Shown: one piece after another, positions 1 to 64,000 of the stretch
How positions within the stretch are numbered: position 1 is the stretch's first letter
How the letters are laid out: every line of letters starts with the position of its first letter
From: Desulfovibrio sp.
GTDB lineage: Bacteria; Bacillota; Dethiobacteria; DTU022
NCBI GenBank assembly: GCA_020060545.1
Contig: JAGUZX010000131.1
Location: 856-64,855, forward strand
DNA length: 64,000 bases
Reading direction: 5' to 3'
The notes under the pieces: generated by a model
The model's input: only the letters and a program-made list of their open reading frames with translations
What the model was told of the DNA's origin: nothing
Databases searched by the model: none
Program-made: the position numbers and the translations under genes

Positions 1-117
1 CCTGCTTACGATGCTGTCTATTTGGTAACCAGTCGGCGGAAAAAAGCAACGCTTCTTTCCCTCGATCAACGCTTACTGGATGCCGCAAAAAAGTTAAAAA
101 TACCTGTCCATGGATGA
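1..117 (+). CDS. PIN-domain (VapC-like) toxin, C-terminal 38 aa; the 5' end lies outside the window
   Basis: Frame +1 reads PAYDAVYLVTSRRKKATLLSLDQRLLDAAKKLKIPVHG*. This resembles the usual C-terminal segment of VapC/PIN toxins. It is too short for certainty. Confidence 0.4.
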   Translation, partial: PAYDAVYLVTSRRKKATLLSLDQRLLDAAKKLKIPVHG

Positions 118-535
118 GGGGGGGACCGCGGTTGTTGACAACTTTAATTGGGTAACAAGGACAAGATTTATGTACGTTGGAAAGACAAAGCTCATCAAGC
201 AAATCGCCAGGACGGGAATCGGTAGAGAGGCTGCCGTTAAAGGGTTAAGTTGTCAACAACCTGTTAGAGCCAGCTTAAAATGACGGAGGAAATGTATATA
301 ATCCGGTAGGAAGTGTCGGGGTTGATCCCGGCTTTTTATTTTTTAGTATTGGTTTTAAAGTGGTGGAAGTGGTTGTTGTACTTGGGTCACTTTGAGCTGT
401 GCCGTAAAGGAATGTGGCTTGAGGGTAATCGAAACCGCAAGCCACGTACCTTAGGGGGCCTTTGTCGGGTAGAGCTTATCACGGCGTGCCGGTTTTGGCA
501 TGGCGAAGCCAGGCCAACCAGGGAGGTGAAGCAAT

Positions 536-790
536 GTGATGCTGAGCATCCTTGCCTACGGTGTATGGTCCGGTTTAAAGGTGAAAACAGCGCGCGATTT
601 CTTCGTCGCCGGGGGGTCGCAGGGGTTTGTCCCCATAATCGCCACCAAGGTGGCGACCGGGATTGGTTCAGGGATGATGATCGGCTGGGTCGGGTTTGGT
701 TATGTCAAGACAGATATACTCAGTTTCTTCCTGCTGCGGGTGGCCGTCATGATCGTGCTCCCCGTATCGACCGGCCTGGCCGGCAGGTAA
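536..790 (+). pseudogene. N-terminal fragment of a sodium:solute symporter (SSS family)
   Basis: The 84-aa ORF contains KTARDFFVAGGS followed by a TM segment. This matches the N-terminal signature of SSS transporters (compare KKVQTADDYFIAGRK in the intact paralog at 7160). The ORF stops after about 2 TM helices. Confidence 0.35.
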
Positions 791-1075
791 TCAGGGCAAG
801 CTTTTTTAGTGATAAGCAGAAAAGTGATGAAATAATAGCGAAAAATTATCTATTACGCCGCAGTAAAACGCTAACTATCTTGCCATATTGATCCTGCTGA
901 CAGTCATCGAGCATGCAGGCAGCGATCTGCTGATGCGCCCTCGCTCTGCGGCAGGTCCTGCGGACGGCGGAAGACCGGGGGCTGTTAAAGTGAAAAAAAG
1001 AGTTGCCAATGAAAGGATATTTTTGAACATTGTCGAAAATAAGCTTGTTACCATAAAAAAAGGAGAAGGATAAAA

Positions 1076-1549
1076 TTGGCCCTTACACTACTGTTATGGT
1101 TATTCCAAACCGTACCTGAAACCCTGGCCCTGGTTAGCCTGGCGGTAGTTCTGGCCGGCCGGAATTTGGAACTACAAAGCGTTTTATTAATTGGATTGCC
1201 GCATGCTGCAGCTGTTTACCTGGTCCGCCTGCTGCCCATTAAATTCGGTATTCATTTTATTGTTTTTATCGTAATCCTGGCGGTGTTGCTCAATGTGCGC
1301 TTGAAGATTAAATTCAGTCAATGCCTGTTGACGGCGCTGGCAGTACTGCTGTTTCTTGCCGTAGCCGAAACCCTTTGCATGTATGTCTTGTCCCTGGTAA
1401 CAGGCATTACGATAGAACAGGTAACCGCAGAAACTGCTTCGCACCTTATTTTCGCCTGGCCCCATATATTAATGCTGTTTCTCCTGGCCTTGGCGGTAAA
1501 CCGGTGGCGAAAAGGCCGCCTCAAGAATGAGGGAAACCATCGTGCTTAG
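1076..1549 (+). CDS. Small polytopic membrane protein (about 5 TM) co-oriented with agrB and overlapping it; family not recognised
   Basis: TTG start sits 6 nt after AAGGAGAAGG. The 157-aa product is strongly hydrophobic. Its 3' end overlaps the agrB start by 23 nt, which suggests co-translation. Confidence 0.6.
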   Translation: MALTLLLWLFQTVPETLALVSLAVVLAGRNLELQSVLLIGLPHAAAVYLVRLLPIKFGIHFIVFIVILAVLLNVRLKIKFSQCLLTALAVLLFLAVAETLCMYVLSLVTGITIEQVTAETASHLIFAWPHILMLFLLALAVNRWRKGRLKNEGNHRA

Positions 1550-2189
1550 GTACCTGGGACAGAGTACTGTTGAAAAAATAGGCGAGTGGGCCGGCCTGAC
1601 TCCGGAAGATCGGGAAGTGGCAGCCTACGGGCTGGAGTATTTGATCTCCAGTATTGCCGGCCTGGCGCTGATGCTGTTGATCGGGTTTGCCCTGAGCCTT
1701 TTGCTGGAAACCCTGGCGGTTCTGTCCTGCTGGGTGCTGCTGCGCGTGTTTGCCGGGGGCGCCCACTGCACAGCGCTGTGGCGCTGCACAGTAGTAAACT
1801 GTGCGGGTATACTGGCGGCTCTTTTTATAACCAGGGGAGTTGTTTTTCTTCTTCCGCCGGTCTTCTGGGTCGCCGCCGCCTCGGCCTGGGCCCTGCTGGC
1901 TGCGGGGCTCTGGGCGCCCAATAACAGCGAAAGGCCGGTTTACGATCCCCGGAGGCGCAAGGTCCTGCGCCGGAGGGCCCTGGTCTTGATCGTGGTGACC
2001 GGTTCTCTCCTTCTTTACTCGGTTATCCGGGGCGCGGAACAGGGGCAGCTCCTGGCGGCAGCCGGCGCAACGGGGCTGGCCTCGGGCGGTTTTATGATCT
2101 CTCCGGCCGGTTTCCGGCTGATCAACCGGCTTAATCACAGCCTGGAGTTTCTCGGCAACTCAATCAGGAAAGGAGGTGAAACACCGTGA
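1527..2189 (+). CDS. agrB: Accessory gene regulator B (AgrB) family peptidase/cyclase
   Basis: 220-aa polytopic protein. It carries the AgrB catalytic His/Cys region LRVFAGGAHCTALWRCTVV (compare S. aureus RRHAHGAHAPSSFWCY). An AgrD-like ORF follows directly. Confidence 0.85.
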   Translation: MRETIVLRYLGQSTVEKIGEWAGLTPEDREVAAYGLEYLISSIAGLALMLLIGFALSLLLETLAVLSCWVLLRVFAGGAHCTALWRCTVVNCAGILAALFITRGVVFLLPPVFWVAAASAWALLAAGLWAPNNSERPVYDPRRRKVLRRRALVLIVVTGSLLLYSVIRGAEQGQLLAAAGATGLASGGFMISPAGFRLINRLNHSLEFLGNSIRKGGETP

Positions 2190-2317
2190 AAAAACTGCTG
2201 ATCCGGTTGGCGGCGGCGATCGCCTTCCTGCTGACCATGGCAGCCACCGCCGGCGCAGCCTCCGCATCTAATTGGTTCACCTATGAACCAAAAGTTCCGG
2301 CGAAGCTGCGCAAGTAA
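2186..2317 (+). CDS. agrD: AgrD-like cyclic autoinducer prepeptide (43 aa), absent from the ORF track
   Basis: The GTG start overlaps the agrB stop (GTGA). AGGAGGTGA lies 7 nt upstream. Translation: MKKLLIRLAAAIAFLLTMAATAGAASASNWFTYEPKVPAKLRK*. It has an amphipathic N-leader and a charged tail (YEPKVPAKL). The conserved Pro lies exactly 10 residues after Ser28, the same spacing as Cys-to-Pro in S. aureus AgrD (CDFIMDEVEVP). Confidence 0.75.
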   Translation: MKKLLIRLAAAIAFLLTMAATAGAASASNWFTYEPKVPAKLRK

Positions 2318-2345
2318 GGGGGGAAAGTAAAGGGTTCGTGCAAAG

Positions 2346-4439
2346 ATGAATGATTGGCGTAAAGAAAGAGAAGACAACCTGGCAGAGCTTAATCTGGGCG
2401 CACACATCCTGGCTTACCTGGTAGTAATCATCATTTTAATAACCGGCACTTCCATTGATGGGTACGATTTTAGTACTTCGGCCATTTTGCTTATTGGCAC
2501 TGTTCTGCCTGCAGCCGGTTTTATTCTCCTCGATTATCGTTTTTCGCACGGAGAATACGGCTCCCGTTTTCTGTTGGGTTGGAACATTGCCAAACACACT
2601 TTACTGTTCGCGGTAATTACAATCGTTCTTGCAGGCTTCCGGGGGGAGCAGTTATGGCTTTTTGCCTCCATGTACCTGCTGCCGGTTGTACTTTCCTGCA
2701 TCACCCTGGGACAAAAGTGGGGAACTGTTTTCGCCGGAGCAGCAGTGGGAGCCATTTTCTTATTGACCAGGGGTATGGATGTGGCCGGGAACCGGGCCGT
2801 GAGCGAGTTCGAAACGGCTCTGGTTCTCGGCGGTATTTTTTTTCTCCTGGCCTGGTTTCTGGGCGGTAACGTCAAAGTGGAAAAAGAGACCACGGAATAT
2901 CTTTATGCCATGGCTGAAGAAGAGCAGCGCCGCCACGACCTGATCGCACGGATGATGGACACCAGCCCGGCGGGGATCCTGGTTTTGGATCGGCACCGGG
3001 CTGTTGTCTATGCCAACGCCCGGCTTGAGCAAATTCTAGGCTTGAGGTGGCGTGAGCTTCAGGTAATGTTCAAACGGGAAATACCCGCTGATAGCGATAG
3101 TGCTGCCGGCTGCCTGGAAGAGGTGTTCCGGAAGGTTTTCGCGGCGGGCGAACCTGTTTACAATTACCCGGGGACAGTAGGATCCGGCACCGGGGGAAAT
3201 AGCGCTTACCTCTCCGTCAGCGGCGCCCCCATCTTTAATTCAGCCGGCCGCGTTGAACAGGTTGTGCTGACCGTGGACGATATTACAAACCAGAAAAAAA
3301 TGGACGAAGAGATGCTTAAAACAGACAAACTGGAATCCATCGGACTCCTGGCCGGCGGCATCGCTCACGATTTCAACAATTTTATGGCGGTGATGCTGGC
3401 CAATATGTCCCTGATGAAAATAAAGAACAACGATCAAAAGATCGCCGAGAACCTGGAACAGATGGAGAAGGCGGTTTTGCGAGCCCGCGAGCTAACCCGG
3501 AAACTTTTCCTGTTTACCAAGGCCAGCGCTCCGGTCAGAGAGACGGTTTTCCTGCAGAATTTACTGCTCGAAACGGCCGGTTTCGCCTTAAGCGGGTCGG
3601 CTGCAGTTTGTGAAACCAGGATTGCGGACAACCTTTGGCCGGTCGAGGCCGATGAAGTGCAAATCGGCCAGGTGCTCAATAATATCCTGCTTAATGCCGT
3701 CCAGGCCATGCCCCGGGGGGGCAAAATTGAACTGACCGCGGCGAACATAACGGTTGGCGGAGCCGATCAAGAAAGCTCGTTTCCCCTGCCGGAAGGGGAG
3801 TATATCCGCATCACAATTGCCGATGAAGGAACCGGCATTCCACCTGATCAACTTGGCAAAATATTCGACCCCTTTTATTCCACCAAACCGGAGGGAAGCG
3901 GCCTCGGCCTGGCGGTAGCCTATACCATCATCCAAAATCACGGCGGCTTGATCCGGGTGGAGTCGGAGCCCGGCGCCGGAGCAACGTTCCACATTTACCT
4001 GCCCGCTTCATCAAAGCCTCGTTCGGAGTCCCCGGAAGAGAGTGATGCGCTTTATTTCGGGGAAGGCCGGATCCTCATTATGGACGACGAGGAGCTTATC
4101 CGCAACGCCTGCGGAAATATGTTGAAACACCTGGGTTACCGGGTATCGTATGCCCGCGATGGCTTGGAAGCGGTGCGCCTCTACCAGGAGGCCGCGGCAG
4201 CCGGTTCGCCTTTTGATCTGGTGATCATGGATTTAACCATTCCGGGCGGAATGGGCGGAAAAGAGGCGGTGGAACTGCTGCGCAAGCTGGATCCCGCGGT
4301 GAAAACGCTTGTATCCAGCGGCTACTCCAATTTGCCGGTTATCAACCGCTACACAGAATACGGTTTTTCCGGGTTTATCAATAAACCTTACCGGATCAAA
4401 GAGTTGAGCGCGGCCCTGAAAAAGATTTTCGCTAATTAG
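2346..4439 (+). CDS. Hybrid sensor histidine kinase: about 6 TM, PAS, HisKA, HATPase_c and a C-terminal receiver
   Basis: H-box LAGGIAHDFNNFM. G-boxes DEGTGIP and GSGLGLAV. Receiver segment ILIMDDEE...DLVIMDLTIPGGMGG...K. The N-terminus is hydrophobic. Confidence 0.85.
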   Translation: MNDWRKEREDNLAELNLGAHILAYLVVIIILITGTSIDGYDFSTSAILLIGTVLPAAGFILLDYRFSHGEYGSRFLLGWNIAKHTLLFAVITIVLAGFRGEQLWLFASMYLLPVVLSCITLGQKWGTVFAGAAVGAIFLLTRGMDVAGNRAVSEFETALVLGGIFFLLAWFLGGNVKVEKETTEYLYAMAEEEQRRHDLIARMMDTSPAGILVLDRHRAVVYANARLEQILGLRWRELQVMFKREIPADSDSAAGCLEEVFRKVFAAGEPVYNYPGTVGSGTGGNSAYLSVSGAPIFNSAGRVEQVVLTVDDITNQKKMDEEMLKTDKLESIGLLAGGIAHDFNNFMAVMLANMSLMKIKNNDQKIAENLEQMEKAVLRARELTRKLFLFTKASAPVRETVFLQNLLLETAGFALSGSAAVCETRIADNLWPVEADEVQIGQVLNNILLNAVQAMPRGGKIELTAANITVGGADQESSFPLPEGEYIRITIADEGTGIPPDQLGKIFDPFYSTKPEGSGLGLAVAYTIIQNHGGLIRVESEPGAGATFHIYLPASSKPRSESPEESDALYFGEGRILIMDDEELIRNACGNMLKHLGYRVSYARDGLEAVRLYQEAAAAGSPFDLVIMDLTIPGGMGGKEAVELLRKLDPAVKTLVSSGYSNLPVINRYTEYGFSGFINKPYRIKELSAALKKIFAN

Positions 4440-4641
4440 TGTCTCCAGAAAAACACTTTCTTTGAAAACTGCATATGGGTAAGCTTAAAGTTATGGCCAA
4501 ACCTCCGTCCGGCACTTCCCTTTTTTAGGAATACCTGGCTGTGCAGGCGGGCGCTTGTGACCGGGTCCTGCCGGCTTTTTGTGTTAGTTCTTCTCATGTT
4601 TCTATTCGTTTTTCTAATCTGATTATAACGGGTGAAAATAG

Positions 4642-4803
4642 AAACTTGAATTGGACACCCGGGGTTTGCCCAAGAAATCTTGGGTAAAAATCAGTCAAAT
4701 AAGGACTTTGTCCATTGAACGTATTGAAAATCTCATCGGGAAAGTAACTCCTGAAGAATTAGAAAGAGTGATTGAGGGATTAAATGAAATTATTGGAACA
4801 TAG
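4642..4803 (+). pseudogene. C-terminal remnant of a MazF/PemK-family toxin
   Basis: An open frame directly after an in-frame TAG reads KLELDTRGLPKKSWVKISQIRTLSIERIENLIGKVTPEELERVIEGLNEIIGT*. This matches the conserved ...QIRT(I/L)(D/S)xxR(L/I)...L..e....v..al tail of MazF/EndoA. No N-terminal half, start codon or antitoxin is present. Confidence 0.5.
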
Positions 4804-4974
4804 TTGATCTTGCGAGCAGCACCAGGGAGGCCGGCCAGCCACATCAGCCTTGCTTCTGTCCGTTTAATTTGCCGCCGCGTTTCCTCAAGCTTGTCCAGAT
4901 GGGAGATACTAATTAAGGCCGGAACTGTTTTTACAACCGGATTTTAAAATTAAATTTCGAAGAGTGTCGCGACG

Positions 4975-6024
4975 ATGATCACAAATCAACTAAAACACTT
5001 GCAGTTCAAGGGCCGGGGAGCGATTGCGGATGGAGGGCGCAAGTTCAGGAACACCTTGTTGATCCTGGCTGCGGTCGTCGCGGGCGGGACTGCCGGCTTT
5101 ATGGCTATTGAAAAGATGCCTCCTCTCGATGCTTTTTACATGACCATGATCACCATCTCCACGGTAGGTTTCCGGGAAGTGAGGGAGCTTTCCGATGCAG
5201 GCAAGCTGTTCACCGTTTTTCTGATCATTTCGGGCTTGGTTGTGGCGGCCTATGCTCTGGGGACGATTACTTCATTCGTGCTGGAGGGAGAATTTAAACA
5301 GCTACTGCGGAGGCGAACCATGGAGAACAGGATTGAAAAGCTGAAAAACCATTACCTGATCTGCGGCGCCGGCCAGACCGGCCGCTACGTCATCAACCAG
5401 TTTAACCTTAAAAAAGTCCCTTTTGTGGTCATCGAGCACAATGCTGAAAGAGCGGAACGGCTGGCGGAGCAGGGCAACCTGGTCTTGCTGGGCGACGCGA
5501 CGACAGAAGAAGCCTTGCTGAAGGGCGGGATTACCCGGGCCAAGGGTTTGATCTGCTGCCTTGCCTCCGACGCCGACAATGTTTTCACGGTCCTTACCGG
5601 CCGGGAGCTGAACCCTAATCTATATATTGTTTCCCGGGCAATCAACGATAAGGCGGACATCAAGTTGCGCAAGGCCGGCGCCGATAAAACGGTTTCTCCC
5701 AACGAAATCGGCGGCGCCCGCATGGCCTCCCTGGTGCTGCACCCGGCGGTCGTGAGCTTCCTGGATGTGCTTACCCATGCCGGTGATCTCGTCCTGGACC
5801 TGGAAGAGATCGAGATCACGGAGCGCTCCCCTTTAAAAGGGCTGACTCTCGCCGAAGCCCGTATCCCGGAATTGACGGGTCTCATTGTGATCGCCCTGAG
5901 CCGGAAGGGCGAGAAGCTTTTATTCAACCCCAAGTCGGACCTGGTATTGTTATCCGGGGATAGCATGGTAGTGCTTGGTTCCGAAAAACAGGTCGAGAGT
6001 TTGCGGCGCATCGCATATTCCTAA
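4975..6024 (+). CDS. Potassium channel protein with TrkA-N/TrkA-C (RCK) domains
   Basis: Two TM helices flank the selectivity filter TISTVGFRE. A Rossmann motif follows (ICGAGQTGRY), then a C-terminal RCK-C segment. Confidence 0.8.
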   Translation: MITNQLKHLQFKGRGAIADGGRKFRNTLLILAAVVAGGTAGFMAIEKMPPLDAFYMTMITISTVGFREVRELSDAGKLFTVFLIISGLVVAAYALGTITSFVLEGEFKQLLRRRTMENRIEKLKNHYLICGAGQTGRYVINQFNLKKVPFVVIEHNAERAERLAEQGNLVLLGDATTEEALLKGGITRAKGLICCLASDADNVFTVLTGRELNPNLYIVSRAINDKADIKLRKAGADKTVSPNEIGGARMASLVLHPAVVSFLDVLTHAGDLVLDLEEIEITERSPLKGLTLAEARIPELTGLIVIALSRKGEKLLFNPKSDLVLLSGDSMVVLGSEKQVESLRRIAYS

Positions 6025-6037
6025 ACCGGCTGGCGCC

Positions 6038-6190
6038 GGAGGTGAAGTCACAGTGGAGAATGTTCTGCCGCAACACTTAAGGCCGCTTTTGGCAAAGTTA
6101 AAAGAGGCGGGAGCGCTGGTGGAAGAGGCAGGGCCGCCATTTAAATCCCTAAAGGGGACGCTTGCGGTTGATATCCCAAACGATTACTAA
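6038..6190 (+). pseudogene. Internal fragment of UDP-N-acetylglucosamine 1-carboxyvinyltransferase (MurA)
   Basis: GGEVTVENVLPQHLRPLLAKLKEAGALVEEAGPPFKSLKGTLAVDI matches the MurA segment GG.V...n....hl.a...KL.eaGa.ve around residue 250. There is no start and no remainder of the about 420-aa enzyme. The fragment overlaps the 3' end of the convergent iclR gene. Confidence 0.5.
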
Positions 6191-6953
6191 TCTCCCTTGC
6201 AGCACGAAGAACAGCGTTTCCTAATACCGGCACCTTTTCACTTTTAATTTTTAGAGTGAGTCCAACTACAGCGACAGCCCCAATGACATTGTTTGAAAAA
6301 TCGAATACAGGGGCGGCAATAGAAATTACCCCGAGATAACACTCTTCGTTATCAATCGAATATCCTCTGGTTTTGATTAAATCGATTTCTTTTTTTAATT
6401 GGTTTATGCCGGTGATTGTGTGTTCGGTATGAGCTTTAAGTTCTTCAGCCTGCAATAGCTGTAATTGTACTTCTTCCGGTAGATACGCAAGAATTGCTTT
6501 CCCGACAGAAGTGCAGTGAATCGGGGCGCGGCTGCCAACGTTGGAGGCGAACTGCACTTCCTGGGGGAAGGACCGTTTGTCAACGTAAATAGCTTCCCCA
6601 TTGTCCAGCATTGCCAGCACTACTGATTCCTTTACTTCCACCATTAAGTTTTCCAAAATAGGGTTGGCGATAAATTTTAAATCATACTGCCGGACCGCTT
6701 TACTCCCAATTTTAAAGAGTTTAAAGGATAGATGATATTTCTGCGTTGCCTGATTTTGAACCAAAAGATCCAGCTCCTCTAAAGAGGAAATCAGGCGATG
6801 AACGGTGCTTCGGCTTAAACCTGTTTTACGGCTTAACTCCCTGATCCCAATTTCTCTTTCCTCACTGATGATCTCCAATAGTTGAAATGATCTTTGGAGA
6901 GACTGGACCACTACACGCTCATCTCCTATTATATGGCAATCGCTTGCGTGCAT
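6141..6953 (-). CDS. IclR-family transcriptional regulator
   Basis: N-terminal wHTH: QSLQRSFQLLEIISEE..IGIRELSRKTGLSRSTVHRLISSLE. The C-terminal IclR effector domain shows through GKAILAY. It is divergent from the SSS transporter operon. Confidence 0.85.
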   Translation of the reverse strand: MHASDCHIIGDERVVVQSLQRSFQLLEIISEEREIGIRELSRKTGLSRSTVHRLISSLEELDLLVQNQATQKYHLSFKLFKIGSKAVRQYDLKFIANPILENLMVEVKESVVLAMLDNGEAIYVDKRSFPQEVQFASNVGSRAPIHCTSVGKAILAYLPEEVQLQLLQAEELKAHTEHTITGINQLKKEIDLIKTRGYSIDNEECYLGVISIAAPVFDFSNNVIGAVAVVGLTLKIKSEKVPVLGNAVLRAAREISNRLGYQPQASPLGI

Positions 6954-7064
6954 TATTATAATCTATTCGATTTATAGCTTACCAGTAAAGGCAAAATTAA
7001 GTCAATAGCATTGCCGCTGAAAACATTTATTTTTTATTAAATTTCGCTAATTAAAAGTTTTCGA

Positions 7065-7093
7065 TTGACAAGAGTTAGCACATTATTTATACT
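7065..7093 (+). promoter_or_regulatory. Sigma-A-type promoter of the SSS/DUF362 operon
   Basis: TTGACA-17 nt-TATACT, 67 nt upstream of the ATG at 7160, inside the AT-rich iclR-divergent region. Confidence 0.55.
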
Positions 7094-7159
7094 ATACTTA
7101 TAATGGAGCGGCGTTCCATATAGCAGGACGCTTCAAAAAAAATGAAAGGAGCAGTTCTT

Positions 7160-8635
7160 ATGGCAACAACAGTGATTACGGTGTTGGTTCTTTACTTTCT
7201 GTTGGTTCTAGGAATCGGTTATTATTCAACAAAGAAAGTGCAGACAGCAGATGATTATTTTATTGCCGGGCGAAAACTAAACTATTACGTTACCGCACTT
7301 TCGCATCAAGCTTCCGCCTTAAGTGGATGGCTGTTTTTAGCCTGGTCAGGTTTTGTATCACGAATGGGAATCGGAGCAGTATGGACGGCCATTGCCTCAG
7401 GCGGTGCTCCCATCACTAATTTTCTAATCCTGGCCAGAAGGATGAGAAAATACACCGAAATGGTGAAAGCCCGTAGTATCGTCGACCTGCTCGAATCCAG
7501 GTATTACGATGAAAAAACAAAAATTATCCGCACTGTATCAGTAATCATAATATTTGTGTGTATGTGTGTTTATGTTGCCGCCCAGGTAATGGCTGCCGGC
7601 AAAGCATTTCAGGTAGTCCTTGGGTGGGACTATCAGCAAGCGGCGATCTTAGGCGCCGTTATAGTGATTGCTTACACTTCGGCAGGGGGATTACTTGCAG
7701 TTGCCTGGTCAGATACTTTTCAAGGGATATTAATGATTATTGCAGTTGCTTTTGGCCTGGTTTTAAGTTTATATCACAATGCTGGATGGGGCAATATTGT
7801 TAATGCGTTGGGTTCAATCAAGCCGCAATTAATCACGCCCTGGATAAATCCGATCACGATCATTGGTTTACTTTCAGCCGGATACCTTGGCTACTTGGGC
7901 CAACCGCAACTTCTGCAAATGTTTATGAGCATGAAAAATGCAAAAGATGCGAAGCGTGGCGCTGCTATTGCGGGGGGAGTGGGGATCTTCCTGCTCTTTG
8001 GCAGTTTCGTTGCTCTTCTGGGAACTACAGCGTTATTCCCGGAAGCCGCCGACCCGGATACCAACTTTTTGCAGCTGTTTCTAAAGTACAGCCCGGGCCT
8101 TTTAACCGGTTTAATTTTGGCTGCTGTCATGTCAGCCATTATGTCTTCCGCTGATTCTCTTTTACATGTCGCCAATGTTTCAGTTGTCGAAGATTTTTAT
8201 AACAGAATTATTAAGAAGGGCCAGGCCGGCGATCGCCAAATGCTTTTGGTCGGCAGGATTTCTGCTGTTCTCCTTGGCGCCGTCGCTGTTTATATTGCCC
8301 TCAATCCTTTTGAGAGTATTTTTTGGGTTTTGTTCTGGGCCTGGGGTGGCCTTACCGCTTTTGGCCCGGTCATTCTTTTAGGTCTCTATTGGAAACGCGC
8401 CAACAGAATCGGAGCAATCGCTGGATTAATCTGCGGTTTCTCAGCTTCGGTAATTTGGTTTCAAACGGGGTTGTATACTAAATTGCATATGAGCTTCCCC
8501 GCTTTCTTCGTAGCGCTAATTGTTACTGTTGCCGTCAGCTTGTTGACTGCTGCGCCTCCGAAAGAAATTCAAGACCAGGTCGAGGCTTTGGCCGATTACA
8601 ACATGCCGGAAACAATAAACGTTAAAACAGCCTGA
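7160..8635 (+). CDS. Sodium:solute symporter (SSS family), substrate unknown
   Basis: AAAGGAG lies 8 nt before the ATG at 7160; the track start at 7142 lies inside the RBS. N-terminus MATTVITV...KKVQTADDYFIAGRKL. About 13 TM helices. Confidence 0.85.
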   Translation: MATTVITVLVLYFLLVLGIGYYSTKKVQTADDYFIAGRKLNYYVTALSHQASALSGWLFLAWSGFVSRMGIGAVWTAIASGGAPITNFLILARRMRKYTEMVKARSIVDLLESRYYDEKTKIIRTVSVIIIFVCMCVYVAAQVMAAGKAFQVVLGWDYQQAAILGAVIVIAYTSAGGLLAVAWSDTFQGILMIIAVAFGLVLSLYHNAGWGNIVNALGSIKPQLITPWINPITIIGLLSAGYLGYLGQPQLLQMFMSMKNAKDAKRGAAIAGGVGIFLLFGSFVALLGTTALFPEAADPDTNFLQLFLKYSPGLLTGLILAAVMSAIMSSADSLLHVANVSVVEDFYNRIIKKGQAGDRQMLLVGRISAVLLGAVAVYIALNPFESIFWVLFWAWGGLTAFGPVILLGLYWKRANRIGAIAGLICGFSASVIWFQTGLYTKLHMSFPAFFVALIVTVAVSLLTAAPPKEIQDQVEALADYNMPETINVKTA

Positions 8636-8649
8636 GCCACGCTTGTTTT

Positions 8650-8697
8650 TCTCTCCTTTCTGTGTTCCTTCACAGAAAGGAGAGAAATTTTTATTTG
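8650..8697 (+). terminator. Intrinsic terminator after the SSS gene
   Basis: 15-bp stem TCTCTCCTTTCTGTG/CACAGAAAGGAGAGA with a 6-nt loop, followed by AATTTTTATTT. Confidence 0.75.
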
Positions 8698-8811
8698 GCA
8701 TTATTAAAGGAGTTTAGGGTGTGTTTTTGAGCGCACCAATGCTAAAATATAGGAAATCCTCTTAATGGCAACACTGAAAGAGACCCGGTGTTACAAGGAG
8801 GGCCATTTTTT

Positions 8812-9966
8812 ATGGGAACAAAAGTAGTGATTAAACATGGCACCGACCCGGCACAATTGGCTTATGAAGCAATTAAAAGTGTTTTTCTGGATGAAGCAAG
8901 GGGGAGGAAAGTTTTATTAAAGCCCAATACCGGGTTTAAAGGTCCTCCCGAAACCGGTCTTTGCACGCACCCCGAAGTAATCAGGGGACTGATCGCATTT
9001 TTTCTGGAGCAAGAAGCTTCAGAAATATATGTCGGTGACAGTTCCATTTTTGGGGTTGATGGATGGGAAGCCCTGAAGGAGTCCGGCATTAAAAAAGTGT
9101 GTGCAGAAACTGGCGCTATTTGCGTCAATCTTGATGATTTTCAAGGTGTGGAAAAGAAAATTCCGGAAGGGGTTATTGTCGATAAACTGAAGTTTTCCGC
9201 TTTAGTTTTTGAAGTTGATTTCATTGTGTCAGTCCCGGTAATAAAAACACATATGTATACCGGGGCAACTCTGAGCATTAAAAATATGAAAGGATGCCTT
9301 TACAAGAGGGAAAAATCGAAGCTGCATCGCATTTTTAAGGAATCTCCCGATCGGTCGAAAGGTTTAACTTTAGACTATGGTATAGCCGATATGGCCTCGG
9401 CTTTGATGCCCCATTACGCTGTCATTGACGGCATTGTCTGTATGGAAGGTTTTGGTCCCAGCGGGGGCGCGCCAAGGAATTTGGATTTAGTTATAGCCGG
9501 CAAAGACCCTGTGGCGGCAGACTTGGTTGCCGTAAAGCTGATGGGGATGGATTGGGATGCTATCCCGCATCTTAATCTTGTGCAAGAAAGATTCGGAAAA
9601 AGGCCGGAAACAGAGCTGGCAATTGAACCGTTGGATTTTATGAAATACAGCCGGAAGTTTAAGCTGGTAACCATGCAGGATTTAAACGTTTTCTATCCAA
9701 ACATAACTATTATCGAAGAGGGAGCCTGCAGCGCCTGCAGCAGCACCATCATATCTTTCCTAAAAGTACATGGAGACAAATTTAAGCACGACTATAGATT
9801 TGCTTTGGCCTCGGGTAAGGATTTAAAGGAAAGTCATTTAACTTCAGAACACACTTTTCTAATCGGTAATTGCGCTTCATCTTATAGGGATAAATTGCCT
9901 TTTTGTAAGGGCTGTCCACCGGTACCTTCTGACATTCTGGCTTTGGTTCACGGTGAGAAATATTAA
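8812..9966 (+). CDS. DUF362 domain protein with a Cys-rich C-terminus
   Basis: MGTKVVIKHG...LLKPNTGF...THPEVIRGLIAFF...VGDSS is the DUF362 core. C-terminal Cys motifs: CSACSS and CKGCPP. The ATG at 8812 follows AAGGAGG. Confidence 0.65.
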   Translation: MGTKVVIKHGTDPAQLAYEAIKSVFLDEARGRKVLLKPNTGFKGPPETGLCTHPEVIRGLIAFFLEQEASEIYVGDSSIFGVDGWEALKESGIKKVCAETGAICVNLDDFQGVEKKIPEGVIVDKLKFSALVFEVDFIVSVPVIKTHMYTGATLSIKNMKGCLYKREKSKLHRIFKESPDRSKGLTLDYGIADMASALMPHYAVIDGIVCMEGFGPSGGAPRNLDLVIAGKDPVAADLVAVKLMGMDWDAIPHLNLVQERFGKRPETELAIEPLDFMKYSRKFKLVTMQDLNVFYPNITIIEEGACSACSSTIISFLKVHGDKFKHDYRFALASGKDLKESHLTSEHTFLIGNCASSYRDKLPFCKGCPPVPSDILALVHGEKY

Positions 9967-9986
9967 CAAATACGGAGGGCTGATCA

Positions 9987-10649
9987 ATGGAAATAGAATT
10001 CTTAGGACATGCTGGGTTTTTGGTTAGTGAAAAGGAACATTCACTGGTCTTCGATCCCTTTTTAAGTGGCAACCCGCTGGCGATGAGAAAACCGGAAGAA
10101 ATTAAACCAAGATATATTTTTGTTTCTCATGCCCACCCCGACCATTTGGGGGACACTGTTTTAATTGGGAAAAAAGCTAATTCAGTAGTGTATACAACCT
10201 TTGAGCTGGCAGAGCAACTGGGTAAGGAAGGTTTGGATGTCAGGCCGGGGCATCTTGGGGGTAAACAGTTAACCGATTTTGGCAGCGTGAAATTATTCCT
10301 TGCCTTCCATGGAAGCGGCATCCCTGGAGGCCATGCCTGCGGCTTTGTTGTGGATGTGTGTGGGAAAAAGATTTATTTTGCTGGAGATACGGCTCTCTTC
10401 CAGGATATGAACCAATTATCTAAAGAACAAATTGACGTGGCGCTGTTGCCGATCGGTGATCTTTTTACAATGGGGCCGGAGGATGCCCTGGAGGCTGTTA
10501 AGCTGATTAAACCCAAATATGTAATCCCGATGCACTTTAATACGCTTCCTTTAATTAAACAGGATCCATTTCAATTTCAAAGAATGGTGGAAAGTGAAAC
10601 TGAAACGAAAGTAATTGTGTTGGACCCGGGCAAAACTTTTACTCTGTAA
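9987..10649 (+). CDS. UPF0173-type metal-dependent hydrolase (MBL fold)
   Basis: MEIEFLGHAGFLV...VSHAHPDHLGD...IPMHFNT is typical of the UPF0173/YtkL family. Confidence 0.8.
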   Translation: MEIEFLGHAGFLVSEKEHSLVFDPFLSGNPLAMRKPEEIKPRYIFVSHAHPDHLGDTVLIGKKANSVVYTTFELAEQLGKEGLDVRPGHLGGKQLTDFGSVKLFLAFHGSGIPGGHACGFVVDVCGKKIYFAGDTALFQDMNQLSKEQIDVALLPIGDLFTMGPEDALEAVKLIKPKYVIPMHFNTLPLIKQDPFQFQRMVESETETKVIVLDPGKTFTL

Positions 10650-10674
10650 ATAAATAAAGAAGGTGTTTCACCTG

Positions 10675-11130
10675 TTGATACGTAAAGCCGGCGCCAGGGA
10701 TAGCAATATTGTCGCTGAGATGGCCGCTCAACTTCTTTCCGAGTTAAGTGGAAATCCCGTCGGAATAAAGCCGTTACTCGGCATTGCCAAAGTGTTGCTT
10801 GCTTCTGAGTCAAGTCATTTTACCGTACTTTTAGCTTATCCCGGCGACGATCCCTCCCGGTATGTCGGGCTGCTCACAATTGCCGAAGTATCGGCGTTAT
10901 ACGCCTGTGGGAGTTTTGGAGTAATCCAGGAATTTTACGTTGCTCCGGCGGAGCGTTCAAAAGGAATCGGGCATCTTCTCCTAAAGGAAGCAATCAATCA
11001 CGGGCGCCAATGCGGTTGGAGCCGTATAGAGGTTGGCGCCCCTGATTTGCCAAAATGGGTGCGGACAGTTGACTTTTACCGGCGTGAAGGATTCCAAGAG
11101 ATAGGCCCCCGTTTAAAGTTAGCTTTATAG
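10675..11130 (+). CDS. GNAT-family N-acetyltransferase
   Basis: Acetyl-CoA motif A is present: QEFYVAPAERSKGIGHLLL. A TTG at 10675 lies 10 nt after AGAAGGTG. The track's GTG at 10663 is an alternative start. Confidence 0.75.
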   Translation: MIRKAGARDSNIVAEMAAQLLSELSGNPVGIKPLLGIAKVLLASESSHFTVLLAYPGDDPSRYVGLLTIAEVSALYACGSFGVIQEFYVAPAERSKGIGHLLLKEAINHGRQCGWSRIEVGAPDLPKWVRTVDFYRREGFQEIGPRLKLAL

Positions 11131-11161
11131 CCTCCTTTCTTACCGCGATATAACCGGGTAG

Positions 11162-11186
11162 GGGGGAGAAAACCTGTTTCTCCCCC
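11162..11186. terminator. Bidirectional hairpin between the convergent GNAT and htrA genes
   Basis: 10-bp stem GGGGGAGAAA/TTTCTCCCCC with a 5-nt loop. Confidence 0.55.
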
Positions 11187-11217
11187 TTGAATGTTATCTA
11201 AATTGCGGTTCCTTGCT

Positions 11218-12350
11218 TTACTGCATTTCTTCGAGGGTGATGCTTACTTTAATGGCCGCGCCGTCCCGGAGGACGGTAAGCTCGACGGTGTCCCCTGGGT
11301 AGTAGAGCAGCAGGGTATCATAGAGCTGGGCCACGAAAGCGATCTGTTTTTCATTGATCGCGGTAATCACATCGCCCTCGCGGAGCCCCGCTTTCGCCGC
11401 CGGGCCGCCCGCCACCAGCCTTGTAATATAAACTCCGCGGTCGGTGCTGATCCCGGTATGCCGGGATAAACTCTGCAAATAGATCCCCAGCTTCGGCCTC
11501 CGGACATAACCGTAGGCCATCAGGTCCTCGACAACCCGGCGCACAATCGTGCTCGGGATGGCAAAACCGATCCCTTCCACGCCGGGGCTGCTTACCTTGG
11601 CGGAGTTGATCCCGATGATCTCGCCGCTTAAGTTTACCAGGGGCCCGCCGCTGTTCCCGGCGTTAATCGCGGCGTCGGTCTGGATGTAGGTGTAGCTGTA
11701 GTCGCTGCCCTGGATACTGATTTCGCGCTCCAGGGCGCTGATTACCCCCGCCGTAACCGATTGCTGGAAAAACCCGAGGGGGTTGCCGACGGCGAATACG
11801 GCCTCGCCCACGCGCAGCCGGGACGAATCGCCCAGGCTTAAATAAGTAAGGCCGCTCCGCTCAATCTTCAACAGGGCCAGGTCCGTCAGCGGGTCCGCCC
11901 CCACCAGCTCGGCCTGCAGCCTTTCCGAGCCGGGGAAAACCACGGCGATTTCGTCGGCCTGTTCGACGACATGATAGTTGGTCACAATGTACCCGTCCGC
12001 GGTGATGACCACCCCCGAGCCGTTCCCTCTTTCCAGGAGCCCTTGCCGGCCGCGCTGGTTAAAGTAAGCATAATTGCTTACGCTGACCACGGCCGGCGCG
12101 ACCTGTTCCATGACATCCGCCACGGCAAACCCGTCCGCGGTGGTTAAAGACACCTGCACCGGCTGGCCCGGCGGAAGCGCGGCGGTTTTAGGCTCTTCCG
12201 GCAGGGCGAAACGGAAGAAGAGAGCCGAAACAAACGCGCCGCCCAGGATAAATCCAAGCATGGCCGTGAGTAAGACAGACCGCCGATATTTACGTTCTTC
12301 GGAAAACATTTGATTGACTGCCTCCTCCGTTGTTTTTTCGAACTTTTGCT

Positions 12351-12354
<4 letters not shown>
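11218..12354 (-). CDS. htrA: HtrA/DegP-family serine protease (trypsin-like domain plus PDZ), membrane anchored
   Basis: Catalytic motifs TNYHVV, D..LLK and GNSGGPLVN. C-terminal PDZ segment: GGPAAKAGLREGDVI. There is an N-terminal TM helix. The start overlaps the upstream ABC ATPase stop. Confidence 0.9.
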
Positions 12355-13043
<689 letters not shown>

Positions 13044-13338
13044 GCCGCAACACCTCCGCCGGTTTAAAATGAGAAGCAGGTTGCGGGACCGGTTCCGGCC
13101 CAGGTTGCGCAGCCCCCGTTTAAAACTGGACACGTGGTAAATCCCTCCTTAAGGCCTATTATTGCCATTTGTATACAGAATGCCTGTCTGTAAAATAGCA
13201 AAAAAATTTGTCCGATTTGTGAACGAACAGGGTCTTTTTCGAGAACTCGTTTGTCCGTTTTTTGTTGATCATTTGCCATAATTTTGCCACACGCGGCGGT
13301 TATACTACGGGAAGAGATCAGGCAAAGGAGGTGACAAG

Positions 13339-13719
13339 ATGAAACGCAAAGCAGTGATACTGGTTGTAGCACTTTTGCTCGTCGCCGGGTTGGCCCAGGT
13401 AGGCTTCGCTGCGCTCGATAACAACAGCGGTACATTCAGAGAGAAGTGTGCAGAAATTTGGGCCAACCTCTCCCCGGAACAGCAGGAGCAGGTGGAAGCG
13501 GCCCGCGAGGAGCACAGGGAACAGATGCAAGCGCTCCGCGAAGAATTCCAGGCCAGGCGGGCCGCGCTGCGGGAAGAATTCCTCCAGAAGCTGCCCGAGG
13601 AAGTGAGGGCGCAGGTGGAGGAAAGGATGGCCGCCCGTGAAGAAAGGATGGCCGAACGGCGCGGGATGCGCGGACCGGGCAATGGCTGGCACGGCGACTG
13701 CCCGCAGGGCGAGAACTAA
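13339..13719 (+). CDS. Secreted Spy/CpxP-like (LTxxQ-type) helical protein
   Basis: Signal peptide MKRKAVILVVALLLVAGLAQVGFA. The rest is highly charged helical repeats, with LSPEQQEQV resembling the LTxxQ motif. It is divergent from the ABC-htrA operon. Confidence 0.45.
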   Translation: MKRKAVILVVALLLVAGLAQVGFAALDNNSGTFREKCAEIWANLSPEQQEQVEAAREEHREQMQALREEFQARRAALREEFLQKLPEEVRAQVEERMAAREERMAERRGMRGPGNGWHGDCPQGEN

Positions 13720-13753
13720 GGGTGAAGCAAAACTAAACTTACCGGATTTACGC

Positions 13754-13787
13754 AGGAGAGCCCCCAAAAGGGGCTCTCCTTATTTGG
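13754..13787 (+). terminator. Intrinsic terminator
   Basis: AGGAGAGCCCC-aaaa-GGGGCTCTCCT followed by TATTTGGTTTT. Confidence 0.75.
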
Positions 13788-13885
13788 TTTTCCCGGAGTG
13801 GGCGGTTATGCTCGCGCTATGGCCCCGGGCGGTTTAGCGGTGCCGATAGAAAAAAAGGATCGTCACTGATTGGCCCGGTAACAGA

Positions 13886-14530
13886 TTATCCAGTAAACCG
13901 TTGCAGCAATTTTTTTTGCTCCGTCAAGAAGTAATCCTTTACTTCCGTCCAAGCCAGGGGCATATGCATTTTAGGGAGCGGTTCTCTTTCAGCATCATCA
14001 AAGTAGGAAAGGCTCTTGATCAGATGATAATAGTTTATTTCTGCTTCAGGGTACTTTTTGGGTAATAGTTCGATCATTGATTCGAGGCGGTTTTCCTTTT
14101 GGCAAATGATATAAAGATCGATGAAATCTTTACGGGCCCCCCTGTGGCTGACAGCAGCCCATTTCATCAAGCCAATATCCAATACGGATGCCAATTTTAA
14201 TCCCGGTATCTCCGTTGTTTGGATCAGCGACCCTAGAAGTGGGTTAGGATAATAAAGCCAGGTAAGGCGTATCCCATCCAAAAGGCCGTGAAAAGTGCCT
14301 TTTTGGGTATCCGCAATCTTGACTCGTCCGATCTGGGCCAGGCTTCGATATAAAACTTCAGGGTCAAAGGCAACAGGGGAAAACCAGTCAAAATCGACTG
14401 ATTCGCGATGGCCGAGGATGAGTGCGAGTGCCGTGCCGCCGGCCAGGTAGCTGCCGGGAAGAGGCAGGTTATCAACCAGGTTGGTCAAAAAAGCCTTTCC
14501 TTCTCTGCCGACCGTATTCCAGTAGAGCAC
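13886..14530 (-). CDS. Nucleotidyltransferase AbiEii/AbiGii-family toxin (type IV TA)
   Basis: LAGGTALALILGHRESVDFDWF is the GG(T/S)AL...R.S.D.D nucleotidyltransferase motif of AbiEii toxins. 214 aa. Confidence 0.7.
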   Translation of the reverse strand: MLYWNTVGREGKAFLTNLVDNLPLPGSYLAGGTALALILGHRESVDFDWFSPVAFDPEVLYRSLAQIGRVKIADTQKGTFHGLLDGIRLTWLYYPNPLLGSLIQTTEIPGLKLASVLDIGLMKWAAVSHRGARKDFIDLYIICQKENRLESMIELLPKKYPEAEINYYHLIKSLSYFDDAEREPLPKMHMPLAWTEVKDYFLTEQKKLLQRFTG

Positions 14531-14787
14531 ATCTCTTCCTCCTTTAGGTCAAAATAATTTTGCCAGCAGCGGGCTGTTTTCAGGGTAAGGCCCCGGCTCG
14601 TTTGCACAGCTTCCTTAATTATACTTTTAGGGTAACTGCGGTACAACCATTCCAGGGAGCAGTGGTCTCCTTCGTTCAAGAGCCTCTCGATAATGAATAT
14701 GCGATGCCGCTGCAGGTCAAGTTCCTCCGGGGATATGTCCCAGAAATATGCTCGCAACCAGGATGGCACTTTATCGTGATTTTGCAT
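14485..14787 (-). CDS. Putative cognate antitoxin/partner of the AbiEii toxin (family not recognised)
   Basis: The ATG at 14787 gives a 100-aa product, MQNHDKVPSWLRAYFWDISPEELDLQRHRIFIIERLLNEGD... Its 3' end overlaps the toxin start by 46 nt. I reject the track's upstream 64 aa. Confidence 0.45.
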   Translation of the reverse strand: MQNHDKVPSWLRAYFWDISPEELDLQRHRIFIIERLLNEGDHCSLEWLYRSYPKSIIKEAVQTSRGLTLKTARCWQNYFDLKEEEMCSTGIRSAEKERLF

Positions 14788-14863
14788 GTCCGAACCTGCT
14801 CTCGCTACATATTTACAATATTTTACACCATAGAGGTTATTTATGCAAGCCTTAAATCCCGAA

Positions 14864-14893
14864 AAGCAGGAATGTAGAAAGCAGGAATGTAGA
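14864..14893. repeat. Perfect 15-bp tandem direct repeat (AAGCAGGAATGTAGA x2) upstream of the TA pair
   Basis: Read directly from the sequence. It lies about 80 nt upstream of the antitoxin start on the minus strand, so it is a candidate operator. Confidence 0.7.
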
Positions 14894-15007
14894 TGGCAAA
14901 TATTGAATCCAAAAATAGAAAAGGTTTTGCATAGGAAAAGCGCACGGACAGCTAAACGGTCGCGATTCATTTTAATCATGCATCATTCAATGCTGTTGGA
15001 GGTAATG

Positions 15008-15193
15008 ATGTATTTAAACCTCTATGCGTTACCGCTTTTTGCAGTCACAGTCATCATGCTGCTGATGGCATACCGGGCCTGGCGCTTTCGCTTTGCACCG
15101 GCCGCAAAGGCATTTATTCTGCTGGTCGTGTGCAATGTTGTTTATGCCCTCTTTTATGCTTTGGAGATCTCGTCGCTTTCCCTGGATTGGTAA
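15008..15193 (+). pseudogene. N-terminal fragment of a 7TM-type sensor protein
   Basis: MYLNLYALPLFAVTVIMLLMAYRAWRFRFAPAAKAFILLVVCNVVYALFYALEISS resembles the first two helices of the histidine-kinase N-terminal 7TM domain. A stop follows after about 61 aa. Confidence 0.3.
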
Positions 15194-15264
15194 ATTGTGT
15201 TTGCAGGGCGGTCATGAAAAAAGCGGGTCAACCCCGCGCCAAGTTTTGAGGGGAGGGTGGGACT

Positions 15265-16128
15265 ATGACGGAACCGGCGATCAAGGTTAAGGGCCTGAGT
15301 TATTGGTACGGCAATCTGCAGGCGGTCAAAAATATTGATTTCGAGGTTTTTCCGGGGGAGATCCTCGGCTTTCTCGGGCCGAACGGTGCCGGCAAGTCGA
15401 CCACGATCAAGGTACTCACCGGCCAGCTGAGGCCCATGGGCGGCGCGGCGCAAATCCTCGGGTTTAAAATCGGCGCGGAAGACCCTGAACTGCAGGCGCA
15501 AATCGGGGTGTGCTTTGAGGAGAAGAACCTCTACCTGGAGATGAGCGCGCTCGAAAATTTAGATTTTTTCGCTTCTCTCTTCGGGATTAAAAATGCCAAC
15601 TCCCTGGAGGCCTTGCGGCGGGTGGGGCTTGCCGACCGGGCGAAAGACCGCGTGAGCAGCTTCTCCAAGGGGATGCGCCAGCGCTTGATGATTTCGCGCG
15701 CGTTTATCAACAAGCCGAAGGTGCTCTTTCTTGACGAGCCGACCGACGGCCTGGACCCGGTGACCGCGAAGGAGATCCGCAAGACGATCAAGGAGGAGGC
15801 CGCCCGCGGCGCGGCGATCCTGCTTACCACGCACAATATGTTTGAAGCGGATGAGCTCTCCGACCGGGTTGCTTTCATCAACGAGGGCGAGATCGTCGCC
15901 CTCAACACCGCCGAGAACCTCAAGCTCAAGTACGGCAAGCGGTCGGTGCGCGTCCGGCTGCGCGACGGTGACGATGTCCGCGAGGAGCACATCCCGCTGG
16001 ACGGCGGCGGATCCTCGGCGCGCCTGGCCGCGCTCGCCGCTTCGCCCGACCTCCTGACGATTCATACCGAGGAGGCCACACTCGAGTCGATTTTTATCCG
16101 GTTGACCGGCAGGGGGCTGGCAGGATGA
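15265..16128 (+). CDS. ABC-2-type transporter ATP-binding protein
   Basis: Walker A GPNGAGKST, signature FSKGMRQRL, Walker B LFLDEPTDGLD. GGGAGGGTGGG acts as RBS. Confidence 0.9.
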   Translation: MTEPAIKVKGLSYWYGNLQAVKNIDFEVFPGEILGFLGPNGAGKSTTIKVLTGQLRPMGGAAQILGFKIGAEDPELQAQIGVCFEEKNLYLEMSALENLDFFASLFGIKNANSLEALRRVGLADRAKDRVSSFSKGMRQRLMISRAFINKPKVLFLDEPTDGLDPVTAKEIRKTIKEEAARGAAILLTTHNMFEADELSDRVAFINEGEIVALNTAENLKLKYGKRSVRVRLRDGDDVREEHIPLDGGGSSARLAALAASPDLLTIHTEEATLESIFIRLTGRGLAG

Positions 16129-17369
16129 AGCGACCGGTATCCAGCGGCGCGGTTTTAGGCGCGATTTTGAAAAAAGATTTGCGGCTCTACAGCCGGAACA
16201 AGATCTACCTGTTCCTGACTGTGCTGAGCCTTGTATTTTTTGTGCTGATCTTCTGGATCATGCCCGATACGGTCGACGAGACGATCGTGCTTGCAGTTTC
16301 GCCGCCCATCCGGACGATGATCGGCGAAGCCAGGGAGGCGCTGCGCAAGCTCGGCGTCCCCGAGGCGCAGCTTGAACAGCTGGATCAGTTGGACTTTTCA
16401 CGAGAGGCGGAGGGGCTGCAGCTGGTGGAGCTGGAGAGCGAGGCGGAGCTCAGGCGCGTTATTGAAGGCGGGCTCGAGGTTTACCGCACCGCGGACGGCG
16501 GCCTGGTCCTGCGCGACCCGGATACCGGCGAAAAGAAGCCCGGGGAAGCCCGGCGGGTGAAGCCCGGCATCGGCATCGCCTTCCCCAAGCTTTTCATTGC
16601 GGACGCCGCCAGGGGGGCCAGGACCACGGTCACGGTCTATGCGGACGCGGCGGTGCCGGAAGAGATCCGGGGCGCGATGCAGAGCTTTGTGCGCGAGATC
16701 GCCTACCAGCTCGCCGGGCGCGGGCTGCCGGTCGAGCTGCCGGCCGAGGAGGCGATTATCCTGGGACGGGATCGCGCGGGCGATCAGGCATCTCTGCGGG
16801 ACAAACTGCGGCCGATGCTGGCGTTTTTCGTCCTGCTCATTGAGACGTTCGCCATGGCCTCGCTTATCTCGACCGAAATACTGCAGCGCACCGTGACCGC
16901 GCTCATGGTTACGCCGATGCGGATCTGGCATTTCCTTGCCGCCAAGACGGTTTTCGGCACCGGCCTGGCGCTGGGCCAGGGGTTGCTGGTCCTGGCGCTG
17001 GTCGGGGCGTTTACCCCCGCCAACTGGCCGCTCCTTCTCGTAACGATGCTGATCGGGTCGATCATGTTCACCGGTGTGGCTATGCTTATCGGCGCCGCCG
17101 GGAAAGACTTCGTCAGCCAGCTCATGTACGCCCTTTTATTTACCGTGCCACTGATGATTCCCACGTTCGCGGTGCTTTTCCCCGGCACCGCCGCCGCGTG
17201 GATCCGGGCCATCCCCAGCTACCCTGTGATCGACCTGCTCGTGGGCGTCACGATCTACGATGCCGGGTGGGCGGAGTCCCTGGGCGCCCTCGCCTGCGCG
17301 CTGCTGTGGGTGGCTATTCTCTCCGCGGCGGGCCTGTTTATTCTGAAGCGGAAGGTGGAGTCGCTATGA
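16125..17369 (+). CDS. ABC-2 family permease with a large extracytoplasmic loop
   Basis: Start overlaps the ATPase stop. One TM helix, an about 200-aa loop, then 5 C-terminal TM helices. Confidence 0.7.
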   Translation: MKRPVSSGAVLGAILKKDLRLYSRNKIYLFLTVLSLVFFVLIFWIMPDTVDETIVLAVSPPIRTMIGEAREALRKLGVPEAQLEQLDQLDFSREAEGLQLVELESEAELRRVIEGGLEVYRTADGGLVLRDPDTGEKKPGEARRVKPGIGIAFPKLFIADAARGARTTVTVYADAAVPEEIRGAMQSFVREIAYQLAGRGLPVELPAEEAIILGRDRAGDQASLRDKLRPMLAFFVLLIETFAMASLISTEILQRTVTALMVTPMRIWHFLAAKTVFGTGLALGQGLLVLALVGAFTPANWPLLLVTMLIGSIMFTGVAMLIGAAGKDFVSQLMYALLFTVPLMIPTFAVLFPGTAAAWIRAIPSYPVIDLLVGVTIYDAGWAESLGALACALLWVAILSAAGLFILKRKVESL

Positions 17370-18415
17370 GCCTGCAGCGTGTCTGGAGCCTGTTCCGCAA
17401 GGATTTTGCGCTGGGGCCGCGCAAGCCCTTTTTCCTCTTCGCGGTGGTTATGCCCGTGGCGCTGACGCTGATCTTCCAGGTGGCTTTCGGCTCGCTCTTC
17501 GAGCCCAAGCCCCGCCTGGGGATTGTCGACGAGGGCGGCTCCGAGATTACCGCGGCCGTCCGGCGGATGGAAGGGGTTACACTCGCGCTGCTTGACGATA
17601 CCGGGGAGCTGAAGCGGCGGGTTCAAAATAACGACCTCGATGCCGGCCTGGTCCTGCCGCCCGGCTTCGATGCGGCGGTGCGCGCGGGACAGCGGCCGAA
17701 GCTCGAATTTTATATCGGCGGCGAGAGCCTGGCCTCAAACCGCATCATTTTAAGCGTTACGGCCATCGACCTGATCCGCGGTGTCGCGGGGCTCGAGGCC
17801 CCCGTCACCGTCGAAACGGTGCGCTTCGGGGAGGCGGGGCTGCCCGTTGCCATCCGCCTGGTTCCTTTAATCGTTTTCTATGCCCTTGTCCTGGCCGGAG
17901 TCTGGATTACCGGTTCGAGCCTCGTCGAGGAGAAGGAGAAAAGCACCCTCGCGGCGCTGCTGGTCACCCCCGCCAGGCTGAACGAGGTCTACGCCTCCAA
18001 GTGGCTGCTCGGGTTCGTTTTTGCTTCATTCATGGCGGCGGCCACGCTTTTCTTAAACCGCGCCTTCGGCCCGCGCCCGCTCGATGTCCTCGCGGTGATC
18101 CTGGTGGCGGCCGCTCTCAACGCCATGCTCGGCCTGCTCGTGGGCGTGCTCTCGAAGAGCTCGACGACCCTGTTTACGCTGATCAAGGGGGCCGGCATTT
18201 TCCTGTTTGCGCCGGTGATCTTTTACCTCTTTCCGGACTGGCCGCAGTGGATCGCGCGCATCTTCCCGCTCTACTGGATTATCGAGCCGATCTGGCAGGT
18301 GTCGGTAATGGGCGAGCCTCTCGCCAGGGTCTGGTTTGAGCTCGCTGTCGCCGTCGCGATTACGGCGGCCCTGGTCCCGGCGATCATGCTTGTGGAGCGC
18401 CGCATGAAGGCGTAG
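17366..18415 (+). CDS. ABC-2 family permease (second subunit)
   Basis: ATGA overlap with the previous stop. MSLQRVWSLFRKDFALGPRKPFFLF..., same topology as the preceding permease. The track's upstream extension is rejected. Confidence 0.7.
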   Translation: MSLQRVWSLFRKDFALGPRKPFFLFAVVMPVALTLIFQVAFGSLFEPKPRLGIVDEGGSEITAAVRRMEGVTLALLDDTGELKRRVQNNDLDAGLVLPPGFDAAVRAGQRPKLEFYIGGESLASNRIILSVTAIDLIRGVAGLEAPVTVETVRFGEAGLPVAIRLVPLIVFYALVLAGVWITGSSLVEEKEKSTLAALLVTPARLNEVYASKWLLGFVFASFMAAATLFLNRAFGPRPLDVLAVILVAAALNAMLGLLVGVLSKSSTTLFTLIKGAGIFLFAPVIFYLFPDWPQWIARIFPLYWIIEPIWQVSVMGEPLARVWFELAVAVAITAALVPAIMLVERRMKA

Positions 18416-18470
18416 CGAATAAGGATCCCGCGCCGCCGCCCCAATGCATTTCGACACGAGGTAGCAGCTG

Positions 18471-19712
18471 TTGAAAGAGCTGATTAAAAACCGTTCCTTT
18501 ATTTTTCTCTGGGCGGCGCAGGGCGCATCCTCGCTGGGTCATACCTTCTCCGCTTTTGTCATCGCCTGCCTGGTTTACGAACTGACCGGCTCCAAGCTGG
18601 CCATGAGCGGCATGCATATCGCCTTCATGGTCCCCAACCTGTCCATGCAGCTGCTCGCCGGCCCCTACCTGGACCGCTGGAACCGCCGGGCGGTGATGAT
18701 TTTTTCGCAATGGACCAGGGCGGCGGTTTACCTGGCGGCGGTGGTCCTCTATCCTCTGGGCCTGCTCGAGGTCTGGCATCTCTACCTGATCACCATCGTC
18801 TCCGGCGCGGTGGAACCGCTGTTCCGCGCATCGAGCATGGCCTATGTGGCGGAGATCTTGCCGAAAAGCCACCTGATGCAGGGCAATTCTTTGCTCCAGG
18901 GAACGGTGCAGGTCTTAATGCTGGCCGGGCCCGCGCTGGGCGGGCTGCTCGTAACCACGGCCGGGGCCGGGGTGGTGCTGATCTGCCTGGTCGGCGCGCT
19001 GGGGCTGGCGGGCCTGCTGCTTTGCCGGGTCCCCCAGGCGACGCAACCGAAGCGCGAGCAGAGTGAAAGCTGGTTTGCCCAGTTCCGGGAGGGGGTCAAG
19101 TTTTTTCAGGTTTATACCGTGCTGTTCTGGGTCGGCATGCTCCTGACTGTGATCAATGCTTGCAACGGCGCCTCGCAGCCGATGTTCCTGCCGTTTGTCA
19201 AGGAAGAGCTGGGCGGGACCGAACAGCATTACGGCATCTTCACCTCCGCCTCTTCGGCCGGGATGCTGCTCGGCTCACTCTGGACGGGGCTCCGGAAAGA
19301 CCCGCAAAACAGGCGGCTCGCGATGTTGGGGTCGCTGCTGCTCGGCGGCCTGATGCTGGGCGGGCTGGGCTGGGTGCGCAGTTTTCCCGCGGCGGTGGCG
19401 CTGACAGCCGGCTCGGGTTTCTTCTCCCTGATGTTTACGATTAACAATACGACGCTCTACCAGAAGAGAGTGCCGGAGGAGCTGCGCGGCCGGGTTTTCG
19501 CGGTGCGGATGCTGATGGCCCAGGCCGGCATCCCGATTGGCTCCATGATCGGCGGGCTCTACGCCGAAGCGTGGGGGATCAGAAGCCTGTTTACGGCCCT
19601 GGGCGCCGTAATGGTTTTGGTCACGGCCGCCGCCCTGCTGGCTCCGGTTTACCACAAATTAAACGACCCCGCCCCCGGCGAAGCAAGTGTGCCAAGGGGA
19701 CGGAGTGCGTGA
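18471..19712 (+). CDS. MFS transporter (EntS/YbdA-like exporter type)
   Basis: 12 predicted TM helices. N-terminus FIFLWAAQGASSLG..., with a DRWNRR loop between TM2 and TM3. Confidence 0.75.
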   Translation: MKELIKNRSFIFLWAAQGASSLGHTFSAFVIACLVYELTGSKLAMSGMHIAFMVPNLSMQLLAGPYLDRWNRRAVMIFSQWTRAAVYLAAVVLYPLGLLEVWHLYLITIVSGAVEPLFRASSMAYVAEILPKSHLMQGNSLLQGTVQVLMLAGPALGGLLVTTAGAGVVLICLVGALGLAGLLLCRVPQATQPKREQSESWFAQFREGVKFFQVYTVLFWVGMLLTVINACNGASQPMFLPFVKEELGGTEQHYGIFTSASSAGMLLGSLWTGLRKDPQNRRLAMLGSLLLGGLMLGGLGWVRSFPAAVALTAGSGFFSLMFTINNTTLYQKRVPEELRGRVFAVRMLMAQAGIPIGSMIGGLYAEAWGIRSLFTALGAVMVLVTAAALLAPVYHKLNDPAPGEASVPRGRSA

Positions 19713-20065
19713 CACATTTATTCGAACTCATTCAAGAGAATAGAGTTGCCGGCCTGGTCCTGCGCGGGGAGCACTGGGACGGGCTGTATGAGATAACCTG
19801 GTCCGGGTTGCCTGTGACCGGCAAAAAGGGGGCACCGGCCCCGCTGCACACGGAGGCGCTCTGGCTGCACTACCTTGCCCGGGCGGACGGGTATCCCCTT
19901 GCCGGGCGGTGGGTTAACTTAAGCGAAATCGGGGAGCTATACTACCAGCAGGCTTTTCAGGGTTATACGGGCGATGCGCTCGCCCGGACCTGGGGTGGAG
20001 CCCTGGAGGGGCTGGAAGGCAAATGCCGCGCGGAGGGCGGGCGGGTCTTCCGCTGCCGGTTATAA
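19709..20065 (+). CDS. DUF3786-like protein, possibly C-terminally truncated
   Basis: The GTG overlaps the MFS stop. ALWLHYLARADGYPLAGRWVNLSEIGELYYQQAF matches my recollection of the DUF3786 core pattern. At 118 aa it is short for that family. Confidence 0.35.
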   Translation: MTHLFELIQENRVAGLVLRGEHWDGLYEITWSGLPVTGKKGAPAPLHTEALWLHYLARADGYPLAGRWVNLSEIGELYYQQAFQGYTGDALARTWGGALEGLEGKCRAEGGRVFRCRL

Positions 20066-20100
20066 GACTGCGGAGGCAACCTTAACAGTCCCCCTGCTTC

Positions 20101-20538
20101 CTATTTGAAAAACCTGATGCTCAAGGGGTAGCGGTAGGCGGTTCCTTCGCCGGCCTTAATCGCGGCGGCAATGGTCAGCACCAGGTGGGAGACGATGAAA
20201 AAGGCGAAGAGGAACGGGATGATTATCAGCAGCGCCCGCGGGGTGGGGCCGCCCGCGACGAGAAAGGCGGTCATCAGCAGGATGAAGTAGGCGAAAACGG
20301 CCAGGATAACGTAGATGGTGAAGGAGAGCTGAAAATTGAGGGACTGCTTGCCGTGTTCATTCACCAGGGGCAGTTCGTCCTTTTTGAGCAGCCAGATTAC
20401 CAGGGGGACCAGGATGTTCCCGAAAGGCACGCCGATGTAGAGGCTGAGAGCGCCCAGGTGGCAGAAAGTTCCCCAGGTGCGTCCGGTTTTGTCCCCTTCC
20501 CGGGGTTGATTTTGCGCTTGTTCGGCTTCCTGTTCCAT
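20101..20538 (-). CDS. DUF4870-family membrane protein
   Basis: HLGALSLYIGVPFGNILVPLVIWLLKKDELPLVNEHGKQSLNFQLSF is the characteristic DUF4870 motif. Confidence 0.7.
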   Translation of the reverse strand: MEQEAEQAQNQPREGDKTGRTWGTFCHLGALSLYIGVPFGNILVPLVIWLLKKDELPLVNEHGKQSLNFQLSFTIYVILAVFAYFILLMTAFLVAGGPTPRALLIIIPFLFAFFIVSHLVLTIAAAIKAGEGTAYRYPLSIRFFK

Positions 20539-20706
20539 TTGATCTTTTCACCCGCTGCATATGGCATTCGTCACTATCCTTGCGCATAGTTTATCCGTAA
20601 AAGCATTCTCTCAAACATGCGCTCAGCCACGTCGCCGCGGGCCGTTTTCTTCCCCGCCGGCAGGAAAATGCGGCGTGGAGGTTGAATATGGTACCAAAAA
20701 GAGAAG

Positions 20707-21801
20707 GTGTGCCCGCCAGGGATGGAACGCAGGGATTTGCTCAGGAAATTGATTTATTCCGGCGGGGCCGGGTTGCTCTATCTTGCCGGGGGAGCCTGGC
20801 TTTTAAAAGCCTGCGCGCGGGCGGAGGAACCCCGAAACGATTTAAAGCCGTGGCAGCCCGCCTATGCCGGGCTGGAGGCGGAGGGCAGGCTGGAAGACCG
20901 AATCGAGCGGGCATACCGGATCTTCGAAAAATGCGAACTCTGCCCGCGCCGCTGCGGCGTCAATCGCCGCAAGGGCGAGGCCGGCTTTTGCCGCGCCCCG
21001 GAGAAGGTGATGGTCTACAGCCACCACCCGCATTTCGGCGAAGAGCTGCCGCTCGTGGGGGGCGGCGGTTCCGGCACCATCTTTTTTTCCAACTGCAACC
21101 TGCGTTGCGTTTTCTGCCAGAACTGGCCCATCGCGCACGAAGGGCGGGGCCAGGCGATCAGCGATGCAGCGCTGGCGGAGATGATGCTGGACCTGCAGCG
21201 GATGGGGTGCCACAATATCAACCTCGTAACGCCCACCCACGTAATGCCGCATATCATCAACGCCACGCGCATCGCCCTGCAGGGGGGGCTGCAGCTGCCC
21301 CTCTGCTATAACACCAGCGGCTATGAGCGCGCTGAGATCGTCGAACTTCTCGACGGCATCGTCGACATCTACCTGCCGGACCTGAAATTCATGGATGGCG
21401 CCGAAGCGGAACGCTACAACCTGGCCGCCGCCGCGGACTACCCGGCGATGGCGCAGGAGGCAATTATCGAAATGCACCGCCAGGTCGGCGATCTCGTCAT
21501 CGACAAGAACGGCATCGCCCTGCGGGGGTTGATGGTGCGCCACCTGGTCATGCCCAACCGGGTTGCCGGAACGCGGGAATTCGTGCACTGGGTGGCCAAT
21601 AACCTATCGGCCAATACGTATGTAAACATCATGCCCCAGTACCGGGTTGAGTACAGGGCCTTTGAATACGAGCGCATCGCCCGCGCCATCACGGCCGAAG
21701 AATTTGTGGAGGCGATGGAATGGGCCGTGGAGGCCGGGCTGACCAACCTGGACCAGAAGTCCCTGATCCAGCTCGAAATATACCGCCACAGGACCACCTG
21801 A
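20707..21801 (+). CDS. PflX-type (COG1313) radical SAM protein with an N-terminal twin-arginine-like/TM extension
   Basis: CELCPRRCGVNR...FC plus the radical-SAM box CNLRCVFCQNW. The N-terminus MERRDLLRKLIYSGGAGLLYLAGGAWLLKACA is absent from the paralog at 37746. The start is uncertain: GTG 20707 or ATG 20722. Confidence 0.8.
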   Translation: MCPPGMERRDLLRKLIYSGGAGLLYLAGGAWLLKACARAEEPRNDLKPWQPAYAGLEAEGRLEDRIERAYRIFEKCELCPRRCGVNRRKGEAGFCRAPEKVMVYSHHPHFGEELPLVGGGGSGTIFFSNCNLRCVFCQNWPIAHEGRGQAISDAALAEMMLDLQRMGCHNINLVTPTHVMPHIINATRIALQGGLQLPLCYNTSGYERAEIVELLDGIVDIYLPDLKFMDGAEAERYNLAAAADYPAMAQEAIIEMHRQVGDLVIDKNGIALRGLMVRHLVMPNRVAGTREFVHWVANNLSANTYVNIMPQYRVEYRAFEYERIARAITAEEFVEAMEWAVEAGLTNLDQKSLIQLEIYRHRTT

Positions 21802-22977
21802 TTACGACCAGCGGCCGGGTATCGCCGTGCCGCAAGCGGGGCAGGAGCCGTTTTCCAGGTTTATCTCGTCGACAACGAAACCCACCCTTTTGATCACAGT
21901 TCCGCCGCAGCCCGGGCAGAAGGTGTTTTCCGCGGCGTGGCCGGTGACCTTCGCGATATAGACAAACTTGAGGCCCGCCTCCATGGCCGTTTCCCGGGCC
22001 TGTTCAAGCGTGGAAACGGGGGTGCGCGGCAGGGCGGAAAGCTTGTAAAGCGGGTAGAAGCGGGCGAGGTGAAGGGGCACCTCCGGACCCAGCTCAGCGG
22101 CGATCCAGCGGCACATAGCAAATATCTTGTTTAAATCGTCGTTCAAGGTGGGGATGACGATATTGGTGATTTCGATATGGACGCCCGCGTTCCGGAGCAG
22201 TTTCAGGCTTTCCAGCACCGGTTCCAGCTCCCCGCCGGCGACTTCCCGGTAAAACACCGGGTCGAAGCTTTTCAGGTCGACATTGGCCGCGTCCAGCTTC
22301 CCGCAGAGTTCCCGCAGCGGCGCGGGCCGGATATAACCGGCGGTATGGATCAGGTTCATCAGCCCCGCTTCCCTGGCCAGGGCGGCGATCGCCGCCATAT
22401 ACTCGTAGAAGGCCACCGGTTCACCGAAAGCATAGCTAACCGCGCGGACATTGGCGGCTTTGGCGTGCGCCACCACCGTTTCCGGCGGCATGGCGTAGGC
22501 ATGCACTTCTTCCGGGGCCGCCAGGGCCATATCCCAGACCGCGCAAAACTGGCACGCCAGGTTGCACCCGGCCGTGGCGATCGAGAGCGCCCGGCTGCCC
22601 GGCGCGACGTGGAAAAAGGGTTTGCGCTCGACGGGATCTTCCTGCACCAGGGCGGGATTGCCGTAGGCCAGGGTATAGCCCACCCCTTCCCGGTTTTCCC
22701 GCACCCGGCAGGGGCCCCTTTCACCCTCCGCCAGGGTGCAGCGTTTGGGGCAGAGCTCGCACTGCACCCGGTCGTTTTCGAGCCTGCTGAACCAGGGGGA
22801 GGGTACGGGGCTGGTATAGCCTTTCGGCGTTGCCGGCGGCGGGCCCGTTTTTGGGGTGCTGCGTTTTGGGGCGCACCCCATATACCCGGCCAGGCACAGG
22901 GCGCAAATAACGGCTGCGCCGCCCTTCAAAAATTCCCGCCTGCTCAGGCCGCCGGCGGGTGCGCTTTTTTCAGGCAT
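21802..22977 (-). CDS. AmmeMemoRadiSam-type / PflA-like radical SAM enzyme with a Tat-like lipoprotein signal
   Basis: GAGGAGG lies 8 nt before the ATG. N-terminus SRREFLKGGAAVICALCLAGYMGC (RR motif plus lipobox). Core CELCPKRC..GPC.., radical-SAM box CNLACQFC, and a C-terminal CPGCG...CPACG zinc-ribbon-like motif. Confidence 0.8.
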   Translation of the reverse strand: MPEKSAPAGGLSRREFLKGGAAVICALCLAGYMGCAPKRSTPKTGPPPATPKGYTSPVPSPWFSRLENDRVQCELCPKRCTLAEGERGPCRVRENREGVGYTLAYGNPALVQEDPVERKPFFHVAPGSRALSIATAGCNLACQFCAVWDMALAAPEEVHAYAMPPETVVAHAKAANVRAVSYAFGEPVAFYEYMAAIAALAREAGLMNLIHTAGYIRPAPLRELCGKLDAANVDLKSFDPVFYREVAGGELEPVLESLKLLRNAGVHIEITNIVIPTLNDDLNKIFAMCRWIAAELGPEVPLHLARFYPLYKLSALPRTPVSTLEQARETAMEAGLKFVYIAKVTGHAAENTFCPGCGGTVIKRVGFVVDEINLENGSCPACGTAIPGRWS

Positions 22978-25472
22978 GGATCAAACCTCCTCGCGATTAA
23001 AAGGACAATACAGGCGGTGCCGTTGGCCATAGCGGCCATCAGGCAGCAGGCGGCAATGCCGAGCACGGGCGCCACCACCGTGCTGGCCAGCACCGCCCCG
23101 GCGCACGCCCCGAACAGTTCCACCCCGTAAACGGCCCCGGCGGATTTTTCGGCATGCCTGTTCAGGGCCATCGCGCATGCTGCCGTGAGCGGGAAATCGA
23201 AGCCGTTGATCAGCCCCCCCGCAAAGGTCAAGAACGAAAAGAGGATGAACACAACAGCCGGGGATCGCACCGCGGCCGCTCCGGGCAGTACCGCTGCAAT
23301 CAGGCCGGCCAGCAGCGCAATCAGCAGCTGGACGCCCGCCAGGATGTTGATGTCATCCTTGGCGGCCACATACCGGTTGGTGCAATAAGCGCCCAGGGCC
23401 AGCCCGCACATGAAGACGGCGACAATCAGCCCCACTGTTTCGTAGATGAAGCCGTAGATGCTTTGGAAAGAAAAAAGTAGGGCGACTTGCAGCGCCATTG
23501 TTGAAAACCCGGTCGTAAATGCGGCGCACAGGATCGCAAAATGGAGGTCAGTCTTTTTCCCGGGGCGCCGCGCGGCTATCCGTAACAGCAGCACCGCCGG
23601 CAGGGGCAAGGTACAGAGCGCCAGGATCCACCAGGCTTCAACGCGCAGCAGCCAGTGCAGCATTTTCCCGCGGCCGGCGCGCGTCAATTCCTCCCCGAAC
23701 ATCAGGGTGTAATAGTAGCCGATCGGCTTAAAGTCCGCATTGATGAAGTAACGCTGCTCCACCGGGGGGAGCAGGCTTGCCGCGCGCTCCTGCTCGGCGA
23801 TGGAACCGGGGTTAAGCGGTCCCGCTGCGGGGCTTGCCAGGTGCGCGCCGGGGCTGCGCCCGTGACTCCGGACGATCCAGTTTACCCGCCGGAGCTGCGC
23901 TTCCGGCAGCAGCGATTGGTAATGCTGCGGTGAAAATCCTTCAGCCTCGATGCCCCGGGCGCGATATCTTTCCTGAAGGGTGGGTATATCCAACGAGACC
24001 TGCCCGGGCGCATTGGAGGCAAAATAGAAGATGAACTGTTCTCCCGCCAAAAGCACGTTGGCAAACACGCTGCCCAGGGTGTGGAAGAGAGTTGCGTTGC
24101 GGTTGGCGATCGCGGCGCCCCGCAGGTCCGGGGTCGATACCGCCCCGATTACAAATACGCCGCCCGGGTTGAGCGAGGCTTCGGCTTCGCGGAAGAATTC
24201 CCTGGTATAGTAGCGGTTCAGGACCGCAGTGGCCGGGCCGGGGGCATCAACGATGATCAGGTCGTACTTTTCCCGCGCCGTTTTCAGGTAAAGCCGGCCG
24301 TCGGCATGAATCAGGCGGACCCGCGGGTCAGCGAGCGCCGCCAGCGTCGCCGGGGAGAGATACGGTTGGGCCGCCCCGGTGAGCGCCTCGTCCAGCTCGA
24401 TGTAATCAATCCGCTCCACCGGGTGCCTGGCGATCTCGCTGAGCAGGCCGCGCATCCCGCCGCCGATCAGCAGGATGCGTGCAGGCTGCGCGTGCTGCAC
24501 CATGGCGAGATGCGCAAATGTTGCCGCTTCCTGTTCTTCCAGCCCGGGCGCCGCCGCCGCAGGGCCGGCGGCGCTGAAAAGCAGGTGCCCGCTTTGGAAA
24601 AAGGTGTACTGGTCCGCACTTTGCACCACGGCGATGGCGCCGTGCTTGGACTGGTATGTTTCAACGAGCCGGTACTGCGGCGCAAAATAACGCCATTGGA
24701 TCCGGTAGGCCCATTGATCGACGCTTCCCAAAAAGGGAAAGGCGAGAACGGCAACCGCCGGCAGCGCCAGAAGCGGCGGGCGGAGCCGCGCCGGCGGGCT
24801 CCCGGTCGCCCCGTTTATAACCAGGACGGCGGCAAGCATCAGCATGCCGGCTAGTACCGCTGATTGAAACGAATTCAAATAGCGCACCAGCAGGAATGTA
24901 AAAATGAGGCCGCCGAGCATATGGCCCGCCGCTTCGCTCACGTAGGTTTTCGACGCGCCGGAGGTATCCGCCGCCCGGTCGCTTTCGCGCCATAGCCTTG
25001 AGATGAAGACAAACTGCGCCCCCAGCAGCAGGCAAGCCGGCGCCATCAGCAGGAAACAGGCCGCCGCCATATCGAGCAGGGAGAGATAGGTTCCGGGAAG
25101 GACATCGAAAAACCCGCGCAGGCCGCGCATGAGCAGGATCGTTGCGGGCAGCAGCGGCACCAATGCCGCCGCACTGATTTTGAGCAGGGTGCAAGGGCGA
25201 TCGGCGCGGCCGGCTACGGCGGCTCCCAGGCGGGCGCCCAGGCCAACCCAGGCCAGCCACGCGGCCAGGATCAGCCCAACCGAGAGTTCGTTCCCTTGAA
25301 ATGCCATCAGGAGCTCCCGTAAAAAGAGGACCTGGCCGATCTGCGAAACGGTGCCGAGCGTGAGCGCCACCGGAAAATGAGACGGCAAACGGCGCAGCAT
25401 CGTTTTGCGGCGGCCCGCCGCCGTTACAAGACCGGGCTTTTCCTGCTTTGTAATGGATTTGGATCCTGACAA
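22944..25472 (-). CDS. Fused polytopic membrane (MFS-like) / spermidine-synthase-like protein
   Basis: 842 aa. N- and C-terminal multi-TM regions flank a class-I methyltransferase/aminopropyltransferase fold: ILLIGGGMRG...IDYIELD...DLIIVDAPGP. The start is uncertain (TTG 25472 or ATG 25400). The 3' end overlaps the next gene by 34 nt. Confidence 0.75.
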   Translation of the reverse strand: MSGSKSITKQEKPGLVTAAGRRKTMLRRLPSHFPVALTLGTVSQIGQVLFLRELLMAFQGNELSVGLILAAWLAWVGLGARLGAAVAGRADRPCTLLKISAAALVPLLPATILLMRGLRGFFDVLPGTYLSLLDMAAACFLLMAPACLLLGAQFVFISRLWRESDRAADTSGASKTYVSEAAGHMLGGLIFTFLLVRYLNSFQSAVLAGMLMLAAVLVINGATGSPPARLRPPLLALPAVAVLAFPFLGSVDQWAYRIQWRYFAPQYRLVETYQSKHGAIAVVQSADQYTFFQSGHLLFSAAGPAAAAPGLEEQEAATFAHLAMVQHAQPARILLIGGGMRGLLSEIARHPVERIDYIELDEALTGAAQPYLSPATLAALADPRVRLIHADGRLYLKTAREKYDLIIVDAPGPATAVLNRYYTREFFREAEASLNPGGVFVIGAVSTPDLRGAAIANRNATLFHTLGSVFANVLLAGEQFIFYFASNAPGQVSLDIPTLQERYRARGIEAEGFSPQHYQSLLPEAQLRRVNWIVRSHGRSPGAHLASPAAGPLNPGSIAEQERAASLLPPVEQRYFINADFKPIGYYYTLMFGEELTRAGRGKMLHWLLRVEAWWILALCTLPLPAVLLLRIAARRPGKKTDLHFAILCAAFTTGFSTMALQVALLFSFQSIYGFIYETVGLIVAVFMCGLALGAYCTNRYVAAKDDINILAGVQLLIALLAGLIAAVLPGAAAVRSPAVVFILFSFLTFAGGLINGFDFPLTAACAMALNRHAEKSAGAVYGVELFGACAGAVLASTVVAPVLGIAACCLMAAMANGTACIVLLIARRFDPCLKKAHPPAA

Positions 25473-25752
25473 ACCATCCTACCCCAATACGGCCGGCATT
25501 TAAGTTTACGTTGTTTCCATGAGAGGATGAATGTCCTGAAGGCCGCCCTGATGATCATAACCTGACCTTTTAACGGCGAATTAGTTGTTTGACGCGAGGC
25601 GCCGGCCAGAATCCCAACCCGCAGCAGCCACGACTGCAATGGGCGGTTTGTAACCGTAACAAAATCGTGGGCGACATGTGCCGCCCCAAGATGCAAAAAT
25701 GGCGCTAGCTACTTAATAATGAACTCCTGGGCGGCCCTTTGTTTGCCGTCGA

Positions 25753-25863
25753 TCAGGCAGACGATTCGGTATTTGCCGGCGTGGTGCTGGTTGTGCAGGA
25801 AACGGTTAAAAGGGAGATTGCCAGCAGAAGGATCAGCGAACCGGCTCTAAAAGCTTTGAACAT
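25753..25863 (-). CDS. Possible 36-aa mini-lipoprotein
   Basis: MFKAFRAGSLILLLAISLLTVSCTTSTTPANTESSA*: signal peptide plus a lipobox-like TVSC. The RBS is weak, so this is very tentative. Confidence 0.2.
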   Translation of the reverse strand: MFKAFRAGSLILLLAISLLTVSCTTSTTPANTESSA

Positions 25864-26014
25864 TGTAGTTCGGCTACCTTTCGTACGTTTTTGATAGTAC
25901 ACGGAGTAAAGTGCCTTTTGATCATTTCCAGGTTCATATTGAAAATTCCTGCCTGTTACAGCTTTTTTTTGGACAGATCCCCGGGTAACTTTAACCCTCT
26001 TTCGTTCGAGGCGG

Positions 26015-26599
26015 TTACGGATCCAAAATTGCTTCCAGCTCCCCGGACGACAGCACTCTGAACAAAGGATCCAGGGGATTGCGCCGGTATAAAGCCAGCA
26101 CTGCTTCATGTATGCTTTCGGAAGAAGCCGCGGTGCAGTCTTCGAGCAATACTGCCTTGAAATCATGACACAGGGCATCCATCGCTGTGGCGAGAACACA
26201 AAAATTGGTGGAGATCCCCGCCACCGCGCAAAGGGTTACTCCCTGCTCATGCAGTGTTATTTCGAGCCCGGTTTGGAAAAAAGCAGAAAACCGGGGTTTG
26301 GGCAGCCACGCATCGGTTTCCGGCCGGTAGTCGAGGCCGCCTGCGATCTCGGCGCCGCCGCTGCCCGCCAGTGAATGTGGTTTCATGCGGCCGCTGAAAA
26401 TAAAATCCTGCGCCCGGAAAGCATCGGTGGAAAACACCACCGGCCAACCGCGTTTCCGGAACACGCCGCTCAAACGGTTAATGGGCGCAATGATCCGGGC
26501 GGCATGCGGCGTAATGGGAAGAGGATGGGCGGGCTCCAAATTGTCTTTCACCATGTCGATGATCAATAGCGCCGGTTTTTCTTTGGATGGATCGTTCAT
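26015..26599 (-). CDS. Isochorismatase-family cysteine hydrolase (nicotinamidase-like)
   Basis: From the internal ATG: MNDPSKEKPALLIIDMVKD... with the nucleophile segment VAGISTNFCVLATAMDA. The track's N-terminal 41 aa are rejected. Confidence 0.8.
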   Translation of the reverse strand: MNDPSKEKPALLIIDMVKDNLEPAHPLPITPHAARIIAPINRLSGVFRKRGWPVVFSTDAFRAQDFIFSGRMKPHSLAGSGGAEIAGGLDYRPETDAWLPKPRFSAFFQTGLEITLHEQGVTLCAVAGISTNFCVLATAMDALCHDFKAVLLEDCTAASSESIHEAVLALYRRNPLDPLFRVLSSGELEAILDP

Positions 26600-27224
26600 T
26601 TGCGCCGGGCGGGAGAAGCAACCGGCAGCGTTGCGGTCATGGCGGTCGCGACGCTCCAGCGCCGCGATTCCATCCGGCGGATAACCTTTTCGGCAGGAGA
26701 GATTTACTCGGGGCCGGCCCATCTAACGGCCTCCTTTGAACGCGAAATTATCCCAGGTTCCGTCTTTCCCCGGTTATTTCCAGGTTTAACATCACTATTC
26801 CTGCTTGCCCCTAGTCTTAAATTTTGGGTTGTCCCTCCGGCTGCTTGAGATGGCGGGAAAAGTGCTAGTTTATAACGAACGGTGCTTTTGGCGAAACATT
26901 TCCGGTCCCGGATTACAAGAGGAGAAGAGTTTTTGAAGCCTGGCCCGGGAAAACAAGAGAATGTTACCCCAACGCCCTCCCCCTGGCATTTAATCCGGCC
27001 TGCCGCCCCCCGGCGCACCCGTACCGTGAAAAAACGGGTTTTTGCTTCTTTTGAAGGAATATTCAAACCGGCGGCGAAAAGATAACCAATACCAGCCTGA
27101 TATATGGCACCGGAATGCGGGGGATTAACCCGGTTCCCAGACCTCTTCAAAACGCAACAGTAATGATTGGCAGTAGACTTTGAGCGGCGATTGGATTACT
27201 GTTAGTGGGGAAGGAGGGGGGATA

Positions 27225-28691
27225 TTGAACCTGAAGGCGCTGGTTAAAGAGAACGCCACCCTCAAGTCTGTATTAAACCATGCCGATGTGGCCGTGCATA
27301 TAGTGGACACGGACGGCATCACCCGGTTTTACAGCAAAGTAGCCGCGGAGATGGACGGCATGGAACCGGAAGAAGTGGTGGGCAAGCATATCCTGGAAGT
27401 TTATCCTTCGCTTACCATCGAATCCAGCTCGCTGCTGAAAGTCCTGGAAACGAAGAAAGCCGTTCTTAACCACCAGCAAACCGTGATCAACCATAAAGGC
27501 CGCGCTGTGACGATGTCGTATTCGACCTATCCCCTGTTTTACAATAACGAGATTGTCGGAGCCTGTGACATTTCACGCGATATCACCAGGATTAAAGAAC
27601 TTTCGGAGCGGCTGCTTGATTTGCAGGCGGAGCTGCTGGGGAAAAGAAACAGCGCCGCGCGCAAAGGCGCCGCCATCCAGGACAGCGTTCCTGTTGCCGG
27701 CGCCCGCTATACATTCAATGACCTGATCGGCCGTGATCAGAAGATGATTGATTTGAAAGTCCTCGGGCAGCGCGTGGCCCGGAGCGGTTCGCCGATTTTA
27801 GTTTACGGGGAAACCGGCACTGGCAAAGAGCTGCTGGTGCAGGCCATCCACAATGCCGGCCCGAACCGGCAAGGGCCGTTCATCGCCCAAAACTGCGCCG
27901 CCCTGCCGGCGACCCTTCTGGAAAGCATCCTTTTCGGCACGGTAAGAGGCAGTTTTACCGGTGCGGAGGACCGGCAGGGCCTCTTTGAAATGGCCGACGG
28001 GGGGATGCTTCTTTTTGACGAGATTAACTCCATGCCGGTCGAACTGCAGGGCAAACTGCTGCGCGTCTTGCAGGAAGGCGCTTTTCGCCGGGTTGGCGAT
28101 CACAGGCTCCGTAAAGTAAACGTCCGGGTGGTGGCCTCCACCAACGTCGACCCGCTGGCGGCGGTGAAGCAGCAGCTGCTGCGCCTGGACCTTTTCTACC
28201 GGCTGAATGTGATCTCGCTGCGGGTGCCGCCCCTGCGCGAACGCCCCGGCGATATCATGGTGCTGGCGGAACATTTTATTGACGAGTATAACCGGCTGTT
28301 CGGCATGCAAGTGCGCGGCTTCAGCGAAAAGGTGAAATATTTGTTTGAAAACCACTGCTGGCCGGGTAATGTGCGGGAGCTTAGAAACTGTATCGAGCAT
28401 GCCATGAATATTGTAGACGGGCCTGTGATTGAGGAAAGGTTCCTGCCGGCCCATGTCACCCAGGCCCAGGGGGGGGGATCCAGGCCCGCGGCAACCGCAG
28501 TGAGCCTGAGCAAGGGGCTCCCCGGGGCGATCAAGCAGCTGGAGAAAGAGGTGATTATGGAAACGCTGGAACAGTGTTCCTGGAACATTTCCCGGGCGGC
28601 CCGCCGCCTGAAGGTGCCGCGGCAAACCCTGCAATATAAACTGAGGATTTTAGGGGTTGCCGGCGGGGCGCTCAGGGAAGCGCCGCTGTAG
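27225..28691 (+). CDS. Sigma-54-dependent transcriptional activator (PAS sensor, AAA+ domain, Fis-type HTH)
   Basis: Walker A GETGTGKE, sigma-54 contact loop GSFTGA, Walker B LLFDEI, R-finger region, and C-terminal HTH NISRAARRLKVPRQTLQYKL. A TTG at 27225 follows GGAGGGGGG; the track start is 27180. Confidence 0.9.
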   Translation: MNLKALVKENATLKSVLNHADVAVHIVDTDGITRFYSKVAAEMDGMEPEEVVGKHILEVYPSLTIESSSLLKVLETKKAVLNHQQTVINHKGRAVTMSYSTYPLFYNNEIVGACDISRDITRIKELSERLLDLQAELLGKRNSAARKGAAIQDSVPVAGARYTFNDLIGRDQKMIDLKVLGQRVARSGSPILVYGETGTGKELLVQAIHNAGPNRQGPFIAQNCAALPATLLESILFGTVRGSFTGAEDRQGLFEMADGGMLLFDEINSMPVELQGKLLRVLQEGAFRRVGDHRLRKVNVRVVASTNVDPLAAVKQQLLRLDLFYRLNVISLRVPPLRERPGDIMVLAEHFIDEYNRLFGMQVRGFSEKVKYLFENHCWPGNVRELRNCIEHAMNIVDGPVIEERFLPAHVTQAQGGGSRPAATAVSLSKGLPGAIKQLEKEVIMETLEQCSWNISRAARRLKVPRQTLQYKLRILGVAGGALREAPL

Positions 28692-28810
28692 GTGCCGGAA
28701 TTCGGGCAGTAATGCCCAATTACCGGCATCGCGGTAGGTAAGTTTAGCTTTGGTTGCTGAAAATTTATTCGAACCGATTTAAATAAGGGCCGGAGACAAT
28801 TCAGGTTAAA

Positions 28811-28826
28811 TGGTATGAAAATTGCA
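28811..28826 (+). promoter_or_regulatory. Sigma-54 (-24/-12) promoter upstream of nhaC-family gene
   Basis: TGGTATGAAAATTGCA has GG-N10-GC spacing and fits TGGCAC-N5-TTGC. The 15-mer is identical to the one at 32666. It lies 140 nt upstream of the GTG at 28968 and directly downstream of the activator gene. Confidence 0.7.
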
Positions 28827-28967
28827 ATAATTTTTACTTCAAGTTGACTTTGCTAGCCGCTGCAAAATTTGATGCCCCATTGCTCTCGAGGGAGGTGAGG
28901 CGGCCGGTTATAGGTTAATGGTCTGACCCGGTTTTGCATTATTATATCTTAAAGGAGGTATGTCTAA

Positions 28968-30536
28968 GTGGAACCCGGTTTTCTTTCGATTTTACCGGCG
29001 CTGGTCGCGATCGTGCTGGCCATCGCCACCCGCCAGGTGATCCTTTCACTGTTCATCGCGGTCTGGCTCGGGGCGACATTTATCTACTCCTTCAACCCCG
29101 CGGTCGGGATTATGCGCACCCTGGATGAGTTTATCGTGGGCAGCGCGACGGACGGCTGGAACGCCGGTATTCTCATCTTTACCATGATCATCGCGGCCGC
29201 GATCGGGCTGGTCACCAGGTCCGGCGGGGCCCAGGCCATCGCCGAGGCGCTGAGCCGCAAGGCGAAGACCCCCCGGGCGGGGATGCTTTCCGCCTGGCTG
29301 ATGGGTTTAATCATCTTCTTCGACGATTACGGCAGCTGCCTGATCGCCGGCAACACTTCCCGGCCGATTACCGACAAGCTGAAGGTCTCCCGGGAGAAGC
29401 TCTCTTATATCGTCGACTCGACCGCAGCGCCGGTCGCGACCATCGCGGTTATTTCGACCTGGGTCGGGTACGAGATGGGCATGATCGCCGAAGGTTACGA
29501 CAAGATCGGTGTTGCCGTCAGCCCGTATATCGTCTTTCTGCAGACGATACCGTACCGCTTCTACAGCCTCTTCGCCCTGGCCATGGTCGTGATCCTTGCC
29601 ATTCTGATGCGTGATTTCGGGCCCATGTACCACGCCGAGGTCAGGGCGAGAACCACGGGCAAGCTGCTGCGGGACGGGGCGGTACCCCTTTCGGCCTCAG
29701 ACACAGCCGAACTGCAGGTCAAGGAAGGAACCCCTCTCCGCTGGATCAACTTTGTCCTGCCGCTCCTGGCGATCATCGTCAGCACCGTTATCGGCCTGTA
29801 TTATAACGGGGGAGGCGCGGAAGCCGGCGCCTTCCTGGATGCGATTGGAAATGCCGATGCCAGCGTGGTGCTGCTCTGGGCGTCCACGGCGGGCCTTGTG
29901 GTGGGGCTGATCCTGGTGCTGGCCCAGCGCATCCTGACCCTGAATGAGGCCATGGAGACGGTCATGAACGGGGCGAAGTCGGTGTTTACAGCGCTGGTGA
30001 TCCTGGTGCTGGCCTGGTCTCTCAGCGCCGTTTCCGGCGAGCTGGGAGCCGCCGAATACCTGGCTCCCATGGTCTCATCCGCCATCCCGATGTGGCTGGT
30101 GCCGTTTATGGTCTTTCTCGTGGCCTGCCTGGTTGCATTTGCCACCGGGACCTCCTGGGGCACGATGGGGATCCTGACCCCGATGGCGATTCCGATTGCT
30201 TACGCCTTCGGCGACGAGAGGATTCTGATCCCCACGGTGGCCGCGGTGCTGACCGGGGCGATCTTCGGGGACCACTGCTCGCCGATCTCCGACACGACGA
30301 TCCTCTCCTCCACCGGTGCCAGCTCCGACCATATCGACCACGTGCGCACCCAGCTACCCTATGCTATCGTTACCGCGGTGGTTGCGGGTATAATCGGTTT
30401 CATCCCGGCCGGTTTCGGGGTGCCCTGGTACGTTTCTTTTGTTATCGGTGTGGCGGCGCTGTATCTCATTGTCAAGTTCGTGGGCAAGAGCACGGAAGGC
30501 GTGTCGCTGCCGGTGGACAAAAAAGCAAAAGCATAA
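28968..30536 (+). CDS. NhaC-family Na+/H+ antiporter-type transporter (family also includes organic-ion and amino-acid antiporters)
   Basis: The GTG lies 9 nt after AAAGGAGG. MEPGFLSILPALVAIVLAIATRQV... 522 aa, about 12 TM helices. Confidence 0.8.
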   Translation: MEPGFLSILPALVAIVLAIATRQVILSLFIAVWLGATFIYSFNPAVGIMRTLDEFIVGSATDGWNAGILIFTMIIAAAIGLVTRSGGAQAIAEALSRKAKTPRAGMLSAWLMGLIIFFDDYGSCLIAGNTSRPITDKLKVSREKLSYIVDSTAAPVATIAVISTWVGYEMGMIAEGYDKIGVAVSPYIVFLQTIPYRFYSLFALAMVVILAILMRDFGPMYHAEVRARTTGKLLRDGAVPLSASDTAELQVKEGTPLRWINFVLPLLAIIVSTVIGLYYNGGGAEAGAFLDAIGNADASVVLLWASTAGLVVGLILVLAQRILTLNEAMETVMNGAKSVFTALVILVLAWSLSAVSGELGAAEYLAPMVSSAIPMWLVPFMVFLVACLVAFATGTSWGTMGILTPMAIPIAYAFGDERILIPTVAAVLTGAIFGDHCSPISDTTILSSTGASSDHIDHVRTQLPYAIVTAVVAGIIGFIPAGFGVPWYVSFVIGVAALYLIVKFVGKSTEGVSLPVDKKAKA

Positions 30537-30556
30537 CTTTTACGCCATGCAACGAC

Positions 30557-30587
30557 AGGCGCCGGCAGATGCCGGCGCCTTTTTTTC
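30557..30587 (+). terminator. Strong intrinsic terminator after the NhaC-family gene
   Basis: AGGCGCCGGC-agat-GCCGGCGCCT followed by TTTTTTT. Confidence 0.85.
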
Positions 30588-30603
30588 GCCTCGTGCCTGT
30601 AAC

Positions 30604-30620
30604 TTGGCATTATATTTGCG
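30604..30620 (+). promoter_or_regulatory. Sigma-54 (-24/-12) promoter upstream of GNAT-kamA
   Basis: TTGGCATTATATTTGCG = TGGCAT-N5-TTGC, with exact GG-N10-GC spacing. It lies 17 nt after the terminator U-tract and 178 nt before the GNAT start. Confidence 0.7.
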
Positions 30621-30797
30621 ATATAATTATTTAGATTTTAGTCCAGCCCGCAGGGGTCGCGTTGCGCTTTAAAACGCCGGGCCTGGCCTGCCGTGCTCCT
30701 GCTTCTTTCGCCGGAGCTCGCGGGCCGGCGGCAACCGGATACTTGCTTGATGGCAGCGCGCCGGGCTTATTGGCACCCGGCGCCGGGGAGGGATGAG

Positions 30798-31241
30798 ATG
30801 GAAATCCGGCAGGCCCATGCCGCTGATGAAAACGCTGTGTGCCGGTTGTGGGAAACGCTCCTCGCTTTTTACCGCAAGGAAACCGGCCGCCCGGTATTGC
30901 AGCGCAGCTTCCGGTATGCCGTCGGGCATCCCCGCCAGGTGCGCATTTACGTGGCGGTAATGGACGGCGCTATCGCGGGGACCGCCAGCCTGCACCTGGG
31001 CCATTACTCAACCTGGAACGACAACTGGTACGGGCACATCGAAGATGTTGTGGTGGCCCCGGAGTTCCGCCGCCGGGGGGTGGGGCTCCGCTTGATCCGG
31101 CACCTGATCGCTGTTGCAGAAGAGGAAGGACTGGCCAGGCTGGAGTTGAACACCCTGGCAACGAATCACGCCGCCCGCCGGCTGTACGAACAGCTCGGCT
31201 TTAAAACCGATTCCGTAGTTTACGAGCTGCCGCTCAAATGA
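30798..31241 (+). CDS. GNAT-family N-acetyltransferase (147 aa)
   Basis: The ATG follows GGGGAGGG. MEIRQAHAADENAVCRLWE..., motif A HIEDVVVAPEFRRRGVGLRLI, then ARRLYEQLGF. The TGA stop is embedded in the first TGAACTT palindrome. Confidence 0.8.
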   Translation: MEIRQAHAADENAVCRLWETLLAFYRKETGRPVLQRSFRYAVGHPRQVRIYVAVMDGAIAGTASLHLGHYSTWNDNWYGHIEDVVVAPEFRRRGVGLRLIRHLIAVAEEEGLARLELNTLATNHAARRLYEQLGFKTDSVVYELPLK

Positions 31242-31304
31242 ACTTAGGCGCCGGGCGCTTAAGTTCATTAACTTAAAAACTTGGGTGCCAGGCACCTAAG
31301 TTCA
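31237..31304. repeat. Palindromic element family P (TGAACT-N2-4-GGYGCC half-sites), locus A with two adjacent palindromes
   Basis: AATGAACTTAGGCGCC-G-GGCGCTTAAGTTCATT, then AACTTGGGTGCC-A-GGCACCTAAGTTCA. Confidence 0.85.
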
Positions 31305-31327
31305 CCAAGATGAAAGGGGTGTTCAAG

Positions 31328-32566
31328 ATGCGTGATTACCGGGAAATACCGCTCTGGAAAGATGTCTCGCCGGAAGAATGGAACGACTGGCACTGGCAGG
31401 TGGCGCACCGGATTACTTCCCTCGAGGAGTTGAAGCAGGTGATCCGGCTGACCGCCGGGGAAGAGGAAGGGGTCAGGCAGTGCCTGCGGACGCTGCGTAT
31501 GGCCATCACTCCCTACTACGCCACCCTGATCGATCCCGCCGATACGGGCTGCCCCGTCCGGCGGCAGGCGGTGCCCACCGCTCACGAGCTGAACATGGCT
31601 GCGTCAGACATGGCCGATCCCCTGCATGAGGATGTTGATTCGCCGGTGCCCGGGTTGACCCACCGTTACCCCGACCGGGTGCTGCTGCTCCTGACCGACC
31701 AGTGCTCCATGTACTGCCGCCACTGCACCCGGCGCCGTCTGGCGGGTGTGACCGACCGGCCCAGGAGCAGGGAGCAGATCGACCGGGCCGTCGAATACGT
31801 GCGCCGGACACCGGCGGTGCGCGACGTGGTTCTGTCGGGAGGCGACGGGCTGCTGCTGGCCGACGAGATCCTGGAGCATGTCCTGCAGCAGCTGCGGGCC
31901 GTCCCGCACGTGGAGATTATCCGCTTCGGCAGCCGCACTCCCGTGGTCTTGCCCCAGCGGATCACCCCGGAACTGTGCCGGATGCTGTCCCGTTATCACC
32001 CGGTCTATGTGAACGTCCATTTCAACCATCCCAAGGAGATCACCGCCGCCTCGGCGGAGGCATGCGCCCGCCTGGCGGACGCCGGTGTCCCCCTGGGGAA
32101 CCAGACCGTGCTCCTGGCCGGGATCAACGACTGCCCCCGGGTGCTGAAAGAGCTGTGCCAGGGCCTGCTGAAGATCAGGGTACGCCCTTATTACCTCTTC
32201 CAGTGCGACCTTTCCCAGGGGATCGAGCATTTCCGGACCCCGGTGGCGGCGGGGATCCAGGCGATCGAATTCCTGCGCGGGCACACCTCCGGGCTGGCCG
32301 TGCCCACTTATGCCATCGACGCTCCCGGCGGGGGAGGGAAGATCCCGGTCATGCCGCAGTATCTCATCTCCCAGTCCGGTTCGCGGGTGGTGCTGCGGAA
32401 CTTTGAAGGCGGGCTCTATACTTACACCGAACCGGGCCATTACGTCGATCCCGACCAGCCGTGCGCGCTTTGCGGCGGCAGGCACCAGGAAAACGGGATC
32501 GGGGTTGCCGGGATGTTAAACGGCCAGGTGGTGGCGATGGAGCCAGTGCTGAAAAAAGAGAAATAA
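31328..32566 (+). CDS. kamA: Lysine 2,3-aminomutase (radical SAM/PLP)
   Basis: Near-colinear with my recollection of Clostridium subterminale LAM: WNDWHWQV, LRMAITPYY, SPVPGLTHRYPDRVLLL, CSMYCRHCTRR, RIGSRTPVVLPQRIT, NHPKEIT, GNQTVLL. The lysine-binding Asp positions are kept (QCDLS and IDAPGGGGK). The ATG at 31328 follows AAAGGGGTG. Confidence 0.9.
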   Translation: MRDYREIPLWKDVSPEEWNDWHWQVAHRITSLEELKQVIRLTAGEEEGVRQCLRTLRMAITPYYATLIDPADTGCPVRRQAVPTAHELNMAASDMADPLHEDVDSPVPGLTHRYPDRVLLLLTDQCSMYCRHCTRRRLAGVTDRPRSREQIDRAVEYVRRTPAVRDVVLSGGDGLLLADEILEHVLQQLRAVPHVEIIRFGSRTPVVLPQRITPELCRMLSRYHPVYVNVHFNHPKEITAASAEACARLADAGVPLGNQTVLLAGINDCPRVLKELCQGLLKIRVRPYYLFQCDLSQGIEHFRTPVAAGIQAIEFLRGHTSGLAVPTYAIDAPGGGGKIPVMPQYLISQSGSRVVLRNFEGGLYTYTEPGHYVDPDQPCALCGGRHQENGIGVAGMLNGQVVAMEPVLKKEK

Positions 32567-32569
32567 TGA

Positions 32570-32598
32570 TGAACCCGGGCGCCCGGCGCCCAAGTTCA
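32570..32598. repeat. Palindromic element family P, locus B
   Basis: TGAACCCGGGCGCC-C-GGCGCCCAAGTTCA, starting 4 nt after the kamA stop. Confidence 0.8.
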
Positions 32599-32665
32599 GA
32601 TCCGGTTGCGCCCAAAATTGGGCATACCGGAAGCGGAAACGGTGCCCTCAGCGCCCCTTTTTATG

Positions 32666-32681
32666 TGGTATGAAAATTGCT
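32666..32681 (+). promoter_or_regulatory. Sigma-54 (-24/-12) promoter upstream of the first MttB-family gene
   Basis: TGGTATGAAAATTGCT, whose first 15 nt (TGGTATGAAAATTGC) are identical to the core at 28811. GG-N10-GC spacing. It lies 76 nt upstream of the start at 32757. Confidence 0.7.
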
Positions 32682-32756
32682 CTTACAGCACTGCAGTACT
32701 GTAATCTATTGACGGAAGGCTGCCGCCGGGCAGCCCTCATCAAAGGAGCGTGATCA

Positions 32757-34226
32757 TTGATGTTTAAACGCAAGTTGAAGCCGGTGCGCTCGGTCCTGGA
32801 ATGCAAGGTTTTAAGCGAGCGGGACATCGTGAAGATCCACCAGGCCGCCCTGGAGGTGATGGAGGAAGCGGGCGTAAGGTTCCCGTCGGAGCGGGCACTG
32901 AACGTGCTGGAAGAGGCGGGATGCCCGGTGGATCGCCAAACCATGGTCGCCAAGCTGCCTTCCGGCCTGGTGATGGATTGCCTGCGCCGGGCCCCCTCCC
33001 AGTACCTGCTGGCCGGGCGGGATCCCAAAGATGATCTCTGGATCGACGATAAAACTTCCTATCTCTCCACCGACGGCTGCGCGGTTGATTTTTACGATAT
33101 CCGCACCGGCGAACTGCGCCGCTCCACCAAGCAGGATATCACCGACGCCTGCCGGGTGGCCGACTACCTGCCGGAGATTTCGTATATCTGGGGTCCTCCC
33201 GTCAGCGCGCAGGACGTCCCGGCGGCGGTGCGACCGCTGCACGAGATCGAGGCGAGCATGGATGGGACCACGATGCATATCCAGCCGGAGACGGTTATTT
33301 CCAGGACAATCGCCCGTTTTGCCCTGGAGATGGCCGCCGCGGTGGCCGGCGGCAAAGAGGCGCTGCGCAAGCGGCCGCTCTTTTCGTACATGCAGTGCGC
33401 CACCGATCCGCTCGGGCAGGACGGGGGGAGCCTGGAGGCGTCAATGGTGGCGGCGGAGTGGGGGATCCCCACCGGTTTCATGCCGATGCCGATGTCCTGC
33501 GCCACCGCTCCGGCCACTTTGGCCGGCAACCTGGTGGTGACGACGGTCGACGCGGTCAGCCCCCTGGTACTGATGCAGCTGGTTAACCCGGGCGCGCCGG
33601 TCTATTTCGCCGCGGCGCCCACGGCAATCGACCTGCAGACCGGCGGCTATACCGGCGGCGGGCCGGAAGACTTCCTCCTGGCGGCCGCCTTTAGCCAGAT
33701 CTGCCGCTTCTACCAGATCCCCCTGGCCATGGGCGCTTTCGCCACCGGGTCCAAGGAACCGGACTGGCAGGCGGCGGTGGATAACTGTTTTTCCGGCCTG
33801 TTGCCGGTCCTCACCCGGACCGCCATCCTCAACGGGGCGGGGACCTTGAACGGCTCCAAGATCTTCTCCCTGCAGGCTTTGATCATGGACGCCGAGATTT
33901 ACAGCATCATCGCGCGGGTTGCCGAAGGGATCGAGGTCAGCGACGAGACGCTGGCCGTGGAGCTGATCAAAAAAATCGGCCCTGGCGGCAACTTCCTCGC
34001 CGAGAAGCACACCCGGCAGCACATGAAAGAGATCTGGCGCCCCGTTGTTTACGACCGCAAGCCCTACGGGGCCTGGCTGGAGAGCGGCAAGCGAGGCGCT
34101 TTCGAAGAAGCCACTGAAAAAGCGCGCTGGATCCTGGAGAACCACGCGGTGCAGCCGCTCGAACCCGGGATCAAGCAAGAATTTTCCAGGATAATCAAGG
34201 CCGCTGAAAAAGAGCTGGCCGGTTAA
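32757..34226 (+). CDS. MttB-superfamily (trimethylamine methyltransferase family, COG5598) methyltransferase, non-pyrrolysine type; substrate unknown
   Basis: An uninterrupted 489-aa ORF of MttB length and architecture (..VLSERDIVKIHQAALEVMEEAGVRF.., C-terminal ..GPGGNFLAEKHTRQHM..). There is no in-frame TAG. A corrinoid protein gene follows 15 nt downstream. Confidence 0.8.
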   Translation: MMFKRKLKPVRSVLECKVLSERDIVKIHQAALEVMEEAGVRFPSERALNVLEEAGCPVDRQTMVAKLPSGLVMDCLRRAPSQYLLAGRDPKDDLWIDDKTSYLSTDGCAVDFYDIRTGELRRSTKQDITDACRVADYLPEISYIWGPPVSAQDVPAAVRPLHEIEASMDGTTMHIQPETVISRTIARFALEMAAAVAGGKEALRKRPLFSYMQCATDPLGQDGGSLEASMVAAEWGIPTGFMPMPMSCATAPATLAGNLVVTTVDAVSPLVLMQLVNPGAPVYFAAAPTAIDLQTGGYTGGGPEDFLLAAAFSQICRFYQIPLAMGAFATGSKEPDWQAAVDNCFSGLLPVLTRTAILNGAGTLNGSKIFSLQALIMDAEIYSIIARVAEGIEVSDETLAVELIKKIGPGGNFLAEKHTRQHMKEIWRPVVYDRKPYGAWLESGKRGAFEEATEKARWILENHAVQPLEPGIKQEFSRIIKAAEKELAG

Positions 34227-34241
34227 AGGGGGATCAAACAA

Positions 34242-34892
34242 ATGGAACAGGCGCAACTTTTTGCCAGGATGAAGTCAGCCGTACTGGAGGGGGAGATCGG
34301 CCTGGCCGCGGATCTGGCCCTTAACGCGCTGGAAATGGGCTTAAGCCCGCTCACCTGCATCGAGGAAGGCTACGTCCCCGGGATCAACGAGGTCGGCCGC
34401 CTCTTCGAAGCGGGCGAAATGTTTCTTCCCGAGCTGGTGGCGGCGGCCGAAGTGATGAAGGCGGCCCTCGCCGTCCTGGAGCCGGAGCTGCTGCGCCGGC
34501 AGGTATCGCGCGCGACCATGGGCAAGGTGGTGATCGGGACCATGTTCAACGATATCCACGATATCGGCAAGGATATGGTCGCCTCCATGCTTACCGCTTC
34601 GGGGTTCGACGTGGTCAACCTGGGGGTGAACGTACCCTGCGCCGCCTTCATCGACAAGGTCAGGGAGCTGCAGCCGGAGATCCTGGGGCTCTCGGCCTTG
34701 CTGACCACAACCATGCCCGAGCAAAAGACGGTCATCGAGGCGCTGCAGCGGGAAGGGCTGCGCGGGACGGTCAAAGTAATCGTCGGCGGGGCCCCGGTCA
34801 ACCGGCAGTGGGCCGACTCGATCGGCGCCGACGGCTTCGCCGAAAACGCCATCGAAGCGGTAAAGGTGGCCAAACGGCTGGTCGGCAAGTAA
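34242..34892 (+). CDS. Corrinoid (B12-binding) protein, MtbC/MttC/MtgC-like
   Basis: N-terminal helical cap (EEGYVPGINEVGRLFEAGEMFLPELV). B12-binding DxHxxG motif in GTMFNDIHDIGKDMV, then LSALLTTTM. Confidence 0.9.
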   Translation: MEQAQLFARMKSAVLEGEIGLAADLALNALEMGLSPLTCIEEGYVPGINEVGRLFEAGEMFLPELVAAAEVMKAALAVLEPELLRRQVSRATMGKVVIGTMFNDIHDIGKDMVASMLTASGFDVVNLGVNVPCAAFIDKVRELQPEILGLSALLTTTMPEQKTVIEALQREGLRGTVKVIVGGAPVNRQWADSIGADGFAENAIEAVKVAKRLVGK

Positions 34893-34964
34893 CATGCCGG
34901 GAGAGGCCGTAACCAATGCGCCGGGATTGCCAACATTTGCTTTGTGCTGGCTTGGGCCAAGTTT

Positions 34965-35033
34965 GGCACCTAGTGAACTGAAAAGTTCATTTGGTGCCTG
35001 GCACCAAATGAACTTTGGTTCCTTTGTTACTGG
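34965..35033. repeat. Palindromic element family P, locus C (contains a perfect 33-bp palindrome at 34983-35015)
   Basis: GGCACCTAGTGAACT-gaaa-AGTTCATTTGGTGCC-T-GGCACCAAATGAACTT, followed by a degenerate fourth arm. Confidence 0.85.
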
Positions 35034-35122
35034 CAAGGTAAGCCTCGCCCGCGGGCGGCGCATGCGCCGGCCCTACGGTTTAAGTGTAAAATACCCTGCA
35101 GCAAAAGGGAGGGTTTTAAGCG

Positions 35123-36604
35123 ATGGAGAAGTTCAGCTTCAAGGGCCAGCCGCGCCTGCGGCTCTTGTCCGACGAGCAGATCGAGCTGATGCACGAAAAA
35201 GCGCTCTATATCCTCGAGAACACCGGGGTCAAGTTCGAATCCGAGGAAGCGCTGAAAATTTTGAAAGATCACGGCGCGCAGGTTGACTTTACGCAAAAGA
35301 TCGCCCGGATCAAGCCGGAAATGGTGATCGACGCCGTGCAAAAGGCGCCCTCCGCCTTACGGCTGTACAACCGGGACGGGGAGCCCGCCGCTGATTTAAG
35401 CGGCAACAACGTCCACTTTGATCCCGGTTCGGCCGCGATCAAGTTCATGGAATCGGACGGCGTGACCGTCCGCCAGTCCAGGGCGGAAGACCTGGCCCGG
35501 ATCTCCAAAGTAAACGACGCCCTGGACAATATCGCCCTCCAGTCCACGGCTGTCGTGGCCTACGACGTGCCCAAGCTAATCGGCGACAGCTACCGGCTTT
35601 ACATTTTACTGAAGCACTCTCCCAAGGCGATCATCACTGGCGCCTTCAGCGTGCACGGCGTCGCCCACATGAGGGAGATGCTGGCCGCCGTGGCGGGGGG
35701 GTACGAGCGGCTGAGGGAGAAACCGGTGGCCGTTTTTGACATCTGCCCCTCCCCGCCGCTAAAATGGACGCACATCAGCGCGCAGAATATTATCGACTGC
35801 GCCCGTTTCGGCCTGCCCCTGGAGACGGTCTCCATGCCGATGCCCGGCGCCGCATCGCCGGTGACCCTTTCCGGGTCGATCCTGATCCATACCGCGGAGA
35901 CGCTGAGCGGCATCGTTCTGGCCCAATGTGTCAGCCCGGGCGCCCCGGTGGTGTACGGCGGGGCGCCGGTTCATTTTGACATGCGCTTCGGCACCACCCC
36001 TTTAAGCGCGATCGAGGCGACGATGATCGCTGCGGCCTACGCCCAGATGGGTAAATTTTACGGGATGCCCACCCACACCTACGCGGGCTTGAGCGACGCC
36101 AAGGTGGTCGACGCCCAGGCCGGCCTGGAAACGGGGATGAGCGGCGTCGTGGCCCAGCTGGCCGGGATTAACGTGATCTCTGGCGCCGGGGCCCTGGATT
36201 TCGTGAGCTGCATCAGCTTGGAGAAGCTGGTTATCGACAACGAGATCTGCGGGATGGCGCTGCGTCTGCACCGGGAAATCGACTGCTCGGCGGAAGCGAT
36301 GGCGGTTGAACTGGTGCGCGACCTCGGGCCGGGCGGGGACTACCTCGGCACGGAGCACACTTTCCGGTGGTTCAAGAAGGAGCCGTATATCACCTCCCCG
36401 GTAATCGACCGCCGCGATCGCGGCGGCTGGGTGGAGCAGGGCAGCAAGGATGCCTTTGCCCGCGCCAGGGAGAGAGTCTGTGAAATTGAGGGCGGCCACA
36501 GCCCCGTCCCTCTGGACGGGGAGCGGGCCGCCGCGCTGGACCGGGCCGCCTCACGTGTCATGGACGAACTGGGCATCGCCGCCCTCCCCCTCGGCCCCCG
36601 CTAG
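35123..36604 (+). CDS. MttB-superfamily methyltransferase, second diverged paralog, non-pyrrolysine; substrate unknown
   Basis: Uninterrupted 493-aa ORF (..LLSDEQIELMHEKALYILENTGVKF.., ..GPGGDYLGTEHTFRWF..). GGGAGGG acts as RBS. Confidence 0.8.
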   Translation: MEKFSFKGQPRLRLLSDEQIELMHEKALYILENTGVKFESEEALKILKDHGAQVDFTQKIARIKPEMVIDAVQKAPSALRLYNRDGEPAADLSGNNVHFDPGSAAIKFMESDGVTVRQSRAEDLARISKVNDALDNIALQSTAVVAYDVPKLIGDSYRLYILLKHSPKAIITGAFSVHGVAHMREMLAAVAGGYERLREKPVAVFDICPSPPLKWTHISAQNIIDCARFGLPLETVSMPMPGAASPVTLSGSILIHTAETLSGIVLAQCVSPGAPVVYGGAPVHFDMRFGTTPLSAIEATMIAAAYAQMGKFYGMPTHTYAGLSDAKVVDAQAGLETGMSGVVAQLAGINVISGAGALDFVSCISLEKLVIDNEICGMALRLHREIDCSAEAMAVELVRDLGPGGDYLGTEHTFRWFKKEPYITSPVIDRRDRGGWVEQGSKDAFARARERVCEIEGGHSPVPLDGERAAALDRAASRVMDELGIAALPLGPR

Positions 36605-36936
36605 ACTGGAAATTGGATGCAGGATGTTGGAAGTTGGCAAAGAGGTCGCATTTAAGCTGTAGAAGGGACGAGGTCTGCCACGCAAACCGGAGGCCAAAGG
36701 CCAGAGGCCGGAATCCGGAGGGCAAAGGCTTAGCGCAGGCGGAAAAGAAGGCTACGACCGCACAGATTAACGGAGCCGCACCACCGGCCGCCTCGTCTTT
36801 GAGGGGGAAGCGGGGCAGAGCTGAGTCACGGAGATGCGGCGGGAGTGGATTATATCGAATGATGCCGCACTCTTCCCGATTAAATAAGAGATCTCTTTTT
36901 CATCGATTATCGACCAAAGGAGGTTTTATCCGGAAG

Positions 36937-37569
36937 ATGGCCAATTTGGAAACCCTTAAAAAAGGGGTTATCGAGGGAGACGTGCAGCTGGTAATGGAAG
37001 AGACCAGGTCCTGCCTGGACAGCGGGATGGACGGCCTGGCAATTATCAACGAAGGCCTGGTGGCGGGGATGAACGTGGTCGGGCCGCGTTTTAAGGCCGG
37101 GGAGATGTTTGTCCCGGAGGTGCTGATGTCGGCGAAAGCGATGGCCGCGGGGGTAGAGCTGGTCAAATCCGTCCTCGTGGACACCGAGATACCGACCGCC
37201 GGAAAGGTGCTGATCGGCACGGTCAAAGGAGACCTGCACGATATCGGCAAGAACCTGGTCTCGATCATGCTGGAGAGCAGCGGGTTTGAGGTGGTGAACA
37301 TGGGCGTGGACATCCCCCCGGAGCAGTTTGCCGCGGCGATTCGGGAGCACAAGCCCCAGATCGTCGGCCTGTCGGCCCTCCTCACGACGACCATGCTGGC
37401 GATGAAGGATACGATCGACTACCTCCGGGCGGAAGGCCTGCGCGACTCGATCAAGGTGGTCATCGGCGGCGCGCCGGTGACGGCCGACTTCGCCAAAGAG
37501 ATCGGCGCCGACGGCTACGCCCCCGACGCCGGCGCCGCCGTCGAGCTGGCCCAAGGCCTCCTCGGTTAG
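36937..37569 (+). CDS. Corrinoid (B12-binding) protein, second copy
   Basis: The ATG at 36937 follows AAAGGAGG. MANLETLKKGVIEGD..., cap GMNVVGPRFKAGEMFVPEVL, DxHxxG in GTVKGDLHDIGKNLV, then LSALLTTTM. The track's 108-aa N-terminal extension is Arg/Gly-rich and is rejected. Confidence 0.9.
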   Translation: MANLETLKKGVIEGDVQLVMEETRSCLDSGMDGLAIINEGLVAGMNVVGPRFKAGEMFVPEVLMSAKAMAAGVELVKSVLVDTEIPTAGKVLIGTVKGDLHDIGKNLVSIMLESSGFEVVNMGVDIPPEQFAAAIREHKPQIVGLSALLTTTMLAMKDTIDYLRAEGLRDSIKVVIGGAPVTADFAKEIGADGYAPDAGAAVELAQGLLG

Positions 37570-37599
37570 GGGGTCAGGCCTTAAATTGCGTCATATGCA

Positions 37600-37626
37600 G
37601 CCCCGGATATAACCCGGGGCTTTTTT
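37600..37626 (+). terminator. Intrinsic terminator after the second corrinoid gene
   Basis: GCCCCGG-atataa-CCGGGGC followed by TTTTTT. Confidence 0.8.
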
Positions 37627-37649
37627 GATTATAATGAATTTAGGTGTTT

Positions 37650-37720
37650 GGTACCGGAATGAACTAATAAGTTCATTTGGTGCCTGGCACCGGAGTGAAC
37701 TTTTTAGTTCGCTTGGGGCC
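37650..37720. repeat. Palindromic element family P, locus D (71-bp composite of four half-sites)
   Basis: GGTACCGGAATGAACTaataAGTTCATTTGGTGCC-T-GGCACCGGAGTGAACTttttAGTTCGCTTGGGGCC. Same 35+1+35 architecture as locus G. Confidence 0.85.
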
Positions 37721-37745
37721 AGACTACGGTGAAGAGGTGGCTTAC

Positions 37746-38660
37746 TTGCCGGGTGATCAGGAAAAGCCGTTCTATCTGGCGATGAGCGAAGCGCAGCGGG
37801 CGGAACGGGTCCGGCGGCTGAAGGCGAGGCTGCGGCGGTGCACTATTTGCCCCAGGCGCTGCCGGGTCGACCGCCTGGCGGGCGAAGCGGGTAAGTGCGG
37901 CGCCGCCGATACGGTCATTGTCAGCAGCGCCGGCCCGCACTTTGGCGAAGAAAGCGTCCTGGTGGGAAGCGGCGGTTCGGGGACCATCTTTTTCGTCTAC
38001 TGCAACCTGGCCTGTGTGTTTTGCCAGAACTGGCCGATCAGCCGCGGGGTGGAGCGGGGCGAGACCGTTACAATTGAAGACCTGGCGGCGATGATGCTCC
38101 GGCTGCAGCGCCAGGGCTGCGAAAATATCAACCTGGTTACGCCCACGCCCTACCTTTACCAGATTGCCGCGGCGATCGACCGGGCCGCCGCGGGCGGCCT
38201 GCGCCTGCCCGTTGTTTACAACAGCAGCGGCTACGAGGCCGTGACGTCGCTCAGGCTGCTGGACGGATTTATCGATATCTACATGCCCGATGCCAAGTAC
38301 AGCAGTGATCTGGCTGGCGAGCTCTACTCGGGAGTGAGGGGCTACTATACCCACCTCCAGAAGGCGCTCAAGGAGATGCAGCGCCAGGTGGGAGACCTGG
38401 CGCTCGGCCGCCGCGGCACGGTTTACCGGGGCTTGCTGGTGCGCCACCTGGTCATGCCCGGCGGCGCCGCCGGCACCGCTGCGCTGGCCCGCTTTCTGAA
38501 AAAGGAAATCTCTCCCGCCTGCGCGGTTAACGTGATGGCCCAATACTACCCCGCGTACCGGGCCGGCGAGTTTCCCGCCCTGAACCGGCGTATTACCGCC
38601 GCGGAGTACCGCTCGGCCAGGGATGCCGTCCAAAAGGCCGGCTTGCGTTTGATCGATTAA
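37746..38660 (+). CDS. PflX-type (COG1313) radical SAM protein, cytoplasmic paralog
   Basis: CTICPRRCRVDR..GKCG plus the radical-SAM box CNLACVFCQNW. Colinear with the gene at 20707 but without the N-terminal extension. The start is uncertain: TTG 37746, ATG 37782 or the track's 37677. Confidence 0.8.
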   Translation: MPGDQEKPFYLAMSEAQRAERVRRLKARLRRCTICPRRCRVDRLAGEAGKCGAADTVIVSSAGPHFGEESVLVGSGGSGTIFFVYCNLACVFCQNWPISRGVERGETVTIEDLAAMMLRLQRQGCENINLVTPTPYLYQIAAAIDRAAAGGLRLPVVYNSSGYEAVTSLRLLDGFIDIYMPDAKYSSDLAGELYSGVRGYYTHLQKALKEMQRQVGDLALGRRGTVYRGLLVRHLVMPGGAAGTAALARFLKKEISPACAVNVMAQYYPAYRAGEFPALNRRITAAEYRSARDAVQKAGLRLID

Positions 38661-38662
38661 CT

Positions 38663-38693
38663 GTGACAATTGGGGACGGGGCAGTTTTGTCAC
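38663..38693. repeat. 31-bp element family T (GTGACARTTGGGGACGGGGCARTTTTGTCAC), copy 1
   Basis: It starts 3 nt after the radical-SAM gene stop. 29/31 identical to the copy at 50582. Terminal inverted repeat GTGACAA/TTGTCAC. Confidence 0.85.
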
Positions 38694-38919
38694 ACCCCGA
38701 ATCTGTTCCGCCTTGATTCCCTCAAAGCGTAAAAACTTGTCCGGCGCCCCCCGCCCGATTGCGGAGTATGAAAATAACTTTCAAGGGAAAAACAATACCG
38801 GAAGATTTGATTTTCCATCGTTCAATATGGCCAAGCAGCCAGTGATGGATACAGATGAGATTGATTCAGGAACCTGTTGTTCCGGCTTCCGGCCCAGACT
38901 TCTCACAATGAGGTGGATC

Positions 38920-39936
38920 GTGTCCGTAACGGAGAGCCCGTTTCAAGCTGATACATGCCCCGAGTTGAAGGAGGTCGAAGCGACAATCAGGATGTCGCTG
39001 CAGACCCAGTCATCCGGCCTGCAGGAGATGATTGTGCATCTCCTGCAGGCCGGCGGCAAGAAGCTGCGCCCGCTGTTGGTCCTGCTTTGCGCCGGCCTGA
39101 GCGGCGGGGAAATGTACAGTATCAAACGGGTGGAGCTGCTGCGGGTTGCCGCGGCTGTAGAGATGATTCATACTGCTTCCCTGGTGCACGATGATATTAT
39201 CGACGGCGCTGCCTCGCGCCGCGGCAGGGAAACTCTCCACTTCCGCTGGGACACAAAAAAAGCTGTTTTGGCCGGCGATTTTCTGCTGGCCAGGGCTTTT
39301 GATCTTTTGTGCGGCCTGGAGCAAAAAGGATCGCTGCTGCCCCTGTTCGCCCGGTCGGTGGCCCTGATGTGCCAGGGAGAGATCAGGCAGCTGGCCGGCA
39401 ACTACTGCTGGGAAACCAGCGAAAAGAACTATTTCCATTTCAACTATCTCAAAACAGCGCAGTTCCTCGCCTCCTGCTGTGAGGCGGGGGCGACAGTGAT
39501 GAAGGCCGGGGAAGGGGAAATCAAGAACTTAAGGCGCTACGGCTTTTACCTGGGGCAGGCTTTCCAGATTGTCGACGACATCCTCGATTACACCGCGGAT
39601 CCCGTAAAACTTGGCAAGCCTGTAGGAAAAGATCTGAGGCAGGGGACGGTCACGCTGCCCTTAATCTACCTGCTTCGGGTGGATCACCGTTACCGCCACC
39701 TGCTGCGAGCCGCTTCGACCCGGCGCCCCGCCCTGGCCGCACACCTGCAAGAACAGGTGGATCGGGCGGTGCGTGCGAGCGGTGCGCTTCAGTATGCTTC
39801 CCGCAGGGCCGCCCGGGCCGGGGAAGCCGCCATTAATGCGCTGCAGCGTTTTCCGCCCACCCGCTCCCGGCAGCTGCTCAAGCAGATCGCCGAAGCGATT
39901 GCGGGCAGGGTTGCCTTCGTCAAAGGGCAACAATAA
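38920..39936 (+). CDS. Polyprenyl diphosphate synthase (HepT/heptaprenyl- or octaprenyl-type trans-IPPS)
   Basis: LLQAGGKKLRP, first DDxxD in ASLVHDDIIDG, and second DDxxD in AFQIVDDILDY..GKPVGKDL. The start is uncertain (GTG 38920 after AGGTGG). The track's N-terminal 69 aa are unsupported. Confidence 0.8.
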   Translation: MSVTESPFQADTCPELKEVEATIRMSLQTQSSGLQEMIVHLLQAGGKKLRPLLVLLCAGLSGGEMYSIKRVELLRVAAAVEMIHTASLVHDDIIDGAASRRGRETLHFRWDTKKAVLAGDFLLARAFDLLCGLEQKGSLLPLFARSVALMCQGEIRQLAGNYCWETSEKNYFHFNYLKTAQFLASCCEAGATVMKAGEGEIKNLRRYGFYLGQAFQIVDDILDYTADPVKLGKPVGKDLRQGTVTLPLIYLLRVDHRYRHLLRAASTRRPALAAHLQEQVDRAVRASGALQYASRRAARAGEAAINALQRFPPTRSRQLLKQIAEAIAGRVAFVKGQQ

Positions 39937-39974
39937 CTTAATAAATGGTGCCTGGCACCATTTATTAAGTTATT
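39932..39974. repeat. Palindromic element family P, locus E (43-bp perfect palindrome, AT-rich arm variant)
   Basis: AATAACTTAATAAATGGTGCC-T-GGCACCATTTATTAAGTTATT. The TAA stop of the preceding gene lies inside the left arm. It is the exact reverse complement of locus H. Confidence 0.9.
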
Positions 39975-40104
39975 CAGCCGGCGCAAAGATCGAGCGGTTA
40001 TGTAAGAAGGATTTTCCACAGTCGATCGGGAATGTATCAGTGCAGCAATAAAAAAAAGAAAGTGAATGGACAGTGAATTTAAGAGCGGGATAGGAGTGAT
40101 GATG

Positions 40105-40431
40105 ATGGCGGATGTGTTACAAATCAGTGCGGTCCAGTTCGAAGAAGAGGTAATTAAAGAAACGTTGCCGGTGCTGGTCGACTTCTGGGCTCCATGGTGC
40201 AATCCCTGCAAGATGCTCGCCCCGGTCCTGGACGAAATTGCCGCCGCCAACAAGGACCGCCTTAAGGTGGTTAAAGTAAACGTTGATGAAAATCCGGACC
40301 TGGCCTCGCGTTTTGATATTATGGGGATCCCGACGATGATTCTGTTCAAGGATGGCCGGGTTGTGGACAGTTTTACCGGGGCTTTGCCCAAAAAGGCCCT
40401 GGCCGAAAAAATAGATCAATATATCGCCTAG
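40105..40431 (+). CDS. trxA: Thioredoxin with a WCNPC active site
   Basis: VLVDFWAPWCNPCKMLAPVLDE...VKVNVDENP...GIPTMILFKDG. Three consecutive in-frame ATGs (40099/40102/40105) follow AGGAGTG. Confidence 0.85.
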   Translation: MADVLQISAVQFEEEVIKETLPVLVDFWAPWCNPCKMLAPVLDEIAAANKDRLKVVKVNVDENPDLASRFDIMGIPTMILFKDGRVVDSFTGALPKKALAEKIDQYIA

Positions 40432-40495
40432 CACGGTGTCCGGATAACCTTCAGGATGCTTGAGGCGGCCCCTGTTTTTCTTGCTGAAAAGTAAG

Positions 40496-40525
40496 CGGGT
40501 TGCAGCCCCCGAGGGCTGCAACCCG
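40496..40525 (+). terminator. Terminator-like hairpin after trxA (no clear U-tract)
   Basis: 13-bp stem CGGGTTGCAGCCC-ccga-GGGCTGCAACCCG. Confidence 0.45.
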
Positions 40526-40580
40526 TTATGCCATGGCTTCAACCGGTCCGGGGAAGCTCCGGCAAATTCCGTTTATACTC

Positions 40581-40751
40581 TTACGGGATCAGATAATACC
40601 GTTGACGGTGCCGGTCGGATTCTAGTTCAATTTCTCTGGCCAGCTCTTCCCGCCTCACCGCTGCGGCAAGGTCAATCTTTGGCTGAACCGGTGCGGCGTT
40701 ATGAATGCCGACCTGCAAGGTGATGTAAGCCAATTTAATGGTTAATTCCAC
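40581..40751 (-). CDS. Possible 56-aa small protein (not in ORF track)
   Basis: A GTG lies 8 nt after GGAAGGGGG. VELTIKLAYITLQVGIHNAAPVQPKIDLAAAVRREELAREIELESDRHRQRYYLIP*. No family recognised. Confidence 0.3.
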   Translation of the reverse strand: MELTIKLAYITLQVGIHNAAPVQPKIDLAAAVRREELAREIELESDRHRQRYYLIP

Positions 40752-40828
40752 TTTATTTCGCCCCCTTCCGCTTGCTTGATAATCATCTATACCGTTTCTG
40801 CCGCGTGAGCACGCGGCCCTTTACCCGG

Positions 40829-41782
40829 TTACTCCTTCGTTTTTAGCGCGGGATCTTTAAGAAAGTCCTTCAGGTTTTCGTCCACCAGATCCAGAGCGCT
40901 CCGGCGCAAGCTGAAGTTTGCCGGCTTTTTATCATTAAATCTGAGGTGGACCCGGATTAACCCCGCCGCCCGGAGAGCGATTAAGTGGTAATGAACGGTG
41001 CTTTTCGCCAGCCCGGTGTAATTCAATATCTCGGTGAAACTTTTCTCTTCCCCGGCCAGGAAATTAAGTATCTTCAGCCGGTTTTGATCGGAAAGGGTCG
41101 CGAGGAGCCGGATTAACTGGGGAGAAGGCTCCCCCGGCTGCGGCATGGCCGGGTCGACCGGGTAGTGGGAAACAAACAGGCCCCGGCAGATGGTATAAAT
41201 GTTAAACGGGCGGCCGTGGTACTGGGGCGAGAGAATAATCACCCTGTTTTCTTCTTCCTCAAGGCCTTCCACCAGGATGCCGCCGGTCACCTGTTCGATA
41301 AAATCGACGGCGGGAAGCGTGCCGGCCAGCTGCTGCTTCTCCCGGACATCCCGCTCCAGCGCCTCGATCAAGCCCGGATCGATCCGGGCTAAAAAGAAGC
41401 GCTCCCATTCCTCAAGCGATTTGCAGCTGTCGCGGAGCTGCTCGATGCGCGGCAGAAAGGTCTCACGCATCCGGGGTGAAACGCAGGCGTAAGCGGACAG
41501 CTCTTCCAGGCTCAACTCGTTGAACCATGCCGTAAACCCGCCCGCGGAACTAAACGATTTGTCGTGGGCCAGCATAATCAACTCCGCCAGGGTTTTGACA
41601 TCTTCTTGAAATGATTTCTGCTGGATTTTATTTAGAAAACCGGGCGCGAGCTGGCTCTTGATGGCCCGGCTCCAGCTTAATCCGAGGTCGCTGTTTTTTG
41701 CGAGAGTGCTGTCGGTAAAAACGAGCAGGCCGATAAAAGATTCGTAAAGCGGCTGGAAGATTACTTTTATCGAACTGCCCAA
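40829..41782 (-). CDS. ArsR-family wHTH regulator with a large N-terminal domain of unknown function
   Basis: C-terminal LATLSDQNRLKILNFLAGEEKSFTEILNYTGLAKSTVHYHLIALRAAGLI is a canonical ArsR HTH. The preceding about 220 aa are not recognised. Confidence 0.7.
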   Translation of the reverse strand: MGSSIKVIFQPLYESFIGLLVFTDSTLAKNSDLGLSWSRAIKSQLAPGFLNKIQQKSFQEDVKTLAELIMLAHDKSFSSAGGFTAWFNELSLEELSAYACVSPRMRETFLPRIEQLRDSCKSLEEWERFFLARIDPGLIEALERDVREKQQLAGTLPAVDFIEQVTGGILVEGLEEEENRVIILSPQYHGRPFNIYTICRGLFVSHYPVDPAMPQPGEPSPQLIRLLATLSDQNRLKILNFLAGEEKSFTEILNYTGLAKSTVHYHLIALRAAGLIRVHLRFNDKKPANFSLRRSALDLVDENLKDFLKDPALKTKE

Positions 41783-42018
41783 TTAATCATCTCCTATCGA
41801 ACATATCTCTTAGTTCTATTGTAATCGAACCATATTTTTTGTCAAGCGGTTTTTGGAGAAAATAAAGAAATTTTCTAACCAACTAACACCCGCCTGGCCG
41901 CTGTTCGGCAGCGATTTTATCCTTCCATGCAGGAGAAATGCTCGAAAATATTGAAAATGACGGTGGCCGGTGGCGGTTATTACACTTGGCTGCCTTGATT
42001 CGAAAGGAGGAGCCCCGC

Positions 42019-42903
42019 ATGCGCTATAAATTCATTGTCAACCCTGTCTCGGGCGGAGGCAGGACGAAGACGCTGGTGCCGCGTATTGTTGAAAACTTTA
42101 ACGCCGCCGGCGCCGCCTTTGAGCTTTATACGACCACCGGCCGGGGTGACGCGGTTACCGCCGCACACAGCGCCGCCGCAGTTGGGTTTGACGCCGTGGT
42201 CGCCGTGGGGGGGGACGGCACCGTCAACGAAGTGGTAAACGGCATCGCCGGCAGCGGCGCCGCCCTGGGGGTGGTTCACGGCGGAAAAGGCAATGACTTC
42301 GCCACCGCCGTCAATATGCCCCGCGACATTGACGCGGCCTGCGCCGCGCTTCTGCAGGGTAAGACGAAGGAGATCGACCTGGGCCGGGTGCTGGATCGTT
42401 ATTTCATCAACTCCGCGGGAGTGGGTTTCGACGCCACCGTCGCTCACCGGGTCAACCAGGGGGTCAAATTTTTTAAAGGTGTTTCGGCCTACATTGTCAC
42501 GGTGCTGACGACGCTGATTTCCTACGAACCGGTGGAGATGGAGATTACCCTTGACGACACCGCATTTACGGTAAACCCGATGCTGGTGGCCGTGGGCATC
42601 GGCCAGTGCTACGGCGGCGGCATGCGCATCGTCCCGGAGGCGATCCAGGATGACGGCTATTTCGACATATGCGTTTTCGATCGGATGGGCCGCCTGGCGC
42701 TGGCCTACCATTTCCCCAAGGTGTTCAAGGGGAGGCATACCGTTTTAAAGCAAGCCCGGTTCTACCGTTCCAGGGAGGTCAGGCTGCGCCTCAGCCGGGA
42801 GCAGCCGCTCCACATGGAAGGGGAGATTCTTTTCGGGGACAAAATGCACTTTACCCTGGAACCGCTGGGAATGAAAGTAATTACCGGCCCCGATCCCGAC
42901 TGA
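42019..42903 (+). CDS. Diacylglycerol/lipid kinase family protein (YegS/DagK-like)
   Basis: The ATG follows AAAGGAGG. MRYKFIVNPVSGGG..., VVAVGGDGTVNEVVNG, GVVHGGKGNDFA. Confidence 0.85.
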   Translation: MRYKFIVNPVSGGGRTKTLVPRIVENFNAAGAAFELYTTTGRGDAVTAAHSAAAVGFDAVVAVGGDGTVNEVVNGIAGSGAALGVVHGGKGNDFATAVNMPRDIDAACAALLQGKTKEIDLGRVLDRYFINSAGVGFDATVAHRVNQGVKFFKGVSAYIVTVLTTLISYEPVEMEITLDDTAFTVNPMLVAVGIGQCYGGGMRIVPEAIQDDGYFDICVFDRMGRLALAYHFPKVFKGRHTVLKQARFYRSREVRLRLSREQPLHMEGEILFGDKMHFTLEPLGMKVITGPDPD

Positions 42904-42959
42904 CGGCATTTGGTACGGCGCCAGCGGGGGCCGGCGCGGCGGCGCAGGTGCTGACGCGG

Positions 42960-44072
42960 CTAAAGGAGGCCGAGGCGGCGCAGCATGAGGCAGGAGCGGT
43001 AGTAGGATCCGGTTTCCGCTCCGCCGGCCGCGAGCAGCGAACGGGCGGCCTGCCGGAAACCCTGGCGTTCCACCTTGGGATCGGAAAGGTAAACGGCCAG
43101 GAGACCCCTGACGATGGTCCGGTGAAAACCGGGATGGGGGAGGCGGGATACGCCGGCCAGGGCCCGCTGCAGAAAAAGGTGCAGGCGCTGCGCGGCCTCC
43201 GCGGGGGAAGCGTAGCAGGCGGCGAAATTAAGATCCCCGCCGTGCCGATCCTCTTCCTGGTCGATCCAGTAATCCAGCAGGATATGCAGCCCGCAAACCC
43301 ACGGAAAGTATGCTTTCATCACCTCCTTCACCTCTTCCCGGCCGGTGTGCGGCGCGGTCGCTGCAGCGAGCAGGGCGAAAATGGCCAGGGTTGAACCGCA
43401 GGCCGCGGCAAATTCCCACCAGTAGACCGGCGGGGCGGTCACAATTCCTTTTTCCCGGAACCAGCGCTTCAAGCGGCTGCAGCGGACCGGCGGCGCCAGG
43501 TGCTTGAAGACTTGCAGATCGTTATACAGCGCAACCAGGCGCAGCACTTCCGCATGCACCGCGGCGTAAGAAGGCAGGGCGGAGACATGGCTGCGGCATT
43601 CGTCTACCAGCGCCTTCAGGTAACCGCCGTCGTTGCGGGCGGGGTAGAAGCGGTAATAGTCCCTGGTTATGCCCAACCCGGGCGAAACCGCGTCCAGCAT
43701 GGCTTGGTGCAGGCGCCGGAAAGCCGCCTCGTCGTAAATACCGCCGCGGTCGCAGAGGTTGTCCAGGTAATCGCCGATGGTTTGCAGGGCCACGATCAGC
43801 GCAGCCAGCTGCCTGGTCCAGGGCGGGTTGTAGAGGGCAAAAAAACTCCCCCCCTGGGAGTGGAAACGTTTCCGGTTCAGGCTGGCGGAAGCCTGTTTTC
43901 GGAGCGACAAGTCGTAACACCGGTCCAGCTGTTTATGCCACTTGCGCAGCTCGCGTGAAACCTGCGGCAGCACCCCGGTAAGAAATCGCCGGAGGGAAGC
44001 ATCGGGAGGGAGACAGGCCCCTTCAATCAGGGTGCCTGGATTGGATAAGTCGCGCCGGGAATGATGGTCCAT
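42960..44072 (-). CDS. DUF2600-family protein (YtpB-like tetraprenyl-beta-curcumene synthase family)
   Basis: 370 aa. ALQTIGDYLDNLCDR and LLDYWIDQEEDR motifs are characteristic of DUF2600/YtpB as I recall them. Confidence 0.65.
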   Translation of the reverse strand: MDHHSRRDLSNPGTLIEGACLPPDASLRRFLTGVLPQVSRELRKWHKQLDRCYDLSLRKQASASLNRKRFHSQGGSFFALYNPPWTRQLAALIVALQTIGDYLDNLCDRGGIYDEAAFRRLHQAMLDAVSPGLGITRDYYRFYPARNDGGYLKALVDECRSHVSALPSYAAVHAEVLRLVALYNDLQVFKHLAPPVRCSRLKRWFREKGIVTAPPVYWWEFAAACGSTLAIFALLAAATAPHTGREEVKEVMKAYFPWVCGLHILLDYWIDQEEDRHGGDLNFAACYASPAEAAQRLHLFLQRALAGVSRLPHPGFHRTIVRGLLAVYLSDPKVERQGFRQAARSLLAAGGAETGSYYRSCLMLRRLGLL

Positions 44073-44179
44073 GCTTCACACTCCGCTGTCGATGATTGGA
44101 AGAAAATAGCCGCACCGGCAGCGATGCGGCTGCGTTCTTACCTGAACTCTGGCGCCCGGCGCCCGGGCTCATGGTGACG

Positions 44180-44671
44180 CTACTGCTGGGGGTTCTCTCC
44201 ACCCTCATGCCCCTGGTTCTCTCCACCTTCTTGCCCCTCTTGCCCCTGTTGGCCCCGGTTGTCCTGCTGCGTTTCGTGGTCCCCCAGGAATTCGGGGAAA
44301 GAGGCGATCTCCCCGCCTTCGGCCGCGGGGCTGACTTCGGTGCGGGCGTAGCGGAAAAAGAACCATTCCGCCACACCGATCACGGCTGCGGTGGCCAGGA
44401 TTACCCCCGTCCCGAGGGGCTCGCGGACAAACGCGTTGGCCAGGGAAAGCACTACCGCGGCAATCACAAAATTGGCGATCGCCGCGGCCAGTGTTCCGAA
44501 GCGCGGCAGCAAAAATCTGTCACCGGCGAAATACAGCACCAGGGTAATAAACAAAGCGATGATCATGGAAGAACCGAGGCTGACCGAAGGGACGAGGAGG
44601 TAGGTCAGAAAGATGATCGTAATGGCGGCGGTATAGATATACTTAATTATGAGCGGCCTGATATGCTCCAT
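44180..44671 (-). CDS. DUF2512-family membrane protein with a Gln/Gly/Glu-rich tail
   Basis: The ATG at 44671 follows GAGGAAGGGGGTG. MEHIRPLIIKYIYTAAITIIFL...GDRFLLPRFG... The C-terminus is QQDNRGQQGQEGQEGGENQGHEGGENPQQ. Confidence 0.6.
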   Translation of the reverse strand: MEHIRPLIIKYIYTAAITIIFLTYLLVPSVSLGSSMIIALFITLVLYFAGDRFLLPRFGTLAAAIANFVIAAVVLSLANAFVREPLGTGVILATAAVIGVAEWFFFRYARTEVSPAAEGGEIASFPEFLGDHETQQDNRGQQGQEGQEGGENQGHEGGENPQQ

Positions 44672-44828
44672 GTTGTTCACCCCCTTCCTCAACTTATACT
44701 TTTCCCCGTACCTCTTTTAATCATTCCCACCGGAGGCAAATAATTTTACCCGCCCGAAGCAGGATATTTCTGTCACATGTCGAATAATTTTGATTAATTT
44801 CCAGCCTAGGTTAAAGGGGTGTAATCAG

Positions 44829-45086
44829 ATGGAACGGGAAGAAATCGGCCGGGTAGAACATTTTTACAGCAAAATTTCCGTGGCCATAATTGGACTGGAG
44901 GGCGAGTTAAAAGTGGGAGACAGGATTGCCGTAGTCGGCCCGAAAACCGACCTGGTGCAGGTGGTCAAGTCTCTCCAGGTGGAGCATCAGAACATCGAAG
45001 CGGCCAAACCGGGTGACCTGGTCGGCTTAAAGGTGAAAGAAAAAGTCAGGGAAGGGGATCGTGTTTTTAAGCTGAACGAAAAGTAA
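44829..45086 (+). CDS. Small EF-Tu-domain-2-like beta-barrel protein (translation elongation factor-like protein)
   Basis: The ATG follows AAAGGGGTG. 85 aa. VGDRIAVVGPKTDLVQVVKSLQVEHQNIEAAKPGDLVGLKV resembles EF-Tu domain II. Confidence 0.5.
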   Translation: MEREEIGRVEHFYSKISVAIIGLEGELKVGDRIAVVGPKTDLVQVVKSLQVEHQNIEAAKPGDLVGLKVKEKVREGDRVFKLNEK

Positions 45087-45176
45087 AGAGAGTGCCTCGC
45101 GCTGCAGGCCGGGAGCCGTTTCGAGGCGGCCGGCAGCGGGTGCATTATTGAACCGGTGATTCAACCTCTTGTCGGC

Positions 45177-46091
45177 TCATTCCAGGCAATTGCTCATCTC
45201 TTCAGCAAGGTTTGCGCTTAGTTGCAAAAGGCGGGATGCGGCTTCCGCAAGCCGGGATTCATACAGGTAAACGGCGTGGATCTCCCGGTTAAAAACTGCA
45301 CCGCTTATTTCCAGCGGGACCAGTGTTTTTAGCCTGAGCTCCTTGCCGATGGCCCAGCCTGAAATAATCGCCGCGCCGAGGCCGGCTTCCACCGCGTTTT
45401 TAATCGCTTCAAGGCTGTAAAATTCGGCGATGATTGTCAGCCGCTCCAGGGCCAGGCCCATTTCGGAGAGAGCTTCTTCCATTTCCTGGCGGCTGCCGGA
45501 ACCGCGCTCACGGACGATTAAAGGCAGCTCCGGCAGTTCTTCTTTTTGAATCCGCTTCCGCCCGCTCCAGGGATGGCCGGCCGGGACAACCAGCACGAGT
45601 TTATCTTCAAGGAGCTTTTGGGCGTGCAGGTTCCGCCCGAACGGTTTCCCGGCCATGAAACCCAACTCCACCTCTCCTTCTTTCAGGAGGGCGTAAATCT
45701 GGCGGTTATTGCCGATTTCCAGGCTGTAGCTGATTTGAGGGTAGCGGCGGCTGAACTTTCCCAGCAACCCGGGCAGGATATACTCCCCAAAAGTCGGACT
45801 GGCCCCCAGGCGGAGATGCCCCCGGAGCGTGCCCCGCAAATCGGTCAGCTCGTTTTCTACCTGGATGGAGCGGTTTTTTAACTCCCGGAGCTGTTTGTAA
45901 AGAGCGGCGCCGGCTGGAGTCAGCTCGAGGCCGCGGGCATGGCGGAAAAACAGCTTCACCCCGAATTGATCTTCCAGTTTCTGAATGGCGGTGCTTACGG
46001 CGGGCTGTGAGATGTTTAAATCCCGTGCGGTCCGGGTAATATTCCCCGCCTGGGCCACCCTGATAAATATCTCAATTTTGTAATCAAGCAT
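45177..46091 (-). CDS. LysR-family transcriptional regulator
   Basis: N-terminal HTH FIRVAQAGNITRTARDLNISQPAVSTAIQKLE. 304 aa. Divergent from the DASS transporter gene. Confidence 0.9.
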   Translation of the reverse strand: MLDYKIEIFIRVAQAGNITRTARDLNISQPAVSTAIQKLEDQFGVKLFFRHARGLELTPAGAALYKQLRELKNRSIQVENELTDLRGTLRGHLRLGASPTFGEYILPGLLGKFSRRYPQISYSLEIGNNRQIYALLKEGEVELGFMAGKPFGRNLHAQKLLEDKLVLVVPAGHPWSGRKRIQKEELPELPLIVRERGSGSRQEMEEALSEMGLALERLTIIAEFYSLEAIKNAVEAGLGAAIISGWAIGKELRLKTLVPLEISGAVFNREIHAVYLYESRLAEAASRLLQLSANLAEEMSNCLE

Positions 46092-46244
46092 CGCTTCGCC
46101 TCACCCGGTTCTATTCTATCATACGGCCGTCCCGCTGCCAAAGGAACGATAAGCAAAAGTAATCCCCGGATAAACAATTCAAATTTTACAGCCGCAGCCG
46201 GGCTTTCTATAATAAAAACAAGAGCACTGATCTCCGGGAATGGA

Positions 46245-47720
46245 GTGTTTATCGCCTTGACGCAGTTGGAAGCCGGAAAGAAGCTGATTGTTTTAGACGG
46301 CAAGGCCCCGGGTTTGCTCGCGGCGCTGGCGGTCCTGGTTGGGGTTAACCTGATTCCCCTGGCGCTATTTCCGATCGGTGCCGCCGGGGAAGCCGTCCTG
46401 ACGTCCCAGGGGCGGGGCGCGCTGGCCGTTCTCGGCTTTGTAATCGTGCTGTGGATGACCGAAGCGCTGCCTTTTGCCGTTTCCGCGCTGACCGGGCTCC
46501 TGCTGGTACCGGCTTTCGGCCTCGCTTCCTTCAGCGATACCGTGGCTTACGGTTTCGGGAACCCGGTAATCGTATTTTTTATCGGCGTGCTCATTATCTC
46601 GGCGGGGCTCACCCGCTCGGGCCTGGCCGGCCGGCTGACGCAGTTGATCCTGGACCGGATTGGGCTGAGGCCACGCCGCCTGGTCCTTACTTTTCTGGTT
46701 GTCGGGGCGGCCCTTTCGATGTGGATCGTCAATATGTCCGCGGCGGCGATTTTGCTCCCGGTCGCTTTGAATATTTTGCGCCGGGCCGGCGCCGCTCCCC
46801 GCGGGAGCAACCTGGGGCGAGCCCTGATGATCGCCGTGGCCTGGGGGCCGGCGATCGGGGGTATCGCCACACCCGTAGGCAACGGGGCCAATATCGTGGC
46901 CCTGGGCTTCCTGCGCGAGATGGCCGGGATGCGGATCGATTTTTTGCGCTGGATGGCGGTGGGGGTGCCGGCGGCTGTCTTAATCCTGCCTCTGGCCTAC
47001 CTGGTCTTGATCCGGGTGTTCCCTCCCGAACCGCTGGAGCTGCAGCAGGCGAATTGCGCGGCGGCGGGTCCTGCCGCGCCGGGGTTGCAGCCCGCGGAGC
47101 TAAAAGCACTGCTTATTTTCAGCGCGGCGGTGTTTTTCTGGGTGGGGGATCCGGTCTTGCAAATGCTGACCGGCAGATCCATTCCGATTGAAGCGGTGGC
47201 GCTCGGCGCGGCGGTTGCCTATTTCCTGCCCGGGATCAATATCCTGACCTGGAAGGAGGCCCAGGAAGACATCGATTGGGGCGGTATCGTGCTCATCGCG
47301 GCGGGGTTGTCCCTGGGGATGGTAGTTTACCAGACGGGGGCGGCGCGCTGGCTTGCGGTGGCGGCGTTGTCGCCTTTGGGCGGCTTGGGCCTGTTCTGGC
47401 GCATCATCCTGGCGGTGCTGGCCGTGGAGCTGCTCAAGGTGTTTTTCTCCAGCAACACCGTCACCGGGGTGATCCTGGTGCCCTTGGCCATCGCCCTGGC
47501 CGCGGACTTTGCGGTAGACCCGTGGCTCCTGGCCGGCCCGGTAGCGATAGCCACCTCCCTGGCCTTCCTGATGGTCACCTCCAGCCCGACCAATGTGATC
47601 CCTTACGCCTCGGGGTATTTTTCGATCAAGGATTTCGCCAAGGCCGGCATCCCGTTGACCCTGCTGATCCCATTTTGCGTCGCCCTGGCCTTCATTCTTT
47701 TTGCGCCGCTAGTCCGCTGA
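46245..47720 (+). CDS. DASS/SLC13 (ArsB/NhaD superfamily) anion transporter
   Basis: 491 aa, polytopic, with duplicated SNT/SPTN hairpin motifs (FSSNTVTG and TSSPTNVIP). The start is uncertain. Confidence 0.7.
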   Translation: MFIALTQLEAGKKLIVLDGKAPGLLAALAVLVGVNLIPLALFPIGAAGEAVLTSQGRGALAVLGFVIVLWMTEALPFAVSALTGLLLVPAFGLASFSDTVAYGFGNPVIVFFIGVLIISAGLTRSGLAGRLTQLILDRIGLRPRRLVLTFLVVGAALSMWIVNMSAAAILLPVALNILRRAGAAPRGSNLGRALMIAVAWGPAIGGIATPVGNGANIVALGFLREMAGMRIDFLRWMAVGVPAAVLILPLAYLVLIRVFPPEPLELQQANCAAAGPAAPGLQPAELKALLIFSAAVFFWVGDPVLQMLTGRSIPIEAVALGAAVAYFLPGINILTWKEAQEDIDWGGIVLIAAGLSLGMVVYQTGAARWLAVAALSPLGGLGLFWRIILAVLAVELLKVFFSSNTVTGVILVPLAIALAADFAVDPWLLAGPVAIATSLAFLMVTSSPTNVIPYASGYFSIKDFAKAGIPLTLLIPFCVALAFILFAPLVR

Positions 47721-47871
47721 TATTTCGCTCTTTTGCGGCGGCCCCGGGCAGGAAATGGAACGGCGCTGCAGAATAGTGACACAGCATCATTTTTTTTTAG
47801 TTTCAAGTTTTGCAAAATTTCGCCTTGCTTGAATTAATTCTATTTTAATCCAAAAAGGAGGCGTTTTAAAG

Positions 47872-49290
47872 ATGCTGGCCGGTGTCAATTGGGATTCCCT
47901 GCTTGTTTTTGCCTTCCTCAGCCTTTTCCTGGTCGTGGCCACGTTGCTGCGCAGCCGCATTTCGATTCTGCAAAGGTTTTTAATTCCGAACAGTATCCTG
48001 GCCGGGGTGCTGGGGATTATTTTCGGCCAGTACGTGTTCAAGGTGATCGATCCCAACCGGATGGGCGATTATGTCTACCACCTGTTAACCCTGGCTTTTA
48101 TCGCCATGGGGCTGCGCGGCTCCAGGGTCAAGCGCAGCTACGGGACCGTCACCACCATGGTTGTCCACTGCAAGGGCTACGCCATGCAGGGGCTGCTGGG
48201 GATGATCTTCACCCTGGTTGTTATCCTCACCTATATGCCGCGCCTTTTTCCCGCCTTCGGGCTGCACCTGGTGATGGGATACGGCAACAACCCGGGCGTG
48301 GCTTACAGCTTCGGGCAGGCCTGGGAGGCGATGGGCTTTACCGGGGGAGCCCAGGTCGGCCTGACTTTCGGCGCCCTCGGCTTTGTTTGGGCTTATATTG
48401 TCGGCATCATGATTATTAACTGGGGAGTGCGCCGCAACAAGACCGCCCTCTTTAAAGGTTACCACGAGCTGCCGGCCTCGGTTTTTAAAGGGGTCGTCGG
48501 CAGGGACGAGCCGAAAAAGGAGGCGGGGAAGCTGGTCACCTCCGCCGAGGCCGTGGAATCGCTGGCGCTGCAGCTGGCCATCGTCGGCACGGTCTTTCTG
48601 GCGGCATACTATTTTCTCCGGGCCGTAATCGGCGGCCTGGATAACCTCGGCGAAACCGGCCACGACCTGGCCAAGCTGATCGGGGGGTTCGGCTTTATCT
48701 TCGGGATCCTCTTTGCCCTGCTGCTCCGCTGGATTATGGAGCTGCTGCGGATCGACCACGTGATCGATCAGGGCCTGATGTCCCGCTTGGGCGGCACTTT
48801 TGTCGATTACATGATCGCCGCCTCCGTCGCCGCCATCTCCTTGAGCATGATCCGCGCTTACTGGCTGGAGATCGCCGTTCTTTCCACCCTGGGAGGGCTG
48901 GCCACCCTGGCCCTGGTTCTGTTCCTGGTGAAAAGGATGCACCGGGACTTCCACTTTGAGCGGGCGCTCTCCTCTTTCGGCCTGCTGACGGGGACGGTGG
49001 CTTCCGGGTTGGCCCTGCTGCGGGTGGTCGATCCCCACTTTGAAACCCCGGTGGCCGAAGACCTGGTTTACGCCGGCGGGCTGGCTTTGTTTACCGGCAT
49101 TCCCATATTACTGCTGGCCAATATGCCCGCCGCGGCTTACCTGGGCGGGGAGTCGCTCCCGGGGCTGATCAAAACCATTATCCTGGTGGCGGCTTATGTC
49201 GTGGTTCTCTTTATCGGCTGGAAGATCTACCAGGTCCTTTTCCTGCGCCGCCTGAAGCGCGCCGGCGAGGCCGGCGCCGTTTCCAAATAG
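47872..49290 (+). CDS. Sodium/glutamate symporter family (GltS/ESS-like) transporter
   Basis: AAAAGGAGG acts as RBS. The N-terminus LLRSRISILQRFLIPNSILAGVLG parallels E. coli GltS ..FLKKYTIPEPVAGGLL. 472 aa, polytopic. Confidence 0.55.
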   Translation: MLAGVNWDSLLVFAFLSLFLVVATLLRSRISILQRFLIPNSILAGVLGIIFGQYVFKVIDPNRMGDYVYHLLTLAFIAMGLRGSRVKRSYGTVTTMVVHCKGYAMQGLLGMIFTLVVILTYMPRLFPAFGLHLVMGYGNNPGVAYSFGQAWEAMGFTGGAQVGLTFGALGFVWAYIVGIMIINWGVRRNKTALFKGYHELPASVFKGVVGRDEPKKEAGKLVTSAEAVESLALQLAIVGTVFLAAYYFLRAVIGGLDNLGETGHDLAKLIGGFGFIFGILFALLLRWIMELLRIDHVIDQGLMSRLGGTFVDYMIAASVAAISLSMIRAYWLEIAVLSTLGGLATLALVLFLVKRMHRDFHFERALSSFGLLTGTVASGLALLRVVDPHFETPVAEDLVYAGGLALFTGIPILLLANMPAAAYLGGESLPGLIKTIILVAAYVVVLFIGWKIYQVLFLRRLKRAGEAGAVSK

Positions 49291-49347
49291 ACGCCCATGT
49301 CCCCGGCTGTATGGAAACACCGAATGTTAGGCCGGCTTGAACGCCGG

Positions 49348-49402
49348 TGAAACTAAAGTGCCAGGCGCCGGCGTGAACTTGGGCGCCTGGCACCTCAGTT
49401 CA
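49348..49402. repeat. Palindromic element family P, locus F
   Basis: ...AAAGTGCC-A-GGCGCCGGCGTGAACTTGGGCGCC-T-GGCACCTCAGTTCA. Confidence 0.75.
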
Positions 49403-49515
49403 TGCTCCTTTTATGGCCCCGGGTTCAGGCAGCACTTATTTGGCGGCCCCGGGAAAAGGGTTTTTAGCCTCCATCGCGAATTAAAAGATTTATCTGTTTT
49501 GCGGAGGGCGGAGGA

Positions 49516-50259
49516 TTGAATATTTCCGAACTGCAGCCGCGGGACTGCGCCGTAAAAAGCGGGCCAACCTGGCGGGGGCTGGCCAGGGGTGCGCCGATCA
49601 TGATCGGTTACGCGCCGATCGGGTTTGCCTTCGGGGTCCTCGCTTCGACCGCCGGGTTGAGCGTCGGCGGCGCCGCGGCCCTGTCCGTCTTCGTCTACGC
49701 CGGCTCGTCCCAGTTTATTGCGGTGGGGTTAATCGAAGGAGGAGCCGGACCGTGGGCCCTGGCGTTGACCGTTTTCATGGTCAACCTGCGCCACCTGCTG
49801 ATGAGCGCCTCCCTGGCCCCCTACCTGGGGCGGTTGAGACGCCTGGAGCAAGCTTATTTTAGTTTCGAGCTTACCGATGAGTCGTTCGCCGTGCACAGCG
49901 CCTATTTTCAAAACGGCGGTGAGCCTGAGGCGGCCTCGCTTTTTGCCGTGAACACCTCGGCCCACCTGGCCTGGGTGGCCAGCTCCCTGGCGGGGGCTTG
50001 GCTCGGCAGCAGGCTGGCCTTCGACACCCGTATCTTCGGCCTTGACTACGCCCTGGCGGCCATGTTCATCGCTTTGCTGGTCTGCCAGCTGGGCAGCCGG
50101 CGCCGTGTTTTAATCGCCCTGCTGGCGGCGGGCCTCTCGACGGCGCTATATTTGGGCGGATCAGGGCACTGGTATATTATCCTGGCCACCCTGGTTGCCG
50201 CCACGGCAGGGGCTTTGACCGAAAAAGCGCAGGCGCCGGAAGAAGGTGAGCGAAGGTGA
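49516..50259 (+). CDS. azlC: AzlC-family branched-chain amino acid transport protein
   Basis: GYAPIGFAFGVLA...YAGSSQF...NLRHLLMS motifs. TTG start after GGAGGGCGGAGGA. Confidence 0.8.
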   Translation: MNISELQPRDCAVKSGPTWRGLARGAPIMIGYAPIGFAFGVLASTAGLSVGGAAALSVFVYAGSSQFIAVGLIEGGAGPWALALTVFMVNLRHLLMSASLAPYLGRLRRLEQAYFSFELTDESFAVHSAYFQNGGEPEAASLFAVNTSAHLAWVASSLAGAWLGSRLAFDTRIFGLDYALAAMFIALLVCQLGSRRRVLIALLAAGLSTALYLGGSGHWYIILATLVAATAGALTEKAQAPEEGERR

Positions 50260-50585
50260 CGGCGCAGCAGTATTTTCTGGCTGTCGTCCTGATGGCCCTG
50301 GTGACTTACCTGCCGCGGCTCCTGCCGGTGCTGCTGCTCTCGAAGCGCGGCCTGCCCGCCCCCCTGGTGCGCTGGCTGTCTTATATCCCGGTGGCGGTCC
50401 TGGCGGCCATGCTGGGCCCGCTCCTGCTGGCCCCCGCGGGAACCTTCGACCTTCTCCCTGCCCGGAACCCCGGGTTTTGGGTTTCTCTCCCCGTCTTTCT
50501 GGTAGCCTATTTTACCCGCAACCTTTTCGCCACCGTCCTGCTGGGCATGGCCGCGATCGCCCTCTGGCGCCTGCTGCTGTGGTGA
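50256..50585 (+). CDS. azlD: AzlD-family protein
   Basis: Start overlaps the azlC stop. 109 aa, 4 TM helices, TYLPRLLPVLLL motif. Confidence 0.8.
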   Translation: MTAQQYFLAVVLMALVTYLPRLLPVLLLSKRGLPAPLVRWLSYIPVAVLAAMLGPLLLAPAGTFDLLPARNPGFWVSLPVFLVAYFTRNLFATVLLGMAAIALWRLLLW

Positions 50586-50612
50586 CAGTTGGGGACGGGG
50601 CAATTTTGTCAC
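50582..50612. repeat. 31-bp element family T, copy 2
   Basis: GTGACAGTTGGGGACGGGGCAATTTTGTCAC. The azlD TGA stop lies inside it. Confidence 0.85.
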
Positions 50613-50683
50613 GTTTGTGACGGTCGCGACGGAACAGTATTCGGGCCACCTTTGATGAACGGCTTGCCTCGCGTGCTATTGTA

Positions 50684-50712
50684 TTGACAGACCCGTAAAG
50701 CTGAGCTAAGAT
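50684..50712 (+). promoter_or_regulatory. Sigma-A-type promoter of the hut operon
   Basis: TTGACA-17 nt-TAAGAT, 112 nt upstream of the hutH start. Confidence 0.6.
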
Positions 50713-50748
50713 GAAAAAAGAAAAAACAAACCGGTTGCCTGTTGCTCA

Positions 50749-50765
50749 GAGACGGCAGACACCAG
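50749..50765 (+). promoter_or_regulatory. Candidate HutP-binding site (NAG-N4-NAG-N4-NAG) in the hut leader
   Basis: GAGacggCAGacacCAG ends 2 nt before the terminator stem. B. subtilis HutP binds three (U/N)AG triplets spaced by 4 nt. Confidence 0.5.
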
Positions 50766-50767
50766 GG

Positions 50768-50801
50768 AGCACATGGGGATCCCCCGCGTGCTTTTTATTT
50801 T
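50768..50801 (+). terminator. Leader terminator (attenuator) upstream of hutH
   Basis: AGCAC-at-GGGGA/TCCCC-gc-GTGCT hairpin followed by TTTTTATTTT. It lies between the promoter and the hutH RBS (GGGAGGG). Confidence 0.65.
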
Positions 50802-50824
50802 AATTACGGGAGGGTGATTTACCG

Positions 50825-52378
50825 ATGGGTGGATCCATTCACTTGAGCCCCGTTTCCGGCCCGGTGGAAATTGACGGCGGCGGCATGACCATTGAAGAGG
50901 TGGTGCAGGTCGCCCGCCGCGCCAGGGAGGTAACGCTGTCGCCCTCTTCGATCGAGCGGATCGCCGCCTCCCGGGCCATGCTGGAAAAGCTGGTCCGGGA
51001 AGAAAGGGTTGTCTACGGCATCACCACCGGTTTCGGCCGGTTCAGCGACGTGGTCATCTCCAAAGAAGACGCCGCCCGGCTGCAGAAGAATCTGATCGCC
51101 AGCCACGCCGCGGCGGTCGGGGAGCCGCTGCCCGCAGAGGTTGTACGCGGGGCGCTTCTGCTGCGGGCGGTCGCCCTCGCCGGGGGGTATTCGGGTGTCC
51201 GGCCGCTGGTCGTCGAGCAGCTGGTGGCCCTCTTAAATAAGGGGGTCGTGCCGCTCGTACCCTGCCAGGGCTCCCTGGGGGCCAGCGGAGACCTGGCCCC
51301 GCTGGCCCACCTGGCGCTCGTGCTCACCGGCCAGGGGGAGGCGTTTTTCCGGGGGCGCCGGATAAGCGGGGCGGCCGTCCTGGCCGAGGCGGGGATGGAA
51401 CCGGTCACGCTGATGGAAAAAGAGGGGCTGGCGCTGATTAACGGCACCCAGATCATGACCTCGCTCGCCGCCCTGGCGGTCTTTGATGCGGGGAACATCG
51501 TCAAAGCGGCGCAGATTACCGCCGCGTTAACCCTGGAGGCACTCATGGCTGTGCCTGACGCATTCGATCCGCTGCTTGCACGGGTCCGCCCGCACCGGGG
51601 CCAGGCGCGCACGGCGCGGAACATCGTCCGCCTGGTCGAAGGAAGCGCCCTGATCGGCGCGGACCGCCGCAAAGTGCAGGATGCCTACAGTTTGCGCTGC
51701 ATCCCTCAGGTCCACGGGGCTACCGCCGACGCACTTGATTATGTGCGCGGCGTAATCGAGGTAGAGATTAACTCCGTCACCGACAACCCGCTCCTGTTTG
51801 TCGAAGAAGGGCGCGTCTTATCCGGAGGCAATTTCCACGGCCAGCCGGTAGCCCAGGCCATGGATTTCCTGGCTATCGCCGTCGCCGAGCTCGGCAGTAT
51901 CGCCGAGCGGCGCGTGGAAAGAGCGGTTAACCCGTCCCTCAGCGGATTGCCCCCTTTTTTGATCCATGAGGGAGGGCTCAATTCGGGTTTCATGATCGCC
52001 CAGTACACCGCCGCTTCCCTAGCCTCCGAAAACAAGGTCCTTTGCCACCCGGCCGGCGTCGACTCGATCCCCTCCTCGGCCAACCAGGAAGACCATGTCA
52101 GCATGGGCGCCACCGCCGCGCGCAAAGCGCGCCAGGTTGTGGAAAATGTAAGCCGGATTTTGGGGATCGAGTTGTTAACTGCGGCCCAGGCGGTCGATTT
52201 TCGGAACCCGCAAAAAATGGGCCGGGGCACGGCTCTGGCGCACAGGCTGCTGCGGGAAGAGGTCCCGTTCATCGCCCGGGATCAACCGCTCTATCCGCTG
52301 ATCAACCGGGCGGTGGAACTGGTCTCCGGCGGGCGGCTGGTAGAAGCGGTAGAAAAGGAAATTCCCCTTGAGCTGTAG
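50825..52378 (+). CDS. hutH: Histidine ammonia-lyase
   Basis: MIO-forming segment GSLGASGDLAPLAH. Family blocks include YGITTGFG, NGTQ and QEDHVSMG. Confidence 0.95.
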   Translation: MGGSIHLSPVSGPVEIDGGGMTIEEVVQVARRAREVTLSPSSIERIAASRAMLEKLVREERVVYGITTGFGRFSDVVISKEDAARLQKNLIASHAAAVGEPLPAEVVRGALLLRAVALAGGYSGVRPLVVEQLVALLNKGVVPLVPCQGSLGASGDLAPLAHLALVLTGQGEAFFRGRRISGAAVLAEAGMEPVTLMEKEGLALINGTQIMTSLAALAVFDAGNIVKAAQITAALTLEALMAVPDAFDPLLARVRPHRGQARTARNIVRLVEGSALIGADRRKVQDAYSLRCIPQVHGATADALDYVRGVIEVEINSVTDNPLLFVEEGRVLSGGNFHGQPVAQAMDFLAIAVAELGSIAERRVERAVNPSLSGLPPFLIHEGGLNSGFMIAQYTAASLASENKVLCHPAGVDSIPSSANQEDHVSMGATAARKARQVVENVSRILGIELLTAAQAVDFRNPQKMGRGTALAHRLLREEVPFIARDQPLYPLINRAVELVSGGRLVEAVEKEIPLEL

Positions 52379-52456
52379 AACTGTTCTTAGAGATTCGCCT
52401 TTTGCCGTCTAATGAAAGGGCAAGGGCAATGAAAAACCAAACCGGGGGGAAAAAAG

Positions 52457-52894
52457 GTGGAGCAGATCGGCAGAACGGCGATTATGTTCGCCCTCTCCCA
52501 GGGGACGATGGAAGAGCAGATCAGGCTGGAAGCGGCGGAAAACGGGTTTACCTTGCTTAAGGGGCGGGTCGGGTCGATGAGCAGTGAAAAAATATTTGCC
52601 GCCGTGGAAACGGCCGCGGCGCGGGAAAACCTGATCCGCAAAGAGCTCTACCGGGAAACCCACGCCCTCTATCACGCCGCCCTGGACGCATTTGCCGGTA
52701 TCTGCCGCGGCCAGGTGGGGCTGGGGAGCATGCTGCGCACCGTGGGTTTGATTTTCACCGTAGCCCGGGGGCCGCGCAGCGTTGAACAGCGCGAAGACGG
52801 CGACTGGATCGCCGTGGTCCTCTACGGGACGATCGGCGCCCCGGTGAAGGGGTTCGAGCATGAAACGATCGGCCTGGGGGTCAACCACCTCTAA
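52457..52894 (+). CDS. hutP: HutP, the histidine-responsive RNA-binding antiterminator
   Basis: Aligns along its whole length with B. subtilis HutP as I recall it: GRVGSMSSEKIFAAVETA, YRETHALYHAALDA, LGSMLRTVGL, GDWIAVVLYGTIGAPVKGFEHETIGLGVNHL. Confidence 0.9.
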   Translation: MEQIGRTAIMFALSQGTMEEQIRLEAAENGFTLLKGRVGSMSSEKIFAAVETAAARENLIRKELYRETHALYHAALDAFAGICRGQVGLGSMLRTVGLIFTVARGPRSVEQREDGDWIAVVLYGTIGAPVKGFEHETIGLGVNHL

Positions 52895-52982
52895 CTTGAA
52901 GCTCGAACCTTGGAAGCAGGAGGTAGAAAGCAGAAGGTTGGAGACAAACCGCCCGTCTTCCGGCCCCCAAGCGGCGAGATTT

Positions 52983-53053
52983 ATCGATCGGGAGAACGGT
53001 CCTCTTGATCGATAGCCAGGAAAACGTCCCCCTGTTCTAGCCTCTTGATCGAT
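52983..53053. repeat. Hairpin repeat family H (stem + GAGAACGGTCC/CCGTCCCC core), hutP-hutU spacer
   Basis: ATCGATCGGGAGAACGGTCCTCTTGATCGAT, then ...AACGTCCCCC...CCTCTTGATCGAT (partial second copy). Confidence 0.7.
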
Positions 53054-53067
53054 GGGAGGTGTTTCGC

Positions 53068-54720
53068 ATGGAAAGAGAGATCCGCGCGCCCCGCGGCACC
53101 GCCCTCAGCTGCAAGGGTTGGCCGCAGGAGGCGGCCCTGCGCATGCTGATGAACAACCTTGATCCCGACGTGGCTGAAAACCCGCAGGAGCTGATCGTCT
53201 ACGGCGGAAACGGCAAGGCGGCGCGCAACTGGGACTGTTTTGACGCCCTGGTGAAGACCTTGCGCCGCCTGGAGGGCGACGAAACCCTGCTGGTCCAGTC
53301 GGGAAAGCCGGTGGCCGTATTCAAGTCCCATCCCGACGCGCCCCGGGTGCTGATCGCCAACTCGCTCCTGGTGCCCCGCTGGGCGGACTGGGAGCGCTTC
53401 CGCGCGCTAGAAAGGCTGGGGCTGACCATGTACGGCCAGATGACCGCCGGCAGCTGGATCTACATCGGCACCCAGGGCATCCTGCAGGGCACCTATGAAA
53501 CCTTCGGCGCAGTAGCCCGCCACCATTTCGGGGGCAGCCTGAAAGGGAAACTTGTGCTTACCGCCGGACTCGGCGGCATGGGCGGCGCCCAGCCGCTGGC
53601 GGTGACGATGAACGAGGGCGTGGTGATCGCGGTCGAAGTCGACCCGGCGCGCATCGAGCGGAGGCTCAAGACCGGCTACTGCGACCGCACGGCGCAAAAC
53701 TTGGACGGCGCCCTCGCCATGGCCCGTGAAGCCGCCTGCCGGGGCATACCCCTCTCCATCGCCTTGCCCGGGAACGCCGCCGCGGTGTTCCCGGAAATCG
53801 CCAGCCGGGGGGTAATCCCCGACGTGGTGACCGACCAGACATCGGCCCATGATACATTAAACGGCTATATCCCCGACGGGATCGAGTACGAGGCGGCGCT
53901 GCGCTTGAGAAAGGACGACCCCGCGGAGTACCAGCGCCGCGCGGCGGCATCGATCGCCAGGCATGTCCGGGCCATGGCCGAGATGCAAAAGCAGGGCGCC
54001 GTCGTCTTCGACTACGGCAACAATATCCGCCAAGCCGCCCTGGATGAAGGGTATGCCGACGCTTTCGCTTTTCCCGGGTTTGTGCCCGCCTATATCCGGC
54101 CCCTCTTTTGCGAGGGGAAAGGGCCCTTCCGCTGGGTGGCGCTTTCCGGCGACCCCGCCGATATCGCCCGCACAGATCGGGTAATTCTGGAGCAGTTTTC
54201 GCACGACCCGCACCTGGTCCGCTGGATCAAGACGGTCGGGGAGAAGGTCCGCTTCCAGGGCCTGCCGGCCCGGATTTGCTGGCTCGGTTACGGCGAGCGG
54301 GCCCGTTTCGGGGCGATTATCAACGACCTGGTGGCCGCGGGTGAAATCAAGGCCCCGATCGTGATCGGGCGGGATCATCTGGACTGCGGCTCGGTGGCAT
54401 CGCCCAACCGCGAAACCGAGGCCATGGCCGACGGCAGCGACGCGATCGCCGACTGGCCGATCTTGAACGCCCTGGTCAACACCGCCGGCGGGGCCACCTG
54501 GGTCTCCGTGCACCACGGGGGAGGGGTGGGGATCGGTTATTCCCTGCACGCCGGGATGGTGGTCGTGGCCGACGGAACCCCTGAGGCGGCCCGGAGGCTG
54601 CAGCGGGTCCTGACCACGGATCCGGGTCTCGGGATCGCCCGCCACGCCGACGCCGGTTACGAGGCGGCCCGTCAAAGCGCCCGTGAAAACCGGCTCGATA
54701 TCCCGATGCTGGACAGGTAA
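53068..54720 (+). CDS. hutU: Urocanate hydratase
   Basis: The ATG lies 6 nt after GGGAGGTG. Conserved blocks: [75 protein letters not shown]. Confidence 0.95.
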
Positions 54721-54738
54721 AAGGTTAGGGTCTGGATG

Positions 54739-54841
54739 TCAAGGGAACCGTCCTTTGATATAGATAGAAAATATATATCAAGAGAACCGTCCCCTTGATA
54801 TACGTCCCCTTGATATATATCAAGAGAACCGTCCCCATGAT
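54739..54841. repeat. Hairpin repeat family H, array of 3.5 units in the hutU-methyltransferase spacer
   Basis: TCAAGGGAACCGTCCTTTGA; TATCAAGAGAACCGTCCCCTTGATA; CGTCCCCTTGATAT (half unit); TATCAAGAGAACCGTCCCCATGAT. Confidence 0.8.
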
Positions 54842-54864
54842 CTATTTTGGACAGGAGTGATCAA

Positions 54865-55668
54865 ATGCTGATTGTCGGAGAAAAAATCAACACCAGTCGT
54901 AAAACGGTCAAGGAAGCGGTGGAAAAAAGGGACGCCGCCTTTATCCGGGCTCTGGCCCGCCGCCAGCTGGAAGCGGGCGCGGACTACATCGATGTGAACT
55001 GTGGGACCTTTCTTCAAAATGAACCGGAGCTGCTGAGCTGGCTGGTACGGGAAGTGCAGGATGAACTGGACGGGCGCCCCCTGTGCATCGACAGCCCCAA
55101 CCCCGCCGCCGTGGAGGCCGCCCTGGAGGCGCACCGGGGCACGGCGATGCTGAACTCGATCAGCGGGGAAAAAGAGCGCTACGCGGCGCTGGAACCGCTG
55201 ATCGTGCGCCACGGCTGCAAGGTGGTCGTGCTCTGCATGGACGACGCCTCCGGGATCCCCCCCGATGCGGCCACCCGCTTCCAGATCGCCTCCCGGATCA
55301 TTGAAAGCCTGGTCCAAAAAGGGGTTAAACCCGATGATATCTACGTGGATCCCCTGATCCAGCCGATCAGCGTGGACACGAAAAACGGGCTTTCCGCCGC
55401 CGAGACGATCCGCCTGGTGCGGGAGCGCTACCCCGGTGTCCATGCCATCTGCGGCCTGAGCAACATCTCTTTCGGGCTGCCGGAGCGCAAGCTGTTGAAC
55501 CAGGCTTTTATGGTCGTCTGCGCCGCCTACGGGCTCGATGCCGTAATCCTCGACCCCGAGGACCAAAAGATGATGGCCTTGGTTCATGCCGTCGGAGCGC
55601 TCCTGAACCGTGACCCCTACTGCGGCGCCTACCTCAAGGCTTACCGCAGGGGTAGCCTTACTCCTTAG
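54865..55668 (+). CDS. Pterin-binding (DHPS-like TIM barrel) methyltetrahydrofolate:corrinoid methyltransferase family protein (MtgA/MtvA/AcsE-like)
   Basis: The ATG lies 4 nt after AGGAGTGA. MLIVGEKINTSRK...GADYIDVN...LCIDS...LNSIS...VDPLI...GLSNISFGLPER.LLN are the pterin-binding family blocks. Confidence 0.8.
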   Translation: MLIVGEKINTSRKTVKEAVEKRDAAFIRALARRQLEAGADYIDVNCGTFLQNEPELLSWLVREVQDELDGRPLCIDSPNPAAVEAALEAHRGTAMLNSISGEKERYAALEPLIVRHGCKVVVLCMDDASGIPPDAATRFQIASRIIESLVQKGVKPDDIYVDPLIQPISVDTKNGLSAAETIRLVRERYPGVHAICGLSNISFGLPERKLLNQAFMVVCAAYGLDAVILDPEDQKMMALVHAVGALLNRDPYCGAYLKAYRRGSLTP

Positions 55669-55816
55669 CCGGAAGGCATGTTCCCAGGTTCTTTTAGATT
55701 TAACCGGCGCTGGCAGAGGTTGAGTGAAATGGAGGGGAAATATCCACCCGCAATCCGACTTTTGACCTTTGACCTCTGAACCTAGACCTCTGACTGCCAG
55801 TATGAGAGGTGCTTTC

Positions 55817-56446
55817 ATGCTGAAAGAACAAACGCTCGAACAGTTTGCCGCCGCGGTGAGCTCCGGCAGCCCCACCCCCGGCGGTGGGAGCGTTGCCGCC
55901 CTGGCGGGGGCGCTGGGAGCGTCGCTGCTCGCCATGTACTGCTTCTTAAGCGCCGGCCTGGAAAAATACGGGGCGGCGGCGCTGCTGCTGGAACAGGCCG
56001 GGCTGGAAGCGCGGGCGCTCGCCGCAAGCCTGCTGCTGTCCGTCGACCGGGACGCCGGCGCGTTCGACCGGGTCATGGAAGCCTACCGCTTGCCGAAAGA
56101 GGCCCAAGCGGAAAAAGAGCGGCGCCGGCAAGCGATCCAGGCGGCGCTCGTGGAGGCCGCCCGGGTCCCGCTGCATACCGCCCGGGAGTGCCTGCGCGTG
56201 CTCGAACTGGCCGGTGCCGTTGCCGGGCGGGGGAACCCTTCCGCGGTGACCGACCTGGGTGTGAGCATTCTCCAGGGATGGTGCGGCCTGCAGGGCGCCT
56301 GTTACAACGTTCTGATCAACCTGGCTTCAATTGCGGATGAAAAAATAAGGGCGGAGCTTTCCCGGGAGGCGGCCGAGCTTACCGGCCGGGGCGAGCGGGT
56401 TTTTGCCGAAAACCGGCAGAAGCTTGAGCAAGAGATCAAAAAGTAA
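55817..56446 (+). CDS. Formiminotetrahydrofolate cyclodeaminase / cyclohydrolase family protein
   Basis: FAAAVSSGSPTPGGGSVAALAGALGASL is the signature N-terminus of the FTCD_C cyclodeaminase family. The protein is all-helical, 209 aa. Confidence 0.85.
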   Translation: MLKEQTLEQFAAAVSSGSPTPGGGSVAALAGALGASLLAMYCFLSAGLEKYGAAALLLEQAGLEARALAASLLLSVDRDAGAFDRVMEAYRLPKEAQAEKERRRQAIQAALVEAARVPLHTARECLRVLELAGAVAGRGNPSAVTDLGVSILQGWCGLQGACYNVLINLASIADEKIRAELSREAAELTGRGERVFAENRQKLEQEIKK

Positions 56447-56659
56447 GCGCGCAGCGTGCGGGCGCGCCGCCGGCGGCGACCGCGCGCTTATCCTGCCGCT
56501 GCACCGCCTGCATCGGCGAAAAGGTTATTCACCTGCCGGCGGGCGTTTGTGGAAACGCAAGGCAAACCGGGCCTTTGCCGCTGCCGGTATCTTTTGGCAG
56601 CACTCAGGCCCGGGGGCGAGCGGAATTATTTTCCCCTGGCGGGATCGGAGGGGTGCAGG

Positions 56660-57562
56660 ATGGCTGAAATGATTCAGTGTGTCCCCAATTTTAGCGAAGG
56701 GCGCCGCGGCGAAGTGGTCGAAGCCCTGGCGGACCAGATCAGGGCGGCCGGGGGGGTAAAGCTCCTGGATTATTCTCTCGACTGCGATCACAACCGCTCC
56801 GTTTTTACTTTCGCCGGCGGGCGAGGGGAGGTATTGGAAGCCGCTTTCCGCGCCGCCCGGAAAGCGGCCGAGCTGATCGATCTGCGCCGGCATCGCGGCG
56901 GGCACCCCCGCATGGGGGCGGTGGATGTCATCCCCCTTGTCCCGGTTTCAGGCGTGACCATGGCCGAATGCGCCGCCGCGGCGCGGGAACTGGGCCGGAG
57001 AATCGGTGACGAGCTGGCTATACCGGTTTTTCTCTACGAGGAAGCCGCCTCCGCGCCGGAAAGGCGGAGCTTGGCTGCCCTCCGGGCGGGCGAATTCGAG
57101 GGGCTGCAGGCGGCGATCGACGGGGGCAGGAAACCCGATTTCGGTCCCGCCAGGGTTCACCCCACGGCGGGAGCGGTGGCGGTGGGCGCCAGGAGGCCGC
57201 TGGTGGCGTTTAACGTCAACCTGAACACCGCGGATGTCGCCGTGGCCAAAAAGATCGCCGCGGCGGTGCGGGAAAGCAGCGGCGGGCTGGCCAATGTCAG
57301 GGCCCTGGGCGTCTACCTCGCGGAACAGCAGAAAGCCCAGGTCAGTATGAACCTGGTCAACTGCGACGCCACCCCGCTCCACCGTGTCGCCGAGTTGGTC
57401 CGGGTGGAAGCGGCCCGCTACGGGGTCGCCGTGGCGGAAACCGAAGTGGTGGGGCTGATCCCCCAGCAGTATCTCCTTGACGCCGCCGCCTATTACCTGC
57501 AGTTGAACCGCTTCACCCCTGACCAGGTCCTTGAAAAGCGGATTGCCGGGCAAACATTATAG
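56660..57562 (+). CDS. ftcD: Glutamate formimidoyltransferase
   Basis: The ATG follows GGAGGGG. MAEMIQCVPNFSEGRR..V...... D.DHNRSV.T..G, HPRMGA.DV.P. 300 aa. The track's 68-aa N-terminal extension is rejected. Confidence 0.9.
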   Translation: MAEMIQCVPNFSEGRRGEVVEALADQIRAAGGVKLLDYSLDCDHNRSVFTFAGGRGEVLEAAFRAARKAAELIDLRRHRGGHPRMGAVDVIPLVPVSGVTMAECAAAARELGRRIGDELAIPVFLYEEAASAPERRSLAALRAGEFEGLQAAIDGGRKPDFGPARVHPTAGAVAVGARRPLVAFNVNLNTADVAVAKKIAAAVRESSGGLANVRALGVYLAEQQKAQVSMNLVNCDATPLHRVAELVRVEAARYGVAVAETEVVGLIPQQYLLDAAAYYLQLNRFTPDQVLEKRIAGQTL

Positions 57563-57809
57563 TATGCAGGAATGCAGGAATTACAGGGACAGGGACAAGT
57601 TATACCCGGGCCGCATAACCGGTGCGACTTACTTTTGAACTGTCAGAGGGTTATAGCCACGCTGCGCCCGTGCATGCAGGTGAGACTTGTCCCGGTTGAT
57701 AGGTGTGAGCTTTACAGCTTTCAAGTCCCCTAGCCGTAGACGGCCTGCCGCCCGGCCTAAACAGAGGGGTTAAGCGAAGGTAAACAATTTTACCGGAGGA
57801 GGGCCTGCC

Positions 57810-59066
57810 GTGATCGAAGCGGATCTTTTCGTGAAAAACGCGTCCCAGCTCTTAACCCTGGCCGGGTCCAGCGAGACGCCCAAAAGGGGCGCCGCCCTGG
57901 CGGAACTGGGTGTCATCCGGGGGGGTGCTGTCGCCGCCCGGGCCGGGGAGATAAAGGCGGTGGGGAGAACGGCTGATTTGGAAAGTGAAATCAGCCTGCT
58001 GACCGGCGGGTGCGCCTACGATGCTTCCGGGAAGGTGGTCATGCCCTGTTTTGTCGAGCCGCACACCCACCTTGTTTTTGCCGGCAGCCGCCAGGACGAA
58101 TTTGTACAGCGCCTGCAGGGTAAAAGCTACCTGAAGATCCTCCAGGCCGGGGGCGGCATTTTGAACACCGTCAGGGCCACCGCCTCCGCCGGCCAGGACG
58201 AGCTGCTTTCCGCCGCGCGCCGCCGCCTGGATCTGTTCGCCCGTCACGGGGTTGGGACAGTGGAAATAAAAAGCGGTTACAGCCTGACGGTAGAAGGCGA
58301 ACTGCGCCTGCTGCGGGTGGTGCAGGAGCTGAGCCGGACTCACCCCCTGGACCTGGTCCCGACTTTCATGGGGGCGCACGCCTTTCCGCCGGTGTACCGT
58401 TCCCGCGAGGACGATTACGTCGATCTGGTAGCGGGGGTGATGATCCCCCGGGTGGCGGAAGAGAAGCTGGCCCGTTTCTGCGATGTTTTCTGCGATGTCG
58501 GGGTATTTACCCGTGAACAGGCCTGGCGCATCCTCACAGCGGGCAAAAACCACGGCCTGCAGCCGAAAATTCACGCCGATGAGCTGGCCTCATTCGGCGG
58601 GGCGGAGCTGGCGGCGGAAGTGAGAGCGGTTTCAGCGGATCATCTCCTGAAAGTATCGGGGGAGGGGATCGGGCGGCTGGCCCGGGCCGGGGTTGTGGCG
58701 GTCCTCCTGCCTGGCACCGCTTTTTTCCTTAACGAAGGTTTCGCCCCGGCCAGGCAAATGATCCGTGAAGGGGTGGCGGTGGCCCTTTCCACCGACTGCA
58801 ACCCGGGCTCCTCTCCGACCGAGGCGATCCACCTGATGCTGACCCTGGCCTGCCTGAAGATGAAGATGCTCCCAGCGGAAACCGTCAGCGCCGCCACGAT
58901 CAACGCCGCGCACGCCGTCGGGATGGCCCACCTGGTTGGGAGCCTGGAAAAAGGCAAACAGGCCGATATCCTTGTTCTGGACGCTCCCGACTATAACTAT
59001 ATCCCCTACCACTACGGCACCAGCCTGGTGGAGGCGGTTTTCAAAAAAGGCCGGCGCATAATTTAG
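57810..59066 (+). CDS. hutI: Imidazolonepropionase
   Basis: GTG after GGAGGAGGG. FVEPHTHLVFAG, KSGYSL, IHADE, SADHL and TDCNPGSSP blocks. Confidence 0.9.
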   Translation: MIEADLFVKNASQLLTLAGSSETPKRGAALAELGVIRGGAVAARAGEIKAVGRTADLESEISLLTGGCAYDASGKVVMPCFVEPHTHLVFAGSRQDEFVQRLQGKSYLKILQAGGGILNTVRATASAGQDELLSAARRRLDLFARHGVGTVEIKSGYSLTVEGELRLLRVVQELSRTHPLDLVPTFMGAHAFPPVYRSREDDYVDLVAGVMIPRVAEEKLARFCDVFCDVGVFTREQAWRILTAGKNHGLQPKIHADELASFGGAELAAEVRAVSADHLLKVSGEGIGRLARAGVVAVLLPGTAFFLNEGFAPARQMIREGVAVALSTDCNPGSSPTEAIHLMLTLACLKMKMLPAETVSAATINAAHAVGMAHLVGSLEKGKQADILVLDAPDYNYIPYHYGTSLVEAVFKKGRRII

Positions 59067-59124
59067 AAGTGAGAAGTGAGATGTTGGAAGTGAGAATCCC
59101 ACCCTCGGGGAGAAGCAACGCATT

Positions 59125-59152
59125 GTAGGGGCGCAGCACGCTGCGCCCCTAC
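59125..59152 (+). terminator. GC-rich hairpin after hutI (terminator-like)
   Basis: GTAGGGGCGCAGC-ac-GCTGCGCCCCTAC, a 13-bp stem. A TTTTT run occurs 13 nt further on. Confidence 0.5.
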
Positions 59153-59250
59153 GGGTGGGGGCGACTTTTTACCGGGTTGAGTATTCACGCTGGCGAAGAG
59201 CCTTTCCCTTTTTCCCTTTGTGTCTACAAAAGGAACGTTAAGGACCGTCC

Positions 59251-59826
59251 CTAGGTGTCCCTCCCCAGGTGCGCAAGCAGCTGCCGCTTTAAATCTGCCA
59301 GCGCGGCAGCGCAGGTGTCAAAAGCCCGGGCGGTTTCTGCTTGCCACCAGGCGGATCGTTCCGGGTTGGCGCCGTCGACGGCGCTGCCGCCGATGCCCGC
59401 CGCGCTCAACTGCTTCAGCAGCGCTTCCCGGCCTTCCTGCTCCGCCCGGTAACGGATTGCGGCAAGGCTGTCGCGGTGGCGCTGCCGGATCGACTCGGCG
59501 GCGGCGGCAAGGCTGCCGCTTTCTGCGCCGCCGTCCCGGCAGCGGTTCAGGGCCGCTGCGGCCCGTTCGATGTTGCCCGGATCCGCTCCCGCCACGATTG
59601 CCCTCAAGAAAGACTGCCTTGCTTTTGCGGCCGCTTCCTGCGGGTAGCGGTTGATGCTTTCCAGCACCTGCTCCAGCGTTGCTTTTTCCGACAGAAAGGA
59701 ACCGGCCAGGGCTTCCGCCGCCCGGATATATTTCTGCTGTTCATATGCCAGCGCCTCCCTGCCTCCGGCGGCCAGGTGGGCCGTCCGTTCCATGGCCAGT
59801 TCGCGGGACGATTTAATTTTAACCAT
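59251..59826 (-). CDS. Hypothetical helical protein (191 aa)
   Basis: The ATG at 59826 follows GGAGGTGAGG. MVKIKSSRELAMERTAHLAAGGREALAYEQQKYIRAAE... It is Ala/Arg-rich, and I recognise no family. Confidence 0.5.
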   Translation of the reverse strand: MVKIKSSRELAMERTAHLAAGGREALAYEQQKYIRAAEALAGSFLSEKATLEQVLESINRYPQEAAAKARQSFLRAIVAGADPGNIERAAAALNRCRDGGAESGSLAAAAESIRQRHRDSLAAIRYRAEQEGREALLKQLSAAGIGGSAVDGANPERSAWWQAETARAFDTCAAALADLKRQLLAHLGRDT

Positions 59827-59905
59827 CCTTTTCCTCACCTCCGGAAATATGATATCATAACGTTGATGTTTTGGGCTATGGCTGATCATAGAAGGAGGTC
59901 GCAGT

Positions 59906-60601
59906 ATGCGCATCAATGACCGGGTTTACGCTTATCCCTGGCGGGGCCGGGGCAACAACTGTAACAGCTATCTCTACAAGGGGAAGAAAACGGTGCTGTT
60001 CGATCCCGGCCACATTTACAACGAATTCCGTGAAAGCTGCCTCGAAGCCCTGGCGCGGCAGATGGCCGGCGACGGGTTCAGCCTTGAGGATATCGAACTG
60101 ATTTTATGCACGCACGCCCACCCCGATCATGTCGAGGCCGCCGGGATTGTGCGCGAGCGAAGCGGCGCCATGGTGGCGCTTCACCGGCAGGACGAATTTA
60201 TCCTCGAGGCGATCGAGCGGCGCTACGCCTCCGCCGCCGGCAAGGAGATCCCCGCCCTGCGGCCTGATTTCTATTTGCGCGAAGGGGACCTTGACCTGGG
60301 CCTGGAACAACCGGAGCAGATCCGCGTGATCCATACCCCCGGTCATTCGCCCGGCTCATCCTGCTTTTACCTGCCGCAGCAAAAAGCGCTCATCACCGGC
60401 GACACCGTTTTCGTCAACAGTATCGGCAGGTTCGACCTGCCCGGCGGAGACGAAGCCGTGCTCGGCGAAAGTGTCGCCAAGCTGGCCGGGCTCGGCGAAG
60501 TGGAGCTTCTCCTGCCGGGCCACATGGGCCATCTCGCCGGGGCGGAAGAGGTCCGGCAAAACTTTGCCCGGATCCGGCGCTTCTTCTTCGGCGAAAAGTA
60601 A
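59906..60601 (+). CDS. MBL-fold metallo-hydrolase
   Basis: CTHAHPDHVEAAG, TPGHSPGS and GDTVF motifs. Confidence 0.85.
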   Translation: MRINDRVYAYPWRGRGNNCNSYLYKGKKTVLFDPGHIYNEFRESCLEALARQMAGDGFSLEDIELILCTHAHPDHVEAAGIVRERSGAMVALHRQDEFILEAIERRYASAAGKEIPALRPDFYLREGDLDLGLEQPEQIRVIHTPGHSPGSSCFYLPQQKALITGDTVFVNSIGRFDLPGGDEAVLGESVAKLAGLGEVELLLPGHMGHLAGAEEVRQNFARIRRFFFGEK

Positions 60602-60607
60602 ACCCCA

Positions 60608-60678
60608 GGCACCAAGATGAGCTAAAAAGTTCATTCGGTGCCAGGCACCAAGATGAACTTTTTAGCTCATTCGGTACC
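60608..60678. repeat. Palindromic element family P, locus G (71-bp composite of four half-sites)
   Basis: GGCACCAAGATGAGCTaaaaAGTTCATTCGGTGCC-A-GGCACCAAGATGAACTttttAGCTCATTCGGTACC. It starts 7 nt after the MBL gene stop. Confidence 0.9.
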
Positions 60679-60717
60679 GGGACCGCGGCAAAAGGTGAAT
60701 AAACAGGAGGTTGTCAT

Positions 60718-61539
60718 GTGGACGCGTATCGCAAAATAATACTTTACGGGATCCTGTGCCTTGTTTGGGCGGCCGTTGTTCCCGGTTGCACGTGGTTTAA
60801 GGGAGGCGGGGCAACGAAGGATCTGCAGGAGTTCGCCAACGAGAGCGGGCCGGGGGTGTTTTACCGCCAGGCTGAACTGCCGCCGGCGGTGCAAGAGTGG
60901 GTGGAGAACGCCGCCCGCAACCTTTACCTCGGGCAGAGCCGGGTGTTCGGGGATTACCGTTATATCCTGGTCACCTACGGCCCGAAACCGACCGGCGGCT
61001 ACGCTGTCCAAGTTACCGGTGTCATCGCCGGGCCGCACGCAATAACGGTAGCCGTCAAGTTTAAAGACCCTCTCCCCGGGGAGATCGTGACTGAAGCTTT
61101 TACCTACCCTTACGACCTGGTCCTGATCCCCGCCGTCAACCTGCCGGTTGAGTTTGCCGGACACGGCGCTCAAGAGCATGTGATGGCTCTGTACGGGATC
61201 GATTCCCTGGCCCCGATCGTTGCCGCGTCAGCCTGGATCAAGGTTTTCGAGCCGGCTCCCGGCGCCGCCGTTACCGGCATCGTTCGGGTAAGCGGGGTGG
61301 CCTCGGTTTTCGAAGGGTTGATTAGCTACCGCATCGTCAGAAACGGTGCGGTGCTGGCGGCGGATCAGATCATGGCCGGGATGGGGGACTGGTACTATTT
61401 CGAGGAAGAGATCCCCCTGGCGGCGATTGTCCCCGGTATAACATCACCCCTGGCGTGCGTGCTGGAGCTGTTCACGATCAGCCCCAGAGACGGAACCGAG
61501 GCGGAAAAAGTTTCGATCCCCGTTACGCTCAAACCTTAA
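60718..61539 (+). CDS. Lipoprotein with a PrcB-C-like domain and a Gmad2 Ig-like domain
   Basis: GTG lies 7 nt after AGGAGG. Lipobox VVPGC. GPKPTGGYAVQVTGV...PYDLVLIP is PrcB_C-like. The C-terminal segment IRVSGVASVFEGLISYRI is Gmad2-like. Confidence 0.6.
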   Translation: MDAYRKIILYGILCLVWAAVVPGCTWFKGGGATKDLQEFANESGPGVFYRQAELPPAVQEWVENAARNLYLGQSRVFGDYRYILVTYGPKPTGGYAVQVTGVIAGPHAITVAVKFKDPLPGEIVTEAFTYPYDLVLIPAVNLPVEFAGHGAQEHVMALYGIDSLAPIVAASAWIKVFEPAPGAAVTGIVRVSGVASVFEGLISYRIVRNGAVLAADQIMAGMGDWYYFEEEIPLAAIVPGITSPLACVLELFTISPRDGTEAEKVSIPVTLKP

Positions 61540-61763
61540 GCGCTTTTCCAATGATCGCATTTTCCAGGCTGGCCGTTACCTCGAAGAAGCGGGTGACCGC
61601 TTTTTTTTTACTTGCCAAGCGATGTTTTGTTTAAAAGACAGGTGCTTGATTGACGGTGACTGATCAAACTCCGCCAAAGTCCTGCCGGCCGTCACAGCCC
61701 GGATAAGTTTTTTCCTGCGGCGAAAAATAAAAGCAAATCTTATGCAAAGCGGGGTATGGCATT

Positions 61764-63560
61764 ATGCGTTACGGTTACCTGTTGTGGGGTGTTCTGGCCG
61801 GCGTTGTCGGCGCCGTGGCGGGGGCGCTAATTTTGTGGGGTTCATGGCTTTTGCCGGTGCTGGGGCTGCTGCTGACCAGGGTCAGCTTGCTGCACGGTTT
61901 CTTCAGCCTGGCGGTCTTTGGCGCGCTGGGAGGGCTGCTCTACGCGGCGGTACTCCGGCGCCGCCGGCTCAGGCGGGCGGCGACGATCCTGGCCGGAGCC
62001 GCCCTCGGGGCTGTGCTCTGGCTGGGCGGGGCGCTGATCGTGATCCCGATGCTCCTCGGATTTACGCCCCAGGTGCAGAGCCCCCTCGATCATTGGGTGC
62101 CGCTCGTGGCGTTTGTCTTTTACGGCATCATTGTCGCCCTCCTCTACAGCCGGTGGAGCCTGAAGCAGTCCCGCGCCCGGATTTATTACGCGATCGGGCT
62201 GCTCGCGGCGGCGGCGATTCTGACGCCTTTCATGCTCCGGGCCGCCGTGAGCACGGAACCGGAAGCGCTGCAGCTGCCCGAAGGCTACCGGGCCGAAGTG
62301 GTGGCCAAGGGCTTTACCTTCCCTACTTCCATCGCGGTGGGGCCAAACGGGTTAATCTACGTGGCCGAATCCGGTTTTTCCTACGGGCCGAAAACCACCA
62401 CCGCCCGCATCCTGCTTGTTGCACCGGACGGCGCCGTCCGGGAGGTGGCCCGGGATTTTGAGGGGCCGCTGAACGGGCTGGCGCTGCGGGACAACCGCCT
62501 CTACGTTTCCCACCGCGGTAAGATCACGGAACTCAACCTGGATAGTGGCAAGCGCAGGGACCTGGTGACCGGCCTCCCCTCCCTGGGGGACCACCAAAAC
62601 AACGACCTGGTTTTCGGCGCCGACGGGGCGCTCTACTTCGGGCAGGGCAGCGCCACCAACGCCGGGGTGGTCGGCTCGGACAATTTCGTCTATGCCTGGA
62701 CGGACCGCTACCCCGACTTTCACGACCGGCCTTCACGCAGCTTTACCCTCACCGGCGAGAACTATGAGTCACTGGATCTGGGTACGCCTGATCCCGCCGA
62801 TACAAAAACCACCGGTGCCTTCGCTCCCTTCGGGACGAAAAGGGGACGCGGCGAAAAGGTTTCAGGGGCGGTCCCGGGCAGCGGGGCCGTCCACCGGTTG
62901 GATCTGGCTACGGGAGAGCTGTCTGTATACGCCGACGGCTTGCGTAACCCTTACGGCCTGGCCGTGGACGGCGGGGGCGCCATCTACGCCTCCAACCTGG
63001 GTTACGACGACCGGGGGGTCAGGGCGGTTAAAAGCTCGCCGGACTGGCTGGTCAGGCTGCGCGAAGGGGCCTGGTACGGCTGGCCCGACTATGCCGGCAC
63101 GATCCCCTTGACTGAACCGCTTTTCGCCTCCGGCAGGGGAGTCAACCGCCGGCCGCTACTTTTCGACCCCCCGCCGGTGGAGCCGCCGCTGGCCACCTTC
63201 CCGCCGCACTATTCGCCGATGAAGCTGGCCGCCGTTCCCGGCGCATTCCCGGCCCGGGGTTTGCTAGTCGCCATATTCGGCGACGGACAGCCCCTGACCG
63301 AAGACCTGGACCGGCTTGTGCCCACCGGCGTGCTCAAAGTCGACCCCGCCAGCGGCCGGTTTGATTGGTTTCTCCGGAACAAGGGCGGGGCGCGGGCCGG
63401 GCGCACGGGCAACGGCCTGAAAAGAGCGATCGATGTCAAGTTCAGCCCCGACGGTACCGCGCTCTACCTGCTGGACTTCGGGGTGATGGAGTTTACCGAT
63501 ATGGCCCCCAACGCCATCCCCCGCACCGGCGTGCTCTGGAAAATCATCCCATCAGAATGA
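61764..63560 (+). CDS. Membrane-anchored PQQ-dependent sugar dehydrogenase (SGDH)/sorbosone dehydrogenase-like beta-propeller protein
   Basis: About 5 N-terminal TM helices, then LPEGYRAEVVAKGFTFPTSIAVGPNGLIYVAE...GDHQNNDLVFGADGALYFGQGS...LRNPYGLAV, which are typical SGDH blades. Confidence 0.65.
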   Translation: MRYGYLLWGVLAGVVGAVAGALILWGSWLLPVLGLLLTRVSLLHGFFSLAVFGALGGLLYAAVLRRRRLRRAATILAGAALGAVLWLGGALIVIPMLLGFTPQVQSPLDHWVPLVAFVFYGIIVALLYSRWSLKQSRARIYYAIGLLAAAAILTPFMLRAAVSTEPEALQLPEGYRAEVVAKGFTFPTSIAVGPNGLIYVAESGFSYGPKTTTARILLVAPDGAVREVARDFEGPLNGLALRDNRLYVSHRGKITELNLDSGKRRDLVTGLPSLGDHQNNDLVFGADGALYFGQGSATNAGVVGSDNFVYAWTDRYPDFHDRPSRSFTLTGENYESLDLGTPDPADTKTTGAFAPFGTKRGRGEKVSGAVPGSGAVHRLDLATGELSVYADGLRNPYGLAVDGGGAIYASNLGYDDRGVRAVKSSPDWLVRLREGAWYGWPDYAGTIPLTEPLFASGRGVNRRPLLFDPPPVEPPLATFPPHYSPMKLAAVPGAFPARGLLVAIFGDGQPLTEDLDRLVPTGVLKVDPASGRFDWFLRNKGGARAGRTGNGLKRAIDVKFSPDGTALYLLDFGVMEFTDMAPNAIPRTGVLWKIIPSE

Positions 63561-63617
63561 AGGGATCCCGCCGCGGCCGCCAGCAATAGTTAATGCCTTG
63601 GACATTTCAAAGGGCTC

Positions 63618-63660
63618 AATAACTTAATAAATGGTGCCAGGCACCATTTATTAAGTTATT
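63618..63660. repeat. Palindromic element family P, locus H (43-bp perfect palindrome)
   Basis: AATAACTTAATAAATGGTGCC-A-GGCACCATTTATTAAGTTATT, the exact reverse complement of locus E (39932-39974). Confidence 0.9.
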
Positions 63661-63818
63661 ATGGGCCGGAGCCAAGCTGCCCAACACAAGGCATGATAAA
63701 AAAGGATATCCGGGGCGTCTTGTAGAAAGTTCATCCAGGTTAGCGCGGTGCAGCCGGCGCCGCTGTGTTCGGCGGAATTAAAGGGGCGGCGCATAAAATC
63801 GGATCCGGGAGTGATTCT

Positions 63819-64000
63819 ATGTACGCGGTGATTCTGGCGGGAGGCAGCGGCACCCGCCTCTGGCCGCTCAGCCGGGAGCATTTTGCCAAGCAGTACCTGG
63901 CCCTGGGCGACTCCGCTTTGAGCCTTTTTCAGGAAACGGTGGCCAGGGTGCTGCCCGCCGTTCCCGAGGAGCGGGTGCTGGTGGTAACCCACCGTGACCA
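63819..64000 (+). CDS. manC: Mannose-1-phosphate guanylyltransferase, N-terminal part (3' end outside the window)
   Basis: MYAVILAGGSGTRLWPLSREHFAKQYL is the canonical nucleotidyltransferase N-terminus of ManC/CpsB. Confidence 0.8.
   Translation, partial: MYAVILAGGSGTRLWPLSREHFAKQYLALGDSALSLFQETVARVLPAVPEERVLVVTHRD

Follow-up and report, generated by a model that had tools for sequence, protein, structure and literature searches.

Tandem non-pyrrolysine MttB methyltransferases in a predicted sigma-54 regulon, and their recurrent linkage to lysine 2,3-aminomutase

Background

The MttB superfamily comprises methyltransferases with and without pyrrolysine (Pyl). The former are represented by the CoM-linked MttB/MttC system of Methanosarcina barkeri (7XCL/7XCN), pyrrolysine itself being a lysine derivative whose synthesis involves a radical-SAM lysine mutase. 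[quoted passage not shown] Eubacterium limosum also relies on non-Pyl enzymes for the anaerobic conversion of quaternary amines to methyl-tetrahydrofolate (methyl-THF): MtpB, MtcB and MtyB, which work with MtqC/MtqA and share MtqC as their one corrinoid protein, and the MthB/MthC/MthA/MthK system. To our knowledge, the characterised non-Pyl enzymes remove one methyl group only and from quaternary amines only, and we know of no E. limosum MtpB, MtcB, MtyB or MthB gene reported to adjoin a lysine aminomutase. In a different context, lysine 2,3-aminomutase (LAM) and a GNAT N-acetyltransferase make up the classic two-gene route (AblAB) to the osmolyte N-epsilon-acetyl-beta-lysine.

Substrate binding in MtgB involves a glycine-betaine tetrad in which Y97 and F356 establish cation-pi contacts and R312 and H348 hold the carboxylate, and R312 is stated to be conserved in MtcB, MtpB, MthB and MtyB (PMC13080624). 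Substrates can also be modified prior to demethylation, as in the phosphorylation of choline by MthK for MthB (PMC12155760).

Results and discussion

Gene content of the locus

The window analysed here is a 64,000-nt stretch of contig JAGUZX010000131.1, and the features of interest are collected in Table 1. An initial annotation had described two uninterrupted non-Pyl MttB genes on the plus strand, each with its own corrinoid protein, and had taken the two enzymes for old paralogues and not the product of a recent duplication, all of which is borne out by our analysis. MttB1 and MttB2 match the Pfam MTTB family (PF06253/COG5598) over their full length (E=3e-87, profile positions 24-498 of 500, and E=2.4e-91, positions 27-495, respectively), are 31% identical to each other and contain neither an in-frame UAG nor any other stop within the gene. 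Where M. barkeri has Pyl334, the codon is GCC (Ala329) in MttB1, with a small Ala invariant throughout its clade, and TTG (Leu323) in MttB2. The database copy of MttB1 starts at ATG 32760 and has 488 aa. CoP1 and CoP2, which are 46% identical, both contain PF02310 and PF02607 with an intact DxHxxG motif; they score slightly below the TIGR02370 cutoff of 215.3 (213.4 and 208.4), and their top-scoring NCBIfam models are MtgC-type 'exception' models, again under cutoffs. Gene placement in the initial annotation was correct except for the start of the second corrinoid protein: the open reading frame spans 36613-37569, but homology, ribosome-binding site and orthologues all begin at ATG 36937, 324 nt later. 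The four-gene unit it had delimited is real but was drawn too narrowly, since the region 5' of it also encodes an activator, a transporter of the NhaC type, a GNAT and, directly upstream, LAM.

Table 1. Features of the MttB/LAM locus and the candidate MT2 gene (positions within the window)
Feature	Position	Strand	Remarks
Sigma-54-dependent transcriptional activator	27180..28691	+	PAS sensor, AAA+ Sigma54_activat and HTH_8 domains (Pfam, NCBIfam)
P1, sigma-54-type -24/-12 promoter	28811..28825	+	TGGTATGAAAATTGC; 5' of transporter gene; pattern search and sequence
NhaC/Na_H_antiporter-family membrane transporter	28968..30536	+	522 aa; Pfam PF03553, E=4e-64
Intrinsic terminator after transporter gene	30557..30590	+	GC-rich 10-bp stem, then T-run
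P2, sigma-54-type promoter	30605..30619	+	TGGCATTATATTTGC; 5' of GNAT-LAM
Small GNAT N-acetyltransferase	30798..31241	+	147 aa; Pfam; start ATG 30798, ORF opens at 30693
Canonical LAM	31310..32566	+	Radical SAM and PLP dependent
Weak terminator preceding P3	32641-32655		
P3, sigma-54-type promoter	32666..32680	+	TGGTATGAAAATTGC; 77 nt 5' of MttB1
MttB1, non-Pyl MttB-superfamily methyltransferase	32757..34226	+	489 aa from TTG; LAM-linked 'clade 5'
CoP1, cognate corrinoid protein	34242..34892	+	216 aa; B12-binding and B12-binding_2 domains; DIHDIG at residue 104
Three-part palindromic REP-like repeat	34962..35016	.	GGCACC-N3-4-TGAACT units; in CoP1-MttB2 spacer
MttB2, non-Pyl MttB-superfamily methyltransferase	35123..36604	+	493 aa; 'clade 11'
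MttB2-CoP2 spacer	36605..36936	+	G-rich, non-coding, 332 nt
CoP2, second corrinoid protein	36937..37569	+	210 aa; true start ATG 36937; DLHDIG at residue 99
Intrinsic terminator closing the MttB1-CoP1-MttB2-CoP2 operon	37599..37628	+	
Pterin_bind protein, candidate MT2 (methylcorrinoid:THF methyltransferase)	54847..55668	+	hut operon

A predicted sigma-54 regulon

Judging from the sequence, MttB1-CoP1-MttB2-CoP2 is predicted to be a single sigma-54-dependent operon, extending from the promoter at 32666 to the terminator at 37599, and to constitute the last, distal operon of a sigma-54 regulon, with the activator, the transporter and GNAT-LAM upstream on the same strand. The adjacent PAS/sigma-54 activator, whose top curated NCBIfam match is a PrdR-like model scored under its cutoff, is the predicted driver of the transporter, GNAT-LAM and MttB/CoP units, and its orthologues adjoin the cluster in nine related loci. 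Both components of a sigma-54 regulon are found here, an enhancer-binding protein and -24/-12 promoters before its target operons: all three intergenic regions (28811, 30605 and 32666) harbour TGG-N9-TTGC motifs (-24 GG/-12 GC; pattern match only), and the 15-mer of P1 recurs identically at P3. Loose -24/-12 matches across the whole window occur in numbers at chance level, and the argument for sigma-54 promoters therefore rests on position and conservation. P1 has a counterpart in one related locus and P2 in three, that one included, and -24/-12 motifs occupy the P3-equivalent place 5' of MttB1 orthologues in seven. The relatives sharing the latter motif show 61-88% identity and include loci L082 and L084, in which divergent operons flank a sigma-54 activator. 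The NhaC-type transporter, with orthologues at the equivalent position in eight loci, is a candidate substrate importer.

Divergence from characterised methyltransferases

The top sequence match of both enzymes, and the top structure match of the MttB1 model, is Pyl-MttB of M. barkeri (262 bits for MttB1 and 253 bits for MttB2, each about 30% identical). The AF2 model of MttB1 (pLDDT 90.6) displays the eight barrel strands and TIM-barrel fold of MttB, with Foldseek TM-scores of 0.94 to 7xcl and 0.91 to 2qne/9yce. As opposed to the M. barkeri enzyme, MttB1 and MttB2 are bacterial, lack the UAG codon and are predicted to be THF-linked instead of CoM-linked, and neither reaches the equivalog cutoff of 525 for the Pyl-type TMA methyltransferase model TIGR02369 (450.5 and 428.7 bits). 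MttB2 nonetheless keeps the coding sequence just 3' of the Pyl codon, which results in a near-threshold PYLIS_3 match starting exactly at its TTG codon.

The superfamily, the barrel fold, the lack of pyrrolysine, the dedicated corrinoid protein gene and, presumably, the chemistry are shared with MtgB/MtgC. In a 213-sequence comparison, however, MttB1 and MttB2 cluster apart from MtgB, each in a clade of its own, and are only 28-32% identical to it. The initial annotation had named tight clustering with an enzyme such as MtgB as the outcome that would speak against its reading; since the two proteins do not group with MtgB, at about 30% identity and with the four betaine residues replaced, that outcome was not observed for this enzyme. 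The equivalents of Y97, R312, H348 and F356 are G, A, N and S in MttB1 and S103, H318, S353 and V361 in MttB2. These replacements are clade-wide: at the R312 position, members of the MttB1 clade have Ala (or Ser/Asn) and those of the MttB2 clade have His. Direct sequence comparison with characterised non-Pyl members covered MtgB; MtpB, MtcB, MtyB and MthB are set apart by description, as all four reportedly retain an R312 equivalent that anchors the carboxylate or phosphate, a position taken by Ala in MttB1 and His in MttB2. The locus also departs from MtpB, MtcB and MtyB in providing one corrinoid protein per MttB, and from MtgB/MtgC in its genomic partners: LAM, GNAT and the sigma-54 activator. 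The invariant residues specific to the MttB1 clade are acidic or aromatic (D106, W145, Y298, D305, W337) and, in the model, occupy the C-terminal ends of barrel strands or the loops just after them, an arrangement that would suit a substrate that is cationic but not anchored through a carboxylate.

LAM and GNAT

The LAM gene product scores about 627 bits against Clostridium subterminale LAM (2A5H) and retains the CxxxCxxC radical-SAM motif, the PLP lysine (K337) and the lysine-binding substrate residues R134, D293 and D330, all of these features being kept in 54/54 cluster-linked LAMs. Its score against the AblA-type equivalog TIGR03820 (583.8) exceeds the cutoff of 525.4, and the adjacency of LAM and GNAT is likewise shared with AblAB. 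[quoted passage not shown] The AblA-type score of LAM, the Na+/H+ antiporter family of the transporter, the MtgC 'exception' models heading the CoP1 and CoP2 matches and the soda-lake or brine metagenome origin of many relatives would all fit this scheme, which is harder to reconcile with the loss of all four glycine-betaine-binding residues of MtgB in both MttBs. The GNAT is, moreover, short (147 aa), finds its closest solved relatives, in a PDB search, among diamine, polyamine and thialysine N-acetyltransferases, and is not recognisably AblB-type, with no AblB-type model among its 25 best NCBIfam matches, all of them far under cutoffs. Unlike AblAB, LAM-GNAT is here under a catabolic-style sigma-54 activator and embedded among corrinoid methyltransferase genes; with one activator and three matching promoters, synthesis and breakdown of osmolytes would be switched on together.

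Linkage of MttB and LAM across phyla

The pairing of MttB with LAM recurs in three bacterial phyla. Among loci of at least 12 kb, LAM is found near MttB in 8/8 Bacillota and 32/34 Actinomycetota; it is present as well in some Desulfobacterota-type loci (L015, L085) and in none of the 14 Chloroflexota loci. The GNAT gene adjoins LAM or MttB1 in Bacillota loci as well as in L082, L084 and L090, the last of which carries NhaC-GNAT-LAM immediately 5' of its MttB2 orthologue. The Actinomycetota order is three to four MttB genes, LAM, RamA and EamA, with RamA immediately after LAM in 35 loci. Soil and peat Actinomycetota loci lack GNAT, and downstream of their LAM there are often aminotransferase and BKACE genes. 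Other phyla present class-III aminotransferase, BKACE, lysine 5,6-aminomutase and basic-amino-acid ABC transporter genes beside MttB clades; L086 holds kamD, kamE and a BKACE gene (kce) within about 9 kb of its MttB pair, and L085, L015 and L016 a polar-amino-acid ABC system with an M20 peptidase. Both the catabolic layout of the GNAT-less Actinomycetota, where LAM separates the MttB genes from RamA, and the company of kamDE and kce in L086 argue further against a mere sharing of osmolyte functions.

The best indication of the substrate comes from the conserved LAM context, which suggests a lysine-derived methylamine. That context points away from glycine betaine, proline betaine, carnitine and gamma-butyrobetaine, the substrates listed in the initial annotation. 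Our tentative proposal is a corrinoid-dependent demethylation of N-methylated lysine (e.g. trimethyllysine) that would feed methyl-THF and lysine/β-lysine catabolism, with the identity of the substrate inferred. Each MttB would demethylate an N-methylated, cationic amine and load the methyl onto the Co(I) corrinoid bound to its partner CoP; an MT2 encoded elsewhere, possibly at 54847-55668, would pass it on from methyl-Co(III) to THF, and oxidised corrinoid would be re-reduced by a RamA-type activase from outside the window. The substrate would be neither glycine betaine nor a further carboxylate-anchored betaine; N-epsilon-tri-, di- or mono-methyl-L-lysine, or the beta-lysine isomers, appear likeliest because the MttB clades are tied to canonical LAM and, elsewhere, to lysine-type neighbour genes. 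The demethylated product would be lysine, which LAM would convert to beta-lysine, perhaps followed by GNAT acetylation or further degradation, the order of these steps and the part of GNAT being conjectural. The two MttB/CoP pairs might serve two methylation states or two related lysine derivatives. Given the single-methyl, quaternary-only chemistry of the characterised enzymes, taking trimethyllysine to lysine would therefore require chemistry new to the family. Our literature search retrieved no paper linking MttB proteins to trimethyllysine, and broader trimethyllysine searches added nothing; MttB and aminomutase are co-mentioned in a single paper, and there only as separate sigma-54-regulated gene groups.

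The enzymes might also act in a different order, an arrangement we consider improbable. LAM (with aminotransferase/BKACE or GNAT) could work first on the still-methylated compound, for instance turning trimethyllysine into beta-trimethyllysine and then a gamma-butyrobetaine-like product, so that the betaine demethylated by the MttBs would be derived from beta-lysine or shortened in its chain; another option is that GNAT acetylates the free amino group and thereby creates the real MttB substrate. MthK, an in-cluster accessory enzyme that tailors the substrate of MthB (PMC12155760), offers a precedent for GNAT or LAM acting likewise, and the GNAT gene immediately 5' of the MttB1 orthologue in L082 and L084, the M20 deacylase-like genes of Desulfobacterota clusters and the serial arrangement of LAM, aminotransferase and BKACE in Actinomycetota are in line with it. 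Yet all cluster LAMs retain D293 and D330, the residues that bind lysine by its free epsilon-ammonium in 2A5H, and this speaks for LAM acting on unmethylated lysine; in addition, MttB1 lacks the carboxylate-anchoring Arg of the betaine enzymes.

A further scheme, extremely improbable in our view, would have LAM, with or without GNAT, supply a catalytic helper for these MttB enzymes, a small molecule or protein modification derived from beta-lysine that stands in for pyrrolysine, the methyl donor being a simple methylamine. The tight cross-phylum LAM-MttB-RamA linkage is its only support, together with the lysine origin of pyrrolysine and the invariant Ala at the Pyl position of the MttB1 clade. 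We know of no such helper; no ligase or PylC/PylD-like gene was seen in any cluster, LAM is of the canonical catabolic type, and the clusters are accompanied by amino-acid-like transporters and lysine-catabolic genes.

Several observations count against the methyl-lysine reading. Desulfobacterota clusters contain a single MttB only, Chloroflexota loci have no LAM, and the downstream lysine-fermentation genes kamDE and kce are absent from the window. The osmolyte route through LAM and GNAT, the MtgC-type top scores of the corrinoid proteins and the saline or high-ammonia origins of the relatives, several of which were sampled from soda-lake, brine or high-ammonia digester, count in the same direction.

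Accessory functions and spacers

MT2 and RamA are both missing from the cluster, as first annotated: tblastn detected no RACo/RamA homologue in the whole window, and no MT2 (Pterin_bind) gene lies between positions 27 and 40 kb. The only MT2-like gene had been assigned to the hut operon, and the sole Pterin_bind gene in the window is indeed located there, flanked by hutU and the gene for formimino-THF cyclodeaminase. The orthologous clusters include an MT2 of their own in L082, L084 and L087, and the protein from the window shares 54% identity with that of L082.

The MttB2-CoP2 spacer, at 332 nt, compares with roughly 60-145 nt in the relatives that keep CoP2; it has no Rfam match, and its fold is unremarkable (z = -1.1). 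The CoP1-MttB2 spacer of the relatives measures about 35 nt and lacks the REP-like element, further copies of which are found in the window at 37640-37694 and 60625-60662.

Organization of the MttB cluster

The initial annotation had drawn the genes for the two non-pyrrolysine MttB-family methyltransferases (MttB1 and MttB2) and their corrinoid proteins (CoP1 and CoP2) as a whole unit. The four genes are real, but judging from the sequence they form only the distal operon of a longer arrangement, which we read as one regulon of three transcription units. Upstream lie genes for a sigma-54 enhancer-binding protein, an NhaC-type transporter, a small N-acetyltransferase (GNAT) and a lysine 2,3-aminomutase (LAM), and pattern matching places one sigma-54-type -24/-12 motif in each of the three intergenic regions. 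Since this loose pattern occurs at chance frequency across the window, the argument for sigma-54 regulation rests on motif position and conservation. Motifs are also found just 5' of the MttB1 orthologues in five related loci (L001, L002, L004, L008 and L013); in the distant clusters L082 and L084, each with a sigma-54 activator of its own, they precede both divergent operons. A sigma-54 promoter before MttB2 was rejected, as the TGGCACC repeats at this site are part of a recurring palindrome and have no -12 TTGC. Also rejected was the membership of the downstream radical-SAM gene, which follows a strong terminator and adjoins the cluster in none of the relatives. For the 5' regions and the two long spacers, the idea of a riboswitch or leader RNA was likewise discarded, the Rfam scan of the whole window being empty at gathering thresholds and yielding only chance-level matches at E<=1.

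Features of the MttB cluster and its surroundings, in window positions
Feature	Position	Strand	Description
Low-G+C segment	6001-10000		G+C 0.44
Radical-SAM gene	20707-21801
Sigma-54 enhancer-binding protein	27180-28691	+	PAS sensor
-24/-12 motif	28811		TGGTATGAAAATTGC; before transporter gene
NhaC/Na_H_antiporter-family transporter	28968-30536	+
Intrinsic terminator	30557
-24/-12 motif	30605		TGGCATTATATTTGC; before GNAT-LAM
GNAT	30798-31241	+	147 aa
LAM	31310-32566	+
Intrinsic terminator	32641		weak
-24/-12 motif	32666		TGGTATGAAAATTGC, identical to 28811 site; before MttB1
MttB1	32757-34226	+	489 aa from TTG; database copy begins ATG 32760; Pfam MTTB end to end, E=3e-87
CoP1	34242-34892	+	216 aa; B12-binding and B12-binding_2 domains; DIHDIG
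MttB2	35123-36604	+	493 aa; Pfam MTTB end to end, E=2e-91
PYLIS_3 match	36089-36188	+	36.5 bits; gathering score 38
MttB2-CoP2 spacer	36605-36936		332 nt, G-rich
CoP2	36937-37569	+	210 aa from ATG; B12-binding and B12-binding_2 domains; DLHDIG
Intrinsic terminator	37599
Radical-SAM gene	37677-38660		mechanical TTG start
Low-G+C segment	40001-42000		G+C 0.52
hut genes	50825-59066
Pterin_bind gene	54847-55668		between hutU and formimino-THF cyclodeaminase gene
Palindromic repeats	34962-35016, 37640-37694, 60625-60662		three-part
Palindromic repeat fragments	31284-31296, 39946-39960, 63632-63646

Most of what had been proposed for the four genes is borne out. Both MttB genes are of the non-pyrrolysine type: they match the Pfam family over their full length, contain no internal stop and carry Ala329 (GCC, MttB1) and Leu323 (TTG, MttB2) at the pyrrolysine position of the M. 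barkeri enzyme. Each has a corrinoid protein of its own, with the expected domains and motif, and the paralogues are clearly diverged (31% identity between the MttBs and 46% between the corrinoid proteins). The second corrinoid gene is present, but the reading frame originally given for it (36613-37569) is too long; homology, the ribosome-binding site and orthologues all place its start at ATG 36937. The mechanical frame reaches 318 aa because the spacer upstream stays open in frame with CoP2. This spacer has no counterpart in relatives, in which the gap measures ~60-145 nt or CoP2 is absent (L002, L004); it matches no Rfam family, is not repeated at any other place in the window and folds with ordinary energy (z = -1.1). 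Within MttB2, a match to Rfam PYLIS_3, the mttB pyrrolysine insertion sequence, was rejected as an RNA element. It reflects coding homology to pyrrolysine-type mttB instead, because it starts exactly at the pyrrolysine-equivalent codon and its bases encode the conserved peptide L-SDAKV-D-QAG-E. That TTG codon is one base change from UAG.

In MttB-family systems the methyltransferase methylates Co(I) of its corrinoid partner, a methylcorrinoid:THF methyltransferase (MT2) moves the methyl group to THF and a reductive activase (RamA/RACo) re-reduces oxidised corrinoid. The reported local absence of MT2 and activase holds: tblastn finds no RamA/RACo homologue anywhere in the window, the sole Pterin_bind gene of which lies in the hut operon, and in three close relatives (L002, L004 and L017) the flanking sequence contains no RamA or MT2, just PAP2, Uma2, oxidoreductase and AMP-binding genes. 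The hut-operon protein is the obvious MT2 candidate, as it is 54% identical to the MT2 within the orthologous MttB cluster of L082. The hut genes enclosing it, for urocanase and then formimino-THF cyclodeaminase, glutamate formiminotransferase and imidazolonepropionase, all serve THF-linked steps.

Conservation of the cluster and its linkage to lysine 2,3-aminomutase

When one genome per species was scanned, MttB1 relatives at 51-88% identity turned up in 80 loci, and ten further loci were added through exact-protein look-ups. The 213 MttB sequences from these loci were clustered with the glycine betaine methyltransferase MtgB (9YCE) and pyrrolysine-type MttB (7XCL) as the two characterised references, by average linkage on corrected distances and in a neighbour-joining tree without bootstrapping. 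MttB1 falls in clade 5 (98 members) and MttB2 in clade 11 (19 members); identity is ~30% between the two, as it is between either one and MtgB or pyrrolysine-type MttB. The pair recurs in close relatives (L001-L019), in a Halanaerobiales MAG (L014), in the distant MAGs L082 and L084, and in L086 and L087. On sequence grounds, this recurrence in close and distant loci marks the two diverged MttBs as an old, conserved module.

A LAM gene accompanies the methyltransferases in 14/18 fetched loci from Bacillota, 34/45 from Actinomycetota/Thermoleophilia, 1/2 of Desulfobacterota type (plus L085) and 0/14 from Chloroflexota; among loci of at least 12 kb, the corresponding figures are 8/8, 32/34, 1/2 and 0/8. 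The conservation of this linkage across phyla excludes chance adjacency of LAM and MttB genes. The linkage is also the sole support for the notion that a LAM-derived cofactor stands in for pyrrolysine, which we regard as highly improbable. Actinomycetota clusters are ordered MttB(8)-MttB(5)-MttB(8)-MttB(3)-LAM-RamA-EamA (numbers denoting clades), with a full-length RamA confirmed in three loci by Pfam and in 35 by tblastn; the LAM gene thus separates the MttB genes from that of their activase. In this phylum, LAM is followed by class-III aminotransferase and BKACE genes; L086 has lysine 5,6-aminomutase genes (kamD, kamE) and a BKACE gene within ~9 kb, Desulfobacterota have a polar-amino-acid ABC system and an M20 peptidase, and L082 and L084 have a LIV-type ABC system. 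By their annotated families, these recurrent neighbours point to a basic amino acid as the theme. The lysine fermentation genes kamDE and kce are absent from the window itself.

The window LAM is canonical, scoring 627 bits against the C. subterminale enzyme (2A5H) and above the curated TIGR03820 cutoff, and it retains the radical-SAM cysteines, the PLP lysine K337 and the substrate residues R134, D293 and D330; lysine-binding residues are kept in 54/54 cluster-linked LAMs. The nearest solved relatives of the GNAT are diamine/polyamine and thialysine N-epsilon-acetyltransferases, at an E of ~1e-12 to 1e-7, which counts as weak evidence.

Several loci depart from the common layout. L009, L017 and L019 have two LAM copies per cluster, one 5' of the sigma-54 activator and one after GNAT. 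L090, a MAG related to 'delta proteobacterium ML8_D', contains the block NhaC-GNAT-LAM followed directly by an MttB2 orthologue (6305-11497). Just upstream (3366-5418), a dimethylamine methyltransferase of pyrrolysine type is encoded together with its own corrinoid protein; the gene is split into two calls, the pattern that an amber codon would give. Pyrrolysine-dependent and pyrrolysine-free methylamine systems hence stand side by side, next to LAM. In L088 (6994-21482, Desulfitibacter sp. BRH_c19) three MttB genes stand in tandem under a PucR-type regulator, the third being of the MttB2 clade; after them come genes for an Opp-type peptide ABC transporter and a large Peptidase_C25-like protein, then a fourth MttB, with no LAM within 10 kb. 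This layout may hint at methylated peptides as a substrate source.

Divergence of the substrate-binding site

In MtgB, glycine betaine is held by Y97 and F356 through cation-pi contacts and by R312 and H348 at the carboxylate (PMC13080624; 9YCE chain numbering is this numbering minus 2); according to the same 2026 study, R312 is also retained by the E. limosum enzymes MtcB, MtpB, MthB and MtyB. At Y97, R312, H348 and F356, respectively, MttB1 has Gly, Ala, Asn and Ser, and MttB2 has Ser103, His318, Ser353 and Val361; all four replacements hold across both clades. Tight clustering with MtgB, an outcome the initial annotation had allowed for, is hence not seen: the proteins fall in separate clades at ~30% identity and have replaced the glycine betaine residues. 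Both score slightly higher against pyrrolysine-type MttB than against MtgB, but fall under the cutoff of the pyrrolysine-type equivalog TIGR02369.

The AF2 model of MttB1 (pLDDT 90.6) is an MttB-type TIM barrel, with a TM score of 0.94 to 7XCL and 0.91 to MtgB. The residues that are invariant specifically in the MttB1 clade, D93, D97, D106, W145, Y298, D305 and W337, are all acidic or aromatic. Placed by secondary structure, D106, W145, Y298, D305, A329 and W337 lie at C-terminal ends of barrel strands or in the following loops, the substrate-binding region of this fold. These modelled residue positions suggest that in MttB1 acidic and aromatic side chains hold a cationic substrate, rather than Arg clamping a carboxylate.

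A candidate pathway for methylated lysines

LAM and GNAT together are the signature of the N-epsilon-acetyl-beta-lysine pathway, saline or alkaline samples are the source of many relatives and the corrinoid proteins are similar to MtgC models, all of which would suit an osmolyte island with betaine demethylation beside an independent AblAB-like module. We consider this arrangement unlikely. The MttBs lack the glycine betaine residues, the GNAT is not recognisably of AblB type, and a single activator would co-induce osmolyte synthesis and breakdown. Moreover, Actinomycetota lack the GNAT, place LAM between the MttB genes and RamA and have catabolic genes next, which is not an osmolyte-synthesis layout.

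We infer instead that the methyl group may come from an N-methylated lysine; the simplest candidates are N-epsilon-trimethyl-L-lysine and the beta-isomers or partly demethylated forms of it. The compound would enter through the NhaC-type transporter and be demethylated to lysine, with MT2 (the hut-operon candidate) and RamA supplied from outside the cluster. LAM would turn lysine into beta-lysine, which GNAT would then acetylate, or which would be degraded further; in other lineages, degradation may follow aminotransferase/BKACE or KamDE routes. The two MttB/CoP pairs might take two methylation states or two related compounds. The absence of LAM near the Chloroflexota members weakens the proposal. 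In the MthK/MthB system, an accessory enzyme tailors the substrate ahead of demethylation (PMC12155760), and this precedent leaves room for LAM or GNAT to work first on the still-methylated compound; the conserved D293 and D330 of LAM disfavour that order, which seems quite improbable.

Protein decay, wherever it occurs, sets methyl-lysines free; from trimethyllysine, carnitine and gut-derived trimethylated metabolites are made. To our knowledge, known non-pyrrolysine MttBs remove one methyl group only, from quaternary amines only, a further weakness of the proposal; every assigned non-pyrrolysine member uses an acid-bearing quaternary amine, and tertiary and secondary amine demethylation has so far been thought to require pyrrolysine. 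It is a doubtful but possible prospect that the cluster represents the first corrinoid-dependent, oxygen-independent stripping of free trimethyllysine to lysine, with separate pyrrolysine-free MttB paralogues for each methylation state, tertiary and secondary amines included. Such a pathway would be spread widely among anaerobic Bacillota, Actinomycetota of soil and peat, and Desulfobacterota, and would link protein-derived methyl-lysine to methyl-THF and lysine fermentation. The system could show whether pyrrolysine-free MttB enzymes act on non-quaternary amines. If the methyl-lysine proposal is true, it would provide a new anaerobic sink for methyl-lysines and trimethyllysine and offer acetogens and syntrophs a new methylotrophic substrate.

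The corrinoid methyltransferase system is of known type; its two conserved clades are uncharacterised and their coupling to lysine 2,3-aminomutase is undescribed. The non-pyrrolysine MttB superfamily is very large, and most of it, as far as we know, lacks an assigned substrate. Six members of the MttB superfamily have one (PMC12155760). Database homologues of both MttBs bear generic names only. Full-text literature searches returned no paper linking MttB proteins to trimethyllysine; those on MttB and aminomutase together gave one paper, in which the two just appear as separate sigma-54-regulated gene groups, those on trimethyllysine more broadly gave unrelated or already-known MttB papers only, and those on beta-lysine and kamA gave compatible-solute and methanogen papers only. 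The analysis thus turns an anonymous paralogue pair, belonging to two conserved clades that lack the substrate anchor of the known enzymes and are tied to LAM in three phyla, into a specific, testable substrate hypothesis, with methyl-lysines as methyl donors.

Other features of the window

A three-part palindromic repeat, with GGCACC-N3-4-TGAACT units in direct, inverted and direct orientation, occurs at three intergenic positions ~55-110 nt upstream of + strand genes (MttB2, the radical-SAM gene past the cluster terminator and a PrcB_C/Gmad2 gene), with fragments elsewhere; its core 14-mer has 6 matches against 0.7 expected. It is missing from the same CoP1-MttB2 spacer in relatives and may act as an operator or a terminator hairpin, or belong to the REP-like elements. 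As the mechanical TTG start of the radical-SAM gene just past the terminator overlaps the repeat, its true start is probably further downstream. The product is 50% identical to a paralogue encoded at the 5' side of the window, the gene for which adjoins another radical-SAM gene and one for an 842-aa protein with a spermine-synthase-like domain. Finally, the two low-G+C segments, in surroundings of ~0.60-0.64, may have been acquired.

Follow-up and report, generated by a model that had tools for sequence, protein, structure and literature searches.

How can an antitermination protein switch on its own operon when its gene lies behind the terminator, and when the leader carries one recognition block in place of two? 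HutP is a textbook case of protein-mediated antitermination that has been studied almost exclusively in B. subtilis. In a review from 2025, it is given for Bacillus species alone. The locus described here lies in a window of 64,000 nt, being the whole stretch of DNA that was analysed, and contains the following genes for histidine catabolism.

50825 to 52378, forward strand: hutH, histidine ammonia-lyase (Pfam PF00221; NCBIfam equivalog TIGR01225, 693 bits against a cut-off of 539)
52457 to 52894, forward strand: hutP, histidine-responsive RNA-binding antiterminator of 145 aa (PF09021, NF002838)
53059 to 54720, forward strand: hutU, urocanate hydratase (TIGR01228, 961 bits)
54847 to 55668, forward strand: methyl-THF:corrinoid methyltransferase-like gene
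55769 to 56446, forward strand: cyclodeaminase/FchA-like gene
56456 to 57562, forward strand: ftcD
57810 to 59066, forward strand: hutI

The start codon of hutU is likely the ATG at 53069, which is preceded by GGGAGGTG. Judging from strand and spacing, the remaining same-strand hut genes, spanning 54847 to 59066 and followed by a terminator near 59120-59170, may be co-transcribed with hutH. An ORF of 418 aa on the minus strand (54820-56076) was discarded as spurious, having no family match and overlapping two real genes on the forward strand.

An earlier note, made from the sequence of this locus, had placed a HutP ortholog between hutH and hutU, and the product of 52457-52894 indeed passes the equivalog threshold, with 187.8 bits against NF002838 (cut-off 155) and 101.7 bits against PF09021 (cut-off 25). 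Against the HutP chains of B. subtilis (1wmq and 1vea), the match covered residues 3-145, the full length, with an E-value of 6e-43; across PDB entries 1wmq, 1vea and 4ok9 the full-length matches had E-values of about 1e-42 to 1e-43. B. subtilis residue numbers were taken from the 148-aa chain 1vea. Kumarevel and colleagues are said to have described in 2005 the coordination of Mg2+ by His73, His77 and His138, of L-histidine by Arg88, Arg98 and Glu81, and RNA contacts through Thr56, Thr99 and Glu137. All of these positions were identical in the HutP of the window, except for Glu81, which is replaced by Asp.

Upstream of hutH, the leader contains three elements.

50684 to 50712, forward strand: sigma-70-type promoter, TTGACA at 50684-50689 and TAAGAT at 50707-50712, spacer of 17 nt
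50749 to 50765, forward strand: predicted HutP-type site, three NAG triplets with a period of 7 nt
50764 to 50801, forward strand: intrinsic terminator, hairpin 50764-50796 followed by the U tract UUUUUAUUUU to 50801

These correspond to the TTGACA-17-TAAGAT promoter, the three NAG triplets with 4-nt spacing and the terminator (given as 50768-50801, essentially the same structure) that had been proposed for this leader. The promoter matches the consensus at 10 of 12 positions and is the sole forward-strand match near the operon; from its position, transcription would start at about 50719-50721. Of 30 hutH-hutP leaders, window included, 24 have TTGAC(A/T) 5' of the site, 23 of them at a distance of 54-77 nt. 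The triplets are GAG (50749-50751), CAG (50756-50758) and CAG (50763-50765), separated by ACGG and ACAC, and fit the published HutP motif UAG-N4-UAG-N4-UAG (PMC2425495). The terminator stem consists of a lower part (GAGCAC:GUGCUU) and an upper part (UGGGG:CCCCG) with the loop AUC. The site adjoins it directly, with the third NAG ending at 50765 and the stem beginning at 50764-50767.

A triplet block of this kind may arise by chance, in front of a terminator that is constitutive or under control of something other than HutP. The pattern NAG-N4-NAG-N4-NAG is not enriched over the whole window (22 observed, 19.2 expected from shuffles), as such an origin would have it. Of the dinucleotide shuffles of the 111-nt leader, only 1.4% produced a block. 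Decisive for the predicted site is its conservation in relatives, rather than its frequency in the window. A comparison set of 29 related loci was assembled, 28 from the family of the window (f1) and one from family f2. The gene order hutH-hutP and the same leader were found in 29 of 29, and in the literature searched no description of this order was found. All 30 loci, window included, share YTCA, three NAG triplets with spacers of 4-5 nt and a hairpin followed by a U tract. Among 17 aligned leaders, the AG of every triplet and a CTCA are invariant while the N and the spacers vary, and compensatory changes are present in the terminator stem. Because relatives share both site and leader, the block goes beyond chance. 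The same design recurs 3' of hutP in canonical Bacilli operons, and a HutP ortholog is encoded in the operon itself.

Other kinds of leader control were also considered. An Rfam scan of 44000-64000 (E up to 1) left the leader unmatched and returned only chance matches of the microRNA type. Attenuation by a leader peptide was rejected: the sole ORF across the leader begins with an ATG at 50711, in the −10 box, and is implausible since this codon precedes the likely transcript start and no His codons follow. Taken against the chance origin of the block, which is very improbable, these findings strongly support the reading of the earlier note, and we regard a histidine-inducible, HutP-dependent attenuator ahead of hutH as highly probable.

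The note had also counted one block in the leader, where the Bacillus model uses two. This count was correct; the further block on the same strand (52917-52933) sits beyond hutP. In B. subtilis, UAGs at 498, 505 and 512 make up a site (498-514) that, as in the window, runs right up to the 5' terminator arm (terminator 515-553; PMC2425495). A NAG-rich site II, 12-17 nt downstream and past a GC-rich stem segment, is needed there for antitermination in vivo. Unlike this model, the window lacks a second site rich in triplets within the terminator or beyond it, as NAG repeats are absent from 50766-50808, and also from all 30 family terminators. NAG-rich terminator tops were seen in B. subtilis-like and B. 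cereus-like loci. Outside these two groups, a single predicted block with a covarying closing helix is the rule. With a second triplet site absent from the leader, a one-site switch is proposed, built around this closing helix, named P0.

50743 to 50747, forward strand: 5' strand of P0, UGCUC, followed by one unpaired A (50748)
50767 to 50771, forward strand: 3' strand of P0, GAGCA, bases shared with the lower part of the 5' terminator arm

The five base pairs of P0 flank the triplet block, and P0 and the terminator base are mutually exclusive through their common bases 50767-50771. RNAalifold on 17 family leaders returned the terminator only and not P0, which became evident once sites of other lineages were compared. 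Over 42 HutP sites, drawn from several lineages of Bacillota, 77% of the cells were paired versus 67.5% after shuffling, and the covariation score was 0.369 versus 0.205; for both measures none of 500 shuffles reached the observed value, and slid registers scored at most 0.18. One pair is CG at 25 sites and UA at 14, a second is CG at 32 and UA at 5, and a third occurs as five pair types among the 42 sites. When flanks were swapped between sites, the mean helix fell from 5.2 bp for cognate flanks to 3.6 bp (P = 5e-5). The helix is short and three of its five pairs are nearly constant in the family of the window, where variation is small, so the covariation is mostly between clades and reflects few independent events. 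P0 is thus a covariation-supported alternative helix overlapping the 5' arm of the terminator, and on these two grounds it is proposed to be the antiterminator held by HutP.

Computed energies agree with an inducible switch, with −16.7 kcal/mol for the core stem of the terminator, −10.4 kcal/mol for P0 together with the upper hairpin and just −4.4 kcal/mol for P0 alone. The last value would suit a switch that works without P0, in which HutP on the triplets sterically melts the lower terminator stem and the 5' flank is complementary by coincidence. Melting of this kind has been proposed for B. subtilis (PMC2425495), and the U tract is paired with the third NAG in the majority of family folds, in which case binding alone would shorten the stem. 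However, the published model requires site II in vivo, which the window does not have, and steric melting leaves the invariant CTCA and the compensatory flank changes across lineages unexplained. We consider it rather unlikely for this leader, and lean towards the P0 antiterminator, on balance and with reserve. Against the proposed switch, an upstream hairpin masks part of the HutP site in the minimum free energy fold of the window leader.

With P0 as the antiterminator, the switch would operate as follows. The transcript would start from the promoter at 50684-50712 and carry some 105 nt of leader. The most stable fold is the terminator at 50764-50801, which by default would stop most transcripts before hutH. 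L-histidine and Mg2+ would activate the HutP hexamer, one face of which, by homology with B. subtilis, would bind the triplets at 50749-50765. These triplets would form the 19-nt loop of P0, and the covariation suggests that HutP bound to this loop stabilises P0. The helix would remove five of the six lower terminator pairs, leaving the upper 5-bp hairpin, which would be too distant from the U tract for RNA polymerase to be halted. Read-through would then reach hutH, hutP and hutU, and probably extend as far as hutI.

The block beyond hutP raises the possibility that HutP acts at two sites over a distance.

52917 to 52933, forward strand: second NAG block in the hutP-hutU spacer, CAG, UAG and CAG separated by GAGG and AAAG
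52983 to 53013, forward strand: REP-type inverted repeat (ATCGATCGGGAG..CCTCTTGATCGAT)

Both the leader block and 52917-52933 would then be HutP sites, the latter serving as a checkpoint before hutU or contacting the second face of the hexamer. Two of the 11 forward-strand matches to the triple NAG pattern in the 64-kb window lie in hut spacers, and a third adjoins the stop codon of hutI. Extra triplets are also carried by locus L048, where four triplets and a hairpin rich in GC precede hutU (P = 0.027), and by locus L044, with five (P = 0.001). Against this, 52917-52933 arises in about 10% of shuffles, neither a U-tract terminator nor a canonical closing helix was found with it, and a hutP-hutU block, though present in L048, is absent in L051 and L065, where hutU also follows hutP. 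Heptamer repeats like those after hutI are also found in other parts of the genome. The blocks after hutP and hutI were for these reasons not accepted as established sites; 52917-52933 is a possible but weak candidate, and action at two sites is improbable. For the inverted repeat at 52983-53013, a third copy of the arm lies at about 53046-53058 and a hairpin related to it follows hutU (54736-54803); the inverted repeat is probably a genome repeat outside the switch.

Genome searches gave no further HutP sites: the pattern search returned five matches versus 14 in the control, and the scan for loop plus helix 111 versus 182 in the reversed-sequence control. The full design of site and helix was found in the hutH leader only. 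A second HutP-family gene, on contig C74 beside a DUF4349 gene, was rejected as a part of this system: it matched HutP neither in PDB nor in NCBIfam, and triplet repeats are absent from its surroundings.

From the position of hutP behind the terminator, the earlier note had proposed that HutP synthesis would form a positive feedback loop. This fits the present genome; gene order alone is insufficient for it, since hutP is preceded, at 37-61 nt, by a −10-like hexamer in 28 of the 29 related loci (with a TG extension in 21).

52379 to 52456, forward strand: hutH-hutP spacer, with TAATGAAAGGGCA at 52410-52422, the position of the extended −10 of the relatives

At the position homologous to 52410-52422, an extended −10 (TGnTAAAAT) is found in 21 of 29 relatives. 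In the same spacer of one relative, TGATAAAAT is present. The 110 nt before the window hutP contain no −10-like hexamer (TAnAAT), and the last 550 nt before it one bare TAnnnT. The window therefore looks like an exception that has lost its hutP promoter. With the terminator ahead of hutP and no promoter recognised for this gene alone, leak-through and the action of HutP itself would be the only sources of the protein, and a positive feedback loop would result. A location of hutP behind a HutP-type terminator is not peculiar to the hutH-hutP order, for in family f6, with the canonical order hutP-hutH, a triplet block and a terminator lie 5' of hutP.

A promoter of hutP may also have been missed by consensus scans, to which weak or alternative-sigma promoters are invisible; HutP would then pre-exist induction, as in B. 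subtilis, and there would be no true feedback. That the −10-like hexamer is so widely kept suggests that the lineage normally needs independent hutP expression. In the window itself, TAATGAAAGGGCA stands at the homologous position, and the promoter scan found no promoter-like site on the forward strand between 50825 and 52456. A hidden hutP promoter is on these grounds unlikely, and strict feedback in this genome is rather probable, with moderate confidence.

The closest known system is the hutPHUIGM operon of B. subtilis (PDB 1wmq, 1vea, 3BOY; PMC2425495). The regulator is orthologous, histidine catabolism is the target in both and both have three NAG triplets with 4-nt spacers. The gene order differs, being hutH-hutP in the window and hutP-hutH in B. 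subtilis, and with it the position of the switch, which lies in the 5' leader before both genes in the window and in the spacer between hutP and hutH in B. subtilis. Downstream, the window encodes a formimidoyltransferase and cyclodeaminase pathway (ftcD and the fchA-like gene), whereas B. subtilis uses hutG. The covarying 5-bp helix that closes the window site into a loop is neither part of nor needed by the B. subtilis model as described in PMC2425495. Older work (Oda 2000 and 2004; Wray and Fisher 1994) may already discuss antiterminator structure.

The proposed logic resembles that of the RAT switches of BglG, SacY and LicT, in which an RNA-binding protein under control of a ligand stabilises an antiterminator hairpin that is weak by itself and extends into the 5' arm of the terminator. 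In the bglGFB operon of E. coli, the terminator also lies in the 5'UTR before the regulator gene, so that the regulator governs its own synthesis (PMC12591593). The proteins are unrelated, with a CAT-PRD dimer in RAT systems and a hexamer for HutP; HutP would bind a single-stranded loop, while RAT proteins bind a helix. The signal is free histidine with Mg2+ for HutP and phosphorylation by a sugar transport system for RAT proteins. TRAP (MtrB) on the trp leader of B. subtilis is likewise a ring oligomer activated by an amino acid, reading (G/U)AG repeats beside competing antiterminator and terminator hairpins (PMC2425495). It differs in its fold, in its 11 triplets with spacers of 2-3 nt, against three with spacers of 4 nt in the window, and in its outcome, as TRAP disrupts the antiterminator to cause termination and HutP is proposed to cause antitermination in the window.

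A wider reading can be put forward tentatively and as one whole. In HutP switches generally, those of Bacilli included, the hexamer may clamp a loop of 19-21 nt instead of melting a stem from two sites. The closing helix GCYC-A ... G-GRGC would be the antiterminator or, in some lineages, an anti-sequestor that frees the ribosome-binding site of hutH. The window would be the minimal one-site form, in which hutP has moved behind hutH and lost its own promoter.

These results mean that the HutP system also exists with a different arrangement of the operon, and that this arrangement is found throughout the family of the window, which consists of uncultured anaerobic Bacillota. Judging from this locus and its relatives, one triplet block would suffice in nature, and a P0 loop competing with the terminator would be a simple mechanism, unlike the two-site melting published for B. 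subtilis. Having apparently lost the hutP promoter, the window would be a natural case of an antiterminator wholly reliant on its own read-through, and such a self-dependent circuit could yield all-or-none induction. If the general clamp reading is true, the window would be a purely self-amplifying histidine switch.

The hut genes from hutH to hutI form one same-strand block in the window, preceded by a promoter and a leader:

50684-50712 (+), promoter TTGACA-17-TAAGAT
about 105 nt (+), leader
50825-52378 (+), hutH, passes the NCBI equivalog threshold
52457-52894 (+), hutP, passes the NCBI equivalog threshold
about 53069-54720 (+), hutU, passes the NCBI equivalog threshold
54847-55668 (+), methyl-THF:corrinoid methyltransferase-like gene
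55769-56446 (+), cyclodeaminase/FchA-like gene
56456-57562 (+), ftcD, FtcD passes the NCBI equivalog threshold
57810-59066 (+), hutI, passes the NCBI equivalog threshold

The gene between hutH and hutU, earlier read as a hutP ortholog, was confirmed as such by this threshold and by a full-length match of its product to the B. subtilis HutP crystal chains (E 6e-43). The positions that we take to bind Mg2+, L-histidine and RNA are identical to those of B. subtilis, save one Glu-to-Asp change. Another gene of the HutP family, encoding 134 aa and scoring 163 bits against Pfam HutP, is present in the same genome on contig C74:16629-17009 (-), equivalent to the fetched locus L011:8621-9025 (-). It adjoins a DUF4349 gene, distant from all hut genes, and matched neither the HutP crystal chains nor the NCBIfam HutP equivalog. 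On the minus strand, a 418-aa ORF at 54820-56076 (-) is very probably no gene, as it matches no family and lies across two real plus-strand genes.

The earlier note had described the leader as a HutP-type attenuator with a single NAG block. Its promoter was confirmed at 50684-50712, as were the three triplets, GAG-ACGG-CAG-ACAC-CAG (50749-50765), which run directly into a hairpin (50764-50796) followed by UUUUUAUUUU. The NAG triplet pattern is not enriched over the whole window (22 observed, 19.2 expected from shuffles), and a triplet block is present in only 1.4% of dinucleotide shuffles of the 111-nt leader. A second triplet site is missing from the window and from all 30 family terminators, in agreement with the single block noted.

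The collection has 149 species genomes of the window's class; the window's own assembly is 2.5 Mb and 95% complete. Of the 72 other genomes in its family, 49 proved to have a HutP ortholog. In all 29 loci fetched, with HutP 66-79% identical to that of the window (52% in the lone locus from a second family), hutH lies directly 5' of hutP. All 30 leaders, the window counted, carry YTCA, three NAG triplets, a hairpin and a U tract in this order, with 4-nt spacers except for one 5-nt spacer in each of five loci. TTGAC[AT] precedes the site in 24 of the 30, at a distance of 54-77 nt in 23 of these. In an alignment of 17 leaders, CTCA and the AG of every triplet are invariant, with variation confined neither to the spacers nor to the base that opens each triplet but seen in both, which is the pattern predicted by the published rule that A and G alone are read and spacers are free (PMC2425495). 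The terminator stem shows compensatory changes among the aligned leaders. This comparative evidence strongly supports the reading of the hutH leader as a HutP-type attenuator. As f6, a third family within this class, has the canonical hutP-hutH order, the gene order was probably inverted in the window's lineage. In one relative (genome G009, L042:2451-3951 (+)), two overlapping tblastn pieces and a stop in frame near position 3320 show an interrupted hutH, which is either a pseudogene or misassembled; the leader and hutP of this locus are intact.

The bases just 5' of the triplet site are complementary to those just 3' of it. This helix, designated P0, was assessed at sites from the window's family, from families f2, f4 and f6 of its class, from one Desulfitobacteriaceae MAG, one Cohnella genome and 22 canonical-order Bacilli genomes, chosen by a flank-blind rule (with the register of three rows corrected by a few bases). 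Aligned, the 42 sites give a helix of 5 bp that is set off from the triplet block by a single unpaired base at either end. Paired cells amounted to 77% versus 67.5% in shuffles (0/500 reaching the observed value) and the covariation score was 0.369 versus 0.205 (0/500), figures that overstate the support since the sequences share kinship and independent events are few, perhaps five or six. Every slid register scored 0.18 or less. One position is CG in 25 and UA in 14 sites, another CG in 32 and UA in 5, and at a third AU, UA, UG, GU and GC pairs all occur. Cognate flanks gave a mean helix of 5.2 bp versus 3.6 bp with flanks swapped between lineages (permutation P = 5e-5). In the window, UGCUC (50743-47) pairs with GAGCA (50767-71), and this 3' strand also makes five of the terminator's six lower pairs. 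P0 would thus be an antiterminator rivaling the terminator. By the computed energies (terminator -16.7, P0 with upper hairpin -10.4, P0 alone -4.4 kcal/mol), the RNA folds into the terminator by default, and forming the antiterminator would take some assistance.

In the window, 1.65 kb separate the terminator from the hutP gene downstream of it, much as the antiterminator gene bglG sits behind its own target (PMC12591593). Positive feedback through read-through had been proposed for this arrangement. Among the relatives, 21 of 29 loci carry an extended -10 (mostly TGATAAAAT) in the hutH-hutP spacer, 40-54 nt 5' of the hutP start, and seven more a TAnAAT hexamer before hutP, so that most probably make some HutP without read-through. 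A weak promoter of its own could conceivably drive some hutP in the window as well. The homologous stretch there reads TAATGAAAGGGCA, the 110 nt before the hutP start contain no TAnAAT, and a promoter scan of the hutH-hutP interval gave no match. The feedback loop therefore fits this genome best and, judged from sequence, is plausible here.

Other families of the class place HutP sites differently:

L062:4493-4529 (-), L064:3944-3981 (+), L002:4295-4331 (+): triplet block and intrinsic terminator upstream of hutP (f6 and f4 operons)
L062:3845-3963 (-), L063:3880-4013 (-), L064:4483-4600 (+), L002:4855-4972 (+): hutP-hutH spacer with triplet block and closing helix (f6, f4)

HutP itself thus offers, in f6, a further case of an antiterminator gene located downstream of the site it acts on, and with a block and terminator before hutP, HutP would control its own gene even in the classical order. 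In the four f6/f4 hutP-hutH spacers no terminator follows the block. Instead, the opening codons of hutH contain UGGCAA(C)C, which pairs with the bases right behind the block (GGGUUUGCCA or GGUUGCCAUC). The resulting helix, 10 bp without a mismatch in L002, encloses the start codon of hutH together with its ribosome-binding site. In these operons translation of hutH may be under the control of HutP, a role not described for this protein. In Lysinibacillus-like genomes (L003:5916-5932; matching places in L078, L079, L080 and L082), UAG-N4-UAG-N4-UAG stands upstream of hutP, a few bases 3' of the -10 box of its promoter, at the transcript's extreme 5' end with no terminator behind. This may be related to the unexplained activation of the hut promoter by HutP reported in B. 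subtilis (PMC12591593). At three further loci (L055:4415-4600 (+), L056:859-960 (+), L004:6503-6600 (+)) a triplet block with terminator stands between hutP and the non-hut genes downstream, including in L055 a 2-oxoacid:ferredoxin oxidoreductase-like gene with three triplet blocks ahead.

Genome-wide searches found no further site of full design in the window's genome. A block 3' of hutP (52917-52933) occurs in about 10% of shuffles, has no U-tract terminator or canonical closing helix, and was matched in only one of three other loci with hutU after hutP. Directly after the hutI stop codon (59064-59095), tandem GAAGTGA heptamers create UAG/GAG triplets at HutP spacing; with similar repeats on contigs C23 and C61, they are probably a genome-wide repeat, not a HutP site. 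The strong hairpins around hutU are probably genome repeats as well: related inverted repeats bracket the gene (52983-53058 and 54736-54803), with a ..GGAGAACGGTCC.. core within AT-rich arms ending TTGATCGAT or TTGATAT. One and a half copies lie in the spacer 5' of hutU, the extra arm ending just before the hutU ribosome-binding site.

In most relatives a conserved gene other than hutU lies directly 3' of hutP (L038-L041, L043, L044, L046, L047, L049, L050). Its product begins ..AEYRSNYSQQLSP.. and presumably resembles a non-pyrrolysine MttB-family methyltransferase; the window has the corrinoid methyltransferase-like gene in its hut block instead. One speculative reading of these genes together is that histidine breakdown is linked to the removal of methyl groups from a methylated histidine, for example hercynine.

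The B. subtilis model requires two triplet-rich sites, one on either side of 12-17 nt of GC-rich stem; HutP binds the third triplet and then melts the stem by steric hindrance, the 5' site being single-stranded (PMC2425495). That model has no P0-like helix; older papers speak of "hut antiterminator RNA". The window's switch would work alike, but without the second site and without a position after hutP, both defining features there, and with a covarying closing helix added. As predicted from its sequence, it is a variant of the HutP attenuator with one site, placed ahead of hutP, and an extra closing helix.

Follow-up and report, generated by a model that had tools for sequence, protein, structure and literature searches.

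The window, that is, the whole stretch of 64,000 nucleotides analysed here, contains a histidine-utilisation (hut) gene row in the order hutH-hutP-hutU-MT2-fchA-ftcD-hutI, with all genes on the + strand. It was found that a predicted methyltransferase gene, hereafter MT2, lies between hutU and fchA as a stop-free frame of 267 codons (54865-55668, + strand). The features of the row are listed below.

50684..50712, + strand: sigma-70-like promoter of the hut row (TTGACA-17-TAAGAT, 10/12 matches)
50774..50796, + strand: terminator-like hairpin with a T-run just 5′ of hutH, a candidate HutP attenuator (terminator scan)
50825..52378, + strand: hutH, histidine ammonia-lyase (TIGR01225, 693 bits, cut-off 539)
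52457..52894, + strand: hutP, RNA-binding antiterminator (Pfam HutP, 101.7 bits)
53059..54720, + strand: hutU, urocanate hydratase of the short type (TIGR01228, 961 bits, cut-off 375)
54721..54864, + strand: hutU-MT2 spacer with three REP-like hairpin copies and no U-tract (genome-wide repeat; fold)
54865..55668, + strand: MT2, predicted stand-alone methylcorrinoid:THF methyltransferase of the MT2DH/AcsE pterin-binding family, 267 aa (PF00809, NF005719, PDB matches)
55669..55817, + strand: MT2-fchA spacer with five GACCT-like repeats of 7-nt period (fold z = 0.32, not significant)
55818..56446, + strand: fchA, FTCD_C protein, likely formimino-THF cyclodeaminase (PF04961, 191.6 bits; FchA equivalog model, 168 against a cut-off of 275)
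56456..57562, + strand: ftcD, glutamate formimidoyltransferase (TIGR02024, 400 bits, cut-off 221)
57810..59066, + strand: hutI, imidazolonepropionase (TIGR01224, 460 bits, cut-off 298)
59144..59173, + strand: intrinsic terminator-like site closing the hut row (8-bp stem, 6 GC pairs, T-run)

The TIGR02024 match covers residues 69-363 of the long ftcD ORF, whose true start is probably near 56660. A second FTCD_C gene of the genome is found on contig C126. The Bacillus subtilis hut operon has the gene content hutPHUIGM, and the window row resembles it in that HutP, hutH, hutU, and hutI are grouped together and a terminator-like hairpin precedes the first of the enzyme genes. In the window, however, hutP is located 3′ of hutH, a THF-dependent FtcD and a cyclodeaminase replace HutG, and a gene for a corrinoid-linked methyltransferase has been added. 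The genes of the row have a uniform GC3, and neither GC nor GC3 shows any sign of a recent foreign insertion of MT2.

The ATG at 54865 is the start codon of MT2, with AGGAG located 8 nt upstream, and the orthologues and AcsE likewise open with ML(I/V)xGE. The Pfam model Pterin_bind (PF00809) matches residues 9-229 with 88.1 bits (cut-off 25.5), while the NCBIfam model NF005719, which covers methyl-THF:corrinoid/iron-sulfur protein methyltransferases, matches residues 1-264 with 340.9 bits (cut-off 259). Together with the gene row, these matches confirm what an earlier note had read from the letters of the sequence, namely a 267-aa pterin-binding methyltransferase between hutU and the formimino-THF genes on the same strand; the family blocks named there (GEKINTSRK, DYIDVN, CIDS, LNSIS, and GLSNISFGLPER) are all present in the translation. 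In a PDB search, the top match was 4o0q (201.9 bits, E = 1.3e-58, full length), followed by the AcsE structures 2yci and 2e7f. Four residues of MT2, D76 (CIDS), N97 (LNS), D162 (VDPL), and N200 (LSNIS), align to D75, N96, D160, and N199 of MeTr and to the MT2DH columns. In MeTr, these are the pterin-binding and N5-activating residues. In metagenomes, there are many MT2 homologues with 60-86% identity.

The closest solved relative of MT2 is MT2DH, the O-demethylase methyltransferase II of D. hafniense DCB-2 (PDB 4o0q, 4o1e, 4o1f), which shares with MT2 the motif GLSNISFG(L/M)P and the architecture of a stand-alone pterin-binding TIM barrel. The partner of MT2DH is an aromatic methyl-ether demethylase, whereas the sole MT1 genes in the genome of MT2 are of the MttB family; moreover, MT2DH, unlike MT2, is not known among hut genes. 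AcsE/MeTr (PDB 2e7f, 1f6y, 2yci) has the fold and length of MT2 and keeps the D75/N96/D160/N199 equivalents, but AcsE methylates CFeSP from methyl-THF, the physiological direction opposite to that proposed for MT2. On the other hand, MtgA (D. hafniense) and MtqA (Eubacterium limosum), the MT2s of MttB-family quaternary-amine systems, have the role proposed for MT2, passing the methyl group from a methyl-corrinoid protein to THF after a non-pyrrolysine MttB and an MtgC-type corrinoid protein, but they belong to another sequence family, the MtgA family, in which MtqA is presumably to be grouped. It is known that MT2DH moves the methyl group from methyl-corrinoid to THF, that methyl transfer is reversible within the family, and that MtgA and MT2DH are 13% identical (PMC7154762).

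Three other identities were considered for MT2 and rejected. It is not AcsE, because it scores only 145.6 bits on NF040758 against a cut-off of 370 and is not in an acs cluster; the genome's own AcsE, in the acs cluster on contig C130, is 38% identical to MT2. It is not MetH, as it consists of the pterin module alone (267 aa) and scores 119 bits on TIGR02082 against a cut-off of 1011. Finally, no MtgA (D. hafniense DSY3157, PDB 6SJ8) was found among the 22 PDB matches at E <= 1e-10. By sequence, MT2 belongs to the MT2DH/AcsE group and not to the D. hafniense MtgA family; it would be a functional analogue of MtgA and, by sequence, a member of the MT2DH/AcsE group. The "MtgA/MtvA/AcsE type" of the earlier note was correct as to a pterin-binding methyl-THF/corrinoid methyltransferase, but MtgA has to be replaced by MT2DH/AcsE. 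The enzyme type itself is ordinary, a B12-linked methyl-to-folate transferase.

Is MT2 transcribed together with the hut genes? I infer co-transcription with the hut row, because MT2 lies on the same strand and the flanking spacers have no terminator. The scan detected no + strand terminator-like site in the hutU-MT2 or the MT2-fchA spacer, in agreement with the earlier observation that no U-tract terminators surround the gene, and the sole strong + strand terminator of the hut row is that at 59144, 3′ of hutI. No sigma-70-like promoter for MT2 itself was found on the + strand of 54300-54865, nor was a sigma-54 GG-N10-GC pattern seen by eye in the hutU-MT2 spacer. This spacer of ~145 nt consists almost entirely of three hairpin copies, each with the core GAGAACCGTCCCC flanked by AT-rich arms, and its fold (-41 kcal/mol, z = -2.5) has no terminator-like tail. 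In the whole assembly, at least 37 copies of the 17-nt hairpin core are scattered over many contigs, in both orientations. Since the element is spread across the assembly, the hairpin is a REP-like repeat, and a dedicated regulatory role was ruled out. Read-through into MT2 could be weakened by the three copies.

The 7-nt-period repeats of the MT2-fchA spacer are not conserved in the orthologous loci. Two relatives (G022 and G033) have, between MT2 and fchA, a GC-rich hairpin whose tail is rich in T. The upstream regions of seven orthologues align poorly except for the ribosome-binding site and a short GGAGAA-ATA-rich motif, which precedes MT2 in several orthologues and is missing at the window MT2. 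Small ORFs upstream of MT2 (96 aa; in G015 and G029) are absent in the window and not conserved in G017 and G033.

The assembly of this groundwater lineage (2.5 Mb, 135 contigs, 95% complete) was searched for genes related to corrinoid-dependent methyl transfer. It has three PF00809 genes, encoding DHPS (contig C86), MT2, and AcsE (C130), the last of which adjoins the MetF, AcsB, and CFeSP genes; no MtrH-type gene was found in the assembly. MT2 is the only non-AcsE MT2 of the assembly, which extends to the whole genome sequence the earlier statement that it is the only candidate in the window for two MttB/corrinoid pairs. The assembly has two MttB genes and two genes for MtgC-type corrinoid proteins, and all four lie within 32.7-37.6 kb of the window.

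32757..34226, + strand: MttB1, non-pyrrolysine MttB-family MT1 (PF06253, 293 bits)
34242..34892, + strand: Cor1, MtgC-type corrinoid protein (B12-binding and B12-binding_2 domains)
35123..36604, + strand: MttB2, non-pyrrolysine MttB-family MT1 (PF06253, 307 bits)
36937..37569, + strand: Cor2, corrinoid protein (long ORF from 36613; the domains begin near residue 113)

These pairs are located 17-22 kb upstream of MT2, alongside the genes for lysine 2,3-aminomutase (KamA) and a GNAT protein. By elimination, since the assembly has no other spare MT2, both MttB pairs most likely use MT2 as their common methylcorrinoid:THF methyltransferase. Being 95% complete and divided into 135 contigs, the assembly could lack an additional MT2, MttB, or corrinoid gene. 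A single MT2 is also seen in relatives rich in MttB; G017 has nine MttB genes and G022 has 12, and the pterin-binding genes in each are those of DHPS, the MT2 orthologue, and AcsE only. Within 6 kb of 63 out of 94 distinct MT2 homologues, a gene for a corrinoid protein, for MttB, or for both is present and hut genes are absent. In G216, the orthologous KamA-MttB1-MttB2 cluster contains an MT2 and no hut genes. In G015, an 82% identical MT2 orthologue follows MttB2 (75%) and Cor2 (77%) at a distance of 5.5 kb, and no hut pathway was found in this genome.

The reading that I favour, with modest conviction, is that MT2 is the only methylcorrinoid:THF methyltransferase that the genome offers to the two MttB pairs and that its place in the hut operon is what remains of a hut-MttB-MT2 island. 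MttB1/Cor1 and MttB2/Cor2 would share MT2, which would move the methyl group from the methyl-Co(III) corrinoid protein to N5 of THF. The resulting methyl-THF could enter the methyl branch of the Wood-Ljungdahl pathway, for which MetF, AcsE, and ACS (C130) and Fhs (C86) are encoded. In the ancestral island, hut genes, several MttB genes, and MT2 would have stood together as they do in G033, and the loss of the block between hutU and MT2 may have left the REP-filled junction of ~145 nt. MT2 would consequently be transcribed, probably, from the HutP-controlled hut promoter. The regulation looks mismatched if MT2 is HutP-gated while the MttB genes need a sigma-54 activator. If one MT2 serves all the MttB systems of a lineage (two in the window genome, nine in G017, and 12 in G022), the regulation of MT2 would therefore gate all corrinoid-dependent demethylation, and in the window genome this gate appears to be tied to the histidine switch HutP.

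The island was traced in the relatives. All seven genomes with an 82% MT2 orthologue have the slot DUF2600...MT2-MBL-PrcB-orf598 in synteny, and in four of the seven, fchA-ftcD-hutI follows immediately 3′ of MT2. A contig of G033 has the gene order PrpD-MttB-hutH-hutP-hutU-MttB-MttB-S15 peptidase-Opp-type ABC transporter-XDH-type molybdoenzyme-MttB-MT2-fchA-ftcD-hutI. Its hutH, hutP, and hutU are 72%, 74%, and 84% identical to those of the window, and its MT2 82%. Four of the 12 MttB genes of G033 are in this hut/MT2 island, three of them between hutU and MT2, where the block measures 16.5 kb. G017 has hutH-hutP-MT2-fchA-ftcD-hutI with its hutU elsewhere, and the MT2-in-hut arrangement as a whole spans three genera (g1, g18, and g23). 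Judged from these gene orders, the window looks like a G033-like island minus the 16.5 kb between hutU and MT2, and G017 like one minus hutU too. The block may equally well have been gained in the G033 lineage, deletion and insertion being equally compatible; no MttB remnant was found in the hutU-MT2 spacer of the window.

How common is an MT2 in hut clusters? The earlier note had raised its conservation in the hut operons of related anaerobes, and this was not borne out. In the family sample (36 other genomes, 22 of them with ftcD), MT2 is beside ftcD in four of 23 genomes with ftcD when the window genome is counted, the others being G017, G022, and G033. G016 of the same family has hutH-hutP-hutU-fchA-hutI-ftcD without MT2. 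In the phylum sample of 401 evenly chosen genomes, 143 have ftcD, and a close MT2 homologue (E <= 1e-84) adjoins it in three, namely the window genome, G340, and G433, which is the same genome as G061. In G152, an MT2 homologue and ftcD are on one contig but ~22 kb apart. At the 20 ftcD loci closest to that of the window, no MT2 was found within 10 kb. The placement is a rare, lineage-specific state; neither hut nor MT2 requires the other.

The cases of G340 and G061 represent a second recruitment, with the gene order hutP-MT2-hutH-hutI-ftcD-fchA-sigma54 activator-hutU. In the tree, their MT2 falls in a different clade from the window MT2, and a tree constrained to unite the two is worse by 82 log-likelihood units (AU p = 0.00018, the tested group having been defined after the tree was seen). 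The placement of MT2 in hut clusters thus arose at least twice. No further hut-linked MT2 was found among the relatives of G340. The second recruitment hints at a direct functional tie beyond the leftover explanation favoured above.

I found that a distinct type of MttB accompanies hut genes in other Bacillota. The MttB encoded 3′ of hutU in G033 shares 60-62% identity with the MttBs encoded behind the hut genes of G340 and G061; between the latter two, identity is 79%. The hut-adjacent MttBs are mutually 39-47% identical, with higher values among orthologues, and ~31% identical to MttB1 and MttB2 of the window. In the phylum sample, a search with this orthogroup gave matches of at least 61% identity in ten genomes. 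In seven of them (G340, G061, G175, G183, G192, G111, and G260), the MttB gene is 0-16 kb from hutH or ftcD, while in the remaining three, contig ends preclude placing the hut genes. In the window genome, the orthogroup has no match at E <= 1e-110. Because this genome lacks the hut-linked MttB type, its MT2-in-hut arrangement is probably a relic.

The usual neighbours of the hut-linked MttB are an OpuAC-type betaine ABC transporter, AOR, a sigma-54 activator, a second MttB, a corrinoid protein, and a long HutU; four hut-MttB genomes have glutamate mutase genes after the corrinoid gene. In G192, G111, and G260, two MttB genes are interleaved with hutH. The row is MttB-hutH-MttB-hutI-ftcD-fchA-hutU in G192 and G111, with a 4Fe-4S protein gene added after the second MttB in G192, while MttB-hutH-MttB alone is visible on the short contig of G260. 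G192 (Desulfitibacter alkalitolerans) and G340 (Desulfurispora thermophila) are both cultured, and the hutH and hutU of both pass the equivalog models. The long HutU of the hut-MttB clusters was considered as a thiourocanate hydratase and rejected, as only the hutU model was passed. The substrate of the hut-linked MttB is unreadable from sequence because, relative to the active site of MtgB, the H348 equivalent is kept but those of R312, Y97, and F356 are not.

These clusters may belong to a real, undescribed anaerobic pathway of hut-linked corrinoid methyl transfer in several Bacillota families, of which the window arrangement would be a remnant; I hold this to be possible but doubtful as yet. 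Such a pathway would comprise an MttB pair, a corrinoid protein, an OpuAC-type importer, and sometimes MT2, sited with or inside the hut genes. A histidine betaine, with hercynine as the leading candidate, or another N-methylated histidine would be demethylated, its skeleton passing to the Hut enzymes and its methyl groups to THF. Two papers (PMC13080624, PMC8604678) name characterised MttB relatives, whose substrates are trimethylamine, glycine betaine, proline betaine, carnitine, gamma-butyrobetaine, and phosphocholine. In a literature search, no paper was found that ties MttB proteins to hut, hercynine, or methylhistidine, and the repeated hut association of a distinct, uncharacterised MttB orthogroup, often with betaine-type transporters, was likewise not found in the literature. 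Activity of the hut-linked pair on hercynine or methylhistidines, if true, would add a new class of MttB substrates and define an anaerobic fate for ergothioneine-related compounds.

Alternatively, the placement of MT2 in the window may be the meaningless result of a neutral rearrangement, with MT2 expressed apart from hut from its own unrecognised promoter. The two pathways are separable in the family, as G016 has hut without MT2 while G015 and G001 have MT2 without hut; the junction is filled by mobile REP-like hairpins; in G022 and G033, the T-tailed hairpin stands between MT2 and fchA; and a rough hand estimate gives ~0.5 chance adjacencies (~200 MT2 genes in the sample, an 8-kb target, a 3-Mb genome). 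I nevertheless regard such an accident as unlikely. The arrangement has been kept in the three genera and re-arose, with another gene order, in two other families, and the hut-MttB link is systematic elsewhere. In addition, the + strand between 54300 and 54865 offers no sigma-70-like site, and the upstream motif of several orthologues is missing in the window.

It was also speculated in the earlier note that methylated histidines (hercynine or N-methylhistidine) are demethylated in this very organism, in which case MttB1 and/or MttB2 would deliver the methyl group through MT2 to THF and the product would go to the co-expressed Hut enzymes. This idea gains comparative support from the hut-MttB clusters with their transporters and corrinoid proteins, from the repeated recruitment of MT2 into hut clusters, and from the four MttB genes in the island of G033, which make it plausible for the wider group. 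Since the hut-type MttB is missing, I consider this route improbable in the window genome. MttB1 and MttB2, with their ~31% identity to that type, form a separate unit with KamA and GNAT at a distance of 17-22 kb; the orthologous cluster of G216 is free of hut genes, and G015 retains MttB2, Cor2, and MT2 without the hut pathway. Besides, no betaine-type transporter adjoins the hut operon of the window.

The simpler idea that C1 units from both pathways converge on THF is true, but it leaves the placement unaccounted for, since an MT2 is absent from most hut operons. A related and very improbable proposal is that MT2 works in the AcsE/MetH direction, passing a methyl group derived from histidine via methenyl-THF and methyl-THF to a corrinoid protein, so that THF is freed for FtcD and acetyl-CoA or methionine synthesis is fed; the three successive THF-dependent genes MT2-fchA-ftcD, whose order is kept in four genomes, the reductive route from methenyl-THF offered by MetF, AcsE, ACS, and Fhs, and the reversibility of the reaction within the family (PMC7154762) would suit it, but in 139 of the 143 ftcD genomes the contig with ftcD has no close MT2 homologue (E <= 1e-84), the 20 closest ftcD loci are without MT2 within 10 kb, no methionine-synthase homocysteine module was seen near MT2, a dedicated AcsE is present in the acs cluster while MT2, at 146 bits, falls short of the AcsE model's cut-off of 370, THF is already regenerated by Fhs at a gain of ATP, and the nearest relative, MT2DH, runs from methyl-cobalamin to THF.

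It was found that the hut genes and a specific pair of MttB-family genes form a conserved supercluster in other Bacillota, for which a literature search found no description. The usual extra members are an OpuAC-type betaine ABC transporter, an aldehyde:ferredoxin oxidoreductase (AOR), a sigma-54 activator, and a corrinoid protein. In Desulfitibacter alkalitolerans and two further genomes (G111 and G260), hutH is interleaved with the MttB genes of the supercluster. The supercluster loci are as follows.

L150 742-10905: hut-MttB supercluster, Desulfurispora thermophila (G340)
L161 6432-17081: hut-MttB supercluster, D. alkalitolerans (G192)
L163, L164+L131, L162, L168, and L080: hut-MttB supercluster, further loci

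As a separate observation, an AOR-family gene repeatedly adjoins hut and either MttB genes or the gene for the methylcorrinoid:THF methyltransferase (MT2) in five genomes.

L040 3189-4928: AOR-family gene, relative G017
L150 4441-6411: AOR-family gene, D. thermophila
L080 11442-13340: AOR-family gene, relative G061
L163 and L164: AOR-family gene also present

The hut locus of relative G033 (contig C117; L154 1-14500 and L043 1-13800) has four MttB genes and a PrpD-family gene, and the stretch from hutU to the MT2 orthologue includes genes for an S15 peptidase, an Opp-type ABC transporter, and an XDH-type molybdoenzyme. The cluster orthologous to window 27-37.6 kb lies in genome G216 (contig C66; L114 3500-14600), in the order sigma-54 activator, corrinoid protein, MttB2 (64% identity), MT2, KamA (66%), MttB1 (72%), and corrinoid protein. 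This counterpart has its own MT2 in mid-cluster.

In the window hut operon, the half at 50825-54720 closely resembles that of family member G016 (identities of 75% for hutH, 69% for hutP, and 78% for hutU), whereas in the half at 55818-59066 the identity is only 49% for fchA, 52% for hutI, and 58% for ftcD, and the order of these three genes differs between the two genomes. Therefore, the two operon halves differ in history. Between them, MT2 is flanked by two repeat-bearing spacers. A REP-like hairpin family, whose core TCAAGAGAACCGTCCCC has an AT-rich inverted repeat around it, occurs at window 54721-54864 and at no fewer than 37 further sites across the assembly; the copies lie in both orientations and are commonly in tandem pairs spaced 29-40 bp apart. 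In the MT2-fchA spacer, GACCT-like words occur five times with a 7-nt period (window 55757-55795), without conservation of these words in the corresponding spacers of the orthologous loci in G017, G022, and G033.

One more window gene is listed here.

47872-49290, + strand: polytopic membrane protein of 472 aa

This protein has no match in Pfam or NCBIfam. Homologues with 28% identity adjoin MttB and MT2 genes in Natranaerofaba carboxydovora (G221) and G203, and contig C22 carries a 39% paralogue. The protein may be a methylated-amine transporter.

Two further observations concern MttB genes elsewhere. Genome G152 has three ftcD copies, and on its contig C32 (L148 15714-17754) an MttB-family gene directly follows a glutamate formimidoyltransferase paralogue. 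In the close relative G022, two MttB genes (C134:7644-9056 and C150:16649-18061) each have a single in-frame TAG and are possibly pyrrolysine-type trimethylamine methyltransferases.
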